IMG/VR virus record: IMGVR_UViG_3300047545_000041
Span: 1-60,036 of that record
Direction: 5' to 3' (one strand)
From: a virus
Taxonomy: Duplodnaviria; Caudoviricetes
Length of the DNA stretch: 60,036 bases
Both the position numbers and the translations under genes were made by a program. How positions within the stretch are numbered: the stretch's first letter is position 1; every line of letters begins with the position of its first letter. The notes beneath the pieces were generated by a model, which saw nothing but the letters and a program-made list of their open reading frames with translations, made no database searches and was not told the origin of the DNA. This document shows positions 1 through 60,036 of the stretch, piece after piece.

Positions 1-127
1 TGCTATGTTGTCTATATAACCCCTACCCCTACACCCCATAGTTTTACTCCGATTGAAAATGTTGTCAAGCGATATATTTGCATATGTTGTTTTGTTGCAA
101 CATTGTAGCCTATGTCTTCACAGTCGA
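1..127. repeat. Terminal direct repeat (identical to 59910..60036), most likely an assembly k-mer overlap of a circular contig
   Basis: Exact 127-nt identity of both ends; 127 is a common assembler k value. Confidence 0.9.
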
Positions 128-712
128 TTTTCTGTAGCGGCATAGCCTGTGTTGTTGGAAACGCTTTGCTGGTCCTGTAGGGGGTCGTTGTAGGAGCAAG
201 GTAGGGTGGTGCCAACCCTGTGGCGTTAATCGATTGTAGGCATGCTACAGGCCGTGTGTGGGCTACATCGTATATGGATAGATCGTTTTAGACGGTGGTG
301 GTTAACAGGTTGAAAAAGACCCTTCCGTGGGCTTGATGGTATACAAATAGCGCCCCACCCCCCACTGGCCCACGCCCGCCCCACGGCTAGGCAGGTGCTG
401 CGCTGGCGAGCAAGCGCCTATGTATGCAGCGCAGGGTGACAAGCATATGCGTATGCAGTTTGACCAGCGCATACGAATCTTCAATGAATTCAAAGACTTA
501 CACGCACATGAGCAACTGATTCAAAAACAGTTGTCGATTTAATTGGGGACAGATTAGTGCCTGTTTTTTAAGCACTACGGTGACTATCGAAAGGCGGTAT
601 ACGATAGCGAAAAGCTATAGACCTACCCCATCCAACGAAGTCCTGCATCACCTACGCATACAACGCAAACCGACAAAGACCCTTCACCGATTGTGGTTGA
701 ATAACCCCACAG

Positions 713-742
713 TTGACAAGGCCATTGTGAAGTCTGCATAAT
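713..742 (+). promoter_or_regulatory. Early sigma70 promoter P1
   Basis: TTGACA (713-718), 18-nt spacer, CATAAT (737-742), upstream of ORF 792. Confidence 0.8.
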
Positions 743-791
743 TGAGGCCGGACAGCAACGGTGCTGCCCCAACTTACCGAAGGTAAACAAC

Positions 792-1121
792 ATGTTCACA
801 ATCAACGAAATCACCACTGCCAAAGGCAACATCGGATGGGCCATCATCAAGGACAAAACATCCATCGTGAAGGAATTCACCAGCATCGAAGCTGCCTGTG
901 CATACTTGGACGCTGTCGAAGACGGCGAGGCAAAACCAGTGGCTTTGAAGAACGTCAAGCCCGGTGACTTCGTCAAACGGAAAGCCGATGCCGTCAAGGT
1001 GTACATCAAGGGCGACTATGACAGGACGACGAAGTCGTTTGAGCTTCGGGATGTCGAAGACATTTGCCGTAGCATTTTCGTCAAGGCTGACAAAACAGTT
1101 TTCATCGGCTTCACTTACTGA
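792..1121 (+). CDS. Early hypothetical protein
   Basis: 109-aa ORF with AAGGT RBS after P1. Confidence 0.75.
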   Translation: MFTINEITTAKGNIGWAIIKDKTSIVKEFTSIEAACAYLDAVEDGEAKPVALKNVKPGDFVKRKADAVKVYIKGDYDRTTKSFELRDVEDICRSIFVKADKTVFIGFTY

Positions 1122-1145
1122 AAATATTACCGAAGGTAAACTATC

Positions 1146-1376
1146 ATGATCTACGCCATCATCTCCCTTACATCACTCGCTATTGCTTTGTACATGATGC
1201 AAAACGAAATTGCTTTGCAACTGAAGAAAACCTTCGGTTTCTGCACCATCGGTCAAGGTTTTGCAAAACGTCATTACACATTCACCTACAGCGAAGCAGC
1301 ACAATGGGCAGCGTGCTATGATGCAGCGACTGTATACCGCCGTGGCAACTTCGTTGCAGCAAAACGTTTCAAATAA
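1146..1376 (+). CDS. Early hypothetical protein with hydrophobic N-terminus
   Basis: 76-aa ORF preceded by the TTACCGAAGGTAA RBS element. Confidence 0.65.
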   Translation: MIYAIISLTSLAIALYMMQNEIALQLKKTFGFCTIGQGFAKRHYTFTYSEAAQWAACYDAATVYRRGNFVAAKRFK

Positions 1377-1384
1377 CCCCACAT

Positions 1385-1414
1385 TTGACAGGGCCATTAA
1401 AAGGTCTGTACAAT
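1385..1414 (+). promoter_or_regulatory. Early sigma70 promoter P2
   Basis: TTGACA (1385-1390), 18 nt, TACAAT (1409-1414); paralogous to P1. Confidence 0.8.
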
Positions 1415-1462
1415 TGAGGCCAGCAGCGATTTTGCTGCGACAACTTACCGAAGGTAAACACC

Positions 1463-2197
1463 ATGAGCAAACCAACTGGATACGTAGTATATGAAGGCCC
1501 ATCGCTGATTGATGGCTCACCGATTGTCGCTATCGCCTTGACGAAGTCAAGCAATGCAAAAACGGCTGACATGATACAGACATACATCATCCGTAGCGAT
1601 ATGGACCCCCGTGATGCATCCAAGACTGGTGCCGATGTTGCTATTTGTGGCACATGTCCTCACCGTGGCACTGCAACTACAGACCCTACAGCGAAGCTGG
1701 CAAAGAATCGTAGTTGTTACGTAGTAATTGGTCAAGGCCCTGTCATCGTTTACAAGGGTTTCGTTGCTAGCAAGTATCCAAAAGCTGAAAGCTTAGCAGC
1801 TATCGGTAAAGGTCGTATGGTCAGAATCGGCACCTACGGTGACGGTGCCGCTGTCCCTTCATCGGTGTGGAATGAGTTGATCAGCGAAGCTGAGGGCCAC
1901 ACTGGTTACAGTCACCAAGCTAACACCGAAGGTGCTGCATTCGATGCATCCCTTTACATGGAATCGGTTGAATCTGTAGCATCAGCTTCGCTGTCTTGGA
2001 GCTTGGGTCGCCGTACATTTCGTATCGTCAGCAATGTGGCTGACGTAGTCAAGGGTAAGGAAATTGTGTGCCCTGCGACAGCCGAAGGCGGTGCGAAGAC
2101 GACCTGCGAGAAGTGTGGATTGTGTGCTGGTAGCAGCGTAATGGCGAAGTCGATTGCTGTTGTGGCACACGGCTCAGGTGCTAAGTATGTAGCATGA
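1463..2197 (+). CDS. Cys-rich conserved phage protein (possible Fe-S/radical-SAM-like fold)
   Basis: CGTCPH, SCYV, RIGTYGD, GYSHQ, CPAT..CEKCGLC motifs. Confidence 0.55.
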   Translation: MSKPTGYVVYEGPSLIDGSPIVAIALTKSSNAKTADMIQTYIIRSDMDPRDASKTGADVAICGTCPHRGTATTDPTAKLAKNRSCYVVIGQGPVIVYKGFVASKYPKAESLAAIGKGRMVRIGTYGDGAAVPSSVWNELISEAEGHTGYSHQANTEGAAFDASLYMESVESVASASLSWSLGRRTFRIVSNVADVVKGKEIVCPATAEGGAKTTCEKCGLCAGSSVMAKSIAVVAHGSGAKYVA

Positions 2198-2204
2198 GAC
2201 AATG

Positions 2205-2226
2205 CTTCCCCTTCGGGGGAGGCTTT
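2205..2226 (+). terminator. Putative intrinsic terminator
   Basis: GCTTCCCC-TTCG-GGGGAGGC followed by TTT, just after the stop at 2197. Confidence 0.55.
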
Positions 2227-2266
2227 GCAAAGTCCCTACAGCAAGCAAGGTTGAATAGCCTTGCAT

Positions 2267-2296
2267 TTGACAGGGGTTTTGCAAAGTCTGCATAAT
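2267..2296 (+). promoter_or_regulatory. Early sigma70 promoter P3
   Basis: TTGACA (2267-2272), 18 nt, CATAAT (2291-2296). Confidence 0.8.
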
Positions 2297-2302
2297 TGAA
2301 AG

Positions 2303-2570
2303 CATCGATGCATCGGCATCACAAAATTGTTCTTTAAAAACTAGGTGTGGCGTCAGTATGGATGCAACATGTATATCAAAGCATGTTGCCGCCTGAAATA
2401 GGCCAGCGTAATTGTAAGTACGTAACGTCTTACACTGCTCATAGCACATGAGGATGATAATGTGCATAGGGACTACATCATGGCATCGGGGTCGGTGCTA
2501 TATGATGTGGCTTTCATAAGCTTTGTGGCACTGGGTCACAGGGTTTATATCAAGCCTTCCTGAAAGGAAA
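2303..2570 (+). ncRNA. Putative structured leader/ncRNA with boxA-like site and serial hairpins
   Basis: No credible ORF; TGTTCTTTAAAA (2328-2339); at least six consecutive stem-loops. Confidence 0.5.
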
Positions 2571-2574
2571 CAAA

Positions 2575-2760
2575 ATGTATACAACACGAAGAGGCGGCTT
2601 TGACCGTGATGATGCACGTTTGCATTATGAGCAATTGCAGCGTGACAAACACAACACACCAGAGGCAAACGAAGCTTTCCGTAAAGCGTTCGATGCAACC
2701 AATGCACGATGGAAAGCGGCTGTTGCACAGGATAGTGCAGCTAAAAAGGATACAAAATGA
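2575..2760 (+). CDS. Hypothetical protein
   Basis: AGGAA RBS; stop overlaps the next start (ATGA). Confidence 0.65.
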   Translation: MYTTRRGGFDRDDARLHYEQLQRDKHNTPEANEAFRKAFDATNARWKAAVAQDSAAKKDTK

Positions 2761-3146
2761 AAGTGTTTGTATATTTCAATCTCCATCGCAAATGCTTCAG
2801 CATCAAGGCACTGGAAGGCCCGAAGAAGGGCCGTGTCATTGCCCATCGTGATGATGTGTTGCTCTTCGATGCCACCTTCAAAGTGTCTGAGGCAGGACGA
2901 CAGCGTGTCCTTCGTGAACGTAAAAAGAACGTTCATGCTGGTGTTGTTGGTCAATGGGATGATGCTGTCGATGTGACACATGACAGGGTGCTGCGTTACG
3001 GTAGTGCCATCACATACAACCCCTACAAATACGACACCTTTGTACACTTGTACGGTGAGCATCCATGCAAGACAGGTCGTCTTGTGGCACTGACTGTGAC
3101 GACCTACAACGAGAACAAACGTTCTCACATTAGTGTTTGGAATTGA
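2757..3146 (+). CDS. Conserved phage hypothetical protein
   Basis: VYFNLH..SI, RKKNVHA and YNPYK motifs typical of a common phage family. Confidence 0.75.
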   Translation: MKVFVYFNLHRKCFSIKALEGPKKGRVIAHRDDVLLFDATFKVSEAGRQRVLRERKKNVHAGVVGQWDDAVDVTHDRVLRYGSAITYNPYKYDTFVHLYGEHPCKTGRLVALTVTTYNENKRSHISVWN

Positions 3147-3224
3147 TAGCGCTTTGTAACACTATTGAGTCATCAGTAGTGTTACTGACTCGCTATTGAG
3201 TCATTGTCCTGTATAGGAAACAAA

Positions 3225-3401
3225 ATGAAATTGATCACCAAGAAAAGTGGCTACGAAATCTGGGCAGAGTTTGACCAAGATTCACAGACCTATGCTTTGT
3301 TCTTCGATGAAGAAGGACAGACATACACTGGATGGGATGTTGATTCCATCAAGGATGCACATGTTGCATCGGCTTACATCATCCAAGAGCAACTGTCCTG
3401 A
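3225..3401 (+). CDS. Small acidic hypothetical protein
   Basis: AGGAA RBS before ATG 3225. Confidence 0.6.
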   Translation: MKLITKKSGYEIWAEFDQDSQTYALFFDEEGQTYTGWDVDSIKDAHVASAYIIQEQLS

Positions 3402-3412
3402 AAGGAAATATT

Positions 3413-3799
3413 ATGGGCCTCGACATGTATGCATTCACCGTCCCTGCTGAGTGGGCAGGTGACACCGACACAGACTACCAGCCTGACGCTGACAGGAAGA
3501 CAACAGAGTTGTTCTACTGGCGTAAGTTCAATGCTTTGCATGGTTGGATGGAAGACCTCTACCGCATCAAAGGTGGTATCAAAACAATCTTCAACTGCAC
3601 TACAGTGAGGTTGACCAGCGAAGACCTTGACCGATTGGAGATGGACACAGGCAATAACAAGCTTGTACCCATCAACGGGTTCTTCTTCGGTGAGCAAACG
3701 ATCTACCCCGAAGACCTCGAAAGCGTTGCAGACTTCATTGCTAAAGCAAGAGAGGCACTGGATTATGGCAAGGCTGTGTTCTACGATAGCTGGTGGTGA
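3413..3799 (+). CDS. Conserved phage protein (MGLDMY...YWRK...YDSWW family)
   Basis: Characteristic N- and C-terminal motifs; RBS present. Confidence 0.75.
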   Translation: MGLDMYAFTVPAEWAGDTDTDYQPDADRKTTELFYWRKFNALHGWMEDLYRIKGGIKTIFNCTTVRLTSEDLDRLEMDTGNNKLVPINGFFFGEQTIYPEDLESVADFIAKAREALDYGKAVFYDSWW

Positions 3800-3800
3800 T

Positions 3801-3965
3801 ATGAATACATACCGACAGACACACAAAGAATTCTTCTTTGCTTGTGCTTATCTGCGACACTTCTACGGATTGTCTACGGTCTGCCTTGAGCAGATCGACA
3901 AGTGGTTGAGTGAGGATGAAATTGCCGACTTTACATTGGCTTACATGGGTGGAGGTGAACTGTGA
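3801..3965 (+). CDS. Small hypothetical protein
   Basis: GGTG RBS; tightly packed between neighbours. Confidence 0.5.
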   Translation: MNTYRQTHKEFFFACAYLRHFYGLSTVCLEQIDKWLSEDEIADFTLAYMGGGEL

Positions 3966-4114
3966 AAACACTTGAACAACTTGAACAGGAAAACCCTGAA
4001 GGTTTCCGCAACCCCGATGACACACCTGTGCTACGTTTAAGTGGCACATTGAAGACGCTTGAGCAGCTTGAAGCCGAAAGCACCGATGGTTTTCGCAACC
4101 CTGAAAGAGACTAA
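3962..4114 (+). CDS. 50-aa peptide with internal duplication (not in the ORF track)
   Basis: GGAGG RBS, GTG start; KTLEQLEQENPEGFRNP and KTLEQLEAESTDGFRNP. Confidence 0.65.
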   Translation: MKTLEQLEQENPEGFRNPDDTPVLRLSGTLKTLEQLEAESTDGFRNPERD

Positions 4115-4115
4115 C

Positions 4116-4382
4116 ATGACAATTATTTTAGAACGTTTAGTTAACAACGGTGTACAGGAAATACATCGTTTCGATAACGGTTATGGTGCAAGCAAAGTGA
4201 TGCACGATTGCAGTTACGGTGGTGATCGTAATTTGTGGGAGATTGCTGTCATCAAATTCACTGGTGATGGTGAATGGGATTGGCACATAACCTATGACAC
4301 ACCCATCACTACTGACGTGATTGGTCATCTCAACTACACTGATGCACAGGCTGTGCTGCAACAGATCAAGGAACTTACATGA
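4116..4382 (+). CDS. Conserved phage hypothetical protein (FDNGYGAS...SYGG...WEIAV)
   Basis: Recognisable phage motif; start chosen after the stop at 4114. Confidence 0.7.
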   Translation: MTIILERLVNNGVQEIHRFDNGYGASKVMHDCSYGGDRNLWEIAVIKFTGDGEWDWHITYDTPITTDVIGHLNYTDAQAVLQQIKELT

Positions 4383-4696
4383 GCAAGACATTCACCATCA
4401 CCATCTACAACGACCCCGGTCATGCATGGGGTAAGGTCAAGCGAGATGTGCTAGTCAACCTCGGCATTGCCGACAAGATTAGCCGTTACAGCTACCAGCG
4501 TGGCGACTATGCCTACCTCGAAGAAGACTGTGACCTCACCACCCTGTGCATGGCACTGAACGAACGAGACACCCGTGTCAAGTTTGTTGAGAAGCGCAGC
4601 GAACGTGACAGCAAAATTCGTTCGTATGAAAGGTATGAGTATGGCTTTGACAGCAATCAGCGCAGCGAAAACGTGGCCGTTTCCGGCATTTCCTAA
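4379..4696 (+). CDS. Conserved phage protein (DPGHAW...YLEEDCD family)
   Basis: Motifs; overlapping stop/start. Confidence 0.7.
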   Translation: MSKTFTITIYNDPGHAWGKVKRDVLVNLGIADKISRYSYQRGDYAYLEEDCDLTTLCMALNERDTRVKFVEKRSERDSKIRSYERYEYGFDSNQRSENVAVSGIS

Positions 4697-4759
4697 CCCA
4701 CTCGACACAGGCCGGAAACAACCTGTGTTCAACCCCAACAACCATGAGGATGCACCGCT

Positions 4760-5095
4760 ATGACAAAGAAACAAGCCACAGCGAAACGAAGTGAAGCCAC
4801 CGTTGCCGATGCCCTACACTTAGCCGCCGACAAATACCTTGCCGCCAATCATCAGCAGCGTGACCGTTGCCAATCTCGCTACAGTTGTGGTGCTGTTGGT
4901 AATGCCTGTGTTGAGTTGAACGTAAACTTCGGAGGTGTCCTTGTTGGTCTGAAGAACATGGGTTGTGACACAACGTCTAGTACGTTGTTTCATAAGTATG
5001 GCGACAACAACTTCAACATATCTGAAGAAGTGCAAGGCATGCGTTACATGTGGCTCAAATGGGCGGCGCTGATGGCTCAAGAACAAGGCGTGTGA
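4760..5095 (+). CDS. Hypothetical protein
   Basis: 111-aa ORF in operon with GAGG RBS. Confidence 0.65.
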   Translation: MTKKQATAKRSEATVADALHLAADKYLAANHQQRDRCQSRYSCGAVGNACVELNVNFGGVLVGLKNMGCDTTSSTLFHKYGDNNFNISEEVQGMRYMWLKWAALMAQEQGV

Positions 5096-5096
5096 C

Positions 5097-5561
5097 ATGA
5101 CTAAGCACATCCCCATCGCTGTATTCTGTGGCGCTTTGTTGCTCTCGACAGCATCATGTGAGCATCAACCTGTACCCACCATAGCACAGGCTAATGAATT
5201 CTGTTGCATGCTGAAGAACATCTACCACGAAGCACGAGGGGAGGGTGTTGAAGGTATGCAAGCTGTGGCACTGGTCACATTGAACAGGGCTAAGCAGCAA
5301 GGCAAGACAGTCTGCGAAGTTGTATACCAACGTAAGCAATTCTCTTGGGCAAACACTGCGAAGGGTCGTAACAAACCCTTAACAGGCAACATCGACACCG
5401 TCTATGCTGTGACCTCACAGGCTATGACAGGTGCGCTCATTGACATTACCTCTGGTGCTACTCACTACCACACTAAGCAGGTCAAACCTGTGTGGCGTAA
5501 GGCACTGGACAAGGTTGTTGTCATAAACAATCACATCTTTTACAAAGGAAAAAACCAATGA
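5097..5561 (+). CDS. SleB-like cell wall hydrolase (Hydrolase_2)
   Basis: NIYHEARGE, AVALVTLNR, VCEVVYQ..QFSW, GATHYH, HIFY. Confidence 0.9.
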   Translation: MTKHIPIAVFCGALLLSTASCEHQPVPTIAQANEFCCMLKNIYHEARGEGVEGMQAVALVTLNRAKQQGKTVCEVVYQRKQFSWANTAKGRNKPLTGNIDTVYAVTSQAMTGALIDITSGATHYHTKQVKPVWRKALDKVVVINNHIFYKGKNQ

Positions 5562-5770
5562 ACGAAACAAACGAAACAGTTGACAAACCAACACGTAGCC
5601 GAGGCCGTCCCTCATTCGCTGAGAAGGCAGAGCCTACCCTGCGTGACACCTTCTCGCTGGAGGTGATGAAGGGTGTGCTTGCCTCTGGTGTAACTGTGTC
5701 AGACCCGCTTGAGCTTAGCCGCTATTGCTACAAAATTGCTGATGCACTGGTGAAGGTCAGAGATGAGTGA
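5558..5770 (+). CDS. Hypothetical protein (LRDxFA...YxxADA family, AT-hook-like RGRP)
   Basis: RBS and motifs. Confidence 0.65.
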   Translation: MNETNETVDKPTRSRGRPSFAEKAEPTLRDTFSLEVMKGVLASGVTVSDPLELSRYCYKIADALVKVRDE

Positions 5771-5933
5771 CATGTCCATAGCCTACACCGTAGGTAAGAT
5801 GCATGGACTACGTGGCATACCTGCCCATCCACACCTCTTCCCCACTGGCACATGGGAAGCTGTGCAATACAGACAAGGCTACATCGATGGTGCTGTGGCT
5901 TTGGAAAACGACATTGAAAGAGAAACAAAATGA
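5763..5933 (+). CDS. 56-aa hypothetical protein, loosely RMF-like pattern (not in the ORF track)
   Basis: MSDMSIAYTVGKMHGLRG...YRQGYIDG; fills the gap with overlapping start/stop. Confidence 0.5.
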   Translation: MSDMSIAYTVGKMHGLRGIPAHPHLFPTGTWEAVQYRQGYIDGAVALENDIERETK

Positions 5934-6169
5934 TTAGCGAGATAGACATTCAAGACTTCGATGTGCTGCCAGTGCGTGAGTTGTACAAGGTGAAGCCACG
6001 CAGTTACATCAAGCTGCCGTGGATGGACGGTACAGGCATTGATGAAGTGTTGTTTTTTGACCACATCGATGGTATGTACAGCTACTGTCTGAACATGAAC
6101 AACGAAGTGGTGCACTTGCAAGCATGGGCAGAGGTTGCGCCGCTTGTGAAGAAGGACAAACCCGACTAA
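5930..6169 (+). CDS. Conserved phage hypothetical protein (IDGMYSYC)
   Basis: Motif and operon position. Confidence 0.7.
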   Translation: MISEIDIQDFDVLPVRELYKVKPRSYIKLPWMDGTGIDEVLFFDHIDGMYSYCLNMNNEVVHLQAWAEVAPLVKKDKPD

Positions 6170-6195
6170 GTTGTAGGGTTTTCTGGATGGTTTAT

Positions 6196-6225
6196 TTGAC
6201 AAGCCATCTGGAAAGCCTTTACACT
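6196..6225 (+). promoter_or_regulatory. Early sigma70 promoter P4
   Basis: TTGACA (6196-6201), 18 nt, TACACT (6220-6225). Confidence 0.7.
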
Positions 6226-6271
6226 GAAGGCCCAACTCGGCAATGTTGCCACAACCCACTGAGGAAACACC

Positions 6272-7108
6272 ATGTCTCACGTCATCTTCTCTCGTAACGC
6301 TGACAATTCCATCCTGACACCAGCACAGATTCAACAACGTGCTCCTGCTGCATTCAGCACAACCAAGGCTGAGCGTTTGTCAGACCGTTACGTATCCCTC
6401 AACACCAGCGATGTGCTGCCCATCATGGCAGACTACGGCTACTTCCCAACACAGGCTGCACAAAAGCGTAACCGCAAAGCTTCAGCAGAGCACACAGCCC
6501 ACATGCTTGCCTTCAGCAGTGCTCACGACATTGCAGAGACTGGTGATGTTCGTCCTGAAATCATCCTCTATAACAGCCATGATGGCACAGGTTCTGTGAA
6601 GCTCTTCGCTGGTCTGTTCCGTTTCATCTGCTCCAATGGCATCGTTGCAGGTGATGGCTTTCAGTCTCGCATCTATCACAGCAAAGCATTGAACGGCTTT
6701 GAAGAGATGTTGCGTACCACTACTGCAACCCTGCCCCTGTTGATGGATCGCATTGAGAAGATGCGTGGCCTGACACTGACGAATGGTGAAGCCTATGACA
6801 TGGCGATTGCTGGTGTGGCTACACGTTGGGCTGACTACACAGGTCAACCCAAGGGTGCTTATGCTGTGGCACAGACAGTCAAGGATGTGATGAATGTTCG
6901 CCGTGTTGGTGACGAAGGCTACGATGCATGGACTGTGTTCAATCGCATTCAGGAAGGTGTGATTCGTGGCAACGCTATGATTCGCTCCATCACTGACACA
7001 CATCCCGAAGGTGTGATGCGTAAGGCTCGACCAGTCAACTCCATCAAGGAACACCAGCGTATCAACACAGAGTTGTGGAATATTGCTGATGAGATGGTGA
7101 CAGCGTAA
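6272..7108 (+). CDS. DUF932/DUF945-family protein
   Basis: NSHDGT, GLFRFICSNG, WTVFNRIQE motifs. Confidence 0.85.
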   Translation: MSHVIFSRNADNSILTPAQIQQRAPAAFSTTKAERLSDRYVSLNTSDVLPIMADYGYFPTQAAQKRNRKASAEHTAHMLAFSSAHDIAETGDVRPEIILYNSHDGTGSVKLFAGLFRFICSNGIVAGDGFQSRIYHSKALNGFEEMLRTTTATLPLLMDRIEKMRGLTLTNGEAYDMAIAGVATRWADYTGQPKGAYAVAQTVKDVMNVRRVGDEGYDAWTVFNRIQEGVIRGNAMIRSITDTHPEGVMRKARPVNSIKEHQRINTELWNIADEMVTA

Positions 7109-7193
7109 GGCAGGGTAGCTCCCTGCAACTCAACACAGGAGATGGCTGTGTCGGTAGGTGCAATGCCTACCCATGTTCTCATAGAAAAAACAC

Positions 7194-7691
7194 ATGCCCA
7201 AATCAGCTAATCCTATTCCCGATGTAGAAACACTGCATTCATTGTTCATCTATGATGATGGAAAACTCTTACGTAAAAAATCAAACGGAACAACATGTGT
7301 CGCAGGATTCAAACGCAAGAAAGACGGGTACATACAGATCAAGATTGCAGGTGTTGCTTATCTAGCACACCGTGTTATATGGTGTATGTTCAATGGCAGT
7401 ATTGATATTAATTTATATGTTGATCACATGAATGGTGTTCGTGATGACAACAGAATTGATAACCTGAGAGTTGTTGATTGTGTATCTAACATGCAAAATC
7501 GTAGGAAGGCACAGGTCAATAGTGGTACAGGTTTGATCGGGTCTTGTGTACATAAAGGCACAGGAAGATATGAAGCACAGATTTCATACTACGGAAATAA
7601 AATATACATTGGTCTGTATGACACACCAGAAGAAGCACATCAAGCGTATCTAAAAAAGAAACGCGAACTCCACAAAACTTGTACGATATAA
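7194..7691 (+). CDS. HNH homing endonuclease with AP2-like C-terminal domain
   Basis: AHRVIW, VDHMNGVRDDNRIDNLR; YIGLYDTPEEAHQAY; AT-rich. Confidence 0.9.
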   Translation: MPKSANPIPDVETLHSLFIYDDGKLLRKKSNGTTCVAGFKRKKDGYIQIKIAGVAYLAHRVIWCMFNGSIDINLYVDHMNGVRDDNRIDNLRVVDCVSNMQNRRKAQVNSGTGLIGSCVHKGTGRYEAQISYYGNKIYIGLYDTPEEAHQAYLKKKRELHKTCTI

Positions 7692-7699
7692 AGGAAAAT

Positions 7700-8524
7700 A
7701 TGAATCAAAACAACGCTATCGGTATGTTCATGGGGCTGTTCATTGGTGATGCTCTTGGTGGGCCTCTTGAATTTACTGAGCCTAACACTGGCAACCCACT
7801 CAAGGACATGGTCGGTGGTGGTGTTCATGAGTTGGGTATTGCTGAGTGGACAGACGATGGTGCTATGGCAATGGCTATCGCTGATGCCTACCTGACATAC
7901 AAACGCTTTGCTCCCGGCATCATTGCACAGAACTTCAAACAGTGGAGAAACAATGGAACATTCGGCACTCGCAATTATTGTTTTGATATTGGAACTACTA
8001 CTGCTGAAGCGCTGAGTGCATCGTCCAACAAGCGTCCCTATGGTGGCTCTTGTGCATTGATGACAGACGGTAATGGGAGTGCCATGCGACTGGCTCCACA
8101 CATCCTGTTCAACCACAACAACAAGACAATGGCGATTGCTGAGTCTGTTGCTGGTGGCTTGCTCACTCACGGTACAGGTAAGTGTGTTGCTTACAGCGCT
8201 GCACTGGCTGAAGAGTTGTTCGATGGTGCAACTGTTGGCAACCAAGACCTGTTCGACAAAGGCATCAAGGAAGAGAGCGGCACAGTGATGGGTTGTTATG
8301 CATCGGCATGGCAGTCTGTTGCAGCTACATCGTCCTTCGAAGACGCTCTCATCCACGCTGTCAACAAAGGCGGTGACGCTGATACAGTTGGTGCTGTGAC
8401 AGGTATGATTGCTGGTCGTATCTATGGCTACGATGCCATCCCTCAACGATGGATTGATGCGCTGGTTGACCACGACAAGTTGTTGGCGACAGCAACTATG
8501 CTTTACAACATGGGTGACAAATGA
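7700..8524 (+). CDS. ADP-ribosylglycohydrolase (DraG/ARH family)
   Basis: GDALG, WTDDG, DIG.TT, GNGSAMR, GGDADTVGAVTG. Confidence 0.92.
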   Translation: MNQNNAIGMFMGLFIGDALGGPLEFTEPNTGNPLKDMVGGGVHELGIAEWTDDGAMAMAIADAYLTYKRFAPGIIAQNFKQWRNNGTFGTRNYCFDIGTTTAEALSASSNKRPYGGSCALMTDGNGSAMRLAPHILFNHNNKTMAIAESVAGGLLTHGTGKCVAYSAALAEELFDGATVGNQDLFDKGIKEESGTVMGCYASAWQSVAATSSFEDALIHAVNKGGDADTVGAVTGMIAGRIYGYDAIPQRWIDALVDHDKLLATATMLYNMGDK

Positions 8525-8718
8525 CTGTTAGACTTAGCAAAGATGGCACAGCCATTGTAGACACCGAATACTATTGGCAACCCATTGCAACATGCCCAAG
8601 GTCTGCGAAGGTGCAGCTACTGAGTGTGCATGGTGTTGCTGTGTACGGTGAACTGCGTAGTGATGATAAGTTCTGGACACATTGGGCACCACTGCCTAAG
8701 AAACCTAAAGAGGAATGA
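8521..8718 (+). CDS. DUF551-like small protein
   Basis: WQPIAT...THWAPLP. Confidence 0.65.
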   Translation: MTVRLSKDGTAIVDTEYYWQPIATCPRSAKVQLLSVHGVAVYGELRSDDKFWTHWAPLPKKPKEE

Positions 8719-8937
8719 TATGTTCTATACGTGCTGTGGCACATGCCAAAATAAGTGGGAGCTTGGTACAGCAAGCACCTGTACATGCAGACCTGTGGTT
8801 GATTACGACAGGGCTATCGAGCTGTTGTATCGTTGTGAAAACGAGATGCGTTATGCGGGTTGGTGGAAATATGAAGCTGATAACACTGCAAGGAATGGCG
8901 TGTACGAGCAAGTCAAACAATTTCTGGAGAAGAACAC

Positions 8938-10017
8938 ATGAACAAAGACAAAGCACTCGACTTGGCGCTGGAGGCGTTGGAACACATGCTTGAAGACGCT
9001 AAACAAGAGCGTTTGACTGTGGAATATTGGAATGAGTGTGTTGACGCCATCACCGCGATCAAGCAAGCCCGTGCCCTCGACAAGAAGGCAGAGAACGCCA
9101 GAGAGTTGGGGCTGGACTATGAGCCTGTGCAGGAGCCTGTGGCGTGGCGCACTTTTGACGGTGAAGGTGGATATGACTATCGCACCTACGAAATGAACGA
9201 GGGCTATGCCAAAGAATGGAACGAGCGCAACCCAAAGCATAAGGGTTGGGTTGAACCCCTCTACACCACCCCACCCGCACAACCAGCACCTGCGCAGGAG
9301 CCTGTGAAACTGCGTCGAGGCGATGTCTTGCGGTGCATTGAGACTGATGAGCTTTGCACTGTGTGGGCTACATCTACTACCCACAAGACATTGGTTAAGT
9401 GGGGCGGCAACGACTTCTCCGATTACACAGCAGAGCAAATTGGCGAACTGTTTTGGCTTGAGCCTGAATCCAGTGACGTTGAAATTGCGGCAGAGCAATC
9501 TGACAACTACGCCGCCTTCCACGCTGGCGTTAGGTTTGCAAGAGCGCATTCGTTTACAACGCCGAAACAAGAAGAAGTTGAAATTGACTGGCCTGATTAC
9601 CACGAACAAGGCATGGGTTGCGGACTTGAAGATCGAGGCATCACAGACCGCTATGAAGCGATGCGCTACGGGTGGGACGAAGCCTTGGATAAGGCGGTGG
9701 AGTCTGTGAATCTGCTTGGCCCTCTCTACACCATCCCACCCGCAGCACCTGTGCAGGAGCCTGTGGCGTGGATGTTGCCGGGCACAGATTCGTTTCTTAC
9801 TGCGGCATCAAAGACGCACCACGGAGTTAGGGCTGAGTCTTATACGACACCCCTCTACACCACCCCACCCGCAGCACCTGTGCCCGACTACGCTTGGCCC
9901 ACCGTTGCCGACTACGAAAAAGACGTGGGCTTTGAAGTCAATGAAGCCTTCAAGATGGCTTGGGTGATGGCACGAACAACCAACGATTTGTTTACACAGA
10001 TGGGGAAGAACACATGA
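8938..10017 (+). CDS. Modular EPVAW/PLY-repeat protein (Eaa/Ead-like mosaic accessory protein)
   Basis: Repeated PLYTTPPAAPVQEPVAW linkers separating unrelated segments; GGAG RBS. Confidence 0.7.
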   Translation: MNKDKALDLALEALEHMLEDAKQERLTVEYWNECVDAITAIKQARALDKKAENARELGLDYEPVQEPVAWRTFDGEGGYDYRTYEMNEGYAKEWNERNPKHKGWVEPLYTTPPAQPAPAQEPVKLRRGDVLRCIETDELCTVWATSTTHKTLVKWGGNDFSDYTAEQIGELFWLEPESSDVEIAAEQSDNYAAFHAGVRFARAHSFTTPKQEEVEIDWPDYHEQGMGCGLEDRGITDRYEAMRYGWDEALDKAVESVNLLGPLYTIPPAAPVQEPVAWMLPGTDSFLTAASKTHHGVRAESYTTPLYTTPPAAPVPDYAWPTVADYEKDVGFEVNEAFKMAWVMARTTNDLFTQMGKNT

Positions 10018-11102
10018 AACTAGCCCGTTACATGCAACGTGTTGACAAAGACGGTGTCGCCTACTACCGATACAACCCACCCGCCGATGCTGTTGAAGCT
10101 AACATTGTCAAGCGAATCAAGATAGGCACCAACCTTGTTGAAGCCATCAACTATTGCAACGAACAGAATGAATTGCTTGACGAGTGGAGGCAGCATCACC
10201 GCTATCTCAAACACTTGACAGACAAGTCAACCGTCAACGACTTGACCAAGAGCTATGTCAACAGCCTTGAACATAGCAGGCTTGGTATAAAGACACGCTC
10301 AGACTATGCCTACTACCTCAAGCAATGGTATCAAGACCGCACAGCAGGGCAGGTGTTGTTGCACACAAGGCTTGGTAGCTTGTCAACACCGACATGCCAA
10401 CAAATCTATGACACTCACGCCAGCAACAGCATCAGCTTAGCCAACCATTCACTGGCTGTGTATCGATTGTTGTTTAGCTATGCTATCCGCAACGGGTTCT
10501 GTACATTCAATCCATTCACCAATGTAAAGCGTCAGACAGACCGACCACGCCGCACAGTGTGGACAAAGGAACACATCAAAGCTTTCATGGCTACAGCGTT
10601 CAGCAAGTATGAATGGCGAAGCATTGGCCTCATTGTGTACACCGCCTACTGTGCAGCGCAACGTCTTGGTGACATGCGTATGCTGACATGGGACAGCTAT
10701 GACATCAACACAGGGGTGTTGTCGTTGGAGCAGAGCAAACGTAGGGCAAGGGTGGCGATACCACTACCGAAGGACTTGCAAGAGATGCTAAAGCAACAAC
10801 ACCTTGACCTGTCATGGCAACCCTATATAATGCCAGCTTCAACGAAGAACACACCCAAGCCCTACAGTTTGCAGCAGTTGAGCAAGGTGGGTAAGGTGGT
10901 GATGCAAGAGGCTGGATTGCCTGACGAGTTGCAGCTAATGGACCTGCGTAGAACAGCCATCACAGAGATGGTTGAAGTTGGGGTGGCACTGACAAACGTG
11001 ATGGCTTTGAGTGGGCATGCCACAGTGCATAGCCTTACGCCGTATGTCAAACACACATTGAAGAGTGCTACAGTGGCACAGGAACTGAGGGGTATGGTAT
11101 GA
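10014..11102 (+). CDS. int: Tyrosine recombinase/integrase
   Basis: QRLGD (R), QSK (K), DLRRT, SGH and PYV catalytic motifs. Confidence 0.88.
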   Translation: MKLARYMQRVDKDGVAYYRYNPPADAVEANIVKRIKIGTNLVEAINYCNEQNELLDEWRQHHRYLKHLTDKSTVNDLTKSYVNSLEHSRLGIKTRSDYAYYLKQWYQDRTAGQVLLHTRLGSLSTPTCQQIYDTHASNSISLANHSLAVYRLLFSYAIRNGFCTFNPFTNVKRQTDRPRRTVWTKEHIKAFMATAFSKYEWRSIGLIVYTAYCAAQRLGDMRMLTWDSYDINTGVLSLEQSKRRARVAIPLPKDLQEMLKQQHLDLSWQPYIMPASTKNTPKPYSLQQLSKVGKVVMQEAGLPDELQLMDLRRTAITEMVEVGVALTNVMALSGHATVHSLTPYVKHTLKSATVAQELRGMV

Positions 11103-11248
11103 CAATCGAACACATCATTGTCGGTGCTACTGGCGTAGGCTATGCCATCGTTGGTGTGCTGCAATGGAGCAAGGGTGAACTAAGTAACGGTATGATCTGG
11201 ACAGGTTATGCCTTCGCACAAATTGGACTATGGATGAATATCAAATGA
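11099..11248 (+). CDS. 49-aa membrane peptide (not in the ORF track)
   Basis: MTIEHIIVGATGVGYAIVGVLQW...; overlapping stop/start on both sides. Confidence 0.55.
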   Translation: MTIEHIIVGATGVGYAIVGVLQWSKGELSNGMIWTGYAFAQIGLWMNIK

Positions 11249-11889
11249 CAACAGCAAAACTTATCTGGACAACACCTGACGCTGACAAACACATCGGCTA
11301 TTGCGCCCGTGTCAGCAACCCCAACAACCAAGACAACCCCAACGTTGCAGGACTGCTTAGCTATTGCGCTCGTAACGCACACTGGTCTGTGTTTGAAATG
11401 GCAAGTGTCTGCATCGAAGTGTCCACCACCCGCGACATTGCCCGACAAATCCTGCGACACAGAAGCTTTAGCTTCCAAGAGTTTAGCCAACGATATGCTG
11501 ACGCTACACAGCTTGGTGAGTTTGTCACCCGTGAGTGCCGCTTGCAAGACAACAAGAATCGTCAGAACTCTTTAGAGACAGACGACCCTGAACTGACAGT
11601 GTGGTGGGCAGCAGCACAGGCTAGGATGATTGCTGAGACTGAGTACTTGTACAGCGAAGCATTGAAGCGTGGCATTGCTAAAGAGCAAGCTCGTGCTCTA
11701 TTGCCTGAAGGGTTGACACCATCTAAACTGTACGTCACTGGCACTATGCGTAGCTGGATTACGTTCTTGCAAGCACGACTTGATGTAGCCACACAGAAGG
11801 AGCATCGACTAGTGGCACAGGATGTGTTGGCTGTGTTGCGTGATGTTGCACCTGTTACTATGTCTGCTTTCTTTGGAGAAAACAAATGA
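11245..11889 (+). CDS. thyX: FAD-dependent thymidylate synthase
   Basis: HWSVFE, RHRSFSFQEFSQRY, KEQARALLP, TQKEH. Confidence 0.95.
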   Translation: MTTAKLIWTTPDADKHIGYCARVSNPNNQDNPNVAGLLSYCARNAHWSVFEMASVCIEVSTTRDIARQILRHRSFSFQEFSQRYADATQLGEFVTRECRLQDNKNRQNSLETDDPELTVWWAAAQARMIAETEYLYSEALKRGIAKEQARALLPEGLTPSKLYVTGTMRSWITFLQARLDVATQKEHRLVAQDVLAVLRDVAPVTMSAFFGENK

Positions 11890-12071
11890 AGACTTACTGG
11901 ATTGTGGTACTCGCTGTATACACCACATGGATAACAACACTCATGTATACGAAGGTTGGTGAGATGTCGAGTCCACCATCAGTTCACACATGGACGTTGC
12001 CTGCAATGGCTTTATTTCTTACTGTAGTGCCAGCACTACTTGGCTATTTAATTGGGAAGGAACAAGCATGA
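11886..12071 (+). CDS. Small two-TM membrane protein
   Basis: Two hydrophobic segments; GGAG RBS. Confidence 0.55.
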   Translation: MKTYWIVVLAVYTTWITTLMYTKVGEMSSPPSVHTWTLPAMALFLTVVPALLGYLIGKEQA

Positions 12072-12322
12072 CCTGCAACTGCCACCCCCTGTCACCATTC
12101 CATTGGCAACAACATCCCCGCCCTTCCATCTTCGCTGACGACCCCTTGTTCAAAGCAAAGAACTCAGGCAAGACCGCATCACAGATCAGCACAGAAGTTG
12201 TGAAGCGTAAGCGTGATGAAGGCACCGACATGGGCACCATCTACGGACTCAACAAAGAACGTGACGAGGCTTTGCTGCATGCTAAGCGCTTCCATGTTTT
12301 CAGTAAGGCTGGAACTAAATGA
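12068..12322 (+). CDS. Hypothetical protein
   Basis: Starts MTCNCHP at the overlap with the previous stop. Confidence 0.55.
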   Translation: MTCNCHPLSPFHWQQHPRPSIFADDPLFKAKNSGKTASQISTEVVKRKRDEGTDMGTIYGLNKERDEALLHAKRFHVFSKAGTK

Positions 12323-13920
12323 GTTTCATTCGCACTCACGTTGCCTGTCCTGCTTGTGGTAGCAGCGATGGTGCATCAATCAATGCAGACGGTAGCGCCT
12401 ATTGCTTTGTCTGCACAACATTAACTCCCGGTACAGAAGGAATAGAAGTGATCGAACCCATTACACCAGCAGTGTCTGACACAAGCTTCATCAAAGCATT
12501 CAACACAGGTGTGCCAGTGTCTGTGTCAGAAAGACGCATCACCAAAACAACGATGGAGAAGTATGGCACTGTCCGTGACAACGGCAAATACTACTTCCCC
12601 TACTACGACAAAGACTCTGTGCTGGTGGCAGCAAAGGTCCGACCCGTAGACCGCAAAGACTTCAGCGCTGTTGGCAACTGGAAAGCTGCAACACTGTACG
12701 GACAGAACCTGTTCCCGTCCGGTGGCAAGTATCTAACAATCACTGAAGGCGAGTTTGATGCCTTGGCTGTGTTCCAGATGACAGGATCGAAGTGGCCTGT
12801 GGTGTCCATCAGGAATGGTGCAGCTTCAGCATTGAAAGATTGCAAAGCCAACTACGAATACATCAACAGCTTTGAAACCATTGTTGTCTGCTTCGATGGT
12901 GACGAACCCGGCATCAAGGCTGCAAAGGAAGTGGCTGAGTTGTTCGGTAGCAAGTGCAAGATATTCAAGCCCATGCCTGAGTTGAAGGATGCGTGTGACT
13001 GGTTGTCAGCAAGTAAGGAAGCACAGTTTGTTGACCGCTGGTGGAGGGCTGAGCAGTTTGTTCCAGACGGTATTGTCTCCGGCAGTTCGTTGTGGGACAT
13101 TGTGTCTGAGCCTATGGCACCTGCCGATTGCAAGTATCCTTGGGACGGCTTGAACGAACTCACCTATGGCATCCGACTTGGTGAACTTGTCACCATCACC
13201 GCAGGCTCAGGCTTGGGTAAGTCTCAAGTGTTGCGTGAGTTGGTGTGGCATCTGATTCAGAACACACCAGACAACATTGGCTTGATGTTCTTGGAAGAGA
13301 GTGTTCGTAAGACTGCACTGTCTATGATGTCGCTTGCTGCCAATGCACCGTTGCATCTACCTGACGCTGTCGTGTCTGATGAAGAACGCAAGAATGCTTT
13401 CGATGCAACGCTTGGCACTGGTCGCCTGTACCTGTTCGACCACTTCGGATCGACTAGCATTGAGAACATTGTCAACCGTGTTCGCTATCTGGCAAAGGGT
13501 ATGTCGTGTAAGTATGTATTCCTTGACCACTTGTCCATCATCATCTCAAGTCAGGAGAGTGGTGATGAACGCAAAGCCTTGGACGAAGTGATGACGAAGC
13601 TGCGTATGCTGGTGCAAGAAACCAACATCGCTCTCATCTTGGTCAGCCACTTGAAGCGTCCGTCTGACAAGGGTCACGAGGAAGGTGCAGCTACATCGTT
13701 GGCACAGCTTCGTGGGTCAGCATCCATTGCACAGCTTAGTGACATGGTGTTGGGTCTGGAACGTAACGGTCAAGCTGAAGACTTGATCGAACGTAACACC
13801 ACCCATGTGCGTGTGTTGAAGAACAGATACTCAGGCATCACAGGACCAGCTTGTCACTTGCTGTACAACAAAGAGACAGGTAGAATGTTTCAGACCGAAG
13901 TAGAACAGGACGTATTATGA
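12319..13920 (+). CDS. T7 gp4-like DNA primase-helicase
   Basis: CPACGSSD..C..C zinc finger; TOPRIM EGEFD/FDGD; Walker A GSGLGKS; DHL; LRGS; KNR. Confidence 0.95.
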   Translation: MSFIRTHVACPACGSSDGASINADGSAYCFVCTTLTPGTEGIEVIEPITPAVSDTSFIKAFNTGVPVSVSERRITKTTMEKYGTVRDNGKYYFPYYDKDSVLVAAKVRPVDRKDFSAVGNWKAATLYGQNLFPSGGKYLTITEGEFDALAVFQMTGSKWPVVSIRNGAASALKDCKANYEYINSFETIVVCFDGDEPGIKAAKEVAELFGSKCKIFKPMPELKDACDWLSASKEAQFVDRWWRAEQFVPDGIVSGSSLWDIVSEPMAPADCKYPWDGLNELTYGIRLGELVTITAGSGLGKSQVLRELVWHLIQNTPDNIGLMFLEESVRKTALSMMSLAANAPLHLPDAVVSDEERKNAFDATLGTGRLYLFDHFGSTSIENIVNRVRYLAKGMSCKYVFLDHLSIIISSQESGDERKALDEVMTKLRMLVQETNIALILVSHLKRPSDKGHEEGAATSLAQLRGSASIAQLSDMVLGLERNGQAEDLIERNTTHVRVLKNRYSGITGPACHLLYNKETGRMFQTEVEQDVL

Positions 13921-14390
13921 AAGCAATCATTGGCCCCTATCCAGACGATGACACAAAGCGTGTTGAAACCATCCTCCTTGATCCCTACGACACATGGAAC
14001 ATGGACCACACCTTAGCCCTCATCATTGTGCCCATGCTCAAGCAGTTGAAGGCTACGAAGCATGGTGCTCCGTGTGTTGATGACGAGTATGTGCCAGAAC
14101 ATCTTCGCTCTACAGCAGCAGCACCTAAAGAGAATGAGTGGGACACTGACACCAACCATTTCAAACGATGGGACTATGTCATTGATGAAATGATTTGGGC
14201 AATGGAACAGATTGTCGCTCATGACAACGAAGCCCAGTTCTATGACATGTCTGAGGTAGATGAAGAAACTGACATCCAATCACAACTCGATGCCATCAAG
14301 TGTGACTACGCTGCTCTTCAGAAACATCACGAACGTATCGCCAACGGCACTAAGCTATTCGGAATCTTTTTCAGCAGCCTCTGGGATTGA
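13917..14390 (+). CDS. Conserved phage hypothetical protein
   Basis: DTWNMDHTLA, WDYVIDEMIWA, LWD end. Confidence 0.75.
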   Translation: MKAIIGPYPDDDTKRVETILLDPYDTWNMDHTLALIIVPMLKQLKATKHGAPCVDDEYVPEHLRSTAAAPKENEWDTDTNHFKRWDYVIDEMIWAMEQIVAHDNEAQFYDMSEVDEETDIQSQLDAIKCDYAALQKHHERIANGTKLFGIFFSSLWD

Positions 14391-15092
14391 CTTGCAGTTA
14401 TCCATGTGCCATCTTTTCATGTTTGAAAATTGACCAACTTTATTACAGTGAGGGCAGGTTAGTTGTTTGGAATTTAAGGCGTGTACGTGGAGTGCCGCCT
14501 TATGTTCTTCAGAAAATTGTTTTGATCTACCTTTGTTCGCGTCACTGATTCTTTTTTTAGTTTCATTTGATAACGATCTTGTACCGTTGTCTTTGTAAAA
14601 AGTCTTGAGTGATTCGCTTAGTTTTTTCTTTCTATCGTCCGTCCACTTCTTTCCCTTAACTGCATTTCTTTGGTTGATCTTTGACTCCTCCGTTCTTTTG
14701 ATTCCATACGCTGGATGATTTTCACCCCTGATGTGTTCTTTACATTCTTTCATTAGTGTGTCATATGCTTTTGATGTAATGCGTTTATACCGCTTACTGT
14801 AAGGATCACCATGAATCATCACATGAAATGCGTAAGACATTTTTTTATTCCTATATGCCTTCCAAAGCATATAGTGAGCAATGTAATGAAGGCGAGGTGT
14901 AAGATGTACCATGTTTGATTGATCGTTACTACCACCCATACTTTTAGGAACAATGTGATGTTGTTCGGTATACCCTGTTACATTGATTGATAGTGCATGT
15001 TGAATTAGTCTGATGTACCTATTGATCATTGTTGTAGACTTGACGTCGAGCGCGTACAATTGACCTATCCAGTTTTGATCTTGTGTTTTCAT
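14355..15092 (-). CDS. HNH homing endonuclease with NUMOD3-like repeats, antisense to the operon (true start may be ~15029)
   Basis: EQHHIVPKSMGGSND..N.V.LTPR.H; GENHPAYG, SEEHK; CPHC; AT-rich. Confidence 0.85.
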   Translation of the reverse strand: MKTQDQNWIGQLYALDVKSTTMINRYIRLIQHALSINVTGYTEQHHIVPKSMGGSNDQSNMVHLTPRLHYIAHYMLWKAYRNKKMSYAFHVMIHGDPYSKRYKRITSKAYDTLMKECKEHIRGENHPAYGIKRTEESKINQRNAVKGKKWTDDRKKKLSESLKTFYKDNGTRSLSNETKKRISDANKGRSKQFSEEHKAALHVHALNSKQLTCPHCNKVGQFSNMKRWHMDNCKSIPEAAEKDSE

Positions 15093-15178
15093 GATAAAGT
15101 TATATCATACTTTATGGGATACAAGACAAACAGGCGACAGCAATATGCTGTAAATTTATACAACACAGAAAGACAACC

Positions 15179-15304
15179 ATGAAAACCTACAAAGAACTTG
15201 AACGTGAAGCTTACATGGCTGGCAACACAGAGTTGGCTAAGCTTTATGCTTTGCTTGATGACGCTGAGCAAGAGTTGCTTAGCCGTGAATATGGAGGCAC
15301 ATGA
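15179..15304 (+). CDS. 41-aa hypothetical protein
   Basis: MKTYKELEREAYMAG...; overlaps the next start. Confidence 0.5.
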   Translation: MKTYKELEREAYMAGNTELAKLYALLDDAEQELLSREYGGT

Positions 15305-15462
15305 TGAGTGACGGTGGTAAAGGCTCAACACAACGACCACGCTCCATTGCTGATGAAGAGTGGAGCAACCGATGGGATGCCATCTTCGGTAGGGATAAAC
15401 CGAAACAACCAGAGGAACAATCCAATGATAAAGTGGCTGAACAGGACGCTGATAGAGAGTGA
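15301..15462 (+). CDS. Small conserved phage peptide (SDGGKGS..RP...WDAIF)
   Basis: GGAGG RBS; recurring phage motif. Confidence 0.6.
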   Translation: MMSDGGKGSTQRPRSIADEEWSNRWDAIFGRDKPKQPEEQSNDKVAEQDADRE

Positions 15463-15892
15463 TCACCTATGTGCTTGCTTCACTGAGAAAGAGTATTACA
15501 AGACACTGAGGTCTTTGAACATACCCATTGCAGATTGGGACAGGTGGTTGATGCAAGATGCCTTAGCCACCACCCACTACTTCACCACTCCGAAGGGCAG
15601 CAGAGTCACCATCGTTTGTATTCCTGTTAAACCTGAAGCAGACGGTATTGATGTTGCAACATTGTTGGTACATGAAGCTGTCCATGTGGTGCAGGAATAC
15701 TTCAGATACATTGGTGAAGACAATCCCGGTAGTGAGATTGAAGCATACGCTATACAGAACACCAGCGCTCATCTGTTGAATGCGTATCGTGATAGACTAT
15801 TCCCGAAACCAAAGAAGGAAAAGAAAGATGGATTACATATGGGACATAGAGACGTACAAGACAGCGTTCACGTTCTCAGCGATCAGTGCTGA
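15425..15892 (+). CDS. Putative zincin-like metalloprotein
   Basis: HEAVH...EIEAY. Confidence 0.6.
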   Translation: MIKWLNRTLIESDHLCACFTEKEYYKTLRSLNIPIADWDRWLMQDALATTHYFTTPKGSRVTIVCIPVKPEADGIDVATLLVHEAVHVVQEYFRYIGEDNPGSEIEAYAIQNTSAHLLNAYRDRLFPKPKKEKKDGLHMGHRDVQDSVHVLSDQC

Positions 15893-17897
15893 CGAGTCAC
15901 ATGCTGTAGCGTTTGAATGTTCACAACGAAAGAACGAAGCTGACAAGCTGTTCAGGTTCATTGACCGCCTCAAGCGCAAGAAGTACAGGATGGTGGGGTA
16001 CAACAGCATAGGCTTTGACTATCCTGTGTTGCATGACCTGTTGTCGGTGCGTGACAAAGCCCTTACTGTATCTGGTAAGGCTGTGGCTACACGAGCATAC
16101 AAGAAGGCACAGTCCATCATTGCATCTGACGACAGGTTCGGTCACCTCATCCGTGACAACCAGCATTATGTGCAGCAAGTTGACCTGTTCAAAATCATGC
16201 ACTTCGACAACCCTGCAAGGGCTACATCGTTGAAGGCGCTTGAGTTCAATATGAAAGCTGATAGTATTGTTGACCTGCCATATGACCCGCACAGTGACTT
16301 GACGGATGATGAAGTTGAAGTGTTGCTTGCATACAACATGCACGATGTGAAGATGACGTTGCAGTTCTACAAAGAATGCTTGTCACAGATCACCTTCCGT
16401 GAAGAGTTGTCTGTGAAATACAACCGCAACTTCCTCAACCACAACGACACCAAGATTGGTAAAGACTACTTCATCATGCGCCTTGAAGAGGACATGCCGG
16501 GTAGTTGCTATCGCATTGGTAAGAAGGGTGAGCGTCACTTGAATCAGACTAAGCGTGATGTCATCCACATCAAAGATTGCCTGTTCAACTACTACGACTT
16601 CAAGCGTCCTGAGTTTGAGCTTGTGTTGCAATGGTTTGCTGCACAGTCTTTGACAGAAACCAAAGGTGCTTTGTCGGACATTGAAGAGAGCGACCTCGGT
16701 GACTTAGCGGCCTATGCTGAGATGGTGACGAAGCGTCAGAAGTGGTTTAACAAACCAAGCGATGATGTTGTTGCTGGCTTCAAAGCTTTGCATCCAATGG
16801 GTTGGGTGTCAGAGGAAGAGCTGAAGGCTAAGAAGAAGGGTGAGAAACAATACAGCTATTGGAAGAACTGGAAAGTTGCTACCAACTTGAACGTTGTTAT
16901 CGGTGGCTTTCGTTTCGACTTCGGCACTGGCGGTATTCACGGGTCTATTGAGAGCACCATCGTTAGTGACAGTGACACTCACATGATTGTTGATGCTGAC
17001 GTTGCATCCATGTATCCCAACATTGCCATTGCCAATCGTGTCTACCCTGAGCACTTGTCTGAGAAGTTCTGTGACATCTATCAAGACGTGTACAACCAGC
17101 GTAAGAGCTACCCCAAAGGTAGCGCTGAGAACGCCATGCTGAAGCTGGCATTGAACGGTGTGTACGGTGATAGCAACAACAAGTACAGCCCCTTCTATGA
17201 CCCTCAGTACACGATGTCAATCACCATCAACGGTCAGCTTAGTCTGTGCCTGTTGGCTGACAAGCTGATGGACATTGAAGGCTTGTCCATTGTGCAGGTC
17301 AACACTGACGGCATCACTGTGAAGCTACCCCGTAGCAAGCGTGACCAATACGACAGAGTCTGTGATGCATGGCAGAAGCAAGTTGGTTTGCAGCTTGAGT
17401 ATGCTGAGTATTCAAAGATGATTATCCGTGACGTGAACAACTACATTGCTGTGTACACAAACGGTAAGGTGAAGCGTAAGGGTGCGTATCAGTACGAAGA
17501 CTTAGGCTGGCATCAAGATCAGGGTGGACTTGTGATACCGAAAGCTGCTGAAGCTGCGATGCTTCAAGGTATTCCACTTGACGTATATATCAAGGGCCAC
17601 AAGAACAAGTATGACTTCATGCTTAGGGTGAAGGTGCCACGTAGCAGCAAGCTTGTGATGGTGATGGATGATGGCACTGAGGTGGTTCAACAGAACATGT
17701 GCAGGTTCTATGCATGCAATGCTGGTGGTAGCCTTGTCAAAGTAATGCCGCCTCTGAAGGAAGAAGCTGAGCCGCGCCGTATAGGTATTGGTGAAGGCTA
17801 CGGAATGTGGACATGCAACGACATCAACGACTTCACATGGAAAGACCTTGACTATCAATATTACATTGACGCTGCTGAAAAGCTGGTGATACAATGA
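15828..17897 (+). CDS. Family B-type DNA polymerase with 3'-5' exonuclease
   Basis: Exo DIET, YNSIGFD, YN..D; pol DVASMYPN, KLALNGVYG, NTDG. Confidence 0.9.
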   Translation: MDYIWDIETYKTAFTFSAISADESHAVAFECSQRKNEADKLFRFIDRLKRKKYRMVGYNSIGFDYPVLHDLLSVRDKALTVSGKAVATRAYKKAQSIIASDDRFGHLIRDNQHYVQQVDLFKIMHFDNPARATSLKALEFNMKADSIVDLPYDPHSDLTDDEVEVLLAYNMHDVKMTLQFYKECLSQITFREELSVKYNRNFLNHNDTKIGKDYFIMRLEEDMPGSCYRIGKKGERHLNQTKRDVIHIKDCLFNYYDFKRPEFELVLQWFAAQSLTETKGALSDIEESDLGDLAAYAEMVTKRQKWFNKPSDDVVAGFKALHPMGWVSEEELKAKKKGEKQYSYWKNWKVATNLNVVIGGFRFDFGTGGIHGSIESTIVSDSDTHMIVDADVASMYPNIAIANRVYPEHLSEKFCDIYQDVYNQRKSYPKGSAENAMLKLALNGVYGDSNNKYSPFYDPQYTMSITINGQLSLCLLADKLMDIEGLSIVQVNTDGITVKLPRSKRDQYDRVCDAWQKQVGLQLEYAEYSKMIIRDVNNYIAVYTNGKVKRKGAYQYEDLGWHQDQGGLVIPKAAEAAMLQGIPLDVYIKGHKNKYDFMLRVKVPRSSKLVMVMDDGTEVVQQNMCRFYACNAGGSLVKVMPPLKEEAEPRRIGIGEGYGMWTCNDINDFTWKDLDYQYYIDAAEKLVIQ

Positions 17898-17956
17898 CAA
17901 GATGCAGGAAGCTGACCCCTGTTAAATTGGTCAGCAACAAACCAAAGGAAACTCAA

Positions 17957-18364
17957 ATGAGTGATAAATTGAAACTGAAGTGCGACATCTATTGGGCACA
18001 ACTTACTCGTAAGAACGAAATGTCTGATGCATATCAGGTAAATCTGTGCAATCTTTCTGACAAAGCTGTCGCTGCGTTGGAGGACATGGGTATCTCTGTG
18101 TTGTCTAACGAGAACAAACCAGAGCAGGGCAAGTACATCAGTTGCAAGAGTCAGCGGCCTATCAAGGCTTTCGATTCTGACGGTGTTGAAATCATCGAGG
18201 ACATTGGCAACGGTAGTAAAGCCATCTGTTTGATCAGCGCTTACAACTGGTCCTACAAAAACAAAAAAGGGGTCAGCCCTTCATTGGTTAAGCTGGTTGT
18301 CACCGACTTGGTTGAATATGCAAGTGGTGGTAACGTATCCGCTGACGATGAGGATGTACTGTAA
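17957..18364 (+). CDS. Single-stranded DNA-binding protein (phage OB-fold, acidic tail)
   Basis: IGNGS motif, DDEDVL acidic C-terminus, position after the polymerase. Confidence 0.7.
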   Translation: MSDKLKLKCDIYWAQLTRKNEMSDAYQVNLCNLSDKAVAALEDMGISVLSNENKPEQGKYISCKSQRPIKAFDSDGVEIIEDIGNGSKAICLISAYNWSYKNKKGVSPSLVKLVVTDLVEYASGGNVSADDEDVL

Positions 18365-18549
18365 TGCAAATCAAACTAGACCTCCACCTCGAAACTGTCA
18401 ATGCTTGCCTCACGGCATTGGGTAAACTGCCTTACGAGTTTGCTGCACAGCACATCAATGTCATTCAGCAACAAGCTGGTCCTCAGTTTGAAGCAGCACA
18501 GGCTGCTGCCAACACTGAAGCACAAGAACCTGCTGGTCTGAGTGACTGA
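18364..18549 (+). CDS. Small hypothetical protein
   Basis: L.ALGKLPY motif; coupled start/stop. Confidence 0.6.
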   Translation: MQIKLDLHLETVNACLTALGKLPYEFAAQHINVIQQQAGPQFEAAQAAANTEAQEPAGLSD

Positions 18550-19247
18550 TGAAGGCATTGCTCGATAGCGATATATTCGCTTACAGGGCATCAGCAGCAT
18601 GTGAGGATGAAGATGTTGAACAAGCTTGTCGATCCGTTGACAGCCTCATCATCACCACCCTCATGTGCGGTGTAGACAAATGTGGTTATGTAGATCGGTG
18701 GCAACTCTACCTCACAGGTAAGAACAACTTCAGATACAACATAGCCGTGACAGCGCCTTACAAAGGCAACAGAGTGGACAAGGTTAAGCCTAAGCATTTA
18801 GCAGCGGTGAGACAACACTTGGTTGACCATTGGGGCGCTGTTGTCTATGATGGTATTGAAGCAGACGATGCCATTGCTACAGATGCAACAACCCTTGGTG
18901 ACGAGGGTGTCATTGTTTCCTTGGACAAAGACTTAGATCAGGTGGCGGGATGGCATTACAACTTCATCAAGAAGATTGCCTACTACATCACACCTGAAGA
19001 AGCTGTACACAAACTGTACATGCAAATCTTGACAGGGGATAATGCAGACAACATCATTGGCTTGACAGGTATTGGACCAGTGAAAGCTGAGAAGATATTG
19101 GAAGGTGCTGTTGATGAATGTGAAATGTATCAACGATGTGTTGAAGCCTATGACGGTGTTGAAGAACGTGTCATAGAGAATGCACATCTTCTTTTTCTAC
19201 GTAGACATGAAGGTCAAATATGGAAGCCACCAACGCAAACAAATTGA
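18549..19247 (+). CDS. 5'-3' exonuclease/RNase H (T7 gp6-like)
   Basis: YKGNR, EADD, DKDLDQ, GDNADNIIG..GIGPVKA. Confidence 0.92.
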   Translation: MKALLDSDIFAYRASAACEDEDVEQACRSVDSLIITTLMCGVDKCGYVDRWQLYLTGKNNFRYNIAVTAPYKGNRVDKVKPKHLAAVRQHLVDHWGAVVYDGIEADDAIATDATTLGDEGVIVSLDKDLDQVAGWHYNFIKKIAYYITPEEAVHKLYMQILTGDNADNIIGLTGIGPVKAEKILEGAVDECEMYQRCVEAYDGVEERVIENAHLLFLRRHEGQIWKPPTQTN

Positions 19248-19561
19248 AACCGAATGATGTAGCTGTCGTGCTGCGTCCTCACTACAAAGCAGGTGAGAAG
19301 TGGGAAGGTAATTTCCAAGTGATGATTAGTGGTGTTGGTCCTGTCACTATGGACGAAGAAGACTTCGCTAGTCTTGTTCATATCGGTATGATCATTGCCA
19401 CCACTGTTCAACTCATTGATGAAGACCCTGTATTGGCTGATCGCTTTCTTGAGAAGGTGAAGGCCAACTACAACCAGTCTGCACTTGATGAACTTGATGA
19501 TGTTAAAGATGCAGAGTTTGTGTTGTCTAAGTATACGAAGACGATTGGGGGTGTGCAGTGA
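19220..19561 (+). CDS. Hypothetical protein
   Basis: 113-aa ORF in operon. Confidence 0.6.
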   Translation: MEATNANKLKPNDVAVVLRPHYKAGEKWEGNFQVMISGVGPVTMDEEDFASLVHIGMIIATTVQLIDEDPVLADRFLEKVKANYNQSALDELDDVKDAEFVLSKYTKTIGGVQ

Positions 19562-20031
19562 TTGATAAGAACTGTGAGAATTGTTTTTATGGAGACTACC
19601 CTATTGATGCTGAGCCTTGTGGTGATTGTACTGCAAACTCAATGAATGGTAAAGACATGTACTCCAAGTGGGTAGCTGTTAACGTGTTCAAGAACATTGA
19701 CAACCACGGTGAAGCTATGGCTGAGCGTGTCATCCCTCCTACCACAGGCATCAAATACGACAACGACAAACCCCAATGGTCTTTGTTGCCCTTCAAAGCT
19801 TTGAAAGAAGTTGTTGATGTGTTGACCTATGGCGCGAAGAAGTATGCACCAGACAACTGGAAGAAGGTGCCAAATGCTAAACAGCGTTACATCGATGCAG
19901 GCTTTCGTCACTTCACTGCCTATGCCTCTGGTGAAAAGCTAGACCCTGAAACAGGTAAGAGCCATCTTGCTCACGCTATCTGTTGCCTGCTATACTTGCT
20001 GGCCTTTGAAATAGGAGAAGATCGTGGCTAA
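19558..20031 (+). CDS. DUF5664-type dATP/dGTP diphosphohydrolase domain with N-terminal Cys cluster
   Basis: KYDNDKP.WSLLP, GAKKY..DNW, RH, DPETGKSHLAHA; CENC..CGDC. Confidence 0.8.
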   Translation: MIDKNCENCFYGDYPIDAEPCGDCTANSMNGKDMYSKWVAVNVFKNIDNHGEAMAERVIPPTTGIKYDNDKPQWSLLPFKALKEVVDVLTYGAKKYAPDNWKKVPNAKQRYIDAGFRHFTAYASGEKLDPETGKSHLAHAICCLLYLLAFEIGEDRG

Positions 20032-20377
20032 GATTACACTCACCTTTGTTGCCGAGGTAGACAACTCAGAACTTGACAGCATCTACACACATGAAGACTT
20101 GCTTGTTGAAGACTTGAAAGAACATGTGGTGTATGCATTGTCTCGACTGAACATCGAAGACGTTTGTTTCAGGAACGTAGACGTAGAAGGACTGACATGA
20201 AGCTAACAATTACACCAGCAGAGAACGGGTTTGTTGTTGACGTTGAAGAACACGAAGACAGTCATTACTACTTCGTTGCTCTTGACGTTGCTGATGTATG
20301 TGGCATCATCGAGAACATCTTGGTTGACACCAATGACCAACTCGACATGACCAACATAGCGTTTGAGGCAGTACCTA

Positions 20378-20761
20378 GTGACCGTTAAAGAACGCAATGG
20401 TGGTGAGTGGACAGAGGCACGATTCAGAAGCTTCGTGACCTCTGCCTTACGTGCTGCGTCAAGGCGTTGGCCTCCTAAGTACAAGGCTTTGAAGGAAGCT
20501 TTTGCGGGTAGGAAGGTGAATGCTAAGACGGGTAAGCTGGCAATGCATTACAAGTGCGCTGAATGCTCTGAACATTTCGTAGCCACAGACGTTCAAGTTG
20601 ATCACATCCATCCTGTTGTAGACCCTAAGAAGGGTTTCACTACATGGGACAACTTCATTGAGCGTATGTTCTGTGAGATAAAGAATCTTCAGGTGCTATG
20701 TAAGCCTTGCCATAAAATCAAAACTGATCAAGAGAAACTTGAAAGGAAAAAGAAAGTATGA
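20378..20761 (+). CDS. HNH endonuclease
   Basis: CAEC...QVDHIHP...NLQVLCKPCH..KT. Confidence 0.85.
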   Translation: MTVKERNGGEWTEARFRSFVTSALRAASRRWPPKYKALKEAFAGRKVNAKTGKLAMHYKCAECSEHFVATDVQVDHIHPVVDPKKGFTTWDNFIERMFCEIKNLQVLCKPCHKIKTDQEKLERKKKV

Positions 20762-21663
20762 GCTTCCTAAAATATCAACACCTTGAACGCTACGGTAACA
20801 CCGAAGTGGAAGGCATTGAAGTAGGTACATGCTATGTGTTCCCTAAACTGGACGGTACTAACGGTAGTGTCTGGTTTGATGGATCAAAACCTATGGGTGA
20901 GAAGTTTTGTTGTGGTAGTCGCAACCGTGAACTGTCACCTGACAACGACAACGCTGGTTTCATGAAGGCTATGATGGACGACAGTGCTGTTGTGCCTTAC
21001 ATCTATGATAATCCTGATCATATACTGTACGGTGAATGGCTTGTGCCGCATACACTGAAGACCTACAACGACGATGCATGGCGCAAGTTCTATGTGTTCG
21101 ATGTGTTTGATCGCAAGAAAGAACGACTGCTTAGTTATGACGAATACTCTGAGGGCTTGGTTGCTGCTGGTATCAACGTTATTGCCCCTATTGCCATCAT
21201 CAAGAACGGCAGCATCGACCACTTCACTGAGTGTCTTAGCAAGGCACATTACTTGGTGAAGGATGGTGAAGGCAGTGGTGAAGGAATCGTGGTGAAAAAC
21301 TACGACTATCGCAATAAATATGGCAGACAAACTTGGGCCAAACTCGTGACTAATGAGTTCAAGGCTAAGCACCATCTTGAAATGGGTGCTCCCACTGTTG
21401 GTTGTGAAGTGGTTGAAGAGAAAGCAGTGTCAAAGTTCGTAACAAAAGCACTAGTCGATAAGGTCGTTGCTAAGATCACAAACGATATGGATGGCTGGTC
21501 GTCAAAGTATATTGCTAGACTACTACACACGGTCTACTACGACTTAGTTACTGAAGAGATGTGGCAGATAGTAAAAGACTTCAAGAATCCGAAGATTGAC
21601 TTCAAAAGTTTGTCTCATTACACAACCGCTAAGGTCAAAGAGTTGCGTCCTGATTTGTTTTGA
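20758..21663 (+). CDS. ATP-dependent RNA ligase (Rnl2-like)
   Basis: KLDGTN, SRNR, YGEW, FYVFD, EGIVVK, WAK. Confidence 0.8.
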   Translation: MSFLKYQHLERYGNTEVEGIEVGTCYVFPKLDGTNGSVWFDGSKPMGEKFCCGSRNRELSPDNDNAGFMKAMMDDSAVVPYIYDNPDHILYGEWLVPHTLKTYNDDAWRKFYVFDVFDRKKERLLSYDEYSEGLVAAGINVIAPIAIIKNGSIDHFTECLSKAHYLVKDGEGSGEGIVVKNYDYRNKYGRQTWAKLVTNEFKAKHHLEMGAPTVGCEVVEEKAVSKFVTKALVDKVVAKITNDMDGWSSKYIARLLHTVYYDLVTEEMWQIVKDFKNPKIDFKSLSHYTTAKVKELRPDLF

Positions 21664-21671
21664 TATATAAC

Positions 21672-21799
21672 TACAGACATACCGTTGTTGCTAGACCCTT
21701 CTAACGGTATGCAGTGAAGCCTGAAGAGGCTACCAATGTACAGTGATGTGCAACGACATACGGTCTAGGTGTGTTGGGTAGTCTCCTCAGGCTTTTTTG
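21672..21799 (+). ncRNA. Putative kissing-loop structured RNA upstream of an HNH gene
   Basis: Two long stems with complementary loops CTAGACC/GGTCTAG; upstream TTGCGT-17-TATAAC; ends in a T run. Confidence 0.5.
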
Positions 21800-21814
21800 T
21801 TTACCGGAAAATAT

Positions 21815-22420
21815 ATGTTGACAAAGGTATGTACGAAGTGTGATGTTGAGAAAACTATTGATTGTTTCAGTAAAGCTAAGTTTGGTAAGAATGGTACATC
21901 GGCAACATGTAAAGCATGCTACGCGACATATCGTTCAGTAAATAAACAAAACATTGCTGAAAAGAAAAAGATTTATTACTTAAACAACAAAGAGTCATTG
22001 TCTTCTCAGAAGAAAATTGTGTATGTATTGAACAAGGAAAAAATAACAAGTCGTAACAAAAAGTGGAGAGACAATAACAAAGAAGCTATCTCAGCATACA
22101 ATCAATTACACAAACAAGAATTGGCGAGGAAAAGAAAAGAATACAAAAAAAATAACAAAGCAAAATATTTCGCACATGAAGCTCGAAGAAGGGCTGGTAC
22201 AGCTAACGCCACGCCTTCTTGGGTTGATAAAGATGCTATTGTTGGCATGTATCAACTTGCTTCCGCATTTAACCGCACGGGCATTAACTTACACGTAGAC
22301 CATATTGTTCCTTTGAATAGCGACAAAGTCTGTGGTCTACATTGCGAAGCCAATCTTCAGTTGTTGCCAGCAAGCGACAACATCTCCAAAGGCAACCGCT
22401 GGTGGCCTGACATGTGGTAA
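21815..22420 (+). CDS. Zn-finger plus HNH homing endonuclease
   Basis: CTKC..CKAC; basic repeats; HVDHIVPL...GLH..NLQ...N..K.N. Confidence 0.88.
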   Translation: MLTKVCTKCDVEKTIDCFSKAKFGKNGTSATCKACYATYRSVNKQNIAEKKKIYYLNNKESLSSQKKIVYVLNKEKITSRNKKWRDNNKEAISAYNQLHKQELARKRKEYKKNNKAKYFAHEARRRAGTANATPSWVDKDAIVGMYQLASAFNRTGINLHVDHIVPLNSDKVCGLHCEANLQLLPASDNISKGNRWWPDMW

Positions 22421-22617
22421 ACTTAATTTCCCTTAACCTAACCGAAGGAATTGTTCTAATGAGCTTCTTAAGTGTCTTAACTCTCATCTTCATTGTGTTG
22501 AAGCTGACGGAATTCATCGACTGGTCTTGGTGGTTTGTACTGGCACCAACGCTGGTTCAGGCTGTTGCAATGATCAGCACAATCATTGGTCTTGTTGTTT
22601 TTGCAGCGAGGAAGAAA

Positions 22618-22796
22618 TGAAAATTGAACTTGAAAACTACAGAGAAAACGAAGACGGTTCTGCCGACTTCAATGTCAGCATGGACGAAGCAGCTAAAGAG
22701 TTTCTGCTACGCTATGCTCTTATCGCTTGCATCACCGATGCTATCGAAGCTGGTAAAGCAGCTACACCAACAACAGAGGAAACAAAATGTACGTAA
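22618..22796 (+). CDS. Small hypothetical protein (ENEDGSA)
   Basis: GAGG RBS; motif. Confidence 0.55.
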
Positions 22797-23110
22797 TAGA
22801 TGTAAATACCTATCAAGAATTGGCAATGGAGTTTCGACTGCCTACAGCAGACCGTGAATACGCCCTACTCAACCTAGCTGCTGAAGCTGGTGAGGTGGCG
22901 GGTAAGGCTGCAAAGCACCGCCGAGATGGGGGCGATGTTGAAGAATACAACACGCACATCAAGAAAGAACTTGGTGATGTGATGTGGCAGGTTGCTGCTG
23001 TTGCCAAAGATCACGGTTTGACATTGTCCGAAGTTTGTCAACACAATCTGGAGAAGCTGTCATCTCGTCGAAGCCGTGATGCTATTCAAGGCAGCGGCGA
23101 CCTTCGTTGA
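22787..23110 (+). CDS. mazG: MazG-like nucleoside triphosphate pyrophosphohydrolase
   Basis: EAGEV...KELGDVMW...NLEKL..R..GSGD.R. Confidence 0.9.
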   Translation: MYVIDVNTYQELAMEFRLPTADREYALLNLAAEAGEVAGKAAKHRRDGGDVEEYNTHIKKELGDVMWQVAAVAKDHGLTLSEVCQHNLEKLSSRRSRDAIQGSGDLR

Positions 23111-23186
23111 GTGATATAACTCCACCCCCACCCACACCCAAGGAGCTTCGGCTCCTTTCTTTTCCACTAAACCAAGGCAATATAGA

Positions 23187-24962
23187 ATGAAATATAAAGT
23201 TGACATCGACCTATCACGAGACAATCTTTTCGATGAACTAGGTAAGCAACGACTCAAAGAAAGCTACATGAAAGATGACGAAGTATCTCCGCAAGAAAGA
23301 TTCGCATTCGTATCAGCATCGTTTGCAAGCAACCAAGAACATGCTCAGCGACTATATGAATACTCTAGTAAGCACTGGCTCAGCTATTCTACTCCTGTCC
23401 TATCTTTTGGTCGTTCTAAGCGCGGGTTGCCTATTAGCTGTTTTCTTAACTATATGGATGATAGTGCAGAAGGCTTGGTCGATAATCTTTCAGAGACTAA
23501 CTGGCTCTCGATGATGGGTGGTGGTGTCGGTGTTCACGTTGGTATTCGTAACAGCGATGACAAGTCCACTGGTGTTATGCCTCACTTGAAAATCTATGAC
23601 GCTAGTTCATTGGCCTACCGTCAGGGACGTACACGCCGTGGTAGCTATGCTGCCTATCTCGACATTCACCATCCCGACATCATCCAGTTCTTGGAGATGC
23701 GTAAGCCCACTGGTGATCAGAACGTGCGTACACTGAACCTGCACCACGGCATCAACATCACTGACGAGTTCATGAACATCATTGAACGATGCATGAAGGA
23801 TGACAATGCTGACGACAGCTTCAACCTGATCAACCCTTCCAATGGTAGTGTTGTTGAGACAGTGTCGGCTAAGTATTTGTGGCAGAAAATACTGGACCTG
23901 CGTATGCAGACTGGTGAACCCTACCTCATCTACATCGACACAGCTAACAAGGCTTTACCATCTTGGTTGAAAGACAAAGACCTGAAGATTAACGGTAGCA
24001 ATCTCTGCACTGAAATCTTCTTGCCAACAAACGAGAACCGTACAGCAGTGTGCTGCTTGTCTTCACTGAACTTGGAATACTATGACGAATGGAAAAGCAA
24101 CAAGCAGTTTATCCTTGATGTTATGGAGATGTTGGATAACGTGTTGCAATACTTTATCGACAACGCTCCAGACTCTATTGCCCGTGCTCGTGCTAGTGCC
24201 ATGATGGAAAGAAGCATTGGTATTGGTACACTAGGCTTCCATGCTTTCCTGCAAAAGAAAGGTGTTGCCATTGATGGTGTGATGGCTAAGAGTTACAACA
24301 ATGAAATCTTCAAACACATTTATAACCAGTGCGTTATTGGCGATGCAATCTTGGTTACGTCACGAGGTGAATGCCCTGACGCGCATCTCAGTGGTGTTCG
24401 TCGTCGCTTCAGCCATTGGACTGCTATTGCACCTAACGCCAGCAGCAGCTTGATTATGGGCAACACCAGCCCCTCTGTTGAGCCATACCGTGCTAACGTA
24501 TTCCGTCAAGACACATTGTCTGGTGCGTTCGTGTACAAGAATCGTTTCCTCAAAGCTGAGCTTGAGAAGCTTGGTATGGACGATGACGACACATGGGCAT
24601 CCATCATTGCCAACGATGGGTCGGTGCAGCACTTGGACATCCCTGAACAACTCAAGGAAGTGTACAAGACAGCGATGGAGATTGATCAGCGATGGTTGAT
24701 TGAGCTTGCAGCAGATCGTCAGAAGTACATTGATCAGGGACAATCGATCAACCTGTTCTTCCCTGCTAACGTGTCTGTGAAGTATCTGCATAGCGTTCAC
24801 TTTTTAGCATGGCGTAGTGGACTCAAGAGTCTGTACTATCTGCGTAGTGAGAAGGTGCGTAAGGCTGACAAGGTTGGTGCTCAGATTAAGCGTCAACGCA
24901 TTGAAGATGAAATTGATTTGAAACAAATTGCAGATGGTGACACCTGCTTAGCTTGCGAATAA
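23187..24962 (+). CDS. nrdA: Ribonucleotide reductase class I alpha subunit
   Basis: PISCF, SNLCTEI, IAPNASSS, LKSLYY, C-terminal CLAC. Confidence 0.95.
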   Translation: MKYKVDIDLSRDNLFDELGKQRLKESYMKDDEVSPQERFAFVSASFASNQEHAQRLYEYSSKHWLSYSTPVLSFGRSKRGLPISCFLNYMDDSAEGLVDNLSETNWLSMMGGGVGVHVGIRNSDDKSTGVMPHLKIYDASSLAYRQGRTRRGSYAAYLDIHHPDIIQFLEMRKPTGDQNVRTLNLHHGINITDEFMNIIERCMKDDNADDSFNLINPSNGSVVETVSAKYLWQKILDLRMQTGEPYLIYIDTANKALPSWLKDKDLKINGSNLCTEIFLPTNENRTAVCCLSSLNLEYYDEWKSNKQFILDVMEMLDNVLQYFIDNAPDSIARARASAMMERSIGIGTLGFHAFLQKKGVAIDGVMAKSYNNEIFKHIYNQCVIGDAILVTSRGECPDAHLSGVRRRFSHWTAIAPNASSSLIMGNTSPSVEPYRANVFRQDTLSGAFVYKNRFLKAELEKLGMDDDDTWASIIANDGSVQHLDIPEQLKEVYKTAMEIDQRWLIELAADRQKYIDQGQSINLFFPANVSVKYLHSVHFLAWRSGLKSLYYLRSEKVRKADKVGAQIKRQRIEDEIDLKQIADGDTCLACE

Positions 24963-24971
24963 GGAACAACA

Positions 24972-25928
24972 ATGACACGACAATACAAAATGAATACGGA
25001 AACTACAGCGTTCCGTCCCTTTACCTACCCTTGGGCTTATGACGCTTGGTTGCAGCATGAGCAGAGTCATTGGTTGCACAGCGAAGTGCCAATGTCTGAG
25101 GACGTTAAAGACTACAAGAAGCTGAACAAAGATGAGCAGGAGTTTCTGACGAAGATTCTTCGCTTCTTTGTGCAAGGTGACTTAGACATTGGTAGCGGCT
25201 ATCACGACCATTACATCCCTGCGTTTCGTAACCACGAAATCAAAATGATGTTGAGTGGTTTCGCTGCCCGTGAAGCGTTGCACGTTGCAGCCTATGCTCA
25301 TTTGATTGAAACACTTGGATTGCCTGAGTCAACCTACAACGAGTTCTTGCAGTACAAAGAGATGCTGGATAAGCATGAATATGTGCAGCGCATTGAAGGT
25401 GCTCCAATGGCTGAGAAGATTGCCACCATCTCTGCATTCGGTGAAGGTATGCAATTGTTCTCTAGCTTTGTTATGTTGCTCAACTTCGCACGTAACGGCA
25501 AGCTGAAGGGTTTGGGTCAGATCATTAGCTGGTCCATCACCGATGAAACTATGCATGCCGAAGGAATGATTAAGGTATACAGAGAATATGTTAAACATCA
25601 CCAAGACGAAACGACACCTGAACAGATTAAGAAGATTGCTCAAGAGATGGTGGATATTGAAGACAAGTTCATTGATCTTGCTTTCGGTATGTTGGAAGTT
25701 GAGAAGCTCACGAAAGAAGAAGTGAAGCAATACATTCGCTACATTGCTGATCGTCGCCTCATCTCTATGGGCATGAAAGGAATCTACAAGATTAAGAAGA
25801 ATCCTTTGCCTTGGGTTGATGGTATGCTCGGTACATCACATACCAACTTCTTTGAACAGAAGGTGACAGACTACAGCAAAGGTGCTCAGACTGGTACATG
25901 GGATGATGTGTGGGGTAAGGCAGCATGA
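24972..25928 (+). CDS. nrdB: Ribonucleotide reductase class I beta subunit
   Basis: EALH..AY, EG..FSSF, DETMH, NFFE..VTDY. Confidence 0.95.
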   Translation: MTRQYKMNTETTAFRPFTYPWAYDAWLQHEQSHWLHSEVPMSEDVKDYKKLNKDEQEFLTKILRFFVQGDLDIGSGYHDHYIPAFRNHEIKMMLSGFAAREALHVAAYAHLIETLGLPESTYNEFLQYKEMLDKHEYVQRIEGAPMAEKIATISAFGEGMQLFSSFVMLLNFARNGKLKGLGQIISWSITDETMHAEGMIKVYREYVKHHQDETTPEQIKKIAQEMVDIEDKFIDLAFGMLEVEKLTKEEVKQYIRYIADRRLISMGMKGIYKIKKNPLPWVDGMLGTSHTNFFEQKVTDYSKGAQTGTWDDVWGKAA

Positions 25929-26091
25929 CTTGGATTTTGACAATCTGCACAGCAGGGTGGGTATTGTGCGGTTCTCTTAAAGAGATTGAATACCCCACAG
26001 ACGCGCATTGTTACAAAGCTATGGATACATTGTATGCAAAGCAAGGTAAAGCGGCTTTCAACTATGTAACTTGCTCACCAAAGAAGGCACC

Positions 26092-26274
26092 ATGAGAAAC
26101 TTCACCGTTAGCTTCAACAGCCAATGCAACGTCTTCAAAGGTGTGTTGCACGTCAAAGCAAACACAATCTCTGAAGCACAGGACAAGTTCTTTGAGTGGC
26201 TGCGTGAACAACCTACATATCCACATCTTTGGCAACTCACATTTGAGTTTGTAGAGATTGGAACTAGCCTATAA
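26092..26274 (+). CDS. Small hypothetical protein
   Basis: AAGG RBS; ORF in operon. Confidence 0.5.
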   Translation: MRNFTVSFNSQCNVFKGVLHVKANTISEAQDKFFEWLREQPTYPHLWQLTFEFVEIGTSL

Positions 26275-26327
26275 TGTCCCCTAAGAAGCCCCATGTCGGG
26301 GCTTCTTCACAACCAAAGGAAGTATTG

Positions 26328-27074
26328 ATGGTTACTAAACGAAAAGCAGCGCCAACACAGTCTAACGAATCACCAGCACCAGCTACTAAAAACAATAGCT
26401 TGCGTGTCAGGCTCGATGACATGGCAACGATCCAGCCTAAGACAGCAAAGCAGAAGGAATTCTTCGATGCCTATAACGCTGGTGACTACTTCATGTGTTT
26501 GCATGGTGTTGCTGGTACAGGTAAGACTTACATTGCCCTGTACAAAGCGCTTGAAGAGGTGATGGAAAAGACTAACCCTTACAAGAAGGTTGTCATTGTT
26601 CGTAGCTCTGTGCAAAGTCGTGACATGGGTTTCTTACCCGGTGACGCTAACGAGAAGATGGAGACGTTCATTCAACCCTATCGTCAAATCTGTGCCGACC
26701 TGTTCAATCGCAAGGATGCATGGGACCGTTTGGCTGAGCAAGGCTACATCGAATTCATTTCGACCAGCTTTATTCGCGGCACCACCTTCACCAACTCCAT
26801 CTTGTTGGCTGATGAAATTCAGAACATGACCTTTGAAGAACTTGACACCATCGTCACCCGTGTCGGTCACACATCGAAGATCATCTACTGCGGTGACATC
26901 CGACAGACTGACTTGAAGAAGAAGGATGACAAGACAGGCTTGCCAAAGTTCTTGGACATTGTGCAGGACATGCGAGAGTTCAGTAGGTTTGAGTTTGGTA
27001 TGGACGACATTGTCCGAAGCAGCTTGGTGAAGAACTACATCATTGCTAAAACACTTTATGAGGATCGTCAATAA
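26328..27074 (+). CDS. phoH: PhoH-family ATPase
   Basis: GVAGTGKT, GFLPG, FIRGTT, DEIQN, GD..QTD, DIVRS. Confidence 0.93.
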   Translation: MVTKRKAAPTQSNESPAPATKNNSLRVRLDDMATIQPKTAKQKEFFDAYNAGDYFMCLHGVAGTGKTYIALYKALEEVMEKTNPYKKVVIVRSSVQSRDMGFLPGDANEKMETFIQPYRQICADLFNRKDAWDRLAEQGYIEFISTSFIRGTTFTNSILLADEIQNMTFEELDTIVTRVGHTSKIIYCGDIRQTDLKKKDDKTGLPKFLDIVQDMREFSRFEFGMDDIVRSSLVKNYIIAKTLYEDRQ

Positions 27075-27274
27075 TGTTAATCATCAACTTCCGACAAGGC
27101 ATCGGCTTCGACATCGAGTACAACGAAGACATCTGTCACATCGTTGACACTGGTGAAAGACACGACACGTTGCATGCTTACAGCGGCATCATCATCTTGT
27201 TACCCTTCATCAAAATCTACTTCGGTCAGTTCGATCAAATCGGTGAACTTATTCCGAGCAAGAAAGATGATTGA
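27074..27274 (+). CDS. Small hypothetical protein
   Basis: GAGG RBS; coupled to phoH. Confidence 0.55.
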   Translation: MLIINFRQGIGFDIEYNEDICHIVDTGERHDTLHAYSGIIILLPFIKIYFGQFDQIGELIPSKKDD

Positions 27275-27752
27275 GGTTATCATCACTGGCGACATGCTCG
27301 TCACTGCCCGAGACAAGGCGGCAGAGATGGGCAAGCTACGCAATAGCATCATCAGTGGGGCTGGCAACTTAGCTGGCTTCTTAGGTGAAGCTATTGCTCA
27401 GCAGGTCATGGGAGGTGTACTCGCTAACACCTATGAATATGACCTCATCCTGTGCAATGGTAAGACAGTGGATGTGAAGACTAAGCAGACCTCTGTCAAG
27501 CCGTTAGAAACCTATGAGTGTTCTATTGCTGCTTTGAATACTAAGCAAGAATGTGACTACTATGCATTCGTTCGCGTGAAGAACGACTTCAGTGTTGGTT
27601 GGTTCTTGGGTGTATACGAAAAACAACAATACATGCTTGACGCAAAGTATCTGACAAAGGGTACAATTGATCCCGACAATGGCTATGTAGTTAAGAGCGA
27701 TTGTTACAACCTTCCTATCCACCAACTAAAGGAGCATACCTATGCAACTTAA
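27267..27752 (+). CDS. Putative PD-(D/E)XK nuclease
   Basis: G..GE...YD....VDVKTK. Confidence 0.6.
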   Translation: MIEVIITGDMLVTARDKAAEMGKLRNSIISGAGNLAGFLGEAIAQQVMGGVLANTYEYDLILCNGKTVDVKTKQTSVKPLETYECSIAALNTKQECDYYAFVRVKNDFSVGWFLGVYEKQQYMLDAKYLTKGTIDPDNGYVVKSDCYNLPIHQLKEHTYAT

Positions 27753-27877
27753 TGAAGCACAAACGATCTACGCATTGTTAGGTGTCCACCATCTTAAGCT
27801 GTTCATGCACAGCAAAGGTAAACAACCTAGCCATCGCAAGACCGGACCGGGTCGTAAACATCAACAAGGAAAACCAA

Positions 27878-28051
27878 ATGAATAAAGCCACCATCATCTT
27901 CACCGACAACAATGACGGTGGTTTAGAAATGCAAATCTTGTTTGACCCTGAACCAGTCAACAAAGAAAGCAACGCACACATCGCTGCTGTGTTGGCCTAC
28001 CAATACGTCACAGAGAAAGTCAATGAGGCCATTGAAGATGAACCAACCTAA
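27878..28051 (+). CDS. Small hypothetical protein
   Basis: AAGGA RBS before MNKATIIF. Confidence 0.55.
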   Translation: MNKATIIFTDNNDGGLEMQILFDPEPVNKESNAHIAAVLAYQYVTEKVNEAIEDEPT

Positions 28052-28328
28052 TCAACCTATCAAGCGCACCTCTGTCACCACGACAGACATGCAGCAGAAA
28101 ACTAAGAAGGTGGAGTACTTTGTTGTGCCTGACACGACAACAACGCTCTGCTTCATGCATCTGCACTGTGGCTTTCTCATCATGGGTAAGAGCGCCTGTG
28201 TAGACCCTGCTAAGTTTAACCAAGCCCTTGGTGAGAAGTATGCCTACGAGGATGCTATCAACAAGATGTGGGAACTAGAGGGTTATCTTTTGTCCAACGA
28301 AATCTATGGAGACAATCATGCAGTTTAA
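28038..28328 (+). CDS. Phage Gp49-family protein (possible nucleotide-signal sponge)
   Basis: T.C...L..GF...GKSACVDP..F...LGEKYA...A..KMWELEGYLL. Confidence 0.75.
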   Translation: MNQPNQPIKRTSVTTTDMQQKTKKVEYFVVPDTTTTLCFMHLHCGFLIMGKSACVDPAKFNQALGEKYAYEDAINKMWELEGYLLSNEIYGDNHAV

Positions 28329-28491
28329 ACGTCCTCAACATTTGTTGCGTATTCAATTCGAGAAAGGCTACTACGCCTTCAGTCGTGGTTGGCTCACCAA
28401 CAGCTATGACCCATCTAGCTTGGCTGGTATGGAATGGGAACGTGGCTTTAACGCTGCCTACTTCGACAACCTTGCGAAGCTCACCAAATGA
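28318..28491 (+). CDS. Small RMF-like protein
   Basis: FEKGYYAF..G..N.Y....EWERGFN.A pattern. Confidence 0.5.
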   Translation: MQFKRPQHLLRIQFEKGYYAFSRGWLTNSYDPSSLAGMEWERGFNAAYFDNLAKLTK

Positions 28492-28871
28492 CAACGTTCA
28501 ATCGCCTTCACAACATGAAGAATCCCAATCAAGGGACAGCAAAGAAAGTGTTGTGCGTATGCTCAGCAGGTTTGTTGCGTAGTCCTACATTGGCTTGGAT
28601 TCTCTCTAACGATCCGTTCAACTACAATACCAGAGCAGTTGGTACATCCAGCCAGTATGCTTTGATTGCGCTTGACGAGGTTCAACTTCAGTGGGCCGAT
28701 GCTGTTGTATTTGTTGACGATGGCAACTACATTACAGCTTGTTATGAGCACAAAGAACTGATCGACAATATGGAACACTATGTGTTGGAGATTCCTGACA
28801 TCTATCAGTTCCGTCATCCTAAGCTTGTGGAGGCTGCAACAAAGCAGTTGAAGGAAGCGTTTAAGGTGTAA
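28488..28871 (+). CDS. Low-molecular-weight protein-tyrosine-phosphatase-like protein
   Basis: LCVCSAGLLRSPT (CX5R), WAD, IPD.Y. Confidence 0.85.
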   Translation: MTTFNRLHNMKNPNQGTAKKVLCVCSAGLLRSPTLAWILSNDPFNYNTRAVGTSSQYALIALDEVQLQWADAVVFVDDGNYITACYEHKELIDNMEHYVLEIPDIYQFRHPKLVEAATKQLKEAFKV

Positions 28872-28873
28872 AC

Positions 28874-28905
28874 AAAAAGGGAAGCTTTATCGGCTTCCCT
28901 TTTTT
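28874..28905. terminator. Bidirectional intrinsic terminator between the two genome arms
   Basis: AAAAAGGGAAGC-TTTATCG-GCTTCCCTTTTTT between convergent stops. Confidence 0.9.
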
Positions 28906-28922
28906 CGTTGTGTCGGTAGATG

Positions 28923-31900
28923 TTATCGACGACTTGCGAGGCCACCCTTTGCCAGCTTTGGAATCATCTTTGTCACCTCATCCAACGGTTTAGTACGCTT
29001 AGCTTCATCAACCGCTGTGGAGATTGCAGGTTCCGACTGTTGAAACTTCTTCAACTTGTCGCTGAGTTCATACAGATTCTGTGCTTTCTGTTTGGCTCCA
29101 CCATCCCACAAAATATCACCGACCTCTCGCATCTGACGTTGAATACCTGAGTAGTCTGCGAAGAAGTTGATGGCAGCTTGATATTGTTGACCAAGACCAG
29201 TCTTAGTTGATGTCGCCTTACCCATACCGATGTAGCTATTCATCAAGTCTTTGATGCCGCTATACGACATGTATGCCATCTTCATTCGCTCTTTAGGATC
29301 GTTAGATTGACGAGCAGTTTTCATATACTCTGAAATAAGCTCTTCATCTTTTTTCACTTCAGCACGAACAACATCTTTACCGCCAGCTTGAAGAACATTA
29401 GATACATCTGTCTCGGCACTACGCAGCTTGGCGTTTCTACCTTTGACACGAAGCTTCTCAGCCTCCAACATCATGTCTTCAGTTTCCAAGAAACCAGCAC
29501 GAGGTAGACCGATTGGACGAACAACACCGGGTGCGCCAGTGACAGCGCGAAGGATAGTGTTCATGTCTTTCTTGTCATATTTCTCAGGAGCCATGTTGAT
29601 TTTGTTGAACACATAATCAGCGTATGGAATTTCAGTGACAACATAGTTCTTAGGATCGGTGCCACCAAATCTGGAACTTCTTAAACCAAGGTTCAAGTCT
29701 CTAGTAAATGATGGAGCACCAACCAACATTTCATCATGAGTTTCACTTCGTTTTGTTGGGTCAATAAAGCCTGACTGTTTTATACCTTCAATACCTCTAC
29801 TACCACCTTGACCGTGGAACAGTTTCACAGGTGGTACATCCTTGTACTTCTCACGCAAAACATCAAGGCGCTTCTGATATTGACCAGCCAACTTCACAGC
29901 GTCAGCAAGCATCTCAGGGTCTTTAGGATTGAGTTCAACACCACGAGAATATCGATAGTCACCCAACACCACACCCAACACATCATCATCCACCGATGCA
30001 AACTTGTCGTTGTTACGCAGTTTAAAGAAACTGTCTTCGCGTGTTTCCTTAATAGCAGCAACCGCATTGTTCCGTGCATTGGTATTGAAATTTCCTGTAA
30101 TGCTATTTACATCACCAGACAAATACTTAGGATCAACACCGTACTCATCAGCAACTGGTTCAGCCTTCTTGATGACAGCTTTACCACCGACACTGACAGG
30201 ATTACCGTCAATGTCATATTCAACTTCATCCACCAAAGACTCAGCAGCTTCATCAGTCTTCTTAGCGAATGGTTGTGGTGGCATCTCAGAATACTTCAAT
30301 CCTTTAGCTTGACCAGTGAAGCTATGCAGAGTGTTCTCATAGTCTTCAGGGTTGGCAATCTTCCAAGACTTCAACTGCTCAGGTGTATACAACTCCAGCA
30401 TAGCTTCTTCACCCATGACATAGTCTTCATCGGCAAAAGCTTTAGAAGGCGCAGGAGCCTCTATCGCCTGTACTGGTGGGGCAGGTAGGGCTTGCTCTGT
30501 TTGACTCAACGCAGGCGCTTCTGATGGGGTTGCTGTTGATTCAGGAAGCGTAGGCTTAGACTTTGCTGTAGTCTTAGGAAGCACAGGCTTCTTACCCATC
30601 AACATGTTTGCTGTCTGGTCGATGGCGGGAGATGTTGCAGGCTTAGACAGTTCTTTGTCAACAATGTCGTTAATAATTGAGTCATCAATTGTCTCAGGCT
30701 TAGCTACCTTCAGCCTTTTAGCTGTGTCCAATACAGACTCAGTAGCGCCACCAATAAGTTTCTTACCAACAACCTTAGACGCTGCCAATCCACCAAGAGC
30801 GTAAGCAGGAACAAGACCACCTTGAGCAAACTCTAGATCAGCCATCATAGCCTTATATTTATCAATGGCTCTATAGTCTTTGGCTTCTTCTAAAGTTTTA
30901 CCATCGTTGTCTTTGGCGTAACGGCTGTTAATAATCTTACGTTGTCTTTCAGGTAGCTTATTAAACTCCATCTTTTTAATACGCAACATATCTTCAGACA
31001 TGAATGTTGCTTCTGTTCTGTCACGAGCAATGTCTGTAACTTTTCTTACAGCGTTTGTCAACTTCTCGATTTGTTCATTAGGTGAGAGTTGTTGATACCG
31101 TTTGTCATTAACTTGTTTCTCAACAGCTTGAATAACAGCAGGGTTAGCAACCTGAACGAATTTACGGTCATACTCACGATCACCGGATGATGGTCCATAC
31201 AGTTTGTATGGGTCAATACCAAGTCGTAAAATCTCTTTCTCAGCAACAGTCTTTGCTGGTGTCTCACGTACACCAACCAAGCTGTAGAAGAATTCACCTT
31301 CTTTATATACCGGACCTTCGCGTAAACGTGGAACAGCTTCAGGTAAAGACTCTTTGACAACTGGCAGCTTACCCTGTACACGATTAACAGCAGCCTCAAT
31401 GAAACGATCACCACTGCCTTCAGCGGTAATAACATTAGGATCACGCTGAACAGCACCTTGCTCACGGAACAAATCAAAGAATTCGTAAGCGCTCTTAAAC
31501 ACAAACGGTTGTGAGAAACGAGCAGTGAAGTCACCGAGAATCTTACCCGCAGCAACAGCAAAACCATCAGCATCCTTCTCAGAAGAGAATGCGTTGAAGA
31601 TTTTATCCATCAAATAGTTCTGAGTACCAGCAGGCAATTTCATACCTATGATAGCTTCTTGTGCATCCTTAAAGCTGGCATCAATACCAAGTTTTTGTTT
31701 AGCTAAAAAGTCAGCAACAATCAATGTCGGACCAAGTGGAAAAACACCACGCATGTCAACGGTACTTCCGTCTTCTTGCTTCATACTACCAGCATCAATG
31801 TCTTGGTTGTTCAAGCGATAATCATAGGCCGCTGCCAAGGCAGCAGTACCAACAACACCCTTGGCAATGTTTTCTTGACCTTTACGAATCATACCGTCAC

Positions 31901-34130
31901 CAGCACTTGAACCTGCTGCCTTCAACAAAGACCCTTGCAGCAAGTCTTCTATACCTGATGCTGCGCCGAAGACGCTATATCGATATTGGAAAGCAATAGC
32001 ATTAGACATGAATCGTGGGAATGGAGCAATTAAACTACCGCCCGGTCCTTCAGCAGCCTTGACAAATAAGTTGCCATACTTTTCTGCACCAGCCTCAAAA
32101 CCAACCACACCCTTCTTCGGCATCTTCGGTGTGTAGGAGAATGTAGCCTTCAATGTTTCATCAGTAGCTTGTTTCAAGATCGATGCGGGAATAGTCTTAC
32201 CTGCACCAATTGTTTCATACATGTCCAAACCAGCGCGGCGCATGTGTTTCTCAACAGCAGCGTTGAAGATGGCTTTGCGGAAGAAAGCATCCTGTGCCAC
32301 GTTCAAGATGTTGAATACCTGAGCAGCTTTAGAGATATTATCATTAACACCTTCTGTAGCGCTCAAAATGTTGTTACGCAATGCAGGGTTGTGCTGCAAC
32401 AATGTATCTGTCACTTCAGTAGACAACCCACCCTTTGCCATGTACCCGTACACACTGAACGCATCACTCATTGTGTCACCAAGACTACGCATGGCAGTGG
32501 TGAGTCGCTGACCTTTAGCTGCACCATCGAGAGTACGACCAACAGTGTACATCGCTCCTTCAATGAGTGAAGCAGCGGAATTGTATGTCAGACCAACACT
32601 AGTACCAAGCACGTTACGAACTGTGGTGCCGATACCAGAAACAATCCAAGCCTTAGACTCGCGTTCAACATTCACTATAACTTGACCAACACGGCCAAGC
32701 GCTGTCACTTGACTGTCTGGTTTGGCAAACAAAGCATCTACTTGCTTAGCAACCTCCGGATCAAGATTTGTCATTTTAGTCAACAGCTTAGACGCAGCAG
32801 AATATTGCTGCATAACCTGAGCAGCTTCTGTCACCGTCATCTTGTTTGCTTTAGCGAAGTCGTCTGGTGTCAAACCTTCCTTACGAATAGCCTGTTCCAG
32901 TACAACATCGTCTACATTGTCCAGATTGGAGAACACTTCGTTGATGGCAGAGCTAGTTTGTTGATTGGGTTTAAGACGGAACGTTGGGTCTTGCTCAATG
33001 ACGTGCATCGCTACACGAACAGCACGAGCGGACATGTCCTTTTGAATCTTTGAATCTGTCAAAGCTGTAGCGGGATTGACTTCGTCCAAGATGCGACGAC
33101 CTTCAATCTTGATGAAGTCTTCAACCACCTTGTCCATGTTCTCAGTGACAGGGTCAATCAAGATGCGCTCAGTCGATGTGACTGGTGCATTGGGATTGGT
33201 AGGCAGGGCTTGTTTCTTCTTCAAGATGTCAGTGAGTTGATCAGCACCGGACTTACCAGCGGGAACAGCCAATGTACCTTTAGCTTCAGCAAAGCCACCA
33301 ACAGAGCTAAACAAAGCAGCAACCGCCATTTGACCAGCATCAAGTTCAGCAGGCTGTTCACCAAGCGACTTAGCTACTTCTTGTTTCTTCTTTTGTTCGA
33401 TGACGTTCTGTCCAACACCGACGATGGCTTCTGTGCCTACAGTGGCAGTAGTGACAGCAGCAGGGGTAGCTTTAAGAATAGCAGATGTTGCAGCCTTTGT
33501 TGCTTCTTTAGCAATGAGCTTCTTACCTACAGCAGCAGTACCGAAACCAATGTAGTTGGTCAAGTCAGTGAGTGCAGACTTTGCAATGTCAACGAATGGT
33601 GCAGCACCGGGTTGACCACCTTTTTCCGTAGCATCTTTAACTTGATCAAACAAACGATTACCAAGTGCCAACTTCTCACGATCAGGCATTGATGAGTTCT
33701 TCAGCTTGTTGAGAGCAGCAATGTTAGAGAAAGTGTTCCACTCATTACCGCGCAACTCAGACATAAAAGAAGCAACGTATTGTTCTTTGTTCTGACCTTC
33801 TTTGTACTCTTTACCAGTGGCAACCTTGTTGTAGTCAGTAACAATCTTGAACAAGTCAGGATTGGTATAGAGTTCTTGGTAGTCAAACTTAGGTTTGTTA
33901 CGCTCTTCAATAGCAGCAGTCTGTACCTTCTTCAACTCTGTAGCACGTTGACGTGGTGCAGCCATAGCAGGCTTGGTCAAATCCACTTCAGGCTTTGCAG
34001 CCATGCGTTCAATTTGTTGTGGTGTTGGCGCTAGTGATGTATCACCTGTAACACTCTGTGACTTCAGCCATTCTTCTGGCGACAAAGGTGCAGCAGGTGT
34101 GGATTGTTTCAGCCATTCTTCTGGACTCAT
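28923..34130 (-). CDS. Large internal virion/ejection protein with possible C-terminal ADP-ribosyltransferase-like domain
   Basis: 1735 aa, last gene of the virion arm; PFPRF motif; KLFHG..GF..PSFT..E in the C-terminal third. Confidence 0.7.
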   Translation of the reverse strand: MSPEEWLKQSTPAAPLSPEEWLKSQSVTGDTSLAPTPQQIERMAAKPEVDLTKPAMAAPRQRATELKKVQTAAIEERNKPKFDYQELYTNPDLFKIVTDYNKVATGKEYKEGQNKEQYVASFMSELRGNEWNTFSNIAALNKLKNSSMPDREKLALGNRLFDQVKDATEKGGQPGAAPFVDIAKSALTDLTNYIGFGTAAVGKKLIAKEATKAATSAILKATPAAVTTATVGTEAIVGVGQNVIEQKKKQEVAKSLGEQPAELDAGQMAVAALFSSVGGFAEAKGTLAVPAGKSGADQLTDILKKKQALPTNPNAPVTSTERILIDPVTENMDKVVEDFIKIEGRRILDEVNPATALTDSKIQKDMSARAVRVAMHVIEQDPTFRLKPNQQTSSAINEVFSNLDNVDDVVLEQAIRKEGLTPDDFAKANKMTVTEAAQVMQQYSAASKLLTKMTNLDPEVAKQVDALFAKPDSQVTALGRVGQVIVNVERESKAWIVSGIGTTVRNVLGTSVGLTYNSAASLIEGAMYTVGRTLDGAAKGQRLTTAMRSLGDTMSDAFSVYGYMAKGGLSTEVTDTLLQHNPALRNNILSATEGVNDNISKAAQVFNILNVAQDAFFRKAIFNAAVEKHMRRAGLDMYETIGAGKTIPASILKQATDETLKATFSYTPKMPKKGVVGFEAGAEKYGNLFVKAAEGPGGSLIAPFPRFMSNAIAFQYRYSVFGAASGIEDLLQGSLLKAAGSSAGDGMIRKGQENIAKGVVGTAALAAAYDYRLNNQDIDAGSMKQEDGSTVDMRGVFPLGPTLIVADFLAKQKLGIDASFKDAQEAIIGMKLPAGTQNYLMDKIFNAFSSEKDADGFAVAAGKILGDFTARFSQPFVFKSAYEFFDLFREQGAVQRDPNVITAEGSGDRFIEAAVNRVQGKLPVVKESLPEAVPRLREGPVYKEGEFFYSLVGVRETPAKTVAEKEILRLGIDPYKLYGPSSGDREYDRKFVQVANPAVIQAVEKQVNDKRYQQLSPNEQIEKLTNAVRKVTDIARDRTEATFMSEDMLRIKKMEFNKLPERQRKIINSRYAKDNDGKTLEEAKDYRAIDKYKAMMADLEFAQGGLVPAYALGGLAASKVVGKKLIGGATESVLDTAKRLKVAKPETIDDSIINDIVDKELSKPATSPAIDQTANMLMGKKPVLPKTTAKSKPTLPESTATPSEAPALSQTEQALPAPPVQAIEAPAPSKAFADEDYVMGEEAMLELYTPEQLKSWKIANPEDYENTLHSFTGQAKGLKYSEMPPQPFAKKTDEAAESLVDEVEYDIDGNPVSVGGKAVIKKAEPVADEYGVDPKYLSGDVNSITGNFNTNARNNAVAAIKETREDSFFKLRNNDKFASVDDDVLGVVLGDYRYSRGVELNPKDPEMLADAVKLAGQYQKRLDVLREKYKDVPPVKLFHGQGGSRGIEGIKQSGFIDPTKRSETHDEMLVGAPSFTRDLNLGLRSSRFGGTDPKNYVVTEIPYADYVFNKINMAPEKYDKKDMNTILRAVTGAPGVVRPIGLPRAGFLETEDMMLEAEKLRVKGRNAKLRSAETDVSNVLQAGGKDVVRAEVKKDEELISEYMKTARQSNDPKERMKMAYMSYSGIKDLMNSYIGMGKATSTKTGLGQQYQAAINFFADYSGIQRQMREVGDILWDGGAKQKAQNLYELSDKLKKFQQSEPAISTAVDEAKRTKPLDEVTKMIPKLAKGGLASRR

Positions 34131-35515
34131 TTAGTTGCCCCTACAGATTTCTTGTATTCATTCCATTGTTGATCTGTGAAGTTTGTAGGTCGTGTATAGA
34201 CCTTACCGTCCACGGTGACACTGTTTGCTGTAGGTGAAGGCACTGTTGGCTTTGCAGCAGGCTGTGGTCCAGCAGCAGCAGGCGCAGCATTACCACCGTC
34301 TGTTCTAACAACAGAAGGAACAACCGATGTGTACGAGTTCATCACCGATGCAACATCACGATTGAACGGCTGACCCTTAGCGTCTGTGTAAAGCGACAAA
34401 GCATTCTTCGCTGCGTTAGCTTGTGTCTCCAAGATTTGACGACGAAGAGTTTCATTATCACCGATGTAGTCGATACCAACACTACCGTCAGCCTTCTCAA
34501 CAATAGCAAGCTGCTTAGTCTTGATCAAGTCACCATGCTTAGCAGCAACAGCACGAGCAACAGCAGCAGATGTGAAGGTGTTCAATGTACCCAATGCAGG
34601 AATCTTACCTTCACCAGCACCTTCACCAGCCTTCTTAGCCAATGCTTCAGCACGTACATCAGCCATGAGTTTGTCGTATTCAGGCTTAGCCGCTTTACGC
34701 TCTTCAGCAGTACCGAACATATAACGGTTCTTGATGTCAGCAACCTTGTTAGAGAACTGTTGTTGTTCGGATGTCAATGTGTCTTTGATGTTCTTGAAGA
34801 TCATAAGATCAGCCTTAGCCACATTAATAGCTTCGGTATCACCTTTTTGTTCAGCTTTCAACAAAGCAAGCTTAGCGTCTTTCTCACGCTCGTCGTAGCT
34901 TTTCTCTTTCTGGAATGCTGCCATGTTAAAGGTTGCACCAGTATCAATCTCAGGACGTTTGAATCCACTGGCGGCACGAAGCTGTTCAATGGAAACACCC
35001 ATAGCTCTAGCGGTTTGCTCTTCAGCTTTACTGGCTGCACGATCTGATGCACCCTTTCTAATCTGAGCAAAGAAGTTGGTGTCTTCATCAACAACAATCC
35101 CTTCAGCTTTACGAGCACTCTTAGACACTTCAGGAATCGATGTATAAGCTTTCATCGCTTCTTCAAAGGAGCGCTTAGACGCATTAGCTTCTTTGATCTT
35201 TACAAAGTCAGCCACTCTGAAATTACCGGGATTGGCTTCAGCAGCTTTGACTGCCATTTCCATAGCAGCATCATTAGTGGCGGCAGCAAACAATTCAGCA
35301 TCTGTGGCTGTGCTGTCAAAGGTCTTTAAGATTTCTTTGTTCTTTAGAAACTTATCTTCAAGCTTACGGTTTTCAGCCATCACCTTGTCGTAGTTTTCTT
35401 TGAGTGCTTTAACACCATACATCCCAACCTTAGACGCTTCTTCCTCGTCTTTCTTGAGAGTGTCTACAACGGCTTCAGCGGCACCAGCCGCAAATGAACT
35501 AAACTTGAATCCCAT
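34127..35515 (-). CDS. Internal virion protein
   Basis: 462 aa, helical Ala/Lys/Glu-rich; position. Confidence 0.65.
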   Translation of the reverse strand: MGFKFSSFAAGAAEAVVDTLKKDEEEASKVGMYGVKALKENYDKVMAENRKLEDKFLKNKEILKTFDSTATDAELFAAATNDAAMEMAVKAAEANPGNFRVADFVKIKEANASKRSFEEAMKAYTSIPEVSKSARKAEGIVVDEDTNFFAQIRKGASDRAASKAEEQTARAMGVSIEQLRAASGFKRPEIDTGATFNMAAFQKEKSYDEREKDAKLALLKAEQKGDTEAINVAKADLMIFKNIKDTLTSEQQQFSNKVADIKNRYMFGTAEERKAAKPEYDKLMADVRAEALAKKAGEGAGEGKIPALGTLNTFTSAAVARAVAAKHGDLIKTKQLAIVEKADGSVGIDYIGDNETLRRQILETQANAAKNALSLYTDAKGQPFNRDVASVMNSYTSVVPSVVRTDGGNAAPAAAGPQPAAKPTVPSPTANSVTVDGKVYTRPTNFTDQQWNEYKKSVGATK

Positions 35516-36006
35516 TACATACTCTCCATCTTCTTAGGCTTACGAGCCATCAAGCCTGAAAGCTCTACTTGAGGTTCAACAACTTCTTCAACAGCAACCG
35601 AAGCTTTCTTCATTGCTTGTTTCACTACACGATCAGGAATCGTACCCGCATCTTCGTCTTCTTCAAACACTTGATACTTAACTCCGTGCAGTTCAGCAGT
35701 GGTCTTCAACATCTCAATGATGACAGGAACAACCAATATACCAGTATCGATTGTGTGAATACCTGAAGCTACACCGGACAACATCATTCCATTAGCCAAT
35801 GCTGCCAATGGTACACCAGTCTCAATAGCATCGAGAGTGGAGTTGATCATACTAGCAGACGACAGATTGGTGACGTATCCTTGAGCAACGTCATTCACTG
35901 TAACAAATTTAGGTGGTGTAGACCAAGGACGACTCTTAGGTTCTGCTGTCCACGAAATACCGGGTGGTACAGGTTTGATAAGATCAACGGGACTAAGATT
36001 AGCCAT
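35515..36006 (-). CDS. Virion-associated hypothetical protein
   Basis: P.PG.S.T.EP..RPW..PP motif; coupled. Confidence 0.65.
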   Translation of the reverse strand: MANLSPVDLIKPVPPGISWTAEPKSRPWSTPPKFVTVNDVAQGYVTNLSSASMINSTLDAIETGVPLAALANGMMLSGVASGIHTIDTGILVVPVIIEMLKTTAELHGVKYQVFEEDEDAGTIPDRVVKQAMKKASVAVEEVVEPQVELSGLMARKPKKMESM

Positions 36007-36199
36007 TCTTCATTTCCTCTCGTGACTGTCGAATACTTTGTACAAAGCTGGCAATAACATCCAACTCAGTTTGCTTTGAAGATGCGGAAGGTTTTGTTGG
36101 CGCTAACAATCCTTTAGCTTCCTTAGTTTTCTTTGCTCCTTTTTCTTTGGAAGAAATTAGAGCTTCGATTTTATTCATGTAGTTTTTGATGTGTTGCAT
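35999..36199 (-). CDS. Small basic hypothetical protein
   Basis: AAGGA RBS; KGLLAP motif. Confidence 0.6.
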   Translation of the reverse strand: MQHIKNYMNKIEALISSKEKGAKKTKEAKGLLAPTKPSASSKQTELDVIASFVQSIRQSREEMKNG

Positions 36200-36211
36200 T
36201 TTAGTCCTTCA

Positions 36212-38683
36212 TTACCCACCAATAATCTTCGATATGGTGTCCCAGTTCTTCACACCTTCGATGAACAACTTACCCCAAGAAGCACTTTCATCAGCATCAG
36301 CTTTAATGTTAGCAACATCTTTCTGCACAGAAGCAATTGCCAGATTAGCAATACGATCTTTACCACTTTCACCAGTCTTCCAAGACATCTCTAACAAGTC
36401 TCGATAAGTCTGACTCTGTTGTGCATATTGAGAAGCTGACAAGTCTGTAGCGTTCTTAGCATTCACAGCATTGGCTGCATTAACAGCGGCAGTGTTTGCA
36501 GTGGACACTTCAGCCAACAACCTAGCATTAGCTACGTTAATCTCTGTAGCCATTTTAGCATTAAAGTCTGCACGGTCATTAGCTTCTTGAGCATTGAACT
36601 TAATCAACTCATTAGCGGCGTCCATGTTGGCAACAGCAATCTTGTTCTTTTCAGAAGCAGAGAACTGTTGAGCAGTGAGTGCCAATGTTGCGTTAACTTT
36701 ATCAACTTCAATTGCATTAGTTGCGTTTGTCAAAGAAGCAGCATTAGCAGCAGCGGCATCAGACAAAATAGACTGTGTAATCTGCTGACTCTGCAACACA
36801 GCCATCTGTTGCTTGTTGTCCAAGTTCTTCATGTCCGTAGCCAAGAAAGCCTGAGCATTTTGCACAGCAGCTTGTTGACGGTTGTTCAGATTGGTCATGT
36901 CCATCGCAGCAAGAGTGGCAGCGTTGGCAAGTGTTGTTTGCTGTGCAGCACTCAAGTTGGCAACACCAATGTCTTTCATCAACTGTGAATTACTAAGAGC
37001 AGCGTTCTGTGCAGCGGTGAAAGTGGTGTTAAGGTTTTCAGCAATACGTGTAGCGTTCAACACAGCAGTCTGTTGCTTGTTGTCCAATATCTTACCCTGA
37101 CGAGCAGCTTCAATCTGAGCATTAGCCAAAGCTGCCTGTTGACGATTGGAAGCGTTGGACACATCAACTTGCACCTGCATGGAACTGTTATGCAAAGCAG
37201 CTTGCTGAATGTTGTTCAGGTTGATGTTTGCCATTTCAGCATAACGAGCAGCATTAACTACAGCGGCTTGTTGTTGGTTAGATAAGTTCTGTCCTTGCAA
37301 CGATGCCCTAATCTGTGTGTTAGCCAACATTGTCTGTTGCATGTTGGACAGGTTCTGACTCTGAAGAGCAAACGAGTTGGTAGCATTTGTCAGACGAGCC
37401 TGTTGCTCATTAGACAGGTTCTGCAAAGACAACCCTTGTTGAGCAGCAGCGTTAGCCAATGCAGTTTGCTGACGGTTGTTCAGGTTCTGCATACCCATCT
37501 GTTGAAACACTTGGGCATCCTGTGCAGCAATAGGCAAGGCACTTTCCATAGCAGCTTGGAAGATGGCAGTAGCAGCCATAGAACTACCACCCAAACCACG
37601 AGAAGCCATAGCAGCGTTAGCGGCACGAATAGCGCCAGCAGCCCAAGCAGGGGTGGCACCATCGTTAAAGCTATTCATCAACTGTGTAAGCTGTCCTTGT
37701 ACAGTGGACTGTGCATCGACATCACCTTGTGCAGCAGCAGCAAGAGTGCCGTCATCAACTGTGAATTTATCAAGACGAGCAGCAACAACTTTAGCGTCCG
37801 GTGCAAGACCAGCAGAGGTAATAGCTGTAGCCTGTGCCATATCACGCTCAGCAATTTGAGCAGGTTTAACCAACTCATTAGCTTGCACAACATCTGTAGC
37901 CGCCTGTACAGCAGTAGGAGCAGCAGCTTGAGCAGCCTGTGCTGTGACAGCAGGCATGTCTGTCTGAGCAGTGACGAGTTCACCGGCCTCTGTAGTTCTA
38001 GTACCAGCAACAACAGGAGCAATGAATTGACTACCAACTTGTTGTTGAGTAGCCAATGCCCCTTGAGAAACTGTGCCTTGCTGTGCAGCCACCTGTGCTT
38101 GTGGAGAAACAACACCTGTAGCAGCAGCCTGTTTAGCCTGTGCAGCTTGGATTTCCGCTGTTGTATCTGTGGTTGTAGCGGCTGTTGTTTTAACAGCGGC
38201 AGGAGCGCTAACACCCTGTGCTGTCACAGTAGGAGCAGCAGCGGCTGTAGCAGTTGGTCCAGCAGTGACGGCCTGTGCTGTCATACCGGGAACCATCGTA
38301 GTTTGTTCTGCTGTGTAACCCGGTGCTGTTGTCATCGCTGGTGCAGCAGGAGATGCATTGGAGATGGTAGAAAGCGGTGTAGTGACAGCGCCACGGTCAG
38401 CGGCTGCTTTAGCGTCAGCGGCTGCTTTAGCGTCAGCGGCTGCTTTCTTTTGTGTATCAACAACAGCGTTGACAGCTCGGCTGAGAATATCACCACCAGA
38501 GAAATAACCTTTAACCAACCCACCCTTAGCCATGCGCTCAGCAAACTTAGAAGTGATAGCGCTGTAACGCTGCGAGTCAGACGGTGAAGCTGCCAAGAAT
38601 TCATCGAACATCTGCATAGGACCATCATAGCCCATCTTACGAGCGACAATCTCTTTTTGTTTTGCTGTGAAGCTCTTATCCAT
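36212..38683 (-). CDS. Ala/Gln/Asn-rich internal virion (DNA pilot/ejection) protein
   Basis: 823 aa; RGLGGSSMA; LxNxQQ periodic repeats. Confidence 0.7.
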   Translation of the reverse strand: MDKSFTAKQKEIVARKMGYDGPMQMFDEFLAASPSDSQRYSAITSKFAERMAKGGLVKGYFSGGDILSRAVNAVVDTQKKAAADAKAAADAKAAADRGAVTTPLSTISNASPAAPAMTTAPGYTAEQTTMVPGMTAQAVTAGPTATAAAAPTVTAQGVSAPAAVKTTAATTTDTTAEIQAAQAKQAAATGVVSPQAQVAAQQGTVSQGALATQQQVGSQFIAPVVAGTRTTEAGELVTAQTDMPAVTAQAAQAAAPTAVQAATDVVQANELVKPAQIAERDMAQATAITSAGLAPDAKVVAARLDKFTVDDGTLAAAAQGDVDAQSTVQGQLTQLMNSFNDGATPAWAAGAIRAANAAMASRGLGGSSMAATAIFQAAMESALPIAAQDAQVFQQMGMQNLNNRQQTALANAAAQQGLSLQNLSNEQQARLTNATNSFALQSQNLSNMQQTMLANTQIRASLQGQNLSNQQQAAVVNAARYAEMANINLNNIQQAALHNSSMQVQVDVSNASNRQQAALANAQIEAARQGKILDNKQQTAVLNATRIAENLNTTFTAAQNAALSNSQLMKDIGVANLSAAQQTTLANAATLAAMDMTNLNNRQQAAVQNAQAFLATDMKNLDNKQQMAVLQSQQITQSILSDAAAANAASLTNATNAIEVDKVNATLALTAQQFSASEKNKIAVANMDAANELIKFNAQEANDRADFNAKMATEINVANARLLAEVSTANTAAVNAANAVNAKNATDLSASQYAQQSQTYRDLLEMSWKTGESGKDRIANLAIASVQKDVANIKADADESASWGKLFIEGVKNWDTISKIIGG
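38396..38446. repeat. In-frame 18-bp tandem repeat (KAAADA x ~3)
   Basis: GTCAGCGGCTGCTTTAGC repeated. Confidence 0.85.
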
Positions 38684-38694
38684 ATTGTTTCCTA

Positions 38695-39159
38695 TTACGC
38701 CACTAGACCGGGCAGATATACAGTTTTACCATCACGCTTAACTGCTGTCATCACTTGCTTCTTAAGATTGGTAGGATCATACGACACATGAACCCAACCA
38801 CTGTCAGGTACACCCGGTGTATAAAACTCAAGTATCAATTGCGTGAATTGTAACGTATCTTTAATGTATTCAGCAAGCTCTGCATTAGCAACACCGGGTA
38901 TCTCAATATCAGCAGCCATACCCTTGCAATGATCGCTAGTCAGACTACCACCAACCGAAGCATTCACTTGTGGACTACGATAGCCGCTATTAACTTTGAC
39001 ACCTTTAGCATAATGGTCACGTATAGGCTGCAACACATTGACGACCAACAGTTGTAAAGCTGAGATGACTTCTTGGGTAGGTTCATTGTTGAGTCCTTTG
39101 CGTAATGCTGTCTCACTCTGTGTCAATTCATTCAAGCTGAAGTTGGGTGATAGTTTCAT
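38695..39159 (-). CDS. Endolysin, peptidase M15A family
   Basis: SGYRS..VN..VGGS..SDH..G.AAD; WVHVS. Confidence 0.9.
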   Translation of the reverse strand: MKLSPNFSLNELTQSETALRKGLNNEPTQEVISALQLLVVNVLQPIRDHYAKGVKVNSGYRSPQVNASVGGSLTSDHCKGMAADIEIPGVANAELAEYIKDTLQFTQLILEFYTPGVPDSGWVHVSYDPTNLKKQVMTAVKRDGKTVYLPGLVA

Positions 39160-39575
39160 TTGATCTCTTTCATTCTGTCTTTTTGTTGGCTGCTATTGGA
39201 ACTACCAAGCCAGAAGTTATAGACCGATGCAGTCTCACGAGCAAGCACACCAAGCAACATCATCATAATGTCAGAGCCTGTCAATGTAAGCCAACCAAGT
39301 GCTGAGCCAATAAGCAAGCTAAAAAAACCAAGCACTGTGACAATTGATAGAAACGCTGGCATATAAGACTTGTTAGTCTTTTGCATGTCTCTAGCGTCTG
39401 CTGTGTTGGCCGATGCAATCTTCACCAGTTCAGTTTCGTTAGCCATCTTAGCCAACTCACCGTCCTGATTCATCTTTAACAGATCAGCCTGTGCCTTAGC
39501 TCTAGCTTCAGGGTCGGGAATAAGCTTGTCAATGAGCTTACCGCCTATATCAAGTAGTGGTCCGAGTGCCAGCAT
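39156..39575 (-). CDS. Putative holin (3TM holin-like)
   Basis: IDKLIPDP..AR; TM helices; FWLGSS end; adjacent to the endolysin. Confidence 0.7.
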   Translation of the reverse strand: MLALGPLLDIGGKLIDKLIPDPEARAKAQADLLKMNQDGELAKMANETELVKIASANTADARDMQKTNKSYMPAFLSIVTVLGFFSLLIGSALGWLTLTGSDIMMMLLGVLARETASVYNFWLGSSNSSQQKDRMKEIK

Positions 39576-39864
39576 CTTCTGTCTCCTGTTGTTCTGTGCT
39601 CTTTGTTTTAGGTGGCAGCATGTCGTTCAAGACATCTTTACCTTTAATGGCAAGCAACGTAGCCAATGAACCAAGAATGTATTTGCTCATATCAGACAAC
39701 AGAAAGAAGAACTGTTTGTCAGCGGGTGCAATACCACTCATGGGTTGAGTCACAAACACCAAAGAGTACAGTGAGAAAAACACCATACCCATCACAGTGA
39801 GAGCAAACACCAAACCAATGACAAAGCGTAAAAGCGAATCAAGTTGTTCAGGTGTATATTTCAC
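39550..39864 (-). CDS. Two-TM membrane protein of the lysis region
   Basis: Hydrophobic helices; QP....APAD. Confidence 0.6.
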   Translation of the reverse strand: MKYTPEQLDSLLRFVIGLVFALTVMGMVFFSLYSLVFVTQPMSGIAPADKQFFFLLSDMSKYILGSLATLLAIKGKDVLNDMLPPKTKSTEQQETEDAGTRTTT

Positions 39865-40043
39865 TTCTCATTCTCCATCTTCATGTCAGTGGGTTTGTTC
39901 AGTTGATCAGGACATACACCATTGATAGAGCACACAGGTCGTATGCATTCAGGCTTTTCCCAATTCTTAGGGTCTTGGCAGGCATAACGAAAGCGTTCGT
40001 CACAACCCACCAACAACACAGCAATGAATATCAGCTTCCACAT
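39861..40043 (-). CDS. Small lipoprotein (possible o-spanin)
   Basis: Signal peptide with LVGC lipobox; RY.CQDP.NW. Confidence 0.6.
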   Translation of the reverse strand: MWKLIFIAVLLVGCDERFRYACQDPKNWEKPECIRPVCSINGVCPDQLNKPTDMKMENEK

Positions 40044-40525
40044 TGAATAGCCTTGCAATAGATTAGGAGTTCAATACCACCCCACACCAATAAGAACATG
40101 GTGACGCCGCCAAGAATTAAAGCTGTCCACAATTCAATGTCTTCTCTTCGTTTCTTACGCGCCTGTATTGCGGCATCAGCGGCTCTACGTCTTGCTGCTT
40201 TGTCGTCCTCATCCATCTGCTTACGACGAGCAACAATCTTCTCCCACACATCCATGTTGTTGGGAAAGAACAAACCTTTAACTTGTTCTTCAAAGTTCTT
40301 AGCGTCTGCTAGGGCCAACTCAAGTTCTACAGCTTTACCCATGTTGCTGCCTTTGAAGCCACCTTTGTGAACTTCATCAAGCACCTTCACAGCCTCAGCC
40401 TTAGCGTCAAAGTATTTACCCAAGACAGGACCAAGGCTGCGAACATCGTCCACAGTCTTGGCAGCTTTCTTGACAAGATTGACCGCAGTTGTTACAGCAG
40501 CTAAGGCGGTGAACGGATCAATCAT
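40031..40525 (-). CDS. Hypothetical membrane-anchored coiled-coil protein
   Basis: MIDP start; C-terminal TM. Confidence 0.65.
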   Translation of the reverse strand: MIDPFTALAAVTTAVNLVKKAAKTVDDVRSLGPVLGKYFDAKAEAVKVLDEVHKGGFKGSNMGKAVELELALADAKNFEEQVKGLFFPNNMDVWEKIVARRKQMDEDDKAARRRAADAAIQARKKRREDIELWTALILGGVTMFLLVWGGIELLIYCKAIQCGS

Positions 40526-40746
40526 TTATGGTTCCACCAAGTGGCAACGCCAGCAACAATACCGACGATGAAGATGATGGGTTTAGCAGCCTTGGCAATC
40601 CATTCCAAAACAAGGAAGGCACCAGAGGCCGCTTCAAAGGCTTTGACAACACCATCGGTGTTCTTGTCAATCCTATCCACTTTAGCTTCAACAGCAACTA
40701 AGCGATCATATATCTCTCGATGTGAGACTTCCACAGCGTCAGACAT
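40522..40746 (-). CDS. Small membrane protein (XhlA/holin-like)
   Basis: Coiled coil plus C-terminal TM. Confidence 0.55.
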   Translation of the reverse strand: MSDAVEVSHREIYDRLVAVEAKVDRIDKNTDGVVKAFEAASGAFLVLEWIAKAAKPIIFIVGIVAGVATWWNHK

Positions 40747-40756
40747 TACTTAGTCC

Positions 40757-41062
40757 TTATGCTGACCAAGGTGTGCCAGTAGCCACAGGAGGGTTCTTTT
40801 GAGCAGCGATGTTGTTTGCCAGAGCCAAGTCAACAGCAGCCACGCCTTCAGCGCCCAGAGATGCCTTCACCCACTCAACGACTTGAGCTTCTGTCAGCTC
40901 GTCATAGGGGATCATCGTTTGACCGGGCTGCTCTGTGAAGCCCACTGTGGAGTAGGTCGAGGCGCTGTAGTCGCCATCGGTCTGTGATGCGGTCCAGTGA
41001 ACGGTGACCACAAAGCCATCAGCGGTCAGGCGGTCCATGTTGGTGATTGTCCAGTTTGTCAT
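40757..41062 (-). CDS. Tail-fibre-associated small protein
   Basis: IPYDELTEAQVVEW...G.PW; follows the fibre gene. Confidence 0.65.
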   Translation of the reverse strand: MTNWTITNMDRLTADGFVVTVHWTASQTDGDYSASTYSTVGFTEQPGQTMIPYDELTEAQVVEWVKASLGAEGVAAVDLALANNIAAQKNPPVATGTPWSA

Positions 41063-41080
41063 GATGAGTCCTTTCGGGGG

Positions 41081-43747
41081 TTAAATGTTTGCGGCTGCAA
41101 GTCGAGCACGGAGACTTTGGATTTCGGCCCACATTACAGGGATAAGGGCGCTTGCATCCATCTGCTGATACACAGGGTTGCCATCAGCATCAACAGCGTC
41201 TTTCTCACCAGTGTGTGCGTACTCAGGTGTTTCGTGAGCAATAAACATTGGGCGCTCTTGTGTAGCACCTTTCATCTTGCCCATGTAAACAGGCACAGAG
41301 TCAATCAATGCACCGCTGTCGGTCACGGGGCCAATGATGTCCTTGGCGCGGTAATCAGACGTTGTGTTGTACGCAGTAAGACCTGCGCCTCGGTTGTATG
41401 TAATTGTGCCTCTAGTGGCAAATGAAGCCTCAGTACCAAACGCCATAAACACGTTTGTCCCGCTGGTGGCTTGGTTATGAATTACTGCGCCAAAATAATC
41501 GACCGTTGGAACGGTAATATTTATTCCGTTTTGCGTCCCCCCTGCGGTGATGTTTACTCGTGCCGAACCGCCTGTTTGTCCAACCTGCAAGTTACCGCTG
41601 GAGTCGATACGGGCCTTCTCAGATGCCGCAGAAATTGCGCTGCTTGTCGTGCTGATATTGCCAAACACAATTGCGCCATCGTATGTGGTGCGGATCGTCC
41701 CAAACGAACTTTGGTTGCTTCCGTTGGCGTTAGAGCGGAATGCCAGCATTGGGCTGTCAAAAGCCGCGCCAGTGTAGGTCTGAGTCAACAGAACATAACG
41801 CTCTGAAGTAGGAGTGGTTGAACCTACACGGAACTCAGTGTTAGCCTCAGTCGTTGATGGATACGACTCAGTGGACACCACAAGTTTTGAGCCAAGGCCC
41901 GGAGAAGATGTAGTGTTGATGAGGAGGCTGCCGCTGGAAGTGATGCGGGCACGTTCGCCGTCTCCAGTAGAGAAGACCAAGTTCCTTGCGGTGTTTGTAG
42001 AGTCAACAGCGTTCAGCTCAACTTTGTCGTTCTCTGTCAGGTTGACTTCAAGGCGTGTTGCTGTTTGACCGCCGATGGTGAAGTTACCGCTGGAGTCGAT
42101 ACGGGCGCGTTCGGTTGACCCCGTGCCAAAAGCAAGAACGCCAGTAGCAGATGAGAAAGTGGTTACACCGCTAACACACTTAATATAAGAATCAGCAGTC
42201 GCTCCGTCAGTAAAGTAGGCAACGTTACCGTCTGTACGAAGAAGGTTTAAGCGGTACGGCGATGTGGTTGTCGTACCAACCCCCAAATTCCCACTCGCAT
42301 CCAGCGTCATCGCCTGAGTAAAGCTAATGGCGTTACCTGCTGTGCCGGAGGGGGCGCGATACCAATAAAAAGCACCAGTATCTGCGGCAAACATTGTTGC
42401 CGCGCCGTTGGCTTTATAAAGGTAAGAACTTCCGTTGTAGTAGAAGTTTTGACCAAACTGCATGTTCCCTGTGTTGGTACTCCACAGAACGCCGCCATTG
42501 AGATCAATAGCTTTGCCAGCTCCCCAAGCACTCGGAGTAACCCCCAAGCCGAGGTTGCCGGAGGAGTTCAGTTGTAGTTTGTCACTGCCAGAAGTCCCGA
42601 CAATAAAGTTGCCGCTTGAGTCGCCGTACAGGTAGTTGTTCGTTGCGCCAATGTTGATTCGACCGTTGGAACCGTTCACCACGTTTACAGTGCCAGCAAC
42701 ATCCAGCTTATAAGCAGGCGAACTCGTCCCAATACCCAGACCTGTGCTGGTCAGGCGCATTTGTTCGGAGCCGCCAATCAACCAGCGAGCAATTGCGCCG
42801 TGAGACATTTGAACGCCGTTGACGTTGTTAGATGCGCCAAAGTCGTACCAACCGCCATTGTTGGTAATTGTTCCGATAACTGTCCCGGCCGTGTTGCCCT
42901 GCCAAATGTCGCCATCAATAGCAGCTTTGTATCCAGACACAGGAGAAAGACCAACACCAAAATTCGTCCCATCAAACGTCAGCGCAGACCCAGTGGTCAG
43001 GACTTTGGAGCCGTTGAGGTAGGCCACTCCGTTGGCTGTGCCGCCGTTCAATGTCACTGTGCTGGATGTTGTCAAAGCTTCAGCAGTAATGGTGCCAGTC
43101 AATGTAGGCGAAGCCGACATCACCACGTTGCCTGTACCAGTGATGGCGTTGCTTACAAGCCCTTTAGAGCCGTCAGAGAACACAGCACGAGAAGCTGTCA
43201 ACGAAGACACAATAGGTTGCGCTGTAAATGTAGCAACACCTGTAACACCCAATGTACCGGAAAGTGTAGCGTTCTCACCACCGATAGTGCCAGTGAGTGT
43301 TGGTGAAGCCGACATAACAACGTTGCCTGTGCCAGTAATTGCATTACTAACCAACCCTTTAGAACCATCGGTGAACACAGCGCGGCTGGCTGTCAACGAA
43401 GACAAGATAGGTTGTGCTGTCAGGGTAGCCACACCAGTGACAGCCAAGGTGCCACCAATCGAAGCATTACCAGCCAAGAACAAGTCTTTGAACTTCAACG
43501 AGCTAGAGCCAATGTCAACAGTGTTGGTGGTCTTTGGTGTCACAGTGGATGCACCAACCACCACGTCCTGTGTTGGACCCAACACAAGAATGGGAGCGCC
43601 TTCACCAGTGGTGCCGTCATGGTTGTGACCAGTGGAGCTATTGAATGCTGCCTGAATACCATCGAACTCATTGTCGAGGTCGGTGGCGTTGATGATGTTG
43701 CCATCAGCAATGTTGTTAGTGGTGTCTGTACGGGTATAGCCTGCCAT
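41081..43747 (-). CDS. Tail fibre with C-terminal S74-like autocleaved chaperone
   Basis: N-terminal GH.HDG anchor; GIGT/ERARIDSSGN repeats; TSDYRAKD...FIAHE. Confidence 0.88.
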   Translation of the reverse strand: MAGYTRTDTTNNIADGNIINATDLDNEFDGIQAAFNSSTGHNHDGTTGEGAPILVLGPTQDVVVGASTVTPKTTNTVDIGSSSLKFKDLFLAGNASIGGTLAVTGVATLTAQPILSSLTASRAVFTDGSKGLVSNAITGTGNVVMSASPTLTGTIGGENATLSGTLGVTGVATFTAQPIVSSLTASRAVFSDGSKGLVSNAITGTGNVVMSASPTLTGTITAEALTTSSTVTLNGGTANGVAYLNGSKVLTTGSALTFDGTNFGVGLSPVSGYKAAIDGDIWQGNTAGTVIGTITNNGGWYDFGASNNVNGVQMSHGAIARWLIGGSEQMRLTSTGLGIGTSSPAYKLDVAGTVNVVNGSNGRINIGATNNYLYGDSSGNFIVGTSGSDKLQLNSSGNLGLGVTPSAWGAGKAIDLNGGVLWSTNTGNMQFGQNFYYNGSSYLYKANGAATMFAADTGAFYWYRAPSGTAGNAISFTQAMTLDASGNLGVGTTTTSPYRLNLLRTDGNVAYFTDGATADSYIKCVSGVTTFSSATGVLAFGTGSTERARIDSSGNFTIGGQTATRLEVNLTENDKVELNAVDSTNTARNLVFSTGDGERARITSSGSLLINTTSSPGLGSKLVVSTESYPSTTEANTEFRVGSTTPTSERYVLLTQTYTGAAFDSPMLAFRSNANGSNQSSFGTIRTTYDGAIVFGNISTTSSAISAASEKARIDSSGNLQVGQTGGSARVNITAGGTQNGINITVPTVDYFGAVIHNQATSGTNVFMAFGTEASFATRGTITYNRGAGLTAYNTTSDYRAKDIIGPVTDSGALIDSVPVYMGKMKGATQERPMFIAHETPEYAHTGEKDAVDADGNPVYQQMDASALIPVMWAEIQSLRARLAAANI

Positions 43748-43778
43748 ATGTTTTCCTTACCTAGTTAGTTATAACGCA

Positions 43779-45758
43779 TTAGCGTCTATCGTGTGTACTA
43801 TATTCAATGGTTGCAGCATCAAGAGAGAACGGTGGGTTCTGTCCATCAGAGACAAACTGAATCGAAACACTAAAACCTGAACCAATCAGTTGTGTCTCAA
43901 ACTGTTTCAACAACTTGCTGCCATAAACTGTAGTGCCATACTTAGCACCACTGTTACCATAAAAACCTACAGTGCCTGTCTCATTGGACAAGTTGATGGT
44001 GGCAGGCTGAATAGACCCTGCGTTGTCAAAGTCAAGCTTCAAGTTGACAGAGGTGGTAACACCGCCTTGTGGGTCTGTATAGAGCACCATCTTGTAGAAC
44101 GTCTTACGCACACGAGGATCATTGATGTAAACAAAAGGTGTAGCAAACGAAGCAACAATGTTAGAGCCGTCAAAGCTATTACCGCTCTCCATCTGATAGA
44201 CAAAGCCATCACTGTGAGCAAACACCAATGTCTCTGTCTGATTGACATAGTCGCTGTCACAGACATAGGCTTTGATACCAACTGTCTCAGCCCACGACAT
44301 AACACCAGTGTCGTTGCCGACTGTCTGTGTACCCATGATACCTTTGGCGCTTGATGTAGACACGCTGCTGTTATACCCCAACAAACGGTATTGGCTTTTC
44401 TGCTTGATGACACAGCTTGCAAAAGACGAGCTAGATGCAATGAGACTTGTCATCTCCTGTTGAATAGGCTTAGACACCACGCCCAAGTTGAAGTCGCCAA
44501 CACGGTCTGTAGCGCTAAGCAGACGCAATCCTTCAGGACCGAGGAAGATGACATCACCACCAATTTCCTCAACAGTGTCAGAAGCAACACATCCTACATT
44601 GCGTGTAATTGGTTGCAGCACAAAGTCTTGTAAGGTGTTGCCTGTCAACTGACTGATGGTTTTATCGGTAAAGATGATGAGGCTTTCACGGAACACGATG
44701 AGTGCTGTGATGGCTCCACCAACATTGATGACACCTGAACCATTGGCAGCAGAGAAGTCTGAGTCGGTGTAGGGTGCAGTGAAGATGACAGTTTCACCTT
44801 TAGCAAAGAACATCTGGTTCTTGTGATAGACAACAAACTCAGCACCAACTACATCAGACGGAGCAGACGACAATGCAGTGAAGGTTGTACCGTCCCATGT
44901 GAAGGGGAAGTTGTAACCATCAACACCCATCACTTTGTCTACACCAGCAATACGATATTTCGCTACACGAAGCTTGCCACCGTTAGCACGGCTAACAGAC
45001 TTCCAAGTGATGGCAGCGTTGTTGGCTGGACTAGACGCTAAAGCGGGATAGATGGAGATGGATGCAGCAGTGGAGGTGACAGTTGGTACAGCCAACACTG
45101 TATACACCAAAGCAACACCAGCAACAATGAAGGTGTCACCAATCTGTGGAACACTTGTCAGCCCGTCAACAGCCAATGTTGTACCTGTCTGAGAGCCGCC
45201 ATTGACCAACACAGTGCCGTATACAGGCTTGTTGATTTTGGTGTAGCCTGAGCCAGTGGTGGAATAGATGTCACCGTTGCGATAGGCCAGCACAGTATCG
45301 TTCCAAGCAACAACACCCTTGATGAGTCCTGTATGGCTGGTAAAGGTGATGGCTGCTTGGTCGGCAGGGCTAGACGCTAACGATGTTGTCAGTGTAAGCG
45401 TTGCTTGCTTGTATGTGCTGTTGTAGCTAACACCAGCAGTGGCAATTGTGTAAGTGCCTGTAACACCTGCAATGGTGAATGTGTCGCCAACTACAGGGGC
45501 AGCAAACAAGTTGGAGACAAGCAATGTTGTCCCTGTTTGGCTACCACCTTGTACCAACGGCTCACCATAAGCTGGAACGAAAGAGCTTGAGTATTTATCA
45601 AAACCTTCGATGCGGCGATAACCACCGTCCACTGAAGGCTCAAAGTTTCTCAGCAGTCGAGCGCTACCGGGTGCTTGAGTACCATGCTGTAGAGGCGACA
45701 GGTTTGACACCAGTCCTCCACGAAACTCAAAAGGATATGTCTGCCATCCGTCAGCCAT
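43779..45758 (-). CDS. Tail nozzle/tubular protein B-like
   Basis: 659 aa; GG.V, N.EP...GGYRRI.G, VGC; podovirus position. Confidence 0.7.
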   Translation of the reverse strand: MADGWQTYPFEFRGGLVSNLSPLQHGTQAPGSARLLRNFEPSVDGGYRRIEGFDKYSSSFVPAYGEPLVQGGSQTGTTLLVSNLFAAPVVGDTFTIAGVTGTYTIATAGVSYNSTYKQATLTLTTSLASSPADQAAITFTSHTGLIKGVVAWNDTVLAYRNGDIYSTTGSGYTKINKPVYGTVLVNGGSQTGTTLAVDGLTSVPQIGDTFIVAGVALVYTVLAVPTVTSTAASISIYPALASSPANNAAITWKSVSRANGGKLRVAKYRIAGVDKVMGVDGYNFPFTWDGTTFTALSSAPSDVVGAEFVVYHKNQMFFAKGETVIFTAPYTDSDFSAANGSGVINVGGAITALIVFRESLIIFTDKTISQLTGNTLQDFVLQPITRNVGCVASDTVEEIGGDVIFLGPEGLRLLSATDRVGDFNLGVVSKPIQQEMTSLIASSSSFASCVIKQKSQYRLLGYNSSVSTSSAKGIMGTQTVGNDTGVMSWAETVGIKAYVCDSDYVNQTETLVFAHSDGFVYQMESGNSFDGSNIVASFATPFVYINDPRVRKTFYKMVLYTDPQGGVTTSVNLKLDFDNAGSIQPATINLSNETGTVGFYGNSGAKYGTTVYGSKLLKQFETQLIGSGFSVSIQFVSDGQNPPFSLDAATIEYSTHDRR

Positions 45759-46480
45759 TATTTAACCCTTTCACCGAACGCAGAGAACGAGGTTTGGTTG
45801 ATGGCGGTAGAGCGCATATAGCTGACACGATTGACCAGCATAGTACGCATACGCTTGATGCCTTCTTCAAACTTATTCTTAGCTAAGTTGGCAGCTTGTT
45901 CATTGCTGCGAAACATGTAAGCGTGATACATGGCACCGTCAATGAGGACATGCTTGAAACGCTCAGGAACAGCAGGAACATCTGTGTCGTTGAGAAGGTC
46001 TACCGGAACCCTGTAGTATTCATACACCACTTCATAGGCTTGATCAGGAGCAGGAACAACCAACCACTCCAAGCTAGGAGCATGAACAATGTTCTTAGGG
46101 ATGGTGAGCTTTGATGTGTCTGTGGAGTATTCTTGATCTACAGCTTTTTCAAGGTAGTCTTCATACTGCATGATGGACAGCTTCACTGTGTCATTACCCA
46201 ATGTGCTGTCAGCTTTGATTCGGAAAGTGTCAAAGTCAATGGTGGATGCATCAGACGGGAAAGCGTAACGAGTGATACCAACCGACAACGTATCTTCAGC
46301 AATCACATGATTGAAAGGCCAGTCTTGACCAGCATCATAAACATCACGTAGCGCCGCATTGACAGAGTCTTTAACTTGCGAATAGAAACCAGTGGCGGTG
46401 TCAAAGTTTGCAGAAGTCAGTTCAACTTCGTTAAGTCGTCTGTTCACATCATTGACCAACCCAATGTAGTCGTATGCCAT
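45758..46480 (-). CDS. Tail adaptor/tubular protein A-like
   Basis: VN.VL/RRLNE, WPF, P.PDQAY. Confidence 0.72.
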   Translation of the reverse strand: MAYDYIGLVNDVNRRLNEVELTSANFDTATGFYSQVKDSVNAALRDVYDAGQDWPFNHVIAEDTLSVGITRYAFPSDASTIDFDTFRIKADSTLGNDTVKLSIMQYEDYLEKAVDQEYSTDTSKLTIPKNIVHAPSLEWLVVPAPDQAYEVVYEYYRVPVDLLNDTDVPAVPERFKHVLIDGAMYHAYMFRSNEQAANLAKNKFEEGIKRMRTMLVNRVSYMRSTAINQTSFSAFGERVK

Positions 46481-46481
46481 A

Positions 46482-46799
46482 TCATTGTTCCTTAATCTTC
46501 AAACGCACAACACGTTCAGCAACATTACCTGTGCTGTCAGCCATACGGCATGTAAACTTGTAGTCGTAGTTGTTAGTACCTAAGCCGAGGTTGATTGTGG
46601 CTACACCATTGCTGATAGTTTGTGCAACGTTCTGAATACCGTTGACGGTAGAGCCAGCAGTGATAGCTGTAGCAACACCGTCAGCATTGTCAACATACCA
46701 AGTGATGGAACTAATAGTCGCACCATTAAGAAACCTAGACCAGTCAATGCTGTAGTCTAGTGTTTCATCTTTGTCCTTTGAAGGCCATTTAAACGACAT
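46482..46799 (-). CDS. Virion structural protein (KD.DE.LDYSIDW family)
   Basis: Motif and position. Confidence 0.65.
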   Translation of the reverse strand: MSFKWPSKDKDETLDYSIDWSRFLNGATISSITWYVDNADGVATAITAGSTVNGIQNVAQTISNGVATINLGLGTNNYDYKFTCRMADSTGNVAERVVRLKIKEQ

Positions 46800-46818
46800 A
46801 TACTTCCTCTATTCCTGT

Positions 46819-47793
46819 TTAAGCTACCAAAGCTGATCGGTCAGACGAGCTAGGCTTTCTATACGTGTACACTTTTCTGTCTTCGCTCGACACGTGTATA
46901 GAACGTGTCGATGGTGTAGACACTCTATCAACATATACCGTTCTGTCTTGCGCCGCTACAACCACTGTCCTGTCGCTGCTGCTGCTACGTCTGTCAACAC
47001 TGACAGTTCTACGTCTATCGTACAGAGCAGCAATGGCGTTGTAGTTGAAGACAACAGTAGTTATACCAACAGTGCCGACAACACCAACAGCAAAGACCCC
47101 ATCAAATGTTGGTCGAGCATTCTCTGCAATGGCAACACTACCTAATGCAGACGTTGCAGCTACACCGATAAGTTCATAAACGTTATCGGCTGCAACAACT
47201 ACACCACCTAACAACGTTTGTGTAGCAATACCAGTCAACAAAGTGTTGGCGTTTGCGACAACAACCATGTCACCAACAGCGCCTGTAGCAGCAATACCGT
47301 CTACAGGAATGCGGTTGATTGATCGAACATCAACTTCACCAATCGAGAACGAAGCTTCAACACCTGTAACGTCTGTGTTGGCATCAGCAGCTATGGTGAG
47401 CGAGTCAACGAAACCTGTAGCACTAACACCAGAAAGAAGCGTTGTCGCTTTAGCAACGACTGTTGTATCACCGACAGCACCTGTAGCAGCAACACCATCA
47501 ACAGAGAACCTGCACCCTAAGCTGAACGACACATTGTCATTCAACACAGCAGAGGCTTGAACACCTGTGACGCTTGTAACAGCTACACCAACAACACCTA
47601 CACTGCCTACAATGGCAGGGCTAACTAAGCTGACAACAACGTGGTTGGCATCACCTGTAATGACAACACCACTATCTGACGTAGCAACACCAGCTACACC
47701 ATCAGGTGTATAGGCTACATTGCTAACACCATAACGGGAGACACCATAGGTGCCTATGCCGTATATAGCGCCAGAGCGTACAGTTGTTGCCAT
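46819..47793 (-). CDS. Virion structural protein with GV.ATG.VG repeats
   Basis: Repeated beta-strand units; RTV.V repeats at the C-terminus. Confidence 0.65.
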   Translation of the reverse strand: MATTVRSGAIYGIGTYGVSRYGVSNVAYTPDGVAGVATSDSGVVITGDANHVVVSLVSPAIVGSVGVVGVAVTSVTGVQASAVLNDNVSFSLGCRFSVDGVAATGAVGDTTVVAKATTLLSGVSATGFVDSLTIAADANTDVTGVEASFSIGEVDVRSINRIPVDGIAATGAVGDMVVVANANTLLTGIATQTLLGGVVVAADNVYELIGVAATSALGSVAIAENARPTFDGVFAVGVVGTVGITTVVFNYNAIAALYDRRRTVSVDRRSSSSDRTVVVAAQDRTVYVDRVSTPSTRSIHVSSEDRKVYTYRKPSSSDRSALVA

Positions 47794-47796
47794 CTA

Positions 47797-48240
47797 TTAA
47801 GCAATACGAATGATGGCGTTGGAAGCGTCTGCTGCGGGGAACTGCACAACAAAGTCACCGTTGGTCGATGTCTTGTCACCACCGAAAGAGATGACAGCAA
47901 CAGCGTCAGTGGTGCCGGAACCACCATCGGTAGTAGTGTTGTAAATGAGAGCGCCAGCGGCTGTGATGGTGGCATTGGGCCATGTAGCATCAGCGAAGTC
48001 GATGAAGGCTGTGGTACCACTGGTAGCAGGATCGATGTTGGTCAATGCGATACCACCTGCGGTGTAGCCTGTACCAACAACTTCGTTAGAAGTGGTGTAG
48101 TCTGTGGTGGCTGCGTCGAGCGATGCAGACGATGTGTACAAAGCAATCTTGAAAGTGTGACCACTAGAGGCATTGAAGTCGTGCTTACGCTCCAACAATT
48201 CTTTCTTGAAGCTGGTGCAGAGTGCGGAGGTGATAGCCAT
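47797..48240 (-). CDS. Virion structural protein
   Basis: SFK.ELL, FKIALYT, GYTAGG, GALIYN. Confidence 0.7.
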   Translation of the reverse strand: MAITSALCTSFKKELLERKHDFNASSGHTFKIALYTSSASLDAATTDYTTSNEVVGTGYTAGGIALTNIDPATSGTTAFIDFADATWPNATITAAGALIYNTTTDGGSGTTDAVAVISFGGDKTSTNGDFVVQFPAADASNAIIRIA

Positions 48241-48263
48241 AATATTTCCTAGTTATAAACAAC

Positions 48264-48298
48264 AAAAGGGAGAGCCTCGTGGAAGACCCTCCCTCTTA
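48264..48298 (-). terminator. Putative intrinsic terminator
   Basis: GC stem followed by a T run on the - strand after ORF 48314. Confidence 0.55.
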
Positions 48299-48313
48299 GG
48301 TCAGCCTAAAAGA

Positions 48314-48802
48314 TTAGGCCAGTTGGTCGCGGTCAACTTCGTCGGCAGCAATGCGGCCATCGACATTCATCAACACAGCCCACACACGAGCAGCACCAGA
48401 GGTAGGAGCAGTGGTGGCAGTGGCGATGGTGAGGTCAATGGTGTCAGCAGTAGCGCCAACAACGATGGGTTGGAAAGCAGCAGCGTTCTGTGCATAAGCA
48501 CCAGCAGCAGCGGCGTCAGCATCGAAGCCGTCAACGAACACGTCAGCGTCAACGCCAGTGCCCAAATCGAAAGTGGTGTCGTTCGACTCACCACCGAGGA
48601 CGGTAGTGATTTCGAAACCAGCATTCAAGACGACAGTGTTAGCAGGCACAGAGATGCACTCGATAACGTCAGCAGCAGCCAAGGCAGAACCTTTGGCAGT
48701 TGCGGCGGCAGCGAAGTCGATAACTTTATCGACCAGATAAGGCACGGAGCCAGCGGTGCGACCAGCGGTAGCGCCAGCAGCAAGAGTTGTAATGGTAGCC
48801 AT
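48314..48802 (-). CDS. Minor capsid/decoration protein
   Basis: Directly downstream of the major capsid gene; Ala/Thr/Asp-rich beta protein. Confidence 0.65.
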   Translation of the reverse strand: MATITTLAAGATAGRTAGSVPYLVDKVIDFAAAATAKGSALAAADVIECISVPANTVVLNAGFEITTVLGGESNDTTFDLGTGVDADVFVDGFDADAAAAGAYAQNAAAFQPIVVGATADTIDLTIATATTAPTSGAARVWAVLMNVDGRIAADEVDRDQLA

Positions 48803-48830
48803 TTTAAATTTCCTTTATGTGTAAATATAT

Positions 48831-48862
48831 AAACGGGGAAGCCTTGTGAGCCTCCCCTGTTT
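48831..48862 (-). terminator. Putative terminator after the major capsid gene
   Basis: AAACGGGGAAGC...GCCTCCCCTGTTT inverted repeat. Confidence 0.6.
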
Positions 48863-48864
48863 CA

Positions 48865-49935
48865 TCAGGCCACGTTGTACTTTGCAGTCACGATGGCTTC
48901 GCTACGCAGGATTTTGCGACCATACAGGTGCATACCGCGAACGATGTCAGCGAAGCTGTCGGGGTCACGATATGTCTCAGTCTTTGTCAACTGTTGAGCA
49001 GTTGCCACAGCAGAGTCATGACCGGCGATGATCACGCCAAAGTTGGTGGACTGAGCAGAAGTGCCGGAAGTGCCGGGACCAGTACCGATCTTAGGAGTGT
49101 TGTTCGACACATAGATACGGAAGCCGTGCAGGTTGTTCAGGATCAGGCCGTTTTGCAGACCGGAACCACCGAAGTCACCATTCAACAGGCGGCTGTCTTC
49201 GTCCTTCAACATCTCAACGAACACGGGGTCAACGACCAACCAACGACCTTGAGTGTCAACGAACTGCTGATCCAACAGACGACCCATACGGGCAATCACG
49301 GTCAGGGGAGACACAGTGGTAGTGGAAGCGGCTGTAGCGCCGGGGAAACGTGGAGCGAGAGGGATGGAGTCACCAACAGAACCAGCAGTAGTCAGGTTGC
49401 TGAAGCTAGGACGGCTCAGCTTCATGCTCGACAACAGTTCGTCAGCACCAGCAGAGGCCACAGCTTTAGTGCCGGGAGCAGTGGTACGGGCGGTGTCGCC
49501 AGCGGTGTGCTTGGCAGACTGCTGATAGCCCGACAGATATGCCAACACGTCTTGGTCATAGTTGTCACGCAGACGATAGGCAGCGCGGTCCGATGCCATC
49601 TGCATGAAGTTCACATGCGAGTGAGCAGCTTCGATGTCATCGATTTTGAAGGCGTAGTAGTTCGCTTGGTCAACAACCAAGGTGAAGTCTTCGTCGTCGA
49701 GGTCTTGCGCGGTGATCTGAGTACCACGAGCGTAAGCTTGGACTGACACCTCAGGTTCCTTCACGACCTTTACACTGTCGCCCATATTAGCGATCTCACC
49801 AAAGAAATCGCTATTGGTGATGTCTTCAACTGTAGAAGCTTTACGGAATGCAAGCTGTACTTGCTTGGAATAAATAACTGGCGAAAAATTGCCATTGGGC
49901 AAATTGCCGTGACCGACTGCGGATGGAAAAGCCAT
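48865..49935 (-). CDS. Major capsid protein
   Basis: NLPNGNFSPVIYSK, GEI...GDSV, RW.VV.P, FADIVRG.HLYG.K; strong codon bias. Confidence 0.92.
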   Translation of the reverse strand: MAFPSAVGHGNLPNGNFSPVIYSKQVQLAFRKASTVEDITNSDFFGEIANMGDSVKVVKEPEVSVQAYARGTQITAQDLDDEDFTLVVDQANYYAFKIDDIEAAHSHVNFMQMASDRAAYRLRDNYDQDVLAYLSGYQQSAKHTAGDTARTTAPGTKAVASAGADELLSSMKLSRPSFSNLTTAGSVGDSIPLAPRFPGATAASTTTVSPLTVIARMGRLLDQQFVDTQGRWLVVDPVFVEMLKDEDSRLLNGDFGGSGLQNGLILNNLHGFRIYVSNNTPKIGTGPGTSGTSAQSTNFGVIIAGHDSAVATAQQLTKTETYRDPDSFADIVRGMHLYGRKILRSEAIVTAKYNVA

Positions 49936-50062
49936 GATAAGTTCCTTATAGATAAATGTATGGCATATACTAAAATACGCTCACTCAAGTTCCACAGGGC
50001 TGTATCAACTAGGTGTATGACAAACCTCTTCTAGCTAAAGAGGCTGGCATAGGCTAGATCAA

Positions 50063-50620
50063 CTAGGTTGTCTGCTTACTTACGTTATGCGTTACTAAAC
50101 GACAAAGCTCAATAAACACTTCTTCAGTGTAGTCAAGCTTCATCCTATTGATAGGAACACAGACCAATTGGATATTATCAACCGTATAGTCTTTGCTACT
50201 ATCTACTCTGTCTAGGCTTACTGTATTAAGTTGGTGGCCTTCGCTAGTCAGCGGCAACTTAGTGTAAGCACATAGACCTTCTTGTCTCTGCCAAACATCA
50301 TGAAGATGTTCAACAGTGATAAAACACTTCTTATTCTTTCGTTTATCAGCAGTCTTCACTAACTGATCAAACTTTTCATCAAGCGTCAGATTAGCATAAC
50401 GCTTCTGATTCTTAATTTTAATCTTTTCCTTGTTGTTGGTGCGGTACTGTTTGTCATAAGACAGTCGGTACTCCTTGTTCTTTTCTCTCCAAACTTTAAT
50501 GTTTGAATTGTTACAACTCTTACAACTAGATTTAATACCACTAGCTTTAGAGTTGTCTTTACCGAACTCACTAACACTCTTCTCAATCTTGCAACAACTG
50601 CAAGTCTTCATATCATTCAT
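50063..50620 (-). CDS. Zn-finger/HNH-like homing endonuclease between scaffold and capsid
   Basis: CSCC..CKSC; Q.G.CAYT; SLDRVDSSKDYT.DNIQLVC..IN.MK. Confidence 0.8.
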   Translation of the reverse strand: MNDMKTCSCCKIEKSVSEFGKDNSKASGIKSSCKSCNNSNIKVWREKNKEYRLSYDKQYRTNNKEKIKIKNQKRYANLTLDEKFDQLVKTADKRKNKKCFITVEHLHDVWQRQEGLCAYTKLPLTSEGHQLNTVSLDRVDSSKDYTVDNIQLVCVPINRMKLDYTEEVFIELCRLVTHNVSKQTT

Positions 50621-50727
50621 AACAATCCCCGATTAGATAAAGGACTAGGCCATGAATCGGCATGGTCAGGGGAGCTACCCTTTTCGTCCTATGTAAAGTT
50701 ATATCAGACTTTTTCAGCCCGTGTCAA
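50621..50727 (-). promoter_or_regulatory. Promoter plus structured pseudoknot leader of the endonuclease gene
   Basis: On - strand: TTGACA-18-TATAAC, a three-way junction, and loop CCGATT complementary to AATCGG at the RBS. Confidence 0.6.
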
Positions 50728-50730
50728 CTA

Positions 50731-51600
50731 TTATCGTGCATTACCGCTCAAGTCGTACACAAACTTACCAGTCTGCATAGCCTTCTGAATAGCTTCCATG
50801 TTCTTCTCGTACTGCAAAGAACTCATCTTATTCACTTGCGATTCGTAGATGACACCGTCAGTGTCTTCACCGGACGGGGCAGACCTGCTACCACGGGTGT
50901 TGACACTCTCTGCCGCACCAGAATTCTTCTTCTCTGGTTTCGCTTTACCAATGTTGCGATCAATCTTATACAGATCAATGGCACGAGCAGCAGAACGAGC
51001 GTCTGTATCGTTCTCATACAAAGCTTGCTGTACCCAGTTTGGTTGTTCTTCTGCCCAGTTGTGGAAGTCATCAGTGTCTCGAATGGTGTCAAAGTCGGGA
51101 TGCAGCTTCAACAACTCAAGCTCAGCCTTCTCTCGTGCTGTCAGTTTGTCTCGCTCGTCCAAGGCTTTGAAGCGTTCATCAAGCGCTGCTGTTTGTTCTT
51201 TGGCTTTCTTGATGGCAATAGTTTCAACAATCTTTGCCACGTCTGGATAGGTCTTTGCCCATGTTGCCAGTTCTTCTTCGCTTGTCGGCAGCTTGATTTG
51301 TTGCTCGGTAGATTTTGTAAGCTGTTCTTTCAGTTCGTCAATTTGCTTTTGCAAAGTTAACGCTTGTTGTTGTGAATGACGACGAAGATCGCCATAGCGC
51401 TTTTTGAAGCTCTTCTCTTCAGCGCTCAAGTTGCTGTCGTCATCAGCGTTTTCTTCCACCGGAGCAGGCTTGTTGTTTTGTTCACTGAGTTGTTTAAGCT
51501 CAGCTTCTTCTCGTTCGATGCGCTCACGGTTGGCGTTGCGTTTACCGAAGGGGACAACCGCAGTTTTCTGCGACTGCTGTTCCATTACCATTTCAGACAT
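50731..51600 (-). CDS. Head scaffolding protein
   Basis: FKKRYGDLRRH, HPDF, coiled coil; upstream of the capsid gene. Confidence 0.78.
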   Translation of the reverse strand: MSEMVMEQQSQKTAVVPFGKRNANRERIEREEAELKQLSEQNNKPAPVEENADDDSNLSAEEKSFKKRYGDLRRHSQQQALTLQKQIDELKEQLTKSTEQQIKLPTSEEELATWAKTYPDVAKIVETIAIKKAKEQTAALDERFKALDERDKLTAREKAELELLKLHPDFDTIRDTDDFHNWAEEQPNWVQQALYENDTDARSAARAIDLYKIDRNIGKAKPEKKNSGAAESVNTRGSRSAPSGEDTDGVIYESQVNKMSSLQYEKNMEAIQKAMQTGKFVYDLSGNAR

Positions 51601-51725
51601 AAATACCTTTTAAGTTGGGGCTGCACTGTAGGAGACTATATTGTCTCGGAGTCAGGTAGCCAATGATGGTGGGTGTTATTAAGTACCAGTCTGCCCACCA
51701 CAGACTTTGGTATTCTCATTGTAGC

Positions 51726-53141
51726 TTATTTACGACGAGCAGCTAAACTTGTTGGTTTAGGTGCAGTCTTTGTTTTCTTCTTAGAAACGAAACCACCTTT
51801 GGCGTAACCACCATCACCATCGCCTGATCCGGGACCAGAGCCATCACCAGCGGAAGCGCCACCATCACCACTATCACCGGCAGCAGTACCACCTGTACCT
51901 TCACCAGCGGCTGTACCAGAACCATCGCTTGCACCTACCCCACTAACACCACCTACACCATCTGTGGCAGCAGTACCAAGACCACCACCCTCAGCATCGG
52001 CTGCATCGGCAGCAGCAGCATTGGCAGCATCAGCGGCAGCGGCGGCTGCATCAGCAGCACTAGCACCAGCAACAGTAGCATCAGCGGCGGCTTGTGAAGC
52101 AGCACCAATTGCTGCATCGGAATGACCAGCAGCAGAGGCGGCGGCGGCAGCACTAGCGGCAGCGGCGGCGGCAGAACCACCTGTACCGGACGGGCCTGTA
52201 GTGGCGGCAGCGGTTGTCACACCTTCATTATTTGCAGCGGCTGTTGTGTCAGAAACAGCAACGTTGAAACCCATTGCAGCTTGTGCGCTTGAGAAGTTTG
52301 ATTGTTCTACTGCGGCCTTACCAAGCGTACTTAAACCCGGTATACCAGTAACCATGCTGATAGCAAGACCAGCTAAACTTCCCAATGCAGGGCTTGTTTC
52401 ATTCGGTGTAGCAAACCCGTCTTCACCAATACTGAAACCCGGACTAGATGTTGTACCACCACCATCACTTGGTCCACCACCGTCACCACCACTTTCAATT
52501 GGCTGTGTAGTGGCAGCACCACCATCACCACCTGTAGTTGGAGCAGGTGTTGTACCAGCAGTAGGCGTCTTAACTTTATAACCAGTAGGAATAGATAACT
52601 GAGCCACACCGTTAATGAAAGGAATATAGATGGTCTGACCAGCATCATTGGTCATAGCCACCATTTCAAAACCTCTGATGGGAGCGTCAGCATAAAGCTT
52701 TTTATTGTCTTCACCACCTACATAACCACCGGGGGCATACTTACGTACATCACCGCCTTTGGCAAACTCTTGTTCGTTGTCTTCACCAAGAATGGAATCA
52801 ATCTCAGAAGAGAAAGACTCATCATCCATTTCTTCTTCATCACTGTGCAGCGCTTCAGGGTTTTCTACTTCTTCAGCATTACCCATCTGACCAATCTCTT
52901 CCATCTTCTTAAGACCAGCCTTAGCCTTGTCACGAAGCTTCATCAAAGTTTCAAGACCAATATAGCGAACAACATCGGCGGGAATGACAAACTCACCTTC
53001 GCTTAGCTTAGCGTCAATGTCGTCTCTCACTTCTTCTTTCATTGCGCCGGGAGGTACATCGTTACCAGAAACTGGATCGACTGTGCCACCTTCTTGCATG
53101 ACACCGCCTTCAGCGAACAATTGATTCATTTCATTTTGCAT
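51726..53141 (-). CDS. Head-associated protein with Gly/Ala-rich low-complexity tail
   Basis: DDIDAKLSEGEFVIPADVVR; AxGG repeats. Confidence 0.7.
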   Translation of the reverse strand: MQNEMNQLFAEGGVMQEGGTVDPVSGNDVPPGAMKEEVRDDIDAKLSEGEFVIPADVVRYIGLETLMKLRDKAKAGLKKMEEIGQMGNAEEVENPEALHSDEEEMDDESFSSEIDSILGEDNEQEFAKGGDVRKYAPGGYVGGEDNKKLYADAPIRGFEMVAMTNDAGQTIYIPFINGVAQLSIPTGYKVKTPTAGTTPAPTTGGDGGAATTQPIESGGDGGGPSDGGGTTSSPGFSIGEDGFATPNETSPALGSLAGLAISMVTGIPGLSTLGKAAVEQSNFSSAQAAMGFNVAVSDTTAAANNEGVTTAAATTGPSGTGGSAAAAAASAAAAASAAGHSDAAIGAASQAAADATVAGASAADAAAAAADAANAAAADAADAEGGGLGTAATDGVGGVSGVGASDGSGTAAGEGTGGTAAGDSGDGGASAGDGSGPGSGDGDGGYAKGGFVSKKKTKTAPKPTSLAARRK

Positions 53142-53340
53142 TGATTTCGTCTTTCAAATACTTCAACTGACGTAGTGCAACTATTGCACCCTGTGCTTTA
53201 AACACATCGGACATCTCAGTTGCTTGTTCCAATTTACGCTGGTGTTGCTCAATGTCATAGTCGAGCTTTTCAACAAAGGCATCCCACAGATGAGGACTGT
53301 TCAGCATACCTTTGAGTTTTGGAAGGAATTCTTTATCCAT
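53131..53340 (-). CDS. Small conserved protein after portal
   Basis: AQG motif; position. Confidence 0.65.
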   Translation of the reverse strand: MDKEFLPKLKGMLNSPHLWDAFVEKLDYDIEQHQRKLEQATEMSDVFKAQGAIVALRQLKYLKDEINAK

Positions 53341-55418
53341 TAAGCGGCTCCAACAGGTGCGGGTTGTGGTGCAGCGCTAAAGCCTTGTTCGCCCGGTTGC
53401 GGAGCAGCACCAACACCGATGTTGCCACCACCACCGCCTGTCATGTCAGCCACACCGGGAACACCGGGAGCGCCACCAGCGGCAGGAGCGCCAGCAGGTG
53501 CAGCAGGCTGTGGCATCAACGCAGCTTGACGAGCAGCTTCGTCCATGTTGTTCGTCACCTTGTCTTCATCAAGGTCCATCGCCTTAGCAATTTCACGGAT
53601 GATGTAAGGCATCTTAGCAAACGGCATCAATGCAGGGTTGCTTACAATCTGCAAGAACTGCATCAGACGTTGGCTTCTCACTTCGTTAGCCATCAACGAT
53701 TCTGTACCACGAGCATTGACTTCCAAGTCACCTCTGATTTCAGGGTCGAAGTCAAACTGCATGTTGAAGCTGAAGAAGGCTTTACCAAGTGGTGCCAACA
53801 AATAGTCATCGACGTTCTTAATCACTGTCTTGATCGAACCGCTGGCAGCATTCATCAGCATCGAAATACCAGACGCTGTACGACCAACACCACTCACACC
53901 AGTTTGACCGTGAGCAAACGATGGCATACCTGTAGCTTCATCGGAAAGCTGACGAGCTTTGTCAAACAACTGAAGGTTCTCTTGCGACACGTTAGGAAAC
54001 TTAGTACCGAACAAGCTTTGACCGGGAGCACCGCCTTGACGACGAAACACCTTGCCGGGATAGACGCTCATGTCTTGACCGGGCACAAGGTTGGTTTCAT
54101 CAATCTCAAACACCAAGTTGCCTGACAACACAGCATTATCAACAGCCATACGCATGAAGCCGTTCATCAATGTCTGTGTGTCGTCCATGTTCTCTGCAAC
54201 ACCAATACCAGCAAGGCTGTATGGGTTGAGTTCGTAAGGGACAGCGTAGTAGGGAATCTTTGAAGGCTTGAAAGGATTCAACACCAAGCGAAGAATTTTA
54301 CCGTTGCAATACCAAATGTTTGCTTGCAGTTCACCAGCGTCTTTGAATTCTTCAGGAATGTCCACTTCGTTTTCAATGAGCAGATCAACATCAACGTTGC
54401 CCCAATACTCCAGCACTTCAAAGCGATCAACACCGAAGTTCAAAGAGTAGTCTTTGATGGTGTCTTCCCAATACTTCTTCACATACCCTTCACCGCCAGC
54501 AATGATTTCGTCAATGACGTTCTTGCGAAAGTGAGGACGATTCTTCAATTGACGAAGCTGAGTGCGTGACAGCTTGTGACGCTCAATGACATATTGACAT
54601 TCGTCTGTGTTGTTAGCGTCTGGATCCCAATAGAAGTTCCAGATAGAAACGTGAGAGCCTTCAGGCAATGTCTTGATGACGGGAGAATATGTACCGTCTT
54701 CTTTCCAGTTGGGATATTCTTTGTTGACAGCGAACGGTCCCTTCATCACACCTGTACCGAACAGCGACATTTCAAAGCCTGTAGATCGGAGATGCTTGTT
54801 CATGTTGCTTTCATTAAGCTGGTCATGAATCTTCTTCTCCATCTTCTTAGCTGCCACCATAGCAGGATTGAATGTCACAGACGATGGTGTTTGACCCGGA
54901 CCCTTCTTCAAGCCGGGAACATCTTTCAAGTCATCCTTCAAAGCACCCAACATCTCCTCAAGTTTGTCGAGGTCGAAGTCGTTACCGATGGCAGCACTAC
55001 CTTCTTCACCAAACGGAATAGATGGTGTAGGCTGTGTTGTAGCTTTAGGATCAAAATGAACAGACTCCAATACACCTTCAGGCAACACAGATGGGTCGAT
55101 GCTCAGCGGAAACTTGTTGTTAGAAAACAACACATCAATGATTTGACCGTATGCCGCCAACACCTTAGTCTTTGTCACCTTCACAAACACACGAGACTTC
55201 TCAGTCGATGTGAATTGCATATCAGGACCGTACAGACCGCGATAATTGCGATAGGCACGTAGCCAACGTGTCTCGTCAGAGCGACGACTTTCTTCAGCGC
55301 GGGTGTAGCGCTCGTTGACGAACGCAATCAGACCACCAGCTTTGAAGGTGTCTTCGGTTTTGGTAGAGTCGTCCAAGACAATGTTCTTGTCGCTTTGTGG
55401 TTTGTCAATAAGTGCCAT
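53340..55418 (-). CDS. Portal protein
   Basis: 692 aa; TKTKVLAAY, GTGVMK, PYE..PY...G.GV, RTASG.SM. Confidence 0.9.
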   Translation of the reverse strand: MALIDKPQSDKNIVLDDSTKTEDTFKAGGLIAFVNERYTRAEESRRSDETRWLRAYRNYRGLYGPDMQFTSTEKSRVFVKVTKTKVLAAYGQIIDVLFSNNKFPLSIDPSVLPEGVLESVHFDPKATTQPTPSIPFGEEGSAAIGNDFDLDKLEEMLGALKDDLKDVPGLKKGPGQTPSSVTFNPAMVAAKKMEKKIHDQLNESNMNKHLRSTGFEMSLFGTGVMKGPFAVNKEYPNWKEDGTYSPVIKTLPEGSHVSIWNFYWDPDANNTDECQYVIERHKLSRTQLRQLKNRPHFRKNVIDEIIAGGEGYVKKYWEDTIKDYSLNFGVDRFEVLEYWGNVDVDLLIENEVDIPEEFKDAGELQANIWYCNGKILRLVLNPFKPSKIPYYAVPYELNPYSLAGIGVAENMDDTQTLMNGFMRMAVDNAVLSGNLVFEIDETNLVPGQDMSVYPGKVFRRQGGAPGQSLFGTKFPNVSQENLQLFDKARQLSDEATGMPSFAHGQTGVSGVGRTASGISMLMNAASGSIKTVIKNVDDYLLAPLGKAFFSFNMQFDFDPEIRGDLEVNARGTESLMANEVRSQRLMQFLQIVSNPALMPFAKMPYIIREIAKAMDLDEDKVTNNMDEAARQAALMPQPAAPAGAPAAGGAPGVPGVADMTGGGGGNIGVGAAPQPGEQGFSAAPQPAPVGAA

Positions 55419-55475
55419 AGTTTTCCGTAAAGATGTTGCAGAGGTATAACATTGAACCTCTTAGTAGTAAATGTT

Positions 55476-57062
55476 TCAATATCCAAACACAGGGTCTGCC
55501 ACAGACATACCGGATGTCTGAGAAGCAGGATCGAAGTCAAACAACCCGCTGCGTGGACGGCTCATAACACCATAACGCAAAGCATCATAGGTGTGGTCGT
55601 TGCTAACTTTGGTGTTAATGTCTTCGTTATTTGTCTTATCAATTGGTAAAGTTGGTAAGTCAGCAATGATTTGTGTACAGGTGTTGAAGAACACCATACG
55701 AGGCGCTTCAGTGTACTGATCAACCTGCAATCGGCGGTGTATTTCGTTCTTACCTGCCACCCTGCTACCAGCAGAACGGTCAGCAGGACGCCATCTGCAC
55801 CCCTTCATGATCATTCGCTCAGCAATAGAGGGTCCAGTGTCACCACGTTTGTGCCAACATGAGCTATCCAACACACCATAACGAATCTTTTCCTCAGATT
55901 CAGCGTTCAATATCATCACAGCCAAGTCTTCTGCCAGCACTTTGCTGACATAAAGCTCTCGGTAGACAACCAAACTGTCGTCAGGCGCTACAGCAAACCA
56001 CAACACAGCGCTATGGCTACCATATCCGTAGTCACAAGACCTGAACCGGGGCCAGTTTGAGGGAATGGTGAAGGGTTCTACTACGTGAATGCTTCTATTG
56101 AACTCCGAAAACGCTGCACCTTCAGCAATGTCCCAGTTTCCCTCAAGCAATTGCTTACGTTGGTGCTCTGGTAAGGACAACAACATGGTTTCGTAGTCAC
56201 CAGACTCGGCCAAATAGGGGTTATCTGCTAGTTTTGCAGAGATGAACTTGCGTTTGAACAGCGGCAAGCCTTCTTTGCTGTGCCCTTTCGGGTACGTCAG
56301 CATCTGTCCCGTCTCAATATCGGTGGCATAGAAGCTTTTACCGGGTGGTGCAGGGACAATGAACATCTTCCTGACCCATTGATGACCGGGTCCACCGGGG
56401 TTGGTGGTAGCTCTCATGAACACTGGCAGGTCTGGAGCAGCAGTACGCAGACGAGAACGCATGTAGTTGTAGGCAAACGGTGTAGGCCACTGTGTCAACT
56501 CGTCCCAAGCGATGTAGGAGAACGACAAACCCTGATAACGCATAACGTCTTCATCACGGTCAAGGTAGGACATCCACAGTTTGCCACCACTTGGATGCTG
56601 CCACTGCATCTTTCTCTCACTCCACTTGATGCCGGGATATATCTTTGGATACATCTCTTGCGATTTCCAAATGAGTTCACGCAATTCTTCGGTGGTGTGA
56701 CGAAGAATGAGTCCAGAGAATTGGGGATGGGCTATGTAGCGTAGAGGATCAGCAAGAATTGCATAGCTCTTACCACCGCCAGCAGCACCACCATACAACA
56801 CCTCACGTTCAGGAGCAGCTAGGAAAGCTGTCTGAGGACCGGGGTTGGGTTTGAATATGACGTTCTCATACTCAACAGGCTCAACTATCGGTGCTATTGT
56901 CGGAGAAGGTGGCGCTAAGTTGGACGAATCGATCACTACCGAAGAAGCTGTCTTGTCCGGTGCCTGTTCTTTTTTCGTACTCTTGCGCTTTCTTAAGGGC
57001 TTTTTCGTACCTGTCGGCAAGCTCTCGATAAGTAGAGGACTTACGTCTTTGGGACTGTTCAC
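55476..57062 (-). CDS. terL: Terminase large subunit (start uncertain)
   Basis: GGAAGGGKS, WDE, TNPGG, DYGY, DHTYDALRY. Confidence 0.95.
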   Translation of the reverse strand: MNSPKDVSPLLIESLPTGTKKPLRKRKSTKKEQAPDKTASSVVIDSSNLAPPSPTIAPIVEPVEYENVIFKPNPGPQTAFLAAPEREVLYGGAAGGGKSYAILADPLRYIAHPQFSGLILRHTTEELRELIWKSQEMYPKIYPGIKWSERKMQWQHPSGGKLWMSYLDRDEDVMRYQGLSFSYIAWDELTQWPTPFAYNYMRSRLRTAAPDLPVFMRATTNPGGPGHQWVRKMFIVPAPPGKSFYATDIETGQMLTYPKGHSKEGLPLFKRKFISAKLADNPYLAESGDYETMLLSLPEHQRKQLLEGNWDIAEGAAFSEFNRSIHVVEPFTIPSNWPRFRSCDYGYGSHSAVLWFAVAPDDSLVVYRELYVSKVLAEDLAVMILNAESEEKIRYGVLDSSCWHKRGDTGPSIAERMIMKGCRWRPADRSAGSRVAGKNEIHRRLQVDQYTEAPRMVFFNTCTQIIADLPTLPIDKTNNEDINTKVSNDHTYDALRYGVMSRPRSGLFDFDPASQTSGMSVADPVFGY

Positions 57063-57354
57063 TCTTAATCCTCTTCATTAAACCCACATGACTTATTTCT
57101 CTACCAGTCACAGTAGTGAGCCAAGCTGATACCTGTCTCAAACTATATTGCTTCAGATGTTTCTTAGCTTTCTCCAGCGCCTCTAGCTCTAAAGGTACAG
57201 GAACAAGCCATCCATCATCAGCTTCATCAGCTATGTAACCAAATGGAATGGTTCGACCTAGCCTCGGAATCTTAACATACTCTTTTGCATCTTTTGGTTG
57301 TGGGAGTATAAAGACACCGAGGCCGAAGTCGTAAGCTGTTGTAGCCTCTGTCAT
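56881..57354 (-). CDS. Putative DNA-binding protein (IPFGY...SLR..WL family)
   Basis: Recombinase-DBD-like motif upstream of terL. Confidence 0.6.
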   Translation of the reverse strand: MTEATTAYDFGLGVFILPQPKDAKEYVKIPRLGRTIPFGYIADEADDGWLVPVPLELEALEKAKKHLKQYSLRQVSAWLTTVTGREISHVGLMKRIKSEQSQRRKSSTYRELADRYEKALKKAQEYEKRTGTGQDSFFGSDRFVQLSATFSDNSTDS

Positions 57355-57725
57355 TCTTCTTCACGTTCCTTAGCAGGCAATATCATGACACCGCCTGTGT
57401 TGCTCTCTACCTGCACCTTCTCAGTCTTTACCAGACCAGCGCGGTCAAGCAAGTCTTTAGCAGCCGACATCTTCTCTTTGAGGCCAAGCTCTGTAGGATC
57501 GTCAATGGCAGCAATCATAGCCACCGCAGCCTTTGGAGCCGCCATAGCAATGTAGAGCTGTGTAGCTTCAATGATCTCTTCCTTCAAAGCATTGGTGAGT
57601 TGTCTGCGGCTATAGCCTTCAGAGAACCCTGCCATCTTCATAGCGTGATTGATGTTGCCATTGGCTTCAGCAAACAACACCTCAAGGAATCGTTTCTGTT
57701 GTTCTGTAAGTTCTTTTTTAGCCAT
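57351..57725 (-). CDS. Putative terminase small subunit
   Basis: LTEQQKRF..A...AGFS HTH; AAKDLLDRAG. Confidence 0.65.
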   Translation of the reverse strand: MAKKELTEQQKRFLEVLFAEANGNINHAMKMAGFSEGYSRRQLTNALKEEIIEATQLYIAMAAPKAAVAMIAAIDDPTELGLKEKMSAAKDLLDRAGLVKTEKVQVESNTGGVMILPAKEREEE

Positions 57726-58080
57726 TGTTTAAAGGGTCATAATATTCTTCAACACTCACTGTAGCATCCATTGTAGAGCCAGCTTCAGGTGTAACAACCA
57801 TGTAGTCGCCAGCGCTCAATGCCAAGTAGCTACCGTCAAGTTTGAGATAGCCGTAAGCAGAAACAACATAGCCACCAACAATGTAGTAGTCCGTGCCTAA
57901 GCTAGTGTCATGCCATTTGATTGACACCGTCTTATTACCACTACTAGCATTGGCAACAAACAACAACTCTATCTTTGCCGTATGATTGGGAGGGCAGGTA
58001 TAGATGGTGTTGGCAGCACCGGCAGTGAGGTTGGTGCCGATGCTACGAGTCTTATAAGCTTTGTTGTTTCCGTTAGCCAT
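57718..58080 (-). CDS. Hypothetical virion protein (IYTCP family)
   Basis: Beta-rich 120-aa ORF. Confidence 0.6.
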   Translation of the reverse strand: MANGNNKAYKTRSIGTNLTAGAANTIYTCPPNHTAKIELLFVANASSGNKTVSIKWHDTSLGTDYYIVGGYVVSAYGYLKLDGSYLALSAGDYMVVTPEAGSTMDATVSVEEYYDPLNNG

Positions 58081-58238
58081 CACTTCTTAGCTTTCACTTT
58101 AGCTTCAGACAACGCAATTGCAATGGCTTGCTTAGGACTCTTCACAACTTTGCCGCCTTTGCCGCTGTGCAGAGTGCCTTCTTTGAACTCACCCATCACT
58201 TTGGCAACTTTGGCGGTTTGCTTCTTTGTCTGCTTCAT
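58080..58238 (-). CDS. Small basic protein (VMGEFKEG.LHSG...KQAIAIALSEA; not in the ORF track)
   Basis: Own translation; recurrent phage motif; coupled starts/stops. Confidence 0.65.
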   Translation of the reverse strand: MKQTKKQTAKVAKVMGEFKEGTLHSGKGGKVVKSPKQAIAIALSEAKVKAKK

Positions 58239-58390
58239 TTCTTCTTAGCCTTCATTGGCTTACCAACGCCAATCATGATGGCAACCATAGGCTTGCCCTT
58301 GCCTTCTTTGGCAAGACATTTACCAGCAGCTTTGCACTTGGCAGAAGTGGGGCAGCCTTCGCAGGGCTTGAACGCTTTCTTTGTAGCCAT
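58235..58390 (-). CDS. Small basic Cys-containing protein (not in the ORF track)
   Basis: MATKKAFKPCEGCPTSAKCKAAGKCL... Confidence 0.55.
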   Translation of the reverse strand: MATKKAFKPCEGCPTSAKCKAAGKCLAKEGKGKPMVAIMIGVGKPMKAKKK

Positions 58391-58391
58391 A

Positions 58392-58673
58392 TTATTTCTT
58401 CGCTTTCTTCATGGGAGCCTTGGCGACAACAGCACCGCCCTTAGCCATTGCTGTTTTCATAGGAGCAGCATAGCCACCACCCATCATCTTCTTAGGGGCA
58501 GCCTTCTTCACAGCCCCACCCTTAGCCAGCTTCACACCAGCTTTCATAGCAGCCTTCTCTTCCAGCTTCACAGCGTCATCGAGATATTGGTTACGCACGT
58601 CTTGGGGCAATGTCTTGTCCTTTGCCATCTCGCGCAGTTTTGCAACTTTAGCTGCTGTGTTGTCCATAGCCAT
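58392..58673 (-). CDS. Small basic protein with AKGG repeats
   Basis: AAGGA RBS; LAKGGAV and MAKGGAV. Confidence 0.65.
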   Translation of the reverse strand: MAMDNTAAKVAKLREMAKDKTLPQDVRNQYLDDAVKLEEKAAMKAGVKLAKGGAVKKAAPKKMMGGGYAAPMKTAMAKGGAVVAKAPMKKAKK

Positions 58674-58731
58674 GATATGTTTCCTTAAATAAAAAATAGA
58701 GGCCATGCCTCAACGTTATAGTTATAGCATG

Positions 58732-58965
58732 TTAACGGTATTTAGCCGTCTTCTTTGCCACACTCTTAGGCTGAGCAACAAACTGCTTACCCTTCGCCTT
58801 ACCTTCACGCTTAGCCTTTGTCGTTGCTGCATACTCAGCAGGTGTCAAAGCCTTTATAGCCTTCTCAGGCAAATAACGCTCCCCTGTTTCCGACGAAGGC
58901 TTACCAGACTTTGTTGTCCATTTCTGATCTGTCCATTCCTTTAGAGATTTCTGTGGCGCTTTCAT
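58732..58965 (-). CDS. Small basic conserved phage protein
   Basis: QKSL..WT.QKW.TKSGK..TGERYLP. Confidence 0.7.
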   Translation of the reverse strand: MKAPQKSLKEWTDQKWTTKSGKPSSETGERYLPEKAIKALTPAEYAATTKAKREGKAKGKQFVAQPKSVAKKTAKYR

Positions 58966-59138
58966 TTGTAGCCTCCACCAGCAGCTTTGTATTCTTTGGC
59001 TAAGAGCTGTGCCTTGCGTCCGCTCCACTGGCCTGCATCACCACCTTTAGTGCCAGCTTTGATCTTCTCAAACAAAGCCTTACGCATTGTTGGCTTGGTG
59101 TAGTTGCCAGCCTCATTCACTTTAGATTTTGTAGCCAT
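58962..59138 (-). CDS. Small basic conserved phage protein
   Basis: NYTKP..RK...GQWS.RKAQ..YK..GGGY. Confidence 0.7.
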   Translation of the reverse strand: MATKSKVNEAGNYTKPTMRKALFEKIKAGTKGGDAGQWSGRKAQLLAKEYKAAGGGYK

Positions 59139-59142
59139 TGTC

Positions 59143-59397
59143 TTACCACTTTTCTCGGTTGGCCCAGAATGCCGCTGACATCTTACCTTTAGCGATGTTA
59201 GAAGCATGACGAGCTTTGAAAGCTTCATTGCGCTTGCTACCATCGGGAGAGCCTTTAACACCCTGCTGACCAAAGCGAATGAGCTTCACCTTGTCACCCT
59301 CTTTAGCCAACACAGCATGACTCTTCGTCGGATGATCGGGTGTTGCCTTTGGCTTGTTGTAGCCACTAAACTCTTCACTACCTCGTTTGATTGCCAT
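59143..59397 (-). CDS. Small basic conserved phage protein
   Basis: HPTKSH.V...IRFGQQG..FKARH..SAA.W. Confidence 0.7.
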   Translation of the reverse strand: MAIKRGSEEFSGYNKPKATPDHPTKSHAVLAKEGDKVKLIRFGQQGVKGSPDGSKRNEAFKARHASNIAKGKMSAAFWANREKW

Positions 59398-59398
59398 A

Positions 59399-59653
59399 TC
59401 AATATCGTCCTTTACCGCGCCTATCGCGCCAGCCTTCTTCGCACATCGCCTTCTCTACAACATCTAAAGGGAAGTAGTAGCCTGTGTGCTTCTCTAAAGC
59501 GGCTCTAACATAATAGACATCACTGTGCGGTATATGTGTGTTGTCTAAGTTGTCACGGTGTAGCGCTTTAAACACTTCCGTTGCAACAGAATAAGGGGGA
59601 CTGTTCAGCATCCCTTTAGCTTCAACCGCTTGTCTACTCAACAAAATATTCAT
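59399..59653 (-). CDS. Hypothetical protein (HSDVYYVRAA)
   Basis: First ORF of the late arm. Confidence 0.6.
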   Translation of the reverse strand: MNILLSRQAVEAKGMLNSPPYSVATEVFKALHRDNLDNTHIPHSDVYYVRAALEKHTGYYFPLDVVEKAMCEEGWRDRRGKGRY

Positions 59654-59909
59654 ATGCTTCTATATAGGTCTTCATAGCTGCCTATCTTCAGATGTGTAGG
59701 CTAGTGATGAAAGAGTATATAGCTAAACAACAACAAAGTAAACAACAAACAGAAAGAACATCTATAGTTGGTATCTTCACAGTCGATTTTGTGTTAGCGT
59801 CTTTATAGACTTCATAGACTGTGTTTAGCGTTTAATGATTGTCTATAATCGTTTGTCAGCACAGAGCAACATCAATTCATATCAACAACATCATCTATGC
59901 TCACTGCAT

Positions 59910-60036
59910 TGCTATGTTGTCTATATAACCCCTACCCCTACACCCCATAGTTTTACTCCGATTGAAAATGTTGTCAAGCGATATATTTGCATATGTTGTT
60001 TTGTTGCAACATTGTAGCCTATGTCTTCACAGTCGA
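59910..60036. repeat. Copy of 1..127
   Basis: Exact identity. Confidence 0.9.

What the first reader, a model, noticed from the sequence alone, without database searches (positions are those of the whole stretch)
21642..22420. Promoter, kissing-loop RNA and HNH nuclease as one unit: candidate RNA-associated endonuclease system
Seen: TTGCGT-17-TATAAC, then stem 1 CATACCGTT/AACGGTATG (21678-21711) with loop CTAGACC (21691-21697). A long stem 2, AAGCCTGA-GAGGCTACC/GGTAGTCTC-TCAGGCTT (21717-21794), has GGTCTAG (21762-21768) in its loop region, the exact complement of the first loop. A T run and the HNH start follow. This could yield a discrete ~125-nt RNA. Three of the four mobile-looking HNH genes here have structured leaders. 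Established: some HNH nucleases partner with ncRNAs (HEARO, IscB-omegaRNA), and toxic homing endonucleases are often repressed by RNA structure. Inference: an attenuator/antisense switch or a nuclease-bound RNA. RNA-guided activity is speculative.
Basis: partly seen in the sequence, partly recalled or inferred. Interest (0 to 1): 0.72.

Follow-up and report, generated by a model that had tools for sequence, protein, structure and literature searches.

The report
Kissing-loop leader RNA of homing-endonuclease cassette
A small mobile nuclease gene in a freshwater phage carries its own folded leader RNA, held together by a loop-to-loop pairing that is kept in eleven diverged copies, and this RNA most likely throttles the nuclease's expression rather than guiding the enzyme.

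Summary
The stretch folds far better than shuffles (z about -6). A covariance model found 11 homologous copies in 9 related freshwater-phage contigs. On these, 28 of 53 pairs show compensatory change. The 7-nt loop-loop pairing occurs as seven different sequences, each perfectly complementary.

The RNA and the HNH gene are one mobile unit. About 0.8 kb (21646-22444) is missing from the ligase loci of all 44 relatives. In the 24 close relatives I read, the ligase stop overlaps the next gene's start.

All 11 copies sit 6-10 nt before a homing-endonuclease ORF. Ten ORFs are of the window's type. One is an unrelated HNH_3+AP2 enzyme. Another HNH gene in the window has the same box and start region without the RNA. 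Of 80 HNH-homologue loci, 77 lack it. This argues against a nuclease-bound or guide RNA.

The best reading is a new cis-acting leader: a TATAAC box, a compact fold ending in a U-run, then SD/AUG, with the box able to pair with the start site in read-through transcripts, as in T4. Promoter use, termination and masking are inferred. No Rfam family matches. Novelty: a new variant of a known kind.

The parts
21646..21663 (+). Diverged upstream copy of the RNA-ligase 3' tail (codes RPDLF, stop TGA 21661-21663). It is the left junction of the insertion.
   Evidence: Comparison with 24 close relatives, which end KKELF or KPELF followed by TAATG or TGATG.
21643..21671 (+). Promoter-like box: TTGCGT, 17 nt, TATAAC (21666-21671). 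TATAMC is kept in all members whose upstream flank was read. It is related to the TGATATAAC box found before three other genes of this phage.
   Evidence: The site is not listed by the sigma-70 consensus scan. The start site is not mapped.
21671..21678 (+). P0 5' arm (CTACAGAC). It is weak in the window and stronger in most homologues.
   Evidence: 83.7% of cells paired.
21678..21711 (+). P1 hairpin: 9 bp (21678-21686 with 21703-21711) and a 16-nt loop.
   Evidence: Five of 7 model pairs show changes on both sides.
21691..21697 (+). L1 kissing sequence CTAGACC.
   Evidence: Pairs with 21762-21768. There are 7 sequence variants and all are complementary in 11 of 11 copies.
21716..21795 (+). P2 rod: 19 bp (21716-21734 with 21777-21795, one A.C mismatch). 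It closes a three-way junction.
   Evidence: 98.6% of cells paired, and 8 pairs changed on both sides.
21737..21752 (+). P3 hairpin with a GNRA tetraloop (GUGA 21743-21746). Homologues have GCAA or GUAA.
21754..21776 (+). P4 hairpin: 8 bp, with 7-nt loop GGTCTAG (21762-21768), which is L4.
   Evidence: Eight of 8 pairs changed on both sides.
21793..21802 (+). U-run TTTTTTGTTT directly after P2. It is nearly invariant in the family.
   Evidence: Termination was not tested. The terminator scan does not list it.
21799..21817 (+). P0 3' arm (GTTTACCG), SD-like GGA (21806-21808) and the start codon ATG (21815-21817).
   Evidence: All window-type homologues start MLTK or MITK.
21815..22420 (+). HNH (His-Me finger, endonuclease-VII-like) homing-endonuclease gene, 201 aa.
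   Evidence: phrog_1035 E 5.7e-20. PF01844 scores 17.3 bits, below its cut-off.
22421..22444 (+). 3' spacer of the cassette. The right boundary is 22444|22445.
   Evidence: Contigs of runs X12 and X3 join relatives' ligase tail sequence to 22444/22445 (table 7).
22445..22461 (+). Retained native ligase tail AAGGAATTGTTCTAATG. It carries the SD and the ATG (22459) of the 53-aa membrane gene.
   Evidence: Identical to the relatives' junction.

Best explanation
Positions 21646-22444 are a free-standing homing-endonuclease cassette. It sits where the RNA-ligase gene and a small membrane-protein gene overlap in relatives.

Its first ~150 nt encode a new, independently folding leader RNA on the nuclease's strand. 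The order of elements is:
- a -10-like TATAAC box;
- a 5' hairpin, P1;
- a 19-bp rod, P2, capped by a three-way junction;
- P3, with a GNRA tetraloop;
- P4, whose 7-nt loop pairs with the P1 loop;
- a U-run;
- the SD and AUG of the nuclease gene.

I think it acts in cis to keep the nuclease scarce and timed, in two ways.

(1) Polymerase starting at the box would begin near 21677-21679, at the foot of P1. It would make a ~125-nt leader that mostly ends at the P2/U-run. Only read-through would give nuclease mRNA, with a free start site. This is attenuation, with the same layout as the box-hairpin-U-run module before nrdA in this phage.

(2) Transcripts entering from the upstream operon also contain the box region. 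That region can pair with the SD/AUG region (P0 and its extension), close the whole domain and mask the start. This is the logic known for T4 I-TevI, segB and Aeh1 mobE.

The kissing loop and the GNRA loop would lock the inserted domain into a compact shape. That shape would bring the two distant arms together and let the rod form quickly.

Shown here: the fold, its covariation, the strand, the mobility of the unit, and its link to two nuclease families.

Inferred: promoter use, termination, masking, and the role of the kissing loop.
For: Fold and covariation.

Strand: 35 G.U cells against 8 A.C cells in the nested helices.

Kissing loop: 7 variants, 11 of 11 perfect.

One mobile unit:
- The unit is absent from 44 of 44 ligase loci.
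- The ligase stop overlaps the next gene's start in 24 of 24 close relatives printed, out of 29 of 44 loci printed.
- Contigs in runs X12 and X3 show the empty site.
- In L067 the cassette is a clean 780-bp insertion at window 15806/15807.

Evidence for cis regulation rather than a protein partner:
- All 11 copies end 6-10 nt before an HNH ORF start. Ten are window-type and one is HNH_3+AP2 (Pfam E 5.6e-20).
- The HNH gene at 14355-15092(-) has the same box and the same TTTATCATG start region, forming a bare 7-bp hairpin over its AUG, without the RNA.

Box:
- TGATATAAC stands before three other genes of the window in the gene's orientation.
- It recurs before nrdA in 11 of 35 relatives' loci, with about 1.6 expected by chance.
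- Good -35 hexamers lie at 17-18 nt in two cases.

Masking helix:
- Long transcripts fold the box onto SD/AUG.
- Duplex energy is -11 to -20 kcal/mol in 7 of 9 copies.
- 80.2% of cells pair in register, and the changes are wobble-compatible.

Precedent: the T4-type review PMC2988022. I read passages of sections 9, 11 and 12.
Against: - No 5' or 3' ends are mapped.
- The box lacks the conserved last T of a sigma-70 -10 hexamer, and the consensus scans list neither a promoter nor a terminator here.
- P0 and its extension are weak in the window itself (-8.6 kcal/mol) and in L101a (-4.7). Cognate and non-cognate arms score alike (-13.0 against -11.0).
- P0 shows almost no change on both sides.
- In L305 the P0 5' arm is replaced.
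- A 137-nt fold with a kissing loop and a GNRA loop is far more than RBS masking or termination needs. The bare hairpin of the other HNH gene shows the simple version suffices.
- No alternative (antiterminator) fold was found.
- A strong terminator inside an operon would be polar on the downstream genes.
- P2 and P3 are conserved in sequence, not just in pairing. That hints at recognition by some factor.
Confidence: 0.55

Rival explanations
1. The ~125-nt RNA is a product in its own right. It would be a stable phage ncRNA that acts in trans, or that self-assembles through intermolecular L1-L4 kissing as phi29 pRNA does. It would merely travel with homing endonucleases.
For: - The unit is discrete: box, fold, U-run.
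- The fold is compact, with a GNRA loop.
- P4 joins P2 with no linker nucleotides. If the two stack coaxially, L4 would point away from P1, which favours pairing between molecules. This is my inference.
- In both contigs that carry two copies, the two kissing sequences differ.
- P2 and P3 are conserved in sequence.
Against: - It is always placed 6-10 nt before a nuclease start codon (11 of 11 copies).
- It is absent from 5 of 7 near-complete related genomes, so the phage does not need it.
- No conserved single-stranded segment is available for a target.
- No expression data exist.
Confidence: 0.15
2. It is an RNA-processing element: a self-cleaving ribozyme, or an RNase III/RNase E site. It would cut the nuclease mRNA out of the operon transcript. 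This is analogous to the GIR1 ribozyme before the I-DirI gene.
For: - A 19-bp, nearly perfect duplex (P2) is a plausible RNase III substrate.
- An invariant U-rich single strand follows the duplex.
- RNase E processing of seg and mobE transcripts is known (PMC2988022, section 11 passage).
- For the GIR1 precedent I saw only the abstract listing of PMC2219692.
Against: - Few conserved unpaired nucleotides exist (AGU before P2, the GNRA loop, UUU), unlike known ribozymes.
- There is no Rfam match at E up to 10.
- Nothing here tests cleavage.
Confidence: 0.1
3. The conserved leader serves mainly at the DNA level. It would be a portable block of homology, like T4 PeSL promoter/stem-loop motifs, through which nuclease genes are swapped between sites and phages.
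For: - Near-identical RNAs precede different nucleases: L067 and L101a share the same kissing sequence.
- One site holds different RNA and nuclease combinations, in L101a and L297.
- The PeSL concept comes from PMC4122927. I read the abstract and passages.
Against: - Compensatory changes, the 35:8 G.U to A.C asymmetry and a covarying loop-loop pairing show selection on an RNA fold, not only on DNA identity.
- This role can coexist with an RNA function.
Confidence: 0.08
4. The RNA is bound by the HNH nuclease as a cofactor or guide (HEARO/IscB-like).
For: Only adjacency and co-mobility.
Against: - It precedes two unrelated nuclease families.
- 77 of 80 HNH-homologue loci lack it.
- The variable loops pair with each other.
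- The protein is 201 aa, with a single sub-threshold Pfam hit (HNH) and PHROG endonuclease VII/HNH families only.
- There is no HEARO match.
Confidence: 0.03
5. It is an ordinary terminator of the ligase gene, or a chance structure.
For: A GC-rich stem base followed by a U-run.
Against: - Relatives have no intergenic region or terminator at this junction.
- The structure is a 78-nt branched fold, not listed by the terminator scan.
- z is about -6, and covariation includes a pseudoknot.
Confidence: 0.03

Closest known systems
Translational-control hairpins of T4-type homing endonucleases (I-TevI, I-TevII, I-TevIII, segB, Aeh1 mobE)
   Same: An RNA helix can mask the SD/AUG of a mobile nuclease gene in transcripts that come from upstream. 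A promoter-like box lies in or at the 5' arm, so the cassette's own transcripts would lack that arm (PMC2988022, section 12 passage).
   Different: Here a 137-nt folded domain sits in the 'loop'. It has a three-way junction, a GNRA loop, a covarying 7-bp kissing loop and a U-run. The T4 cases are plain hairpins. Masking is weak in the window's own copy.
Promoter-proximal terminator leaders read through by antitermination (lambda PR'-tR' 6S RNA; recalled, no call)
   Same: The order is the same: promoter, short structured RNA, U-run, genes. The same order (TGATATAAC, hairpin, U-run, RBS) precedes nrdA in this phage and its relatives.
   Different: No antiterminator gene or site was identified here. 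The hairpin is branched and far larger.
phi29 pRNA
   Same: A ~120-nt phage RNA with a three-way junction and two loops whose complementarity covaries between relatives. The pRNA features are recalled, not taken from a call.
   Different: There is no Rfam pRNA match. It is not in a phi29-like genome. It is absent from most close relatives and is always a nuclease-gene leader.
HEARO / IscB omega-RNA
   Same: A structured RNA next to an HNH-containing gene on a mobile element.
   Different: The protein has no RuvC or other IscB domains detected. The RNA has no guide-like free segment. There is no Rfam match. The same RNA serves an unrelated HNH_3+AP2 enzyme.
PeSL promoter/stem-loop motifs of T4-like phages
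   Same: These are repeated regulatory modules at the borders of shuffled genes (PMC4122927).
   Different: In PeSLs the stem-loop is simple and comes before the promoter. Here the box comes first and the RNA fold itself is under selection.

Membership tests
Intrinsic (rho-independent) terminator | GC-rich stem immediately followed by a U-tract | tested here: met
   The base of P2 (GCCTG/CAGGC) is followed by TTTTTTGTTT at 21793-21802. The U-run is nearly invariant in 11 copies.
Intrinsic (rho-independent) terminator | Simple hairpin with a short loop (3-8 nt) | tested here: not met
   The stem closes a 42-nt three-way junction. The scan lists no site here.
Intrinsic (rho-independent) terminator | Transcripts end in the U-tract | not testable with these tools
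   The runs laid were contigs only, which cannot show RNA ends.
T4-type nuclease-gene regulatory hairpin with embedded promoter | A helix sequesters the SD and/or AUG of the nuclease gene | tested here: inconclusive
   Duplex energy is -11 to -20 kcal/mol in 7 of 9 copies but -8.6 in the window. 80.2% of cells pair, with little change on both sides.
T4-type nuclease-gene regulatory hairpin with embedded promoter | The promoter lies inside the 5' arm, so its transcripts cannot form the helix | not testable with these tools
   The TATAMC box is conserved and recurs before other genes. The start site is not mapped.
T4-type nuclease-gene regulatory hairpin with embedded promoter | Free-standing nuclease gene inserted between host-phage genes | tested here: met
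HEARO / IscB omega-RNA | Match to the HEARO RNA model | tested here: not met
   No Rfam hit at gathering score or at E up to 10.
HEARO / IscB omega-RNA | IscB-type protein (RuvC plus HNH, about 400 aa or more) | tested here: not met
   The protein is 201 aa. It has no Pfam family at E 0.01 and only a sub-threshold HNH hit. It matches phrog_1035, endonuclease VII. The IscB architecture is recalled.
Group I intron carrying a nuclease ORF | Intron core (Rfam Intron_gpI) interrupting a gene that needs splicing | tested here: not met
   There is no Rfam match. The ligase ORF is complete with its own stop. Only 24 nt follow the nuclease stop.
phi29 pRNA | Match to the pRNA model and an essential place in the packaging module | tested here: not met
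   There is no Rfam match. It is absent from 5 of 7 near-complete related genomes.
Riboswitch | Conserved aptamer plus mutually exclusive expression-platform folds | tested here: inconclusive
   No known class matches. No conserved alternative fold was seen in the MFE folds. Only the window has a P1-3'arm/UACCG alternative.
HNH / His-Me finger nuclease (the ORF) | beta-beta-alpha-metal motif with catalytic His and Asn residues | tested here: met
   HVDHIVPL...N...N is invariant in 4 aligned homologues. phrog_1035 E 5.7e-20. PF01844 scores 17.3 bits, below its 21.4 cut-off.

The most novel reading that the evidence does not exclude
The leader is not just a brake. It would be a discrete ~125-nt phage RNA of a new family that travels with homing endonucleases. 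Its 'programmable' 7-nt loops would pair between molecules, as in phi29 pRNA or the RNA-only assemblies of ROOL/GOLLD. That would build a dimer or ring with a function of its own, for example in homing, in protecting the cassette, or in RNA stability. The differing loop sequences of co-resident copies would then be specificity codes.
Probability: 0.12. Interest if true: 0.85.

Novelty: new variant of a known kind. Interest (0 to 1): 0.6.

Why it matters
Free-standing homing endonucleases must be expressed without harming the phage that carries them. The known solutions, in T4, are plain hairpins and borrowed promoters.

Here a mobile nuclease cassette brings a complex leader RNA whose tertiary fold is under selection. 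That leader is exchangeable between unrelated nucleases and between insertion sites.

- If it is a regulator, it is a compact, portable expression-control module, and a clean natural example of a covarying kissing loop.
- If it is more than that (a stable or self-assembling RNA, or a processing element), it would be a new class of RNA linked to selfish DNA.

It also supplies a ready-made covariance model for annotating such cassettes in freshwater viromes.

Tried and rejected
- Near and distant DNA searches of the phage collection with 20700-22700 gave nothing useful. They returned no match and 10 short HNH or ligase hits.
- No tRNA or tmRNA was found in the window.
- A strict two-arm pattern found nothing in viral contigs.
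- The pattern CAGGCTTYTTTGTTTW was too loose: over 115 hits. In the 112 loci held from it (L103-L214), the model gave only weak matches (18-24 bits, E 0.02-0.4) besides the known L100.
- The genome contigs pattern scan gave 2 hits (a Tengunoibacter contig and a Marinimicrobium MAG). Neither matched the model, so I treat them as chance.
- A search for close relatives of the HNH_3+AP2 nuclease found only the locus itself. The 'second family' link therefore rests on one locus.
- A second model built from 11 sequences found no distant copies before 77 other HNH-homologue loci.
- I asked whether ACTATAGAC could be a T7-like promoter. A PF00940 search of the genome found nothing, but its control also rang nowhere, so this shows nothing. 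The 15-mer does not recur in the window.
- A search of the window for the flank shared by L100, L101b and L216 gave no match. BLAST placed that site near 11103-11240 instead.
- Cognate versus non-cognate box/start-region duplexes gave no clear covariation.
- Sequencing runs: parts of the HNH gene stand in contigs of three RNA libraries (X5 21806-22054; X12 22009-22226 and 22319-22469; X18 21937-22169). None covers 21603-21803. One X5 contig begins at 21806. These are contigs at depth about 3, and DNA can be present in such libraries. I draw no conclusion on transcription, ends or processing.
- Supplementary tables of PMC10690425 (over 10,000 candidate viral structured RNAs) could not be seen and might already list this motif. 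Its main text has 0 occurrences of 'HNH' and of 'kissing', and names homing endonucleases only in a reference.
- Not-in-print checks were searches. None listed a paper that, by title or abstract, describes such a leader.
Full report
**What the window is**

The window is a complete 60,036-bp phage genome from IMG/VR with 127-bp direct terminal repeats.
- It encodes a family-B-type DNA polymerase, a primase/helicase, ribonucleotide reductase, terminase and portal.
- By polymerase, its nearest cultured relatives are Limnohabitans phage DC31 (52.5%) and Curvibacter phage P26059A (51.4%).
- Near-identical DNA stands in freshwater metagenome runs.

**The observation**

- 21664-21815 has an MFE of -60.9 kcal/mol, z -5.68, with 0 of 200 shuffles as good.
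- 21678-21817 has z -6.01.
- The long stem is not a plain stem-loop. It closes a three-way junction with a small hairpin capped by GUGA (P3) and an 8-bp hairpin (P4). The entire 7-nt loop of P4 is GGTCTAG, the complement of CTAGACC in the P1 loop.
- There is no tRNA.
- There is no Rfam family at gathering score in the window, nor at E up to 10 in 21500-22600, apart from two chance miRNA rows inside the ORF.

**It is an insertion**

The upstream ORF is an RNA ligase (PF09414).
- 44 viral contigs encode a relative of it.
- None of the 44 loci has the element (blastn), the HNH protein (tblastn) or a match to the model.
- I printed the junction of 29 of the 44 loci. In all 24 close relatives among them, the ligase stop overlaps the next start (TAATG or TGATG).
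- The window keeps that native junction (AAGGAATTGTTCTAATG) at 22445-22461, just before the membrane gene.
- A diverged copy of the ligase tail (RPDLF-stop, against KKELF or KPELF) lies at 21646-21663.
- The insert is therefore about 799 bp (21646-22444), flanked by a duplicated target.
- Contigs of an RNA library (X12) and of a DNA run from another study (X3) join relatives' ligase tail sequence directly to 22444/22445. A 1,210-nt X3 contig carries the cassette unchanged.

**Homologues of the RNA**

A protein search of metagenome contigs gave two 52%-identical HNH genes with a homologous leader. Patterns and a covariance model (R1) then found more.
- In all there are 11 loci in 9 contigs.
- All lie in relatives of this phage, at five or more different genome sites.
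- In L067 the cassette is a clean 780-bp insertion at window 15806/15807, again beside a diverged duplicate of the target.
- Whole-record searches of 20 related records found the RNA in 4.
- Counting the window, 2 of 7 near-complete genomes carry it.
- The window has one copy.

**Covariation**

On the 11-sequence model alignment (A8), with the pseudoknot added:

| Measure | Observed | Shuffled | Shuffles at least as high |
|---|---|---|---|
| Cells forming a standard pair | 91.7% | 79.4 +/- 0.9 | 0 of 500 |
| Pairs changed on both sides | 28 of 53 | 13.4 +/- 2.1 | 0 of 500 |
| Covariation score | 0.430 | 0.186 | 0 of 500 |

- Sliding the partners by 1-3 columns drops pairing to 32-42% and pairs changed on both sides to 2-12.
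- P4 has 8 of 8 pairs changed on both sides, P1 has 5 of 7 and P2 has 8 of 19. P3 is nearly invariant.
- Caveats: the alignment was fitted to the model, and the sequences are related.
- The kissing loop counts as 84.4% paired only because two rows (L067, L101a) are one column out of register in P4.
- Read directly, each of the 11 copies has a perfect 7-mer match (9 nt in L221).
- The seven variants are CTAGACC, CTCGAAC, CTGATAC, CTCGCAC, CTCGACC, CTGGAAC and CTCGTCC.
- G.U cells outnumber A.C cells 35 to 8 in the nested helices of the 8-sequence alignment, so the fold belongs to the strand of the nuclease gene.

**What follows the RNA**

All 11 copies end 6-10 nt before the start of a nuclease ORF.
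- Ten ORFs are of the window's type. They begin MLTK or MITK and have a zinc-finger-like N-terminus, NK-rich repeats and a C-terminal HVDHIVPL...N...N motif. They match phrog_1035 'endonuclease VII' at E 5.7e-20.
- One (L101a) is an unrelated HNH_3+AP2 protein (E 5.6e-20). This rests on a single locus.
- L101a's RNA is almost the same as L067's.
- L297 has a window-type gene with another RNA variant at L101a's site.
- RNA, nuclease and site are therefore shuffled.
- Of 80 loci with HNH homologues at 30-52% identity, only 3 have the RNA.

**The box and the start region**

TATAMC stands just 5' of the RNA in the members whose upstream flank I read.
- The nine-mer TGATATAAC occurs three times in the window, each time just before a gene and in its orientation:
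  - the HNH gene 14355-15092(-);
  - the HNH-like gene 50063-50620(-), there 18 nt after a perfect TTGACA;
  - nrdA.
- Before nrdA it is followed by a C-rich spacer, a hairpin, a U-run and the RBS. This module recurs in 11 of 35 relatives' loci, with about 1.6 expected by chance. The hairpin changes from GGAGC/GCTCC to GCAGC/GCTGC.
- I take the box as a phage promoter element, but it lacks the last T of a sigma-70 -10 hexamer and the consensus scan does not list it.
- The HNH gene at 15092 reads GTATGATATAAC-TTTATCATG. This is the box and start region of L100 without the 137 nt between them. It forms a 7-bp hairpin over the AUG (z -1.81).
- The folded domain thus looks like an insertion into the loop of a T4-style control hairpin.
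- In 'long' transcripts the box region pairs with SD/AUG around the whole domain. For L100 this gives -80.4 kcal/mol and z -7.84.
- Arm-to-arm duplexes are -11 to -20 kcal/mol in 7 of 9 copies, but -8.6 in the window and -4.7 in L101a.
- In-register pairing is 80.2%, mostly through wobble-compatible one-sided changes.
- In the window's own copy the MFE instead pairs the 3' arm of P1 (CGGUA) with UACCG next to the SD. This fold excludes P1 and the kissing loop. I did not see it in the MFE folds of the other copies.

**Reading**

The T4 literature describes nuclease genes whose SD is masked in upstream transcripts. It also describes a promoter placed so that its own transcripts escape masking, plus terminators and RNase E sites that lower transcript levels (PMC2988022, passages of sections 9, 11 and 12).
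- The present element fits that logic and adds an attenuator-like fold.
- This is my best explanation (0.55).
- Its weak points are the lack of end mapping, the weak masking helix in the window, and the excess complexity of the fold.
- Rivals, in order of my confidence:
  - a stand-alone or self-assembling RNA (0.15);
  - a processing element (0.10);
  - a DNA-level shuffling module (0.08, not exclusive);
  - a nuclease-bound RNA (0.03);
  - an ordinary terminator or chance structure (0.03).

**Novelty**

- No Rfam 15 family matches the window's copy or four others.
- Five literature searches listed no paper that, by title or abstract, describes such a leader.
- A 2023 catalogue of over 10,000 candidate viral structured RNAs may contain it in supplements I could not open.
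- I rate it a new variant of a known kind: nuclease-gene leader control, realised by a new, well-supported RNA family.
- Interest 0.6.

Of the four HNH genes, only this one has the RNA.
- The 86-nt leader of the gene at 50620 has z -0.05.
- The region before 20363 is coding and has z -0.16.
- The gene at 15092 has only the 7-bp hairpin.

Noticed in passing
window 23113-23189 (+): TGATATAAC, a C-rich spacer, a hairpin (23140-23157), a U-run and an RBS stand directly before nrdA (ATG 23187). The module recurs in 11 of 35 relatives' loci, and the hairpin changes on both sides (GGAGC/GCTCC to GCAGC/GCTGC). It may be a phage promoter plus leader or attenuator.
   Followed up: partly
window 15085-15110 (-): The homing-endonuclease gene 14355-15092(-) (phrog_655) has the box and start region GTATGATATAAC-TTTATCATG, forming a 7-bp hairpin over its AUG. 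If TATAAC is a -10 element, the mRNA would be nearly leaderless.
   Followed up: partly
window 50620-50730 (-): The HNH-like gene 50063-50620(-) (phrog_1035) is preceded by TTGACA, 18 nt, then TATAAC with a TG extension, and an 86-nt leader that folds no better than shuffles (z -0.05).
   Followed up: partly
window 21646-21663 and 22445-22461; L067 about 280-310 and 1069-1095: In two independent insertion sites the cassette is flanked by a diverged duplicate of the target. The upstream gene's tail is kept upstream, and the native tail with the next gene's SD is kept downstream. This is probably the only viable way to insert between overlapping genes.
   Followed up: partly
L101 (4775-4911 and 8226-8362); the contig of L216 and L308: The two contigs that carry two copies of the RNA have different kissing sequences in the two copies: CTCGCAC and CTGATAC in one contig, CTCGCAC and CTCGTCC in the other.
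   Followed up: no
window 674-745, 1346-1417, 2228-2299 (+): Three copies of a 72-nt repeat hold a near-consensus TTGACA ... TACAAT or CATAAT promoter. These are probably the early promoters.
   Followed up: no
window 9256-9289, 9721-9754, 9850-9883; also 18-38 and 23121-23139: C-rich repeats (CCCCTCTACACCACCCCACCCGCA and similar CCACCCC runs) recur in the left half of the genome, in the terminal repeat and in the nrdA leader. Their meaning is unknown.
   Followed up: no
window 43080-43468: A tandem duplication of 194 nt at 76% identity lies inside a minus-strand structural-region ORF.
   Followed up: no
window 28923-34130 (-): A 1,734-aa ORF has no PHROG match at E 1e-5.
   Followed up: no
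window 22417 (run X3): A DNA contig matches up to the end of the HNH gene and then continues with unrelated sequence. A related nuclease gene therefore sits in another context in that sample.
   Followed up: no
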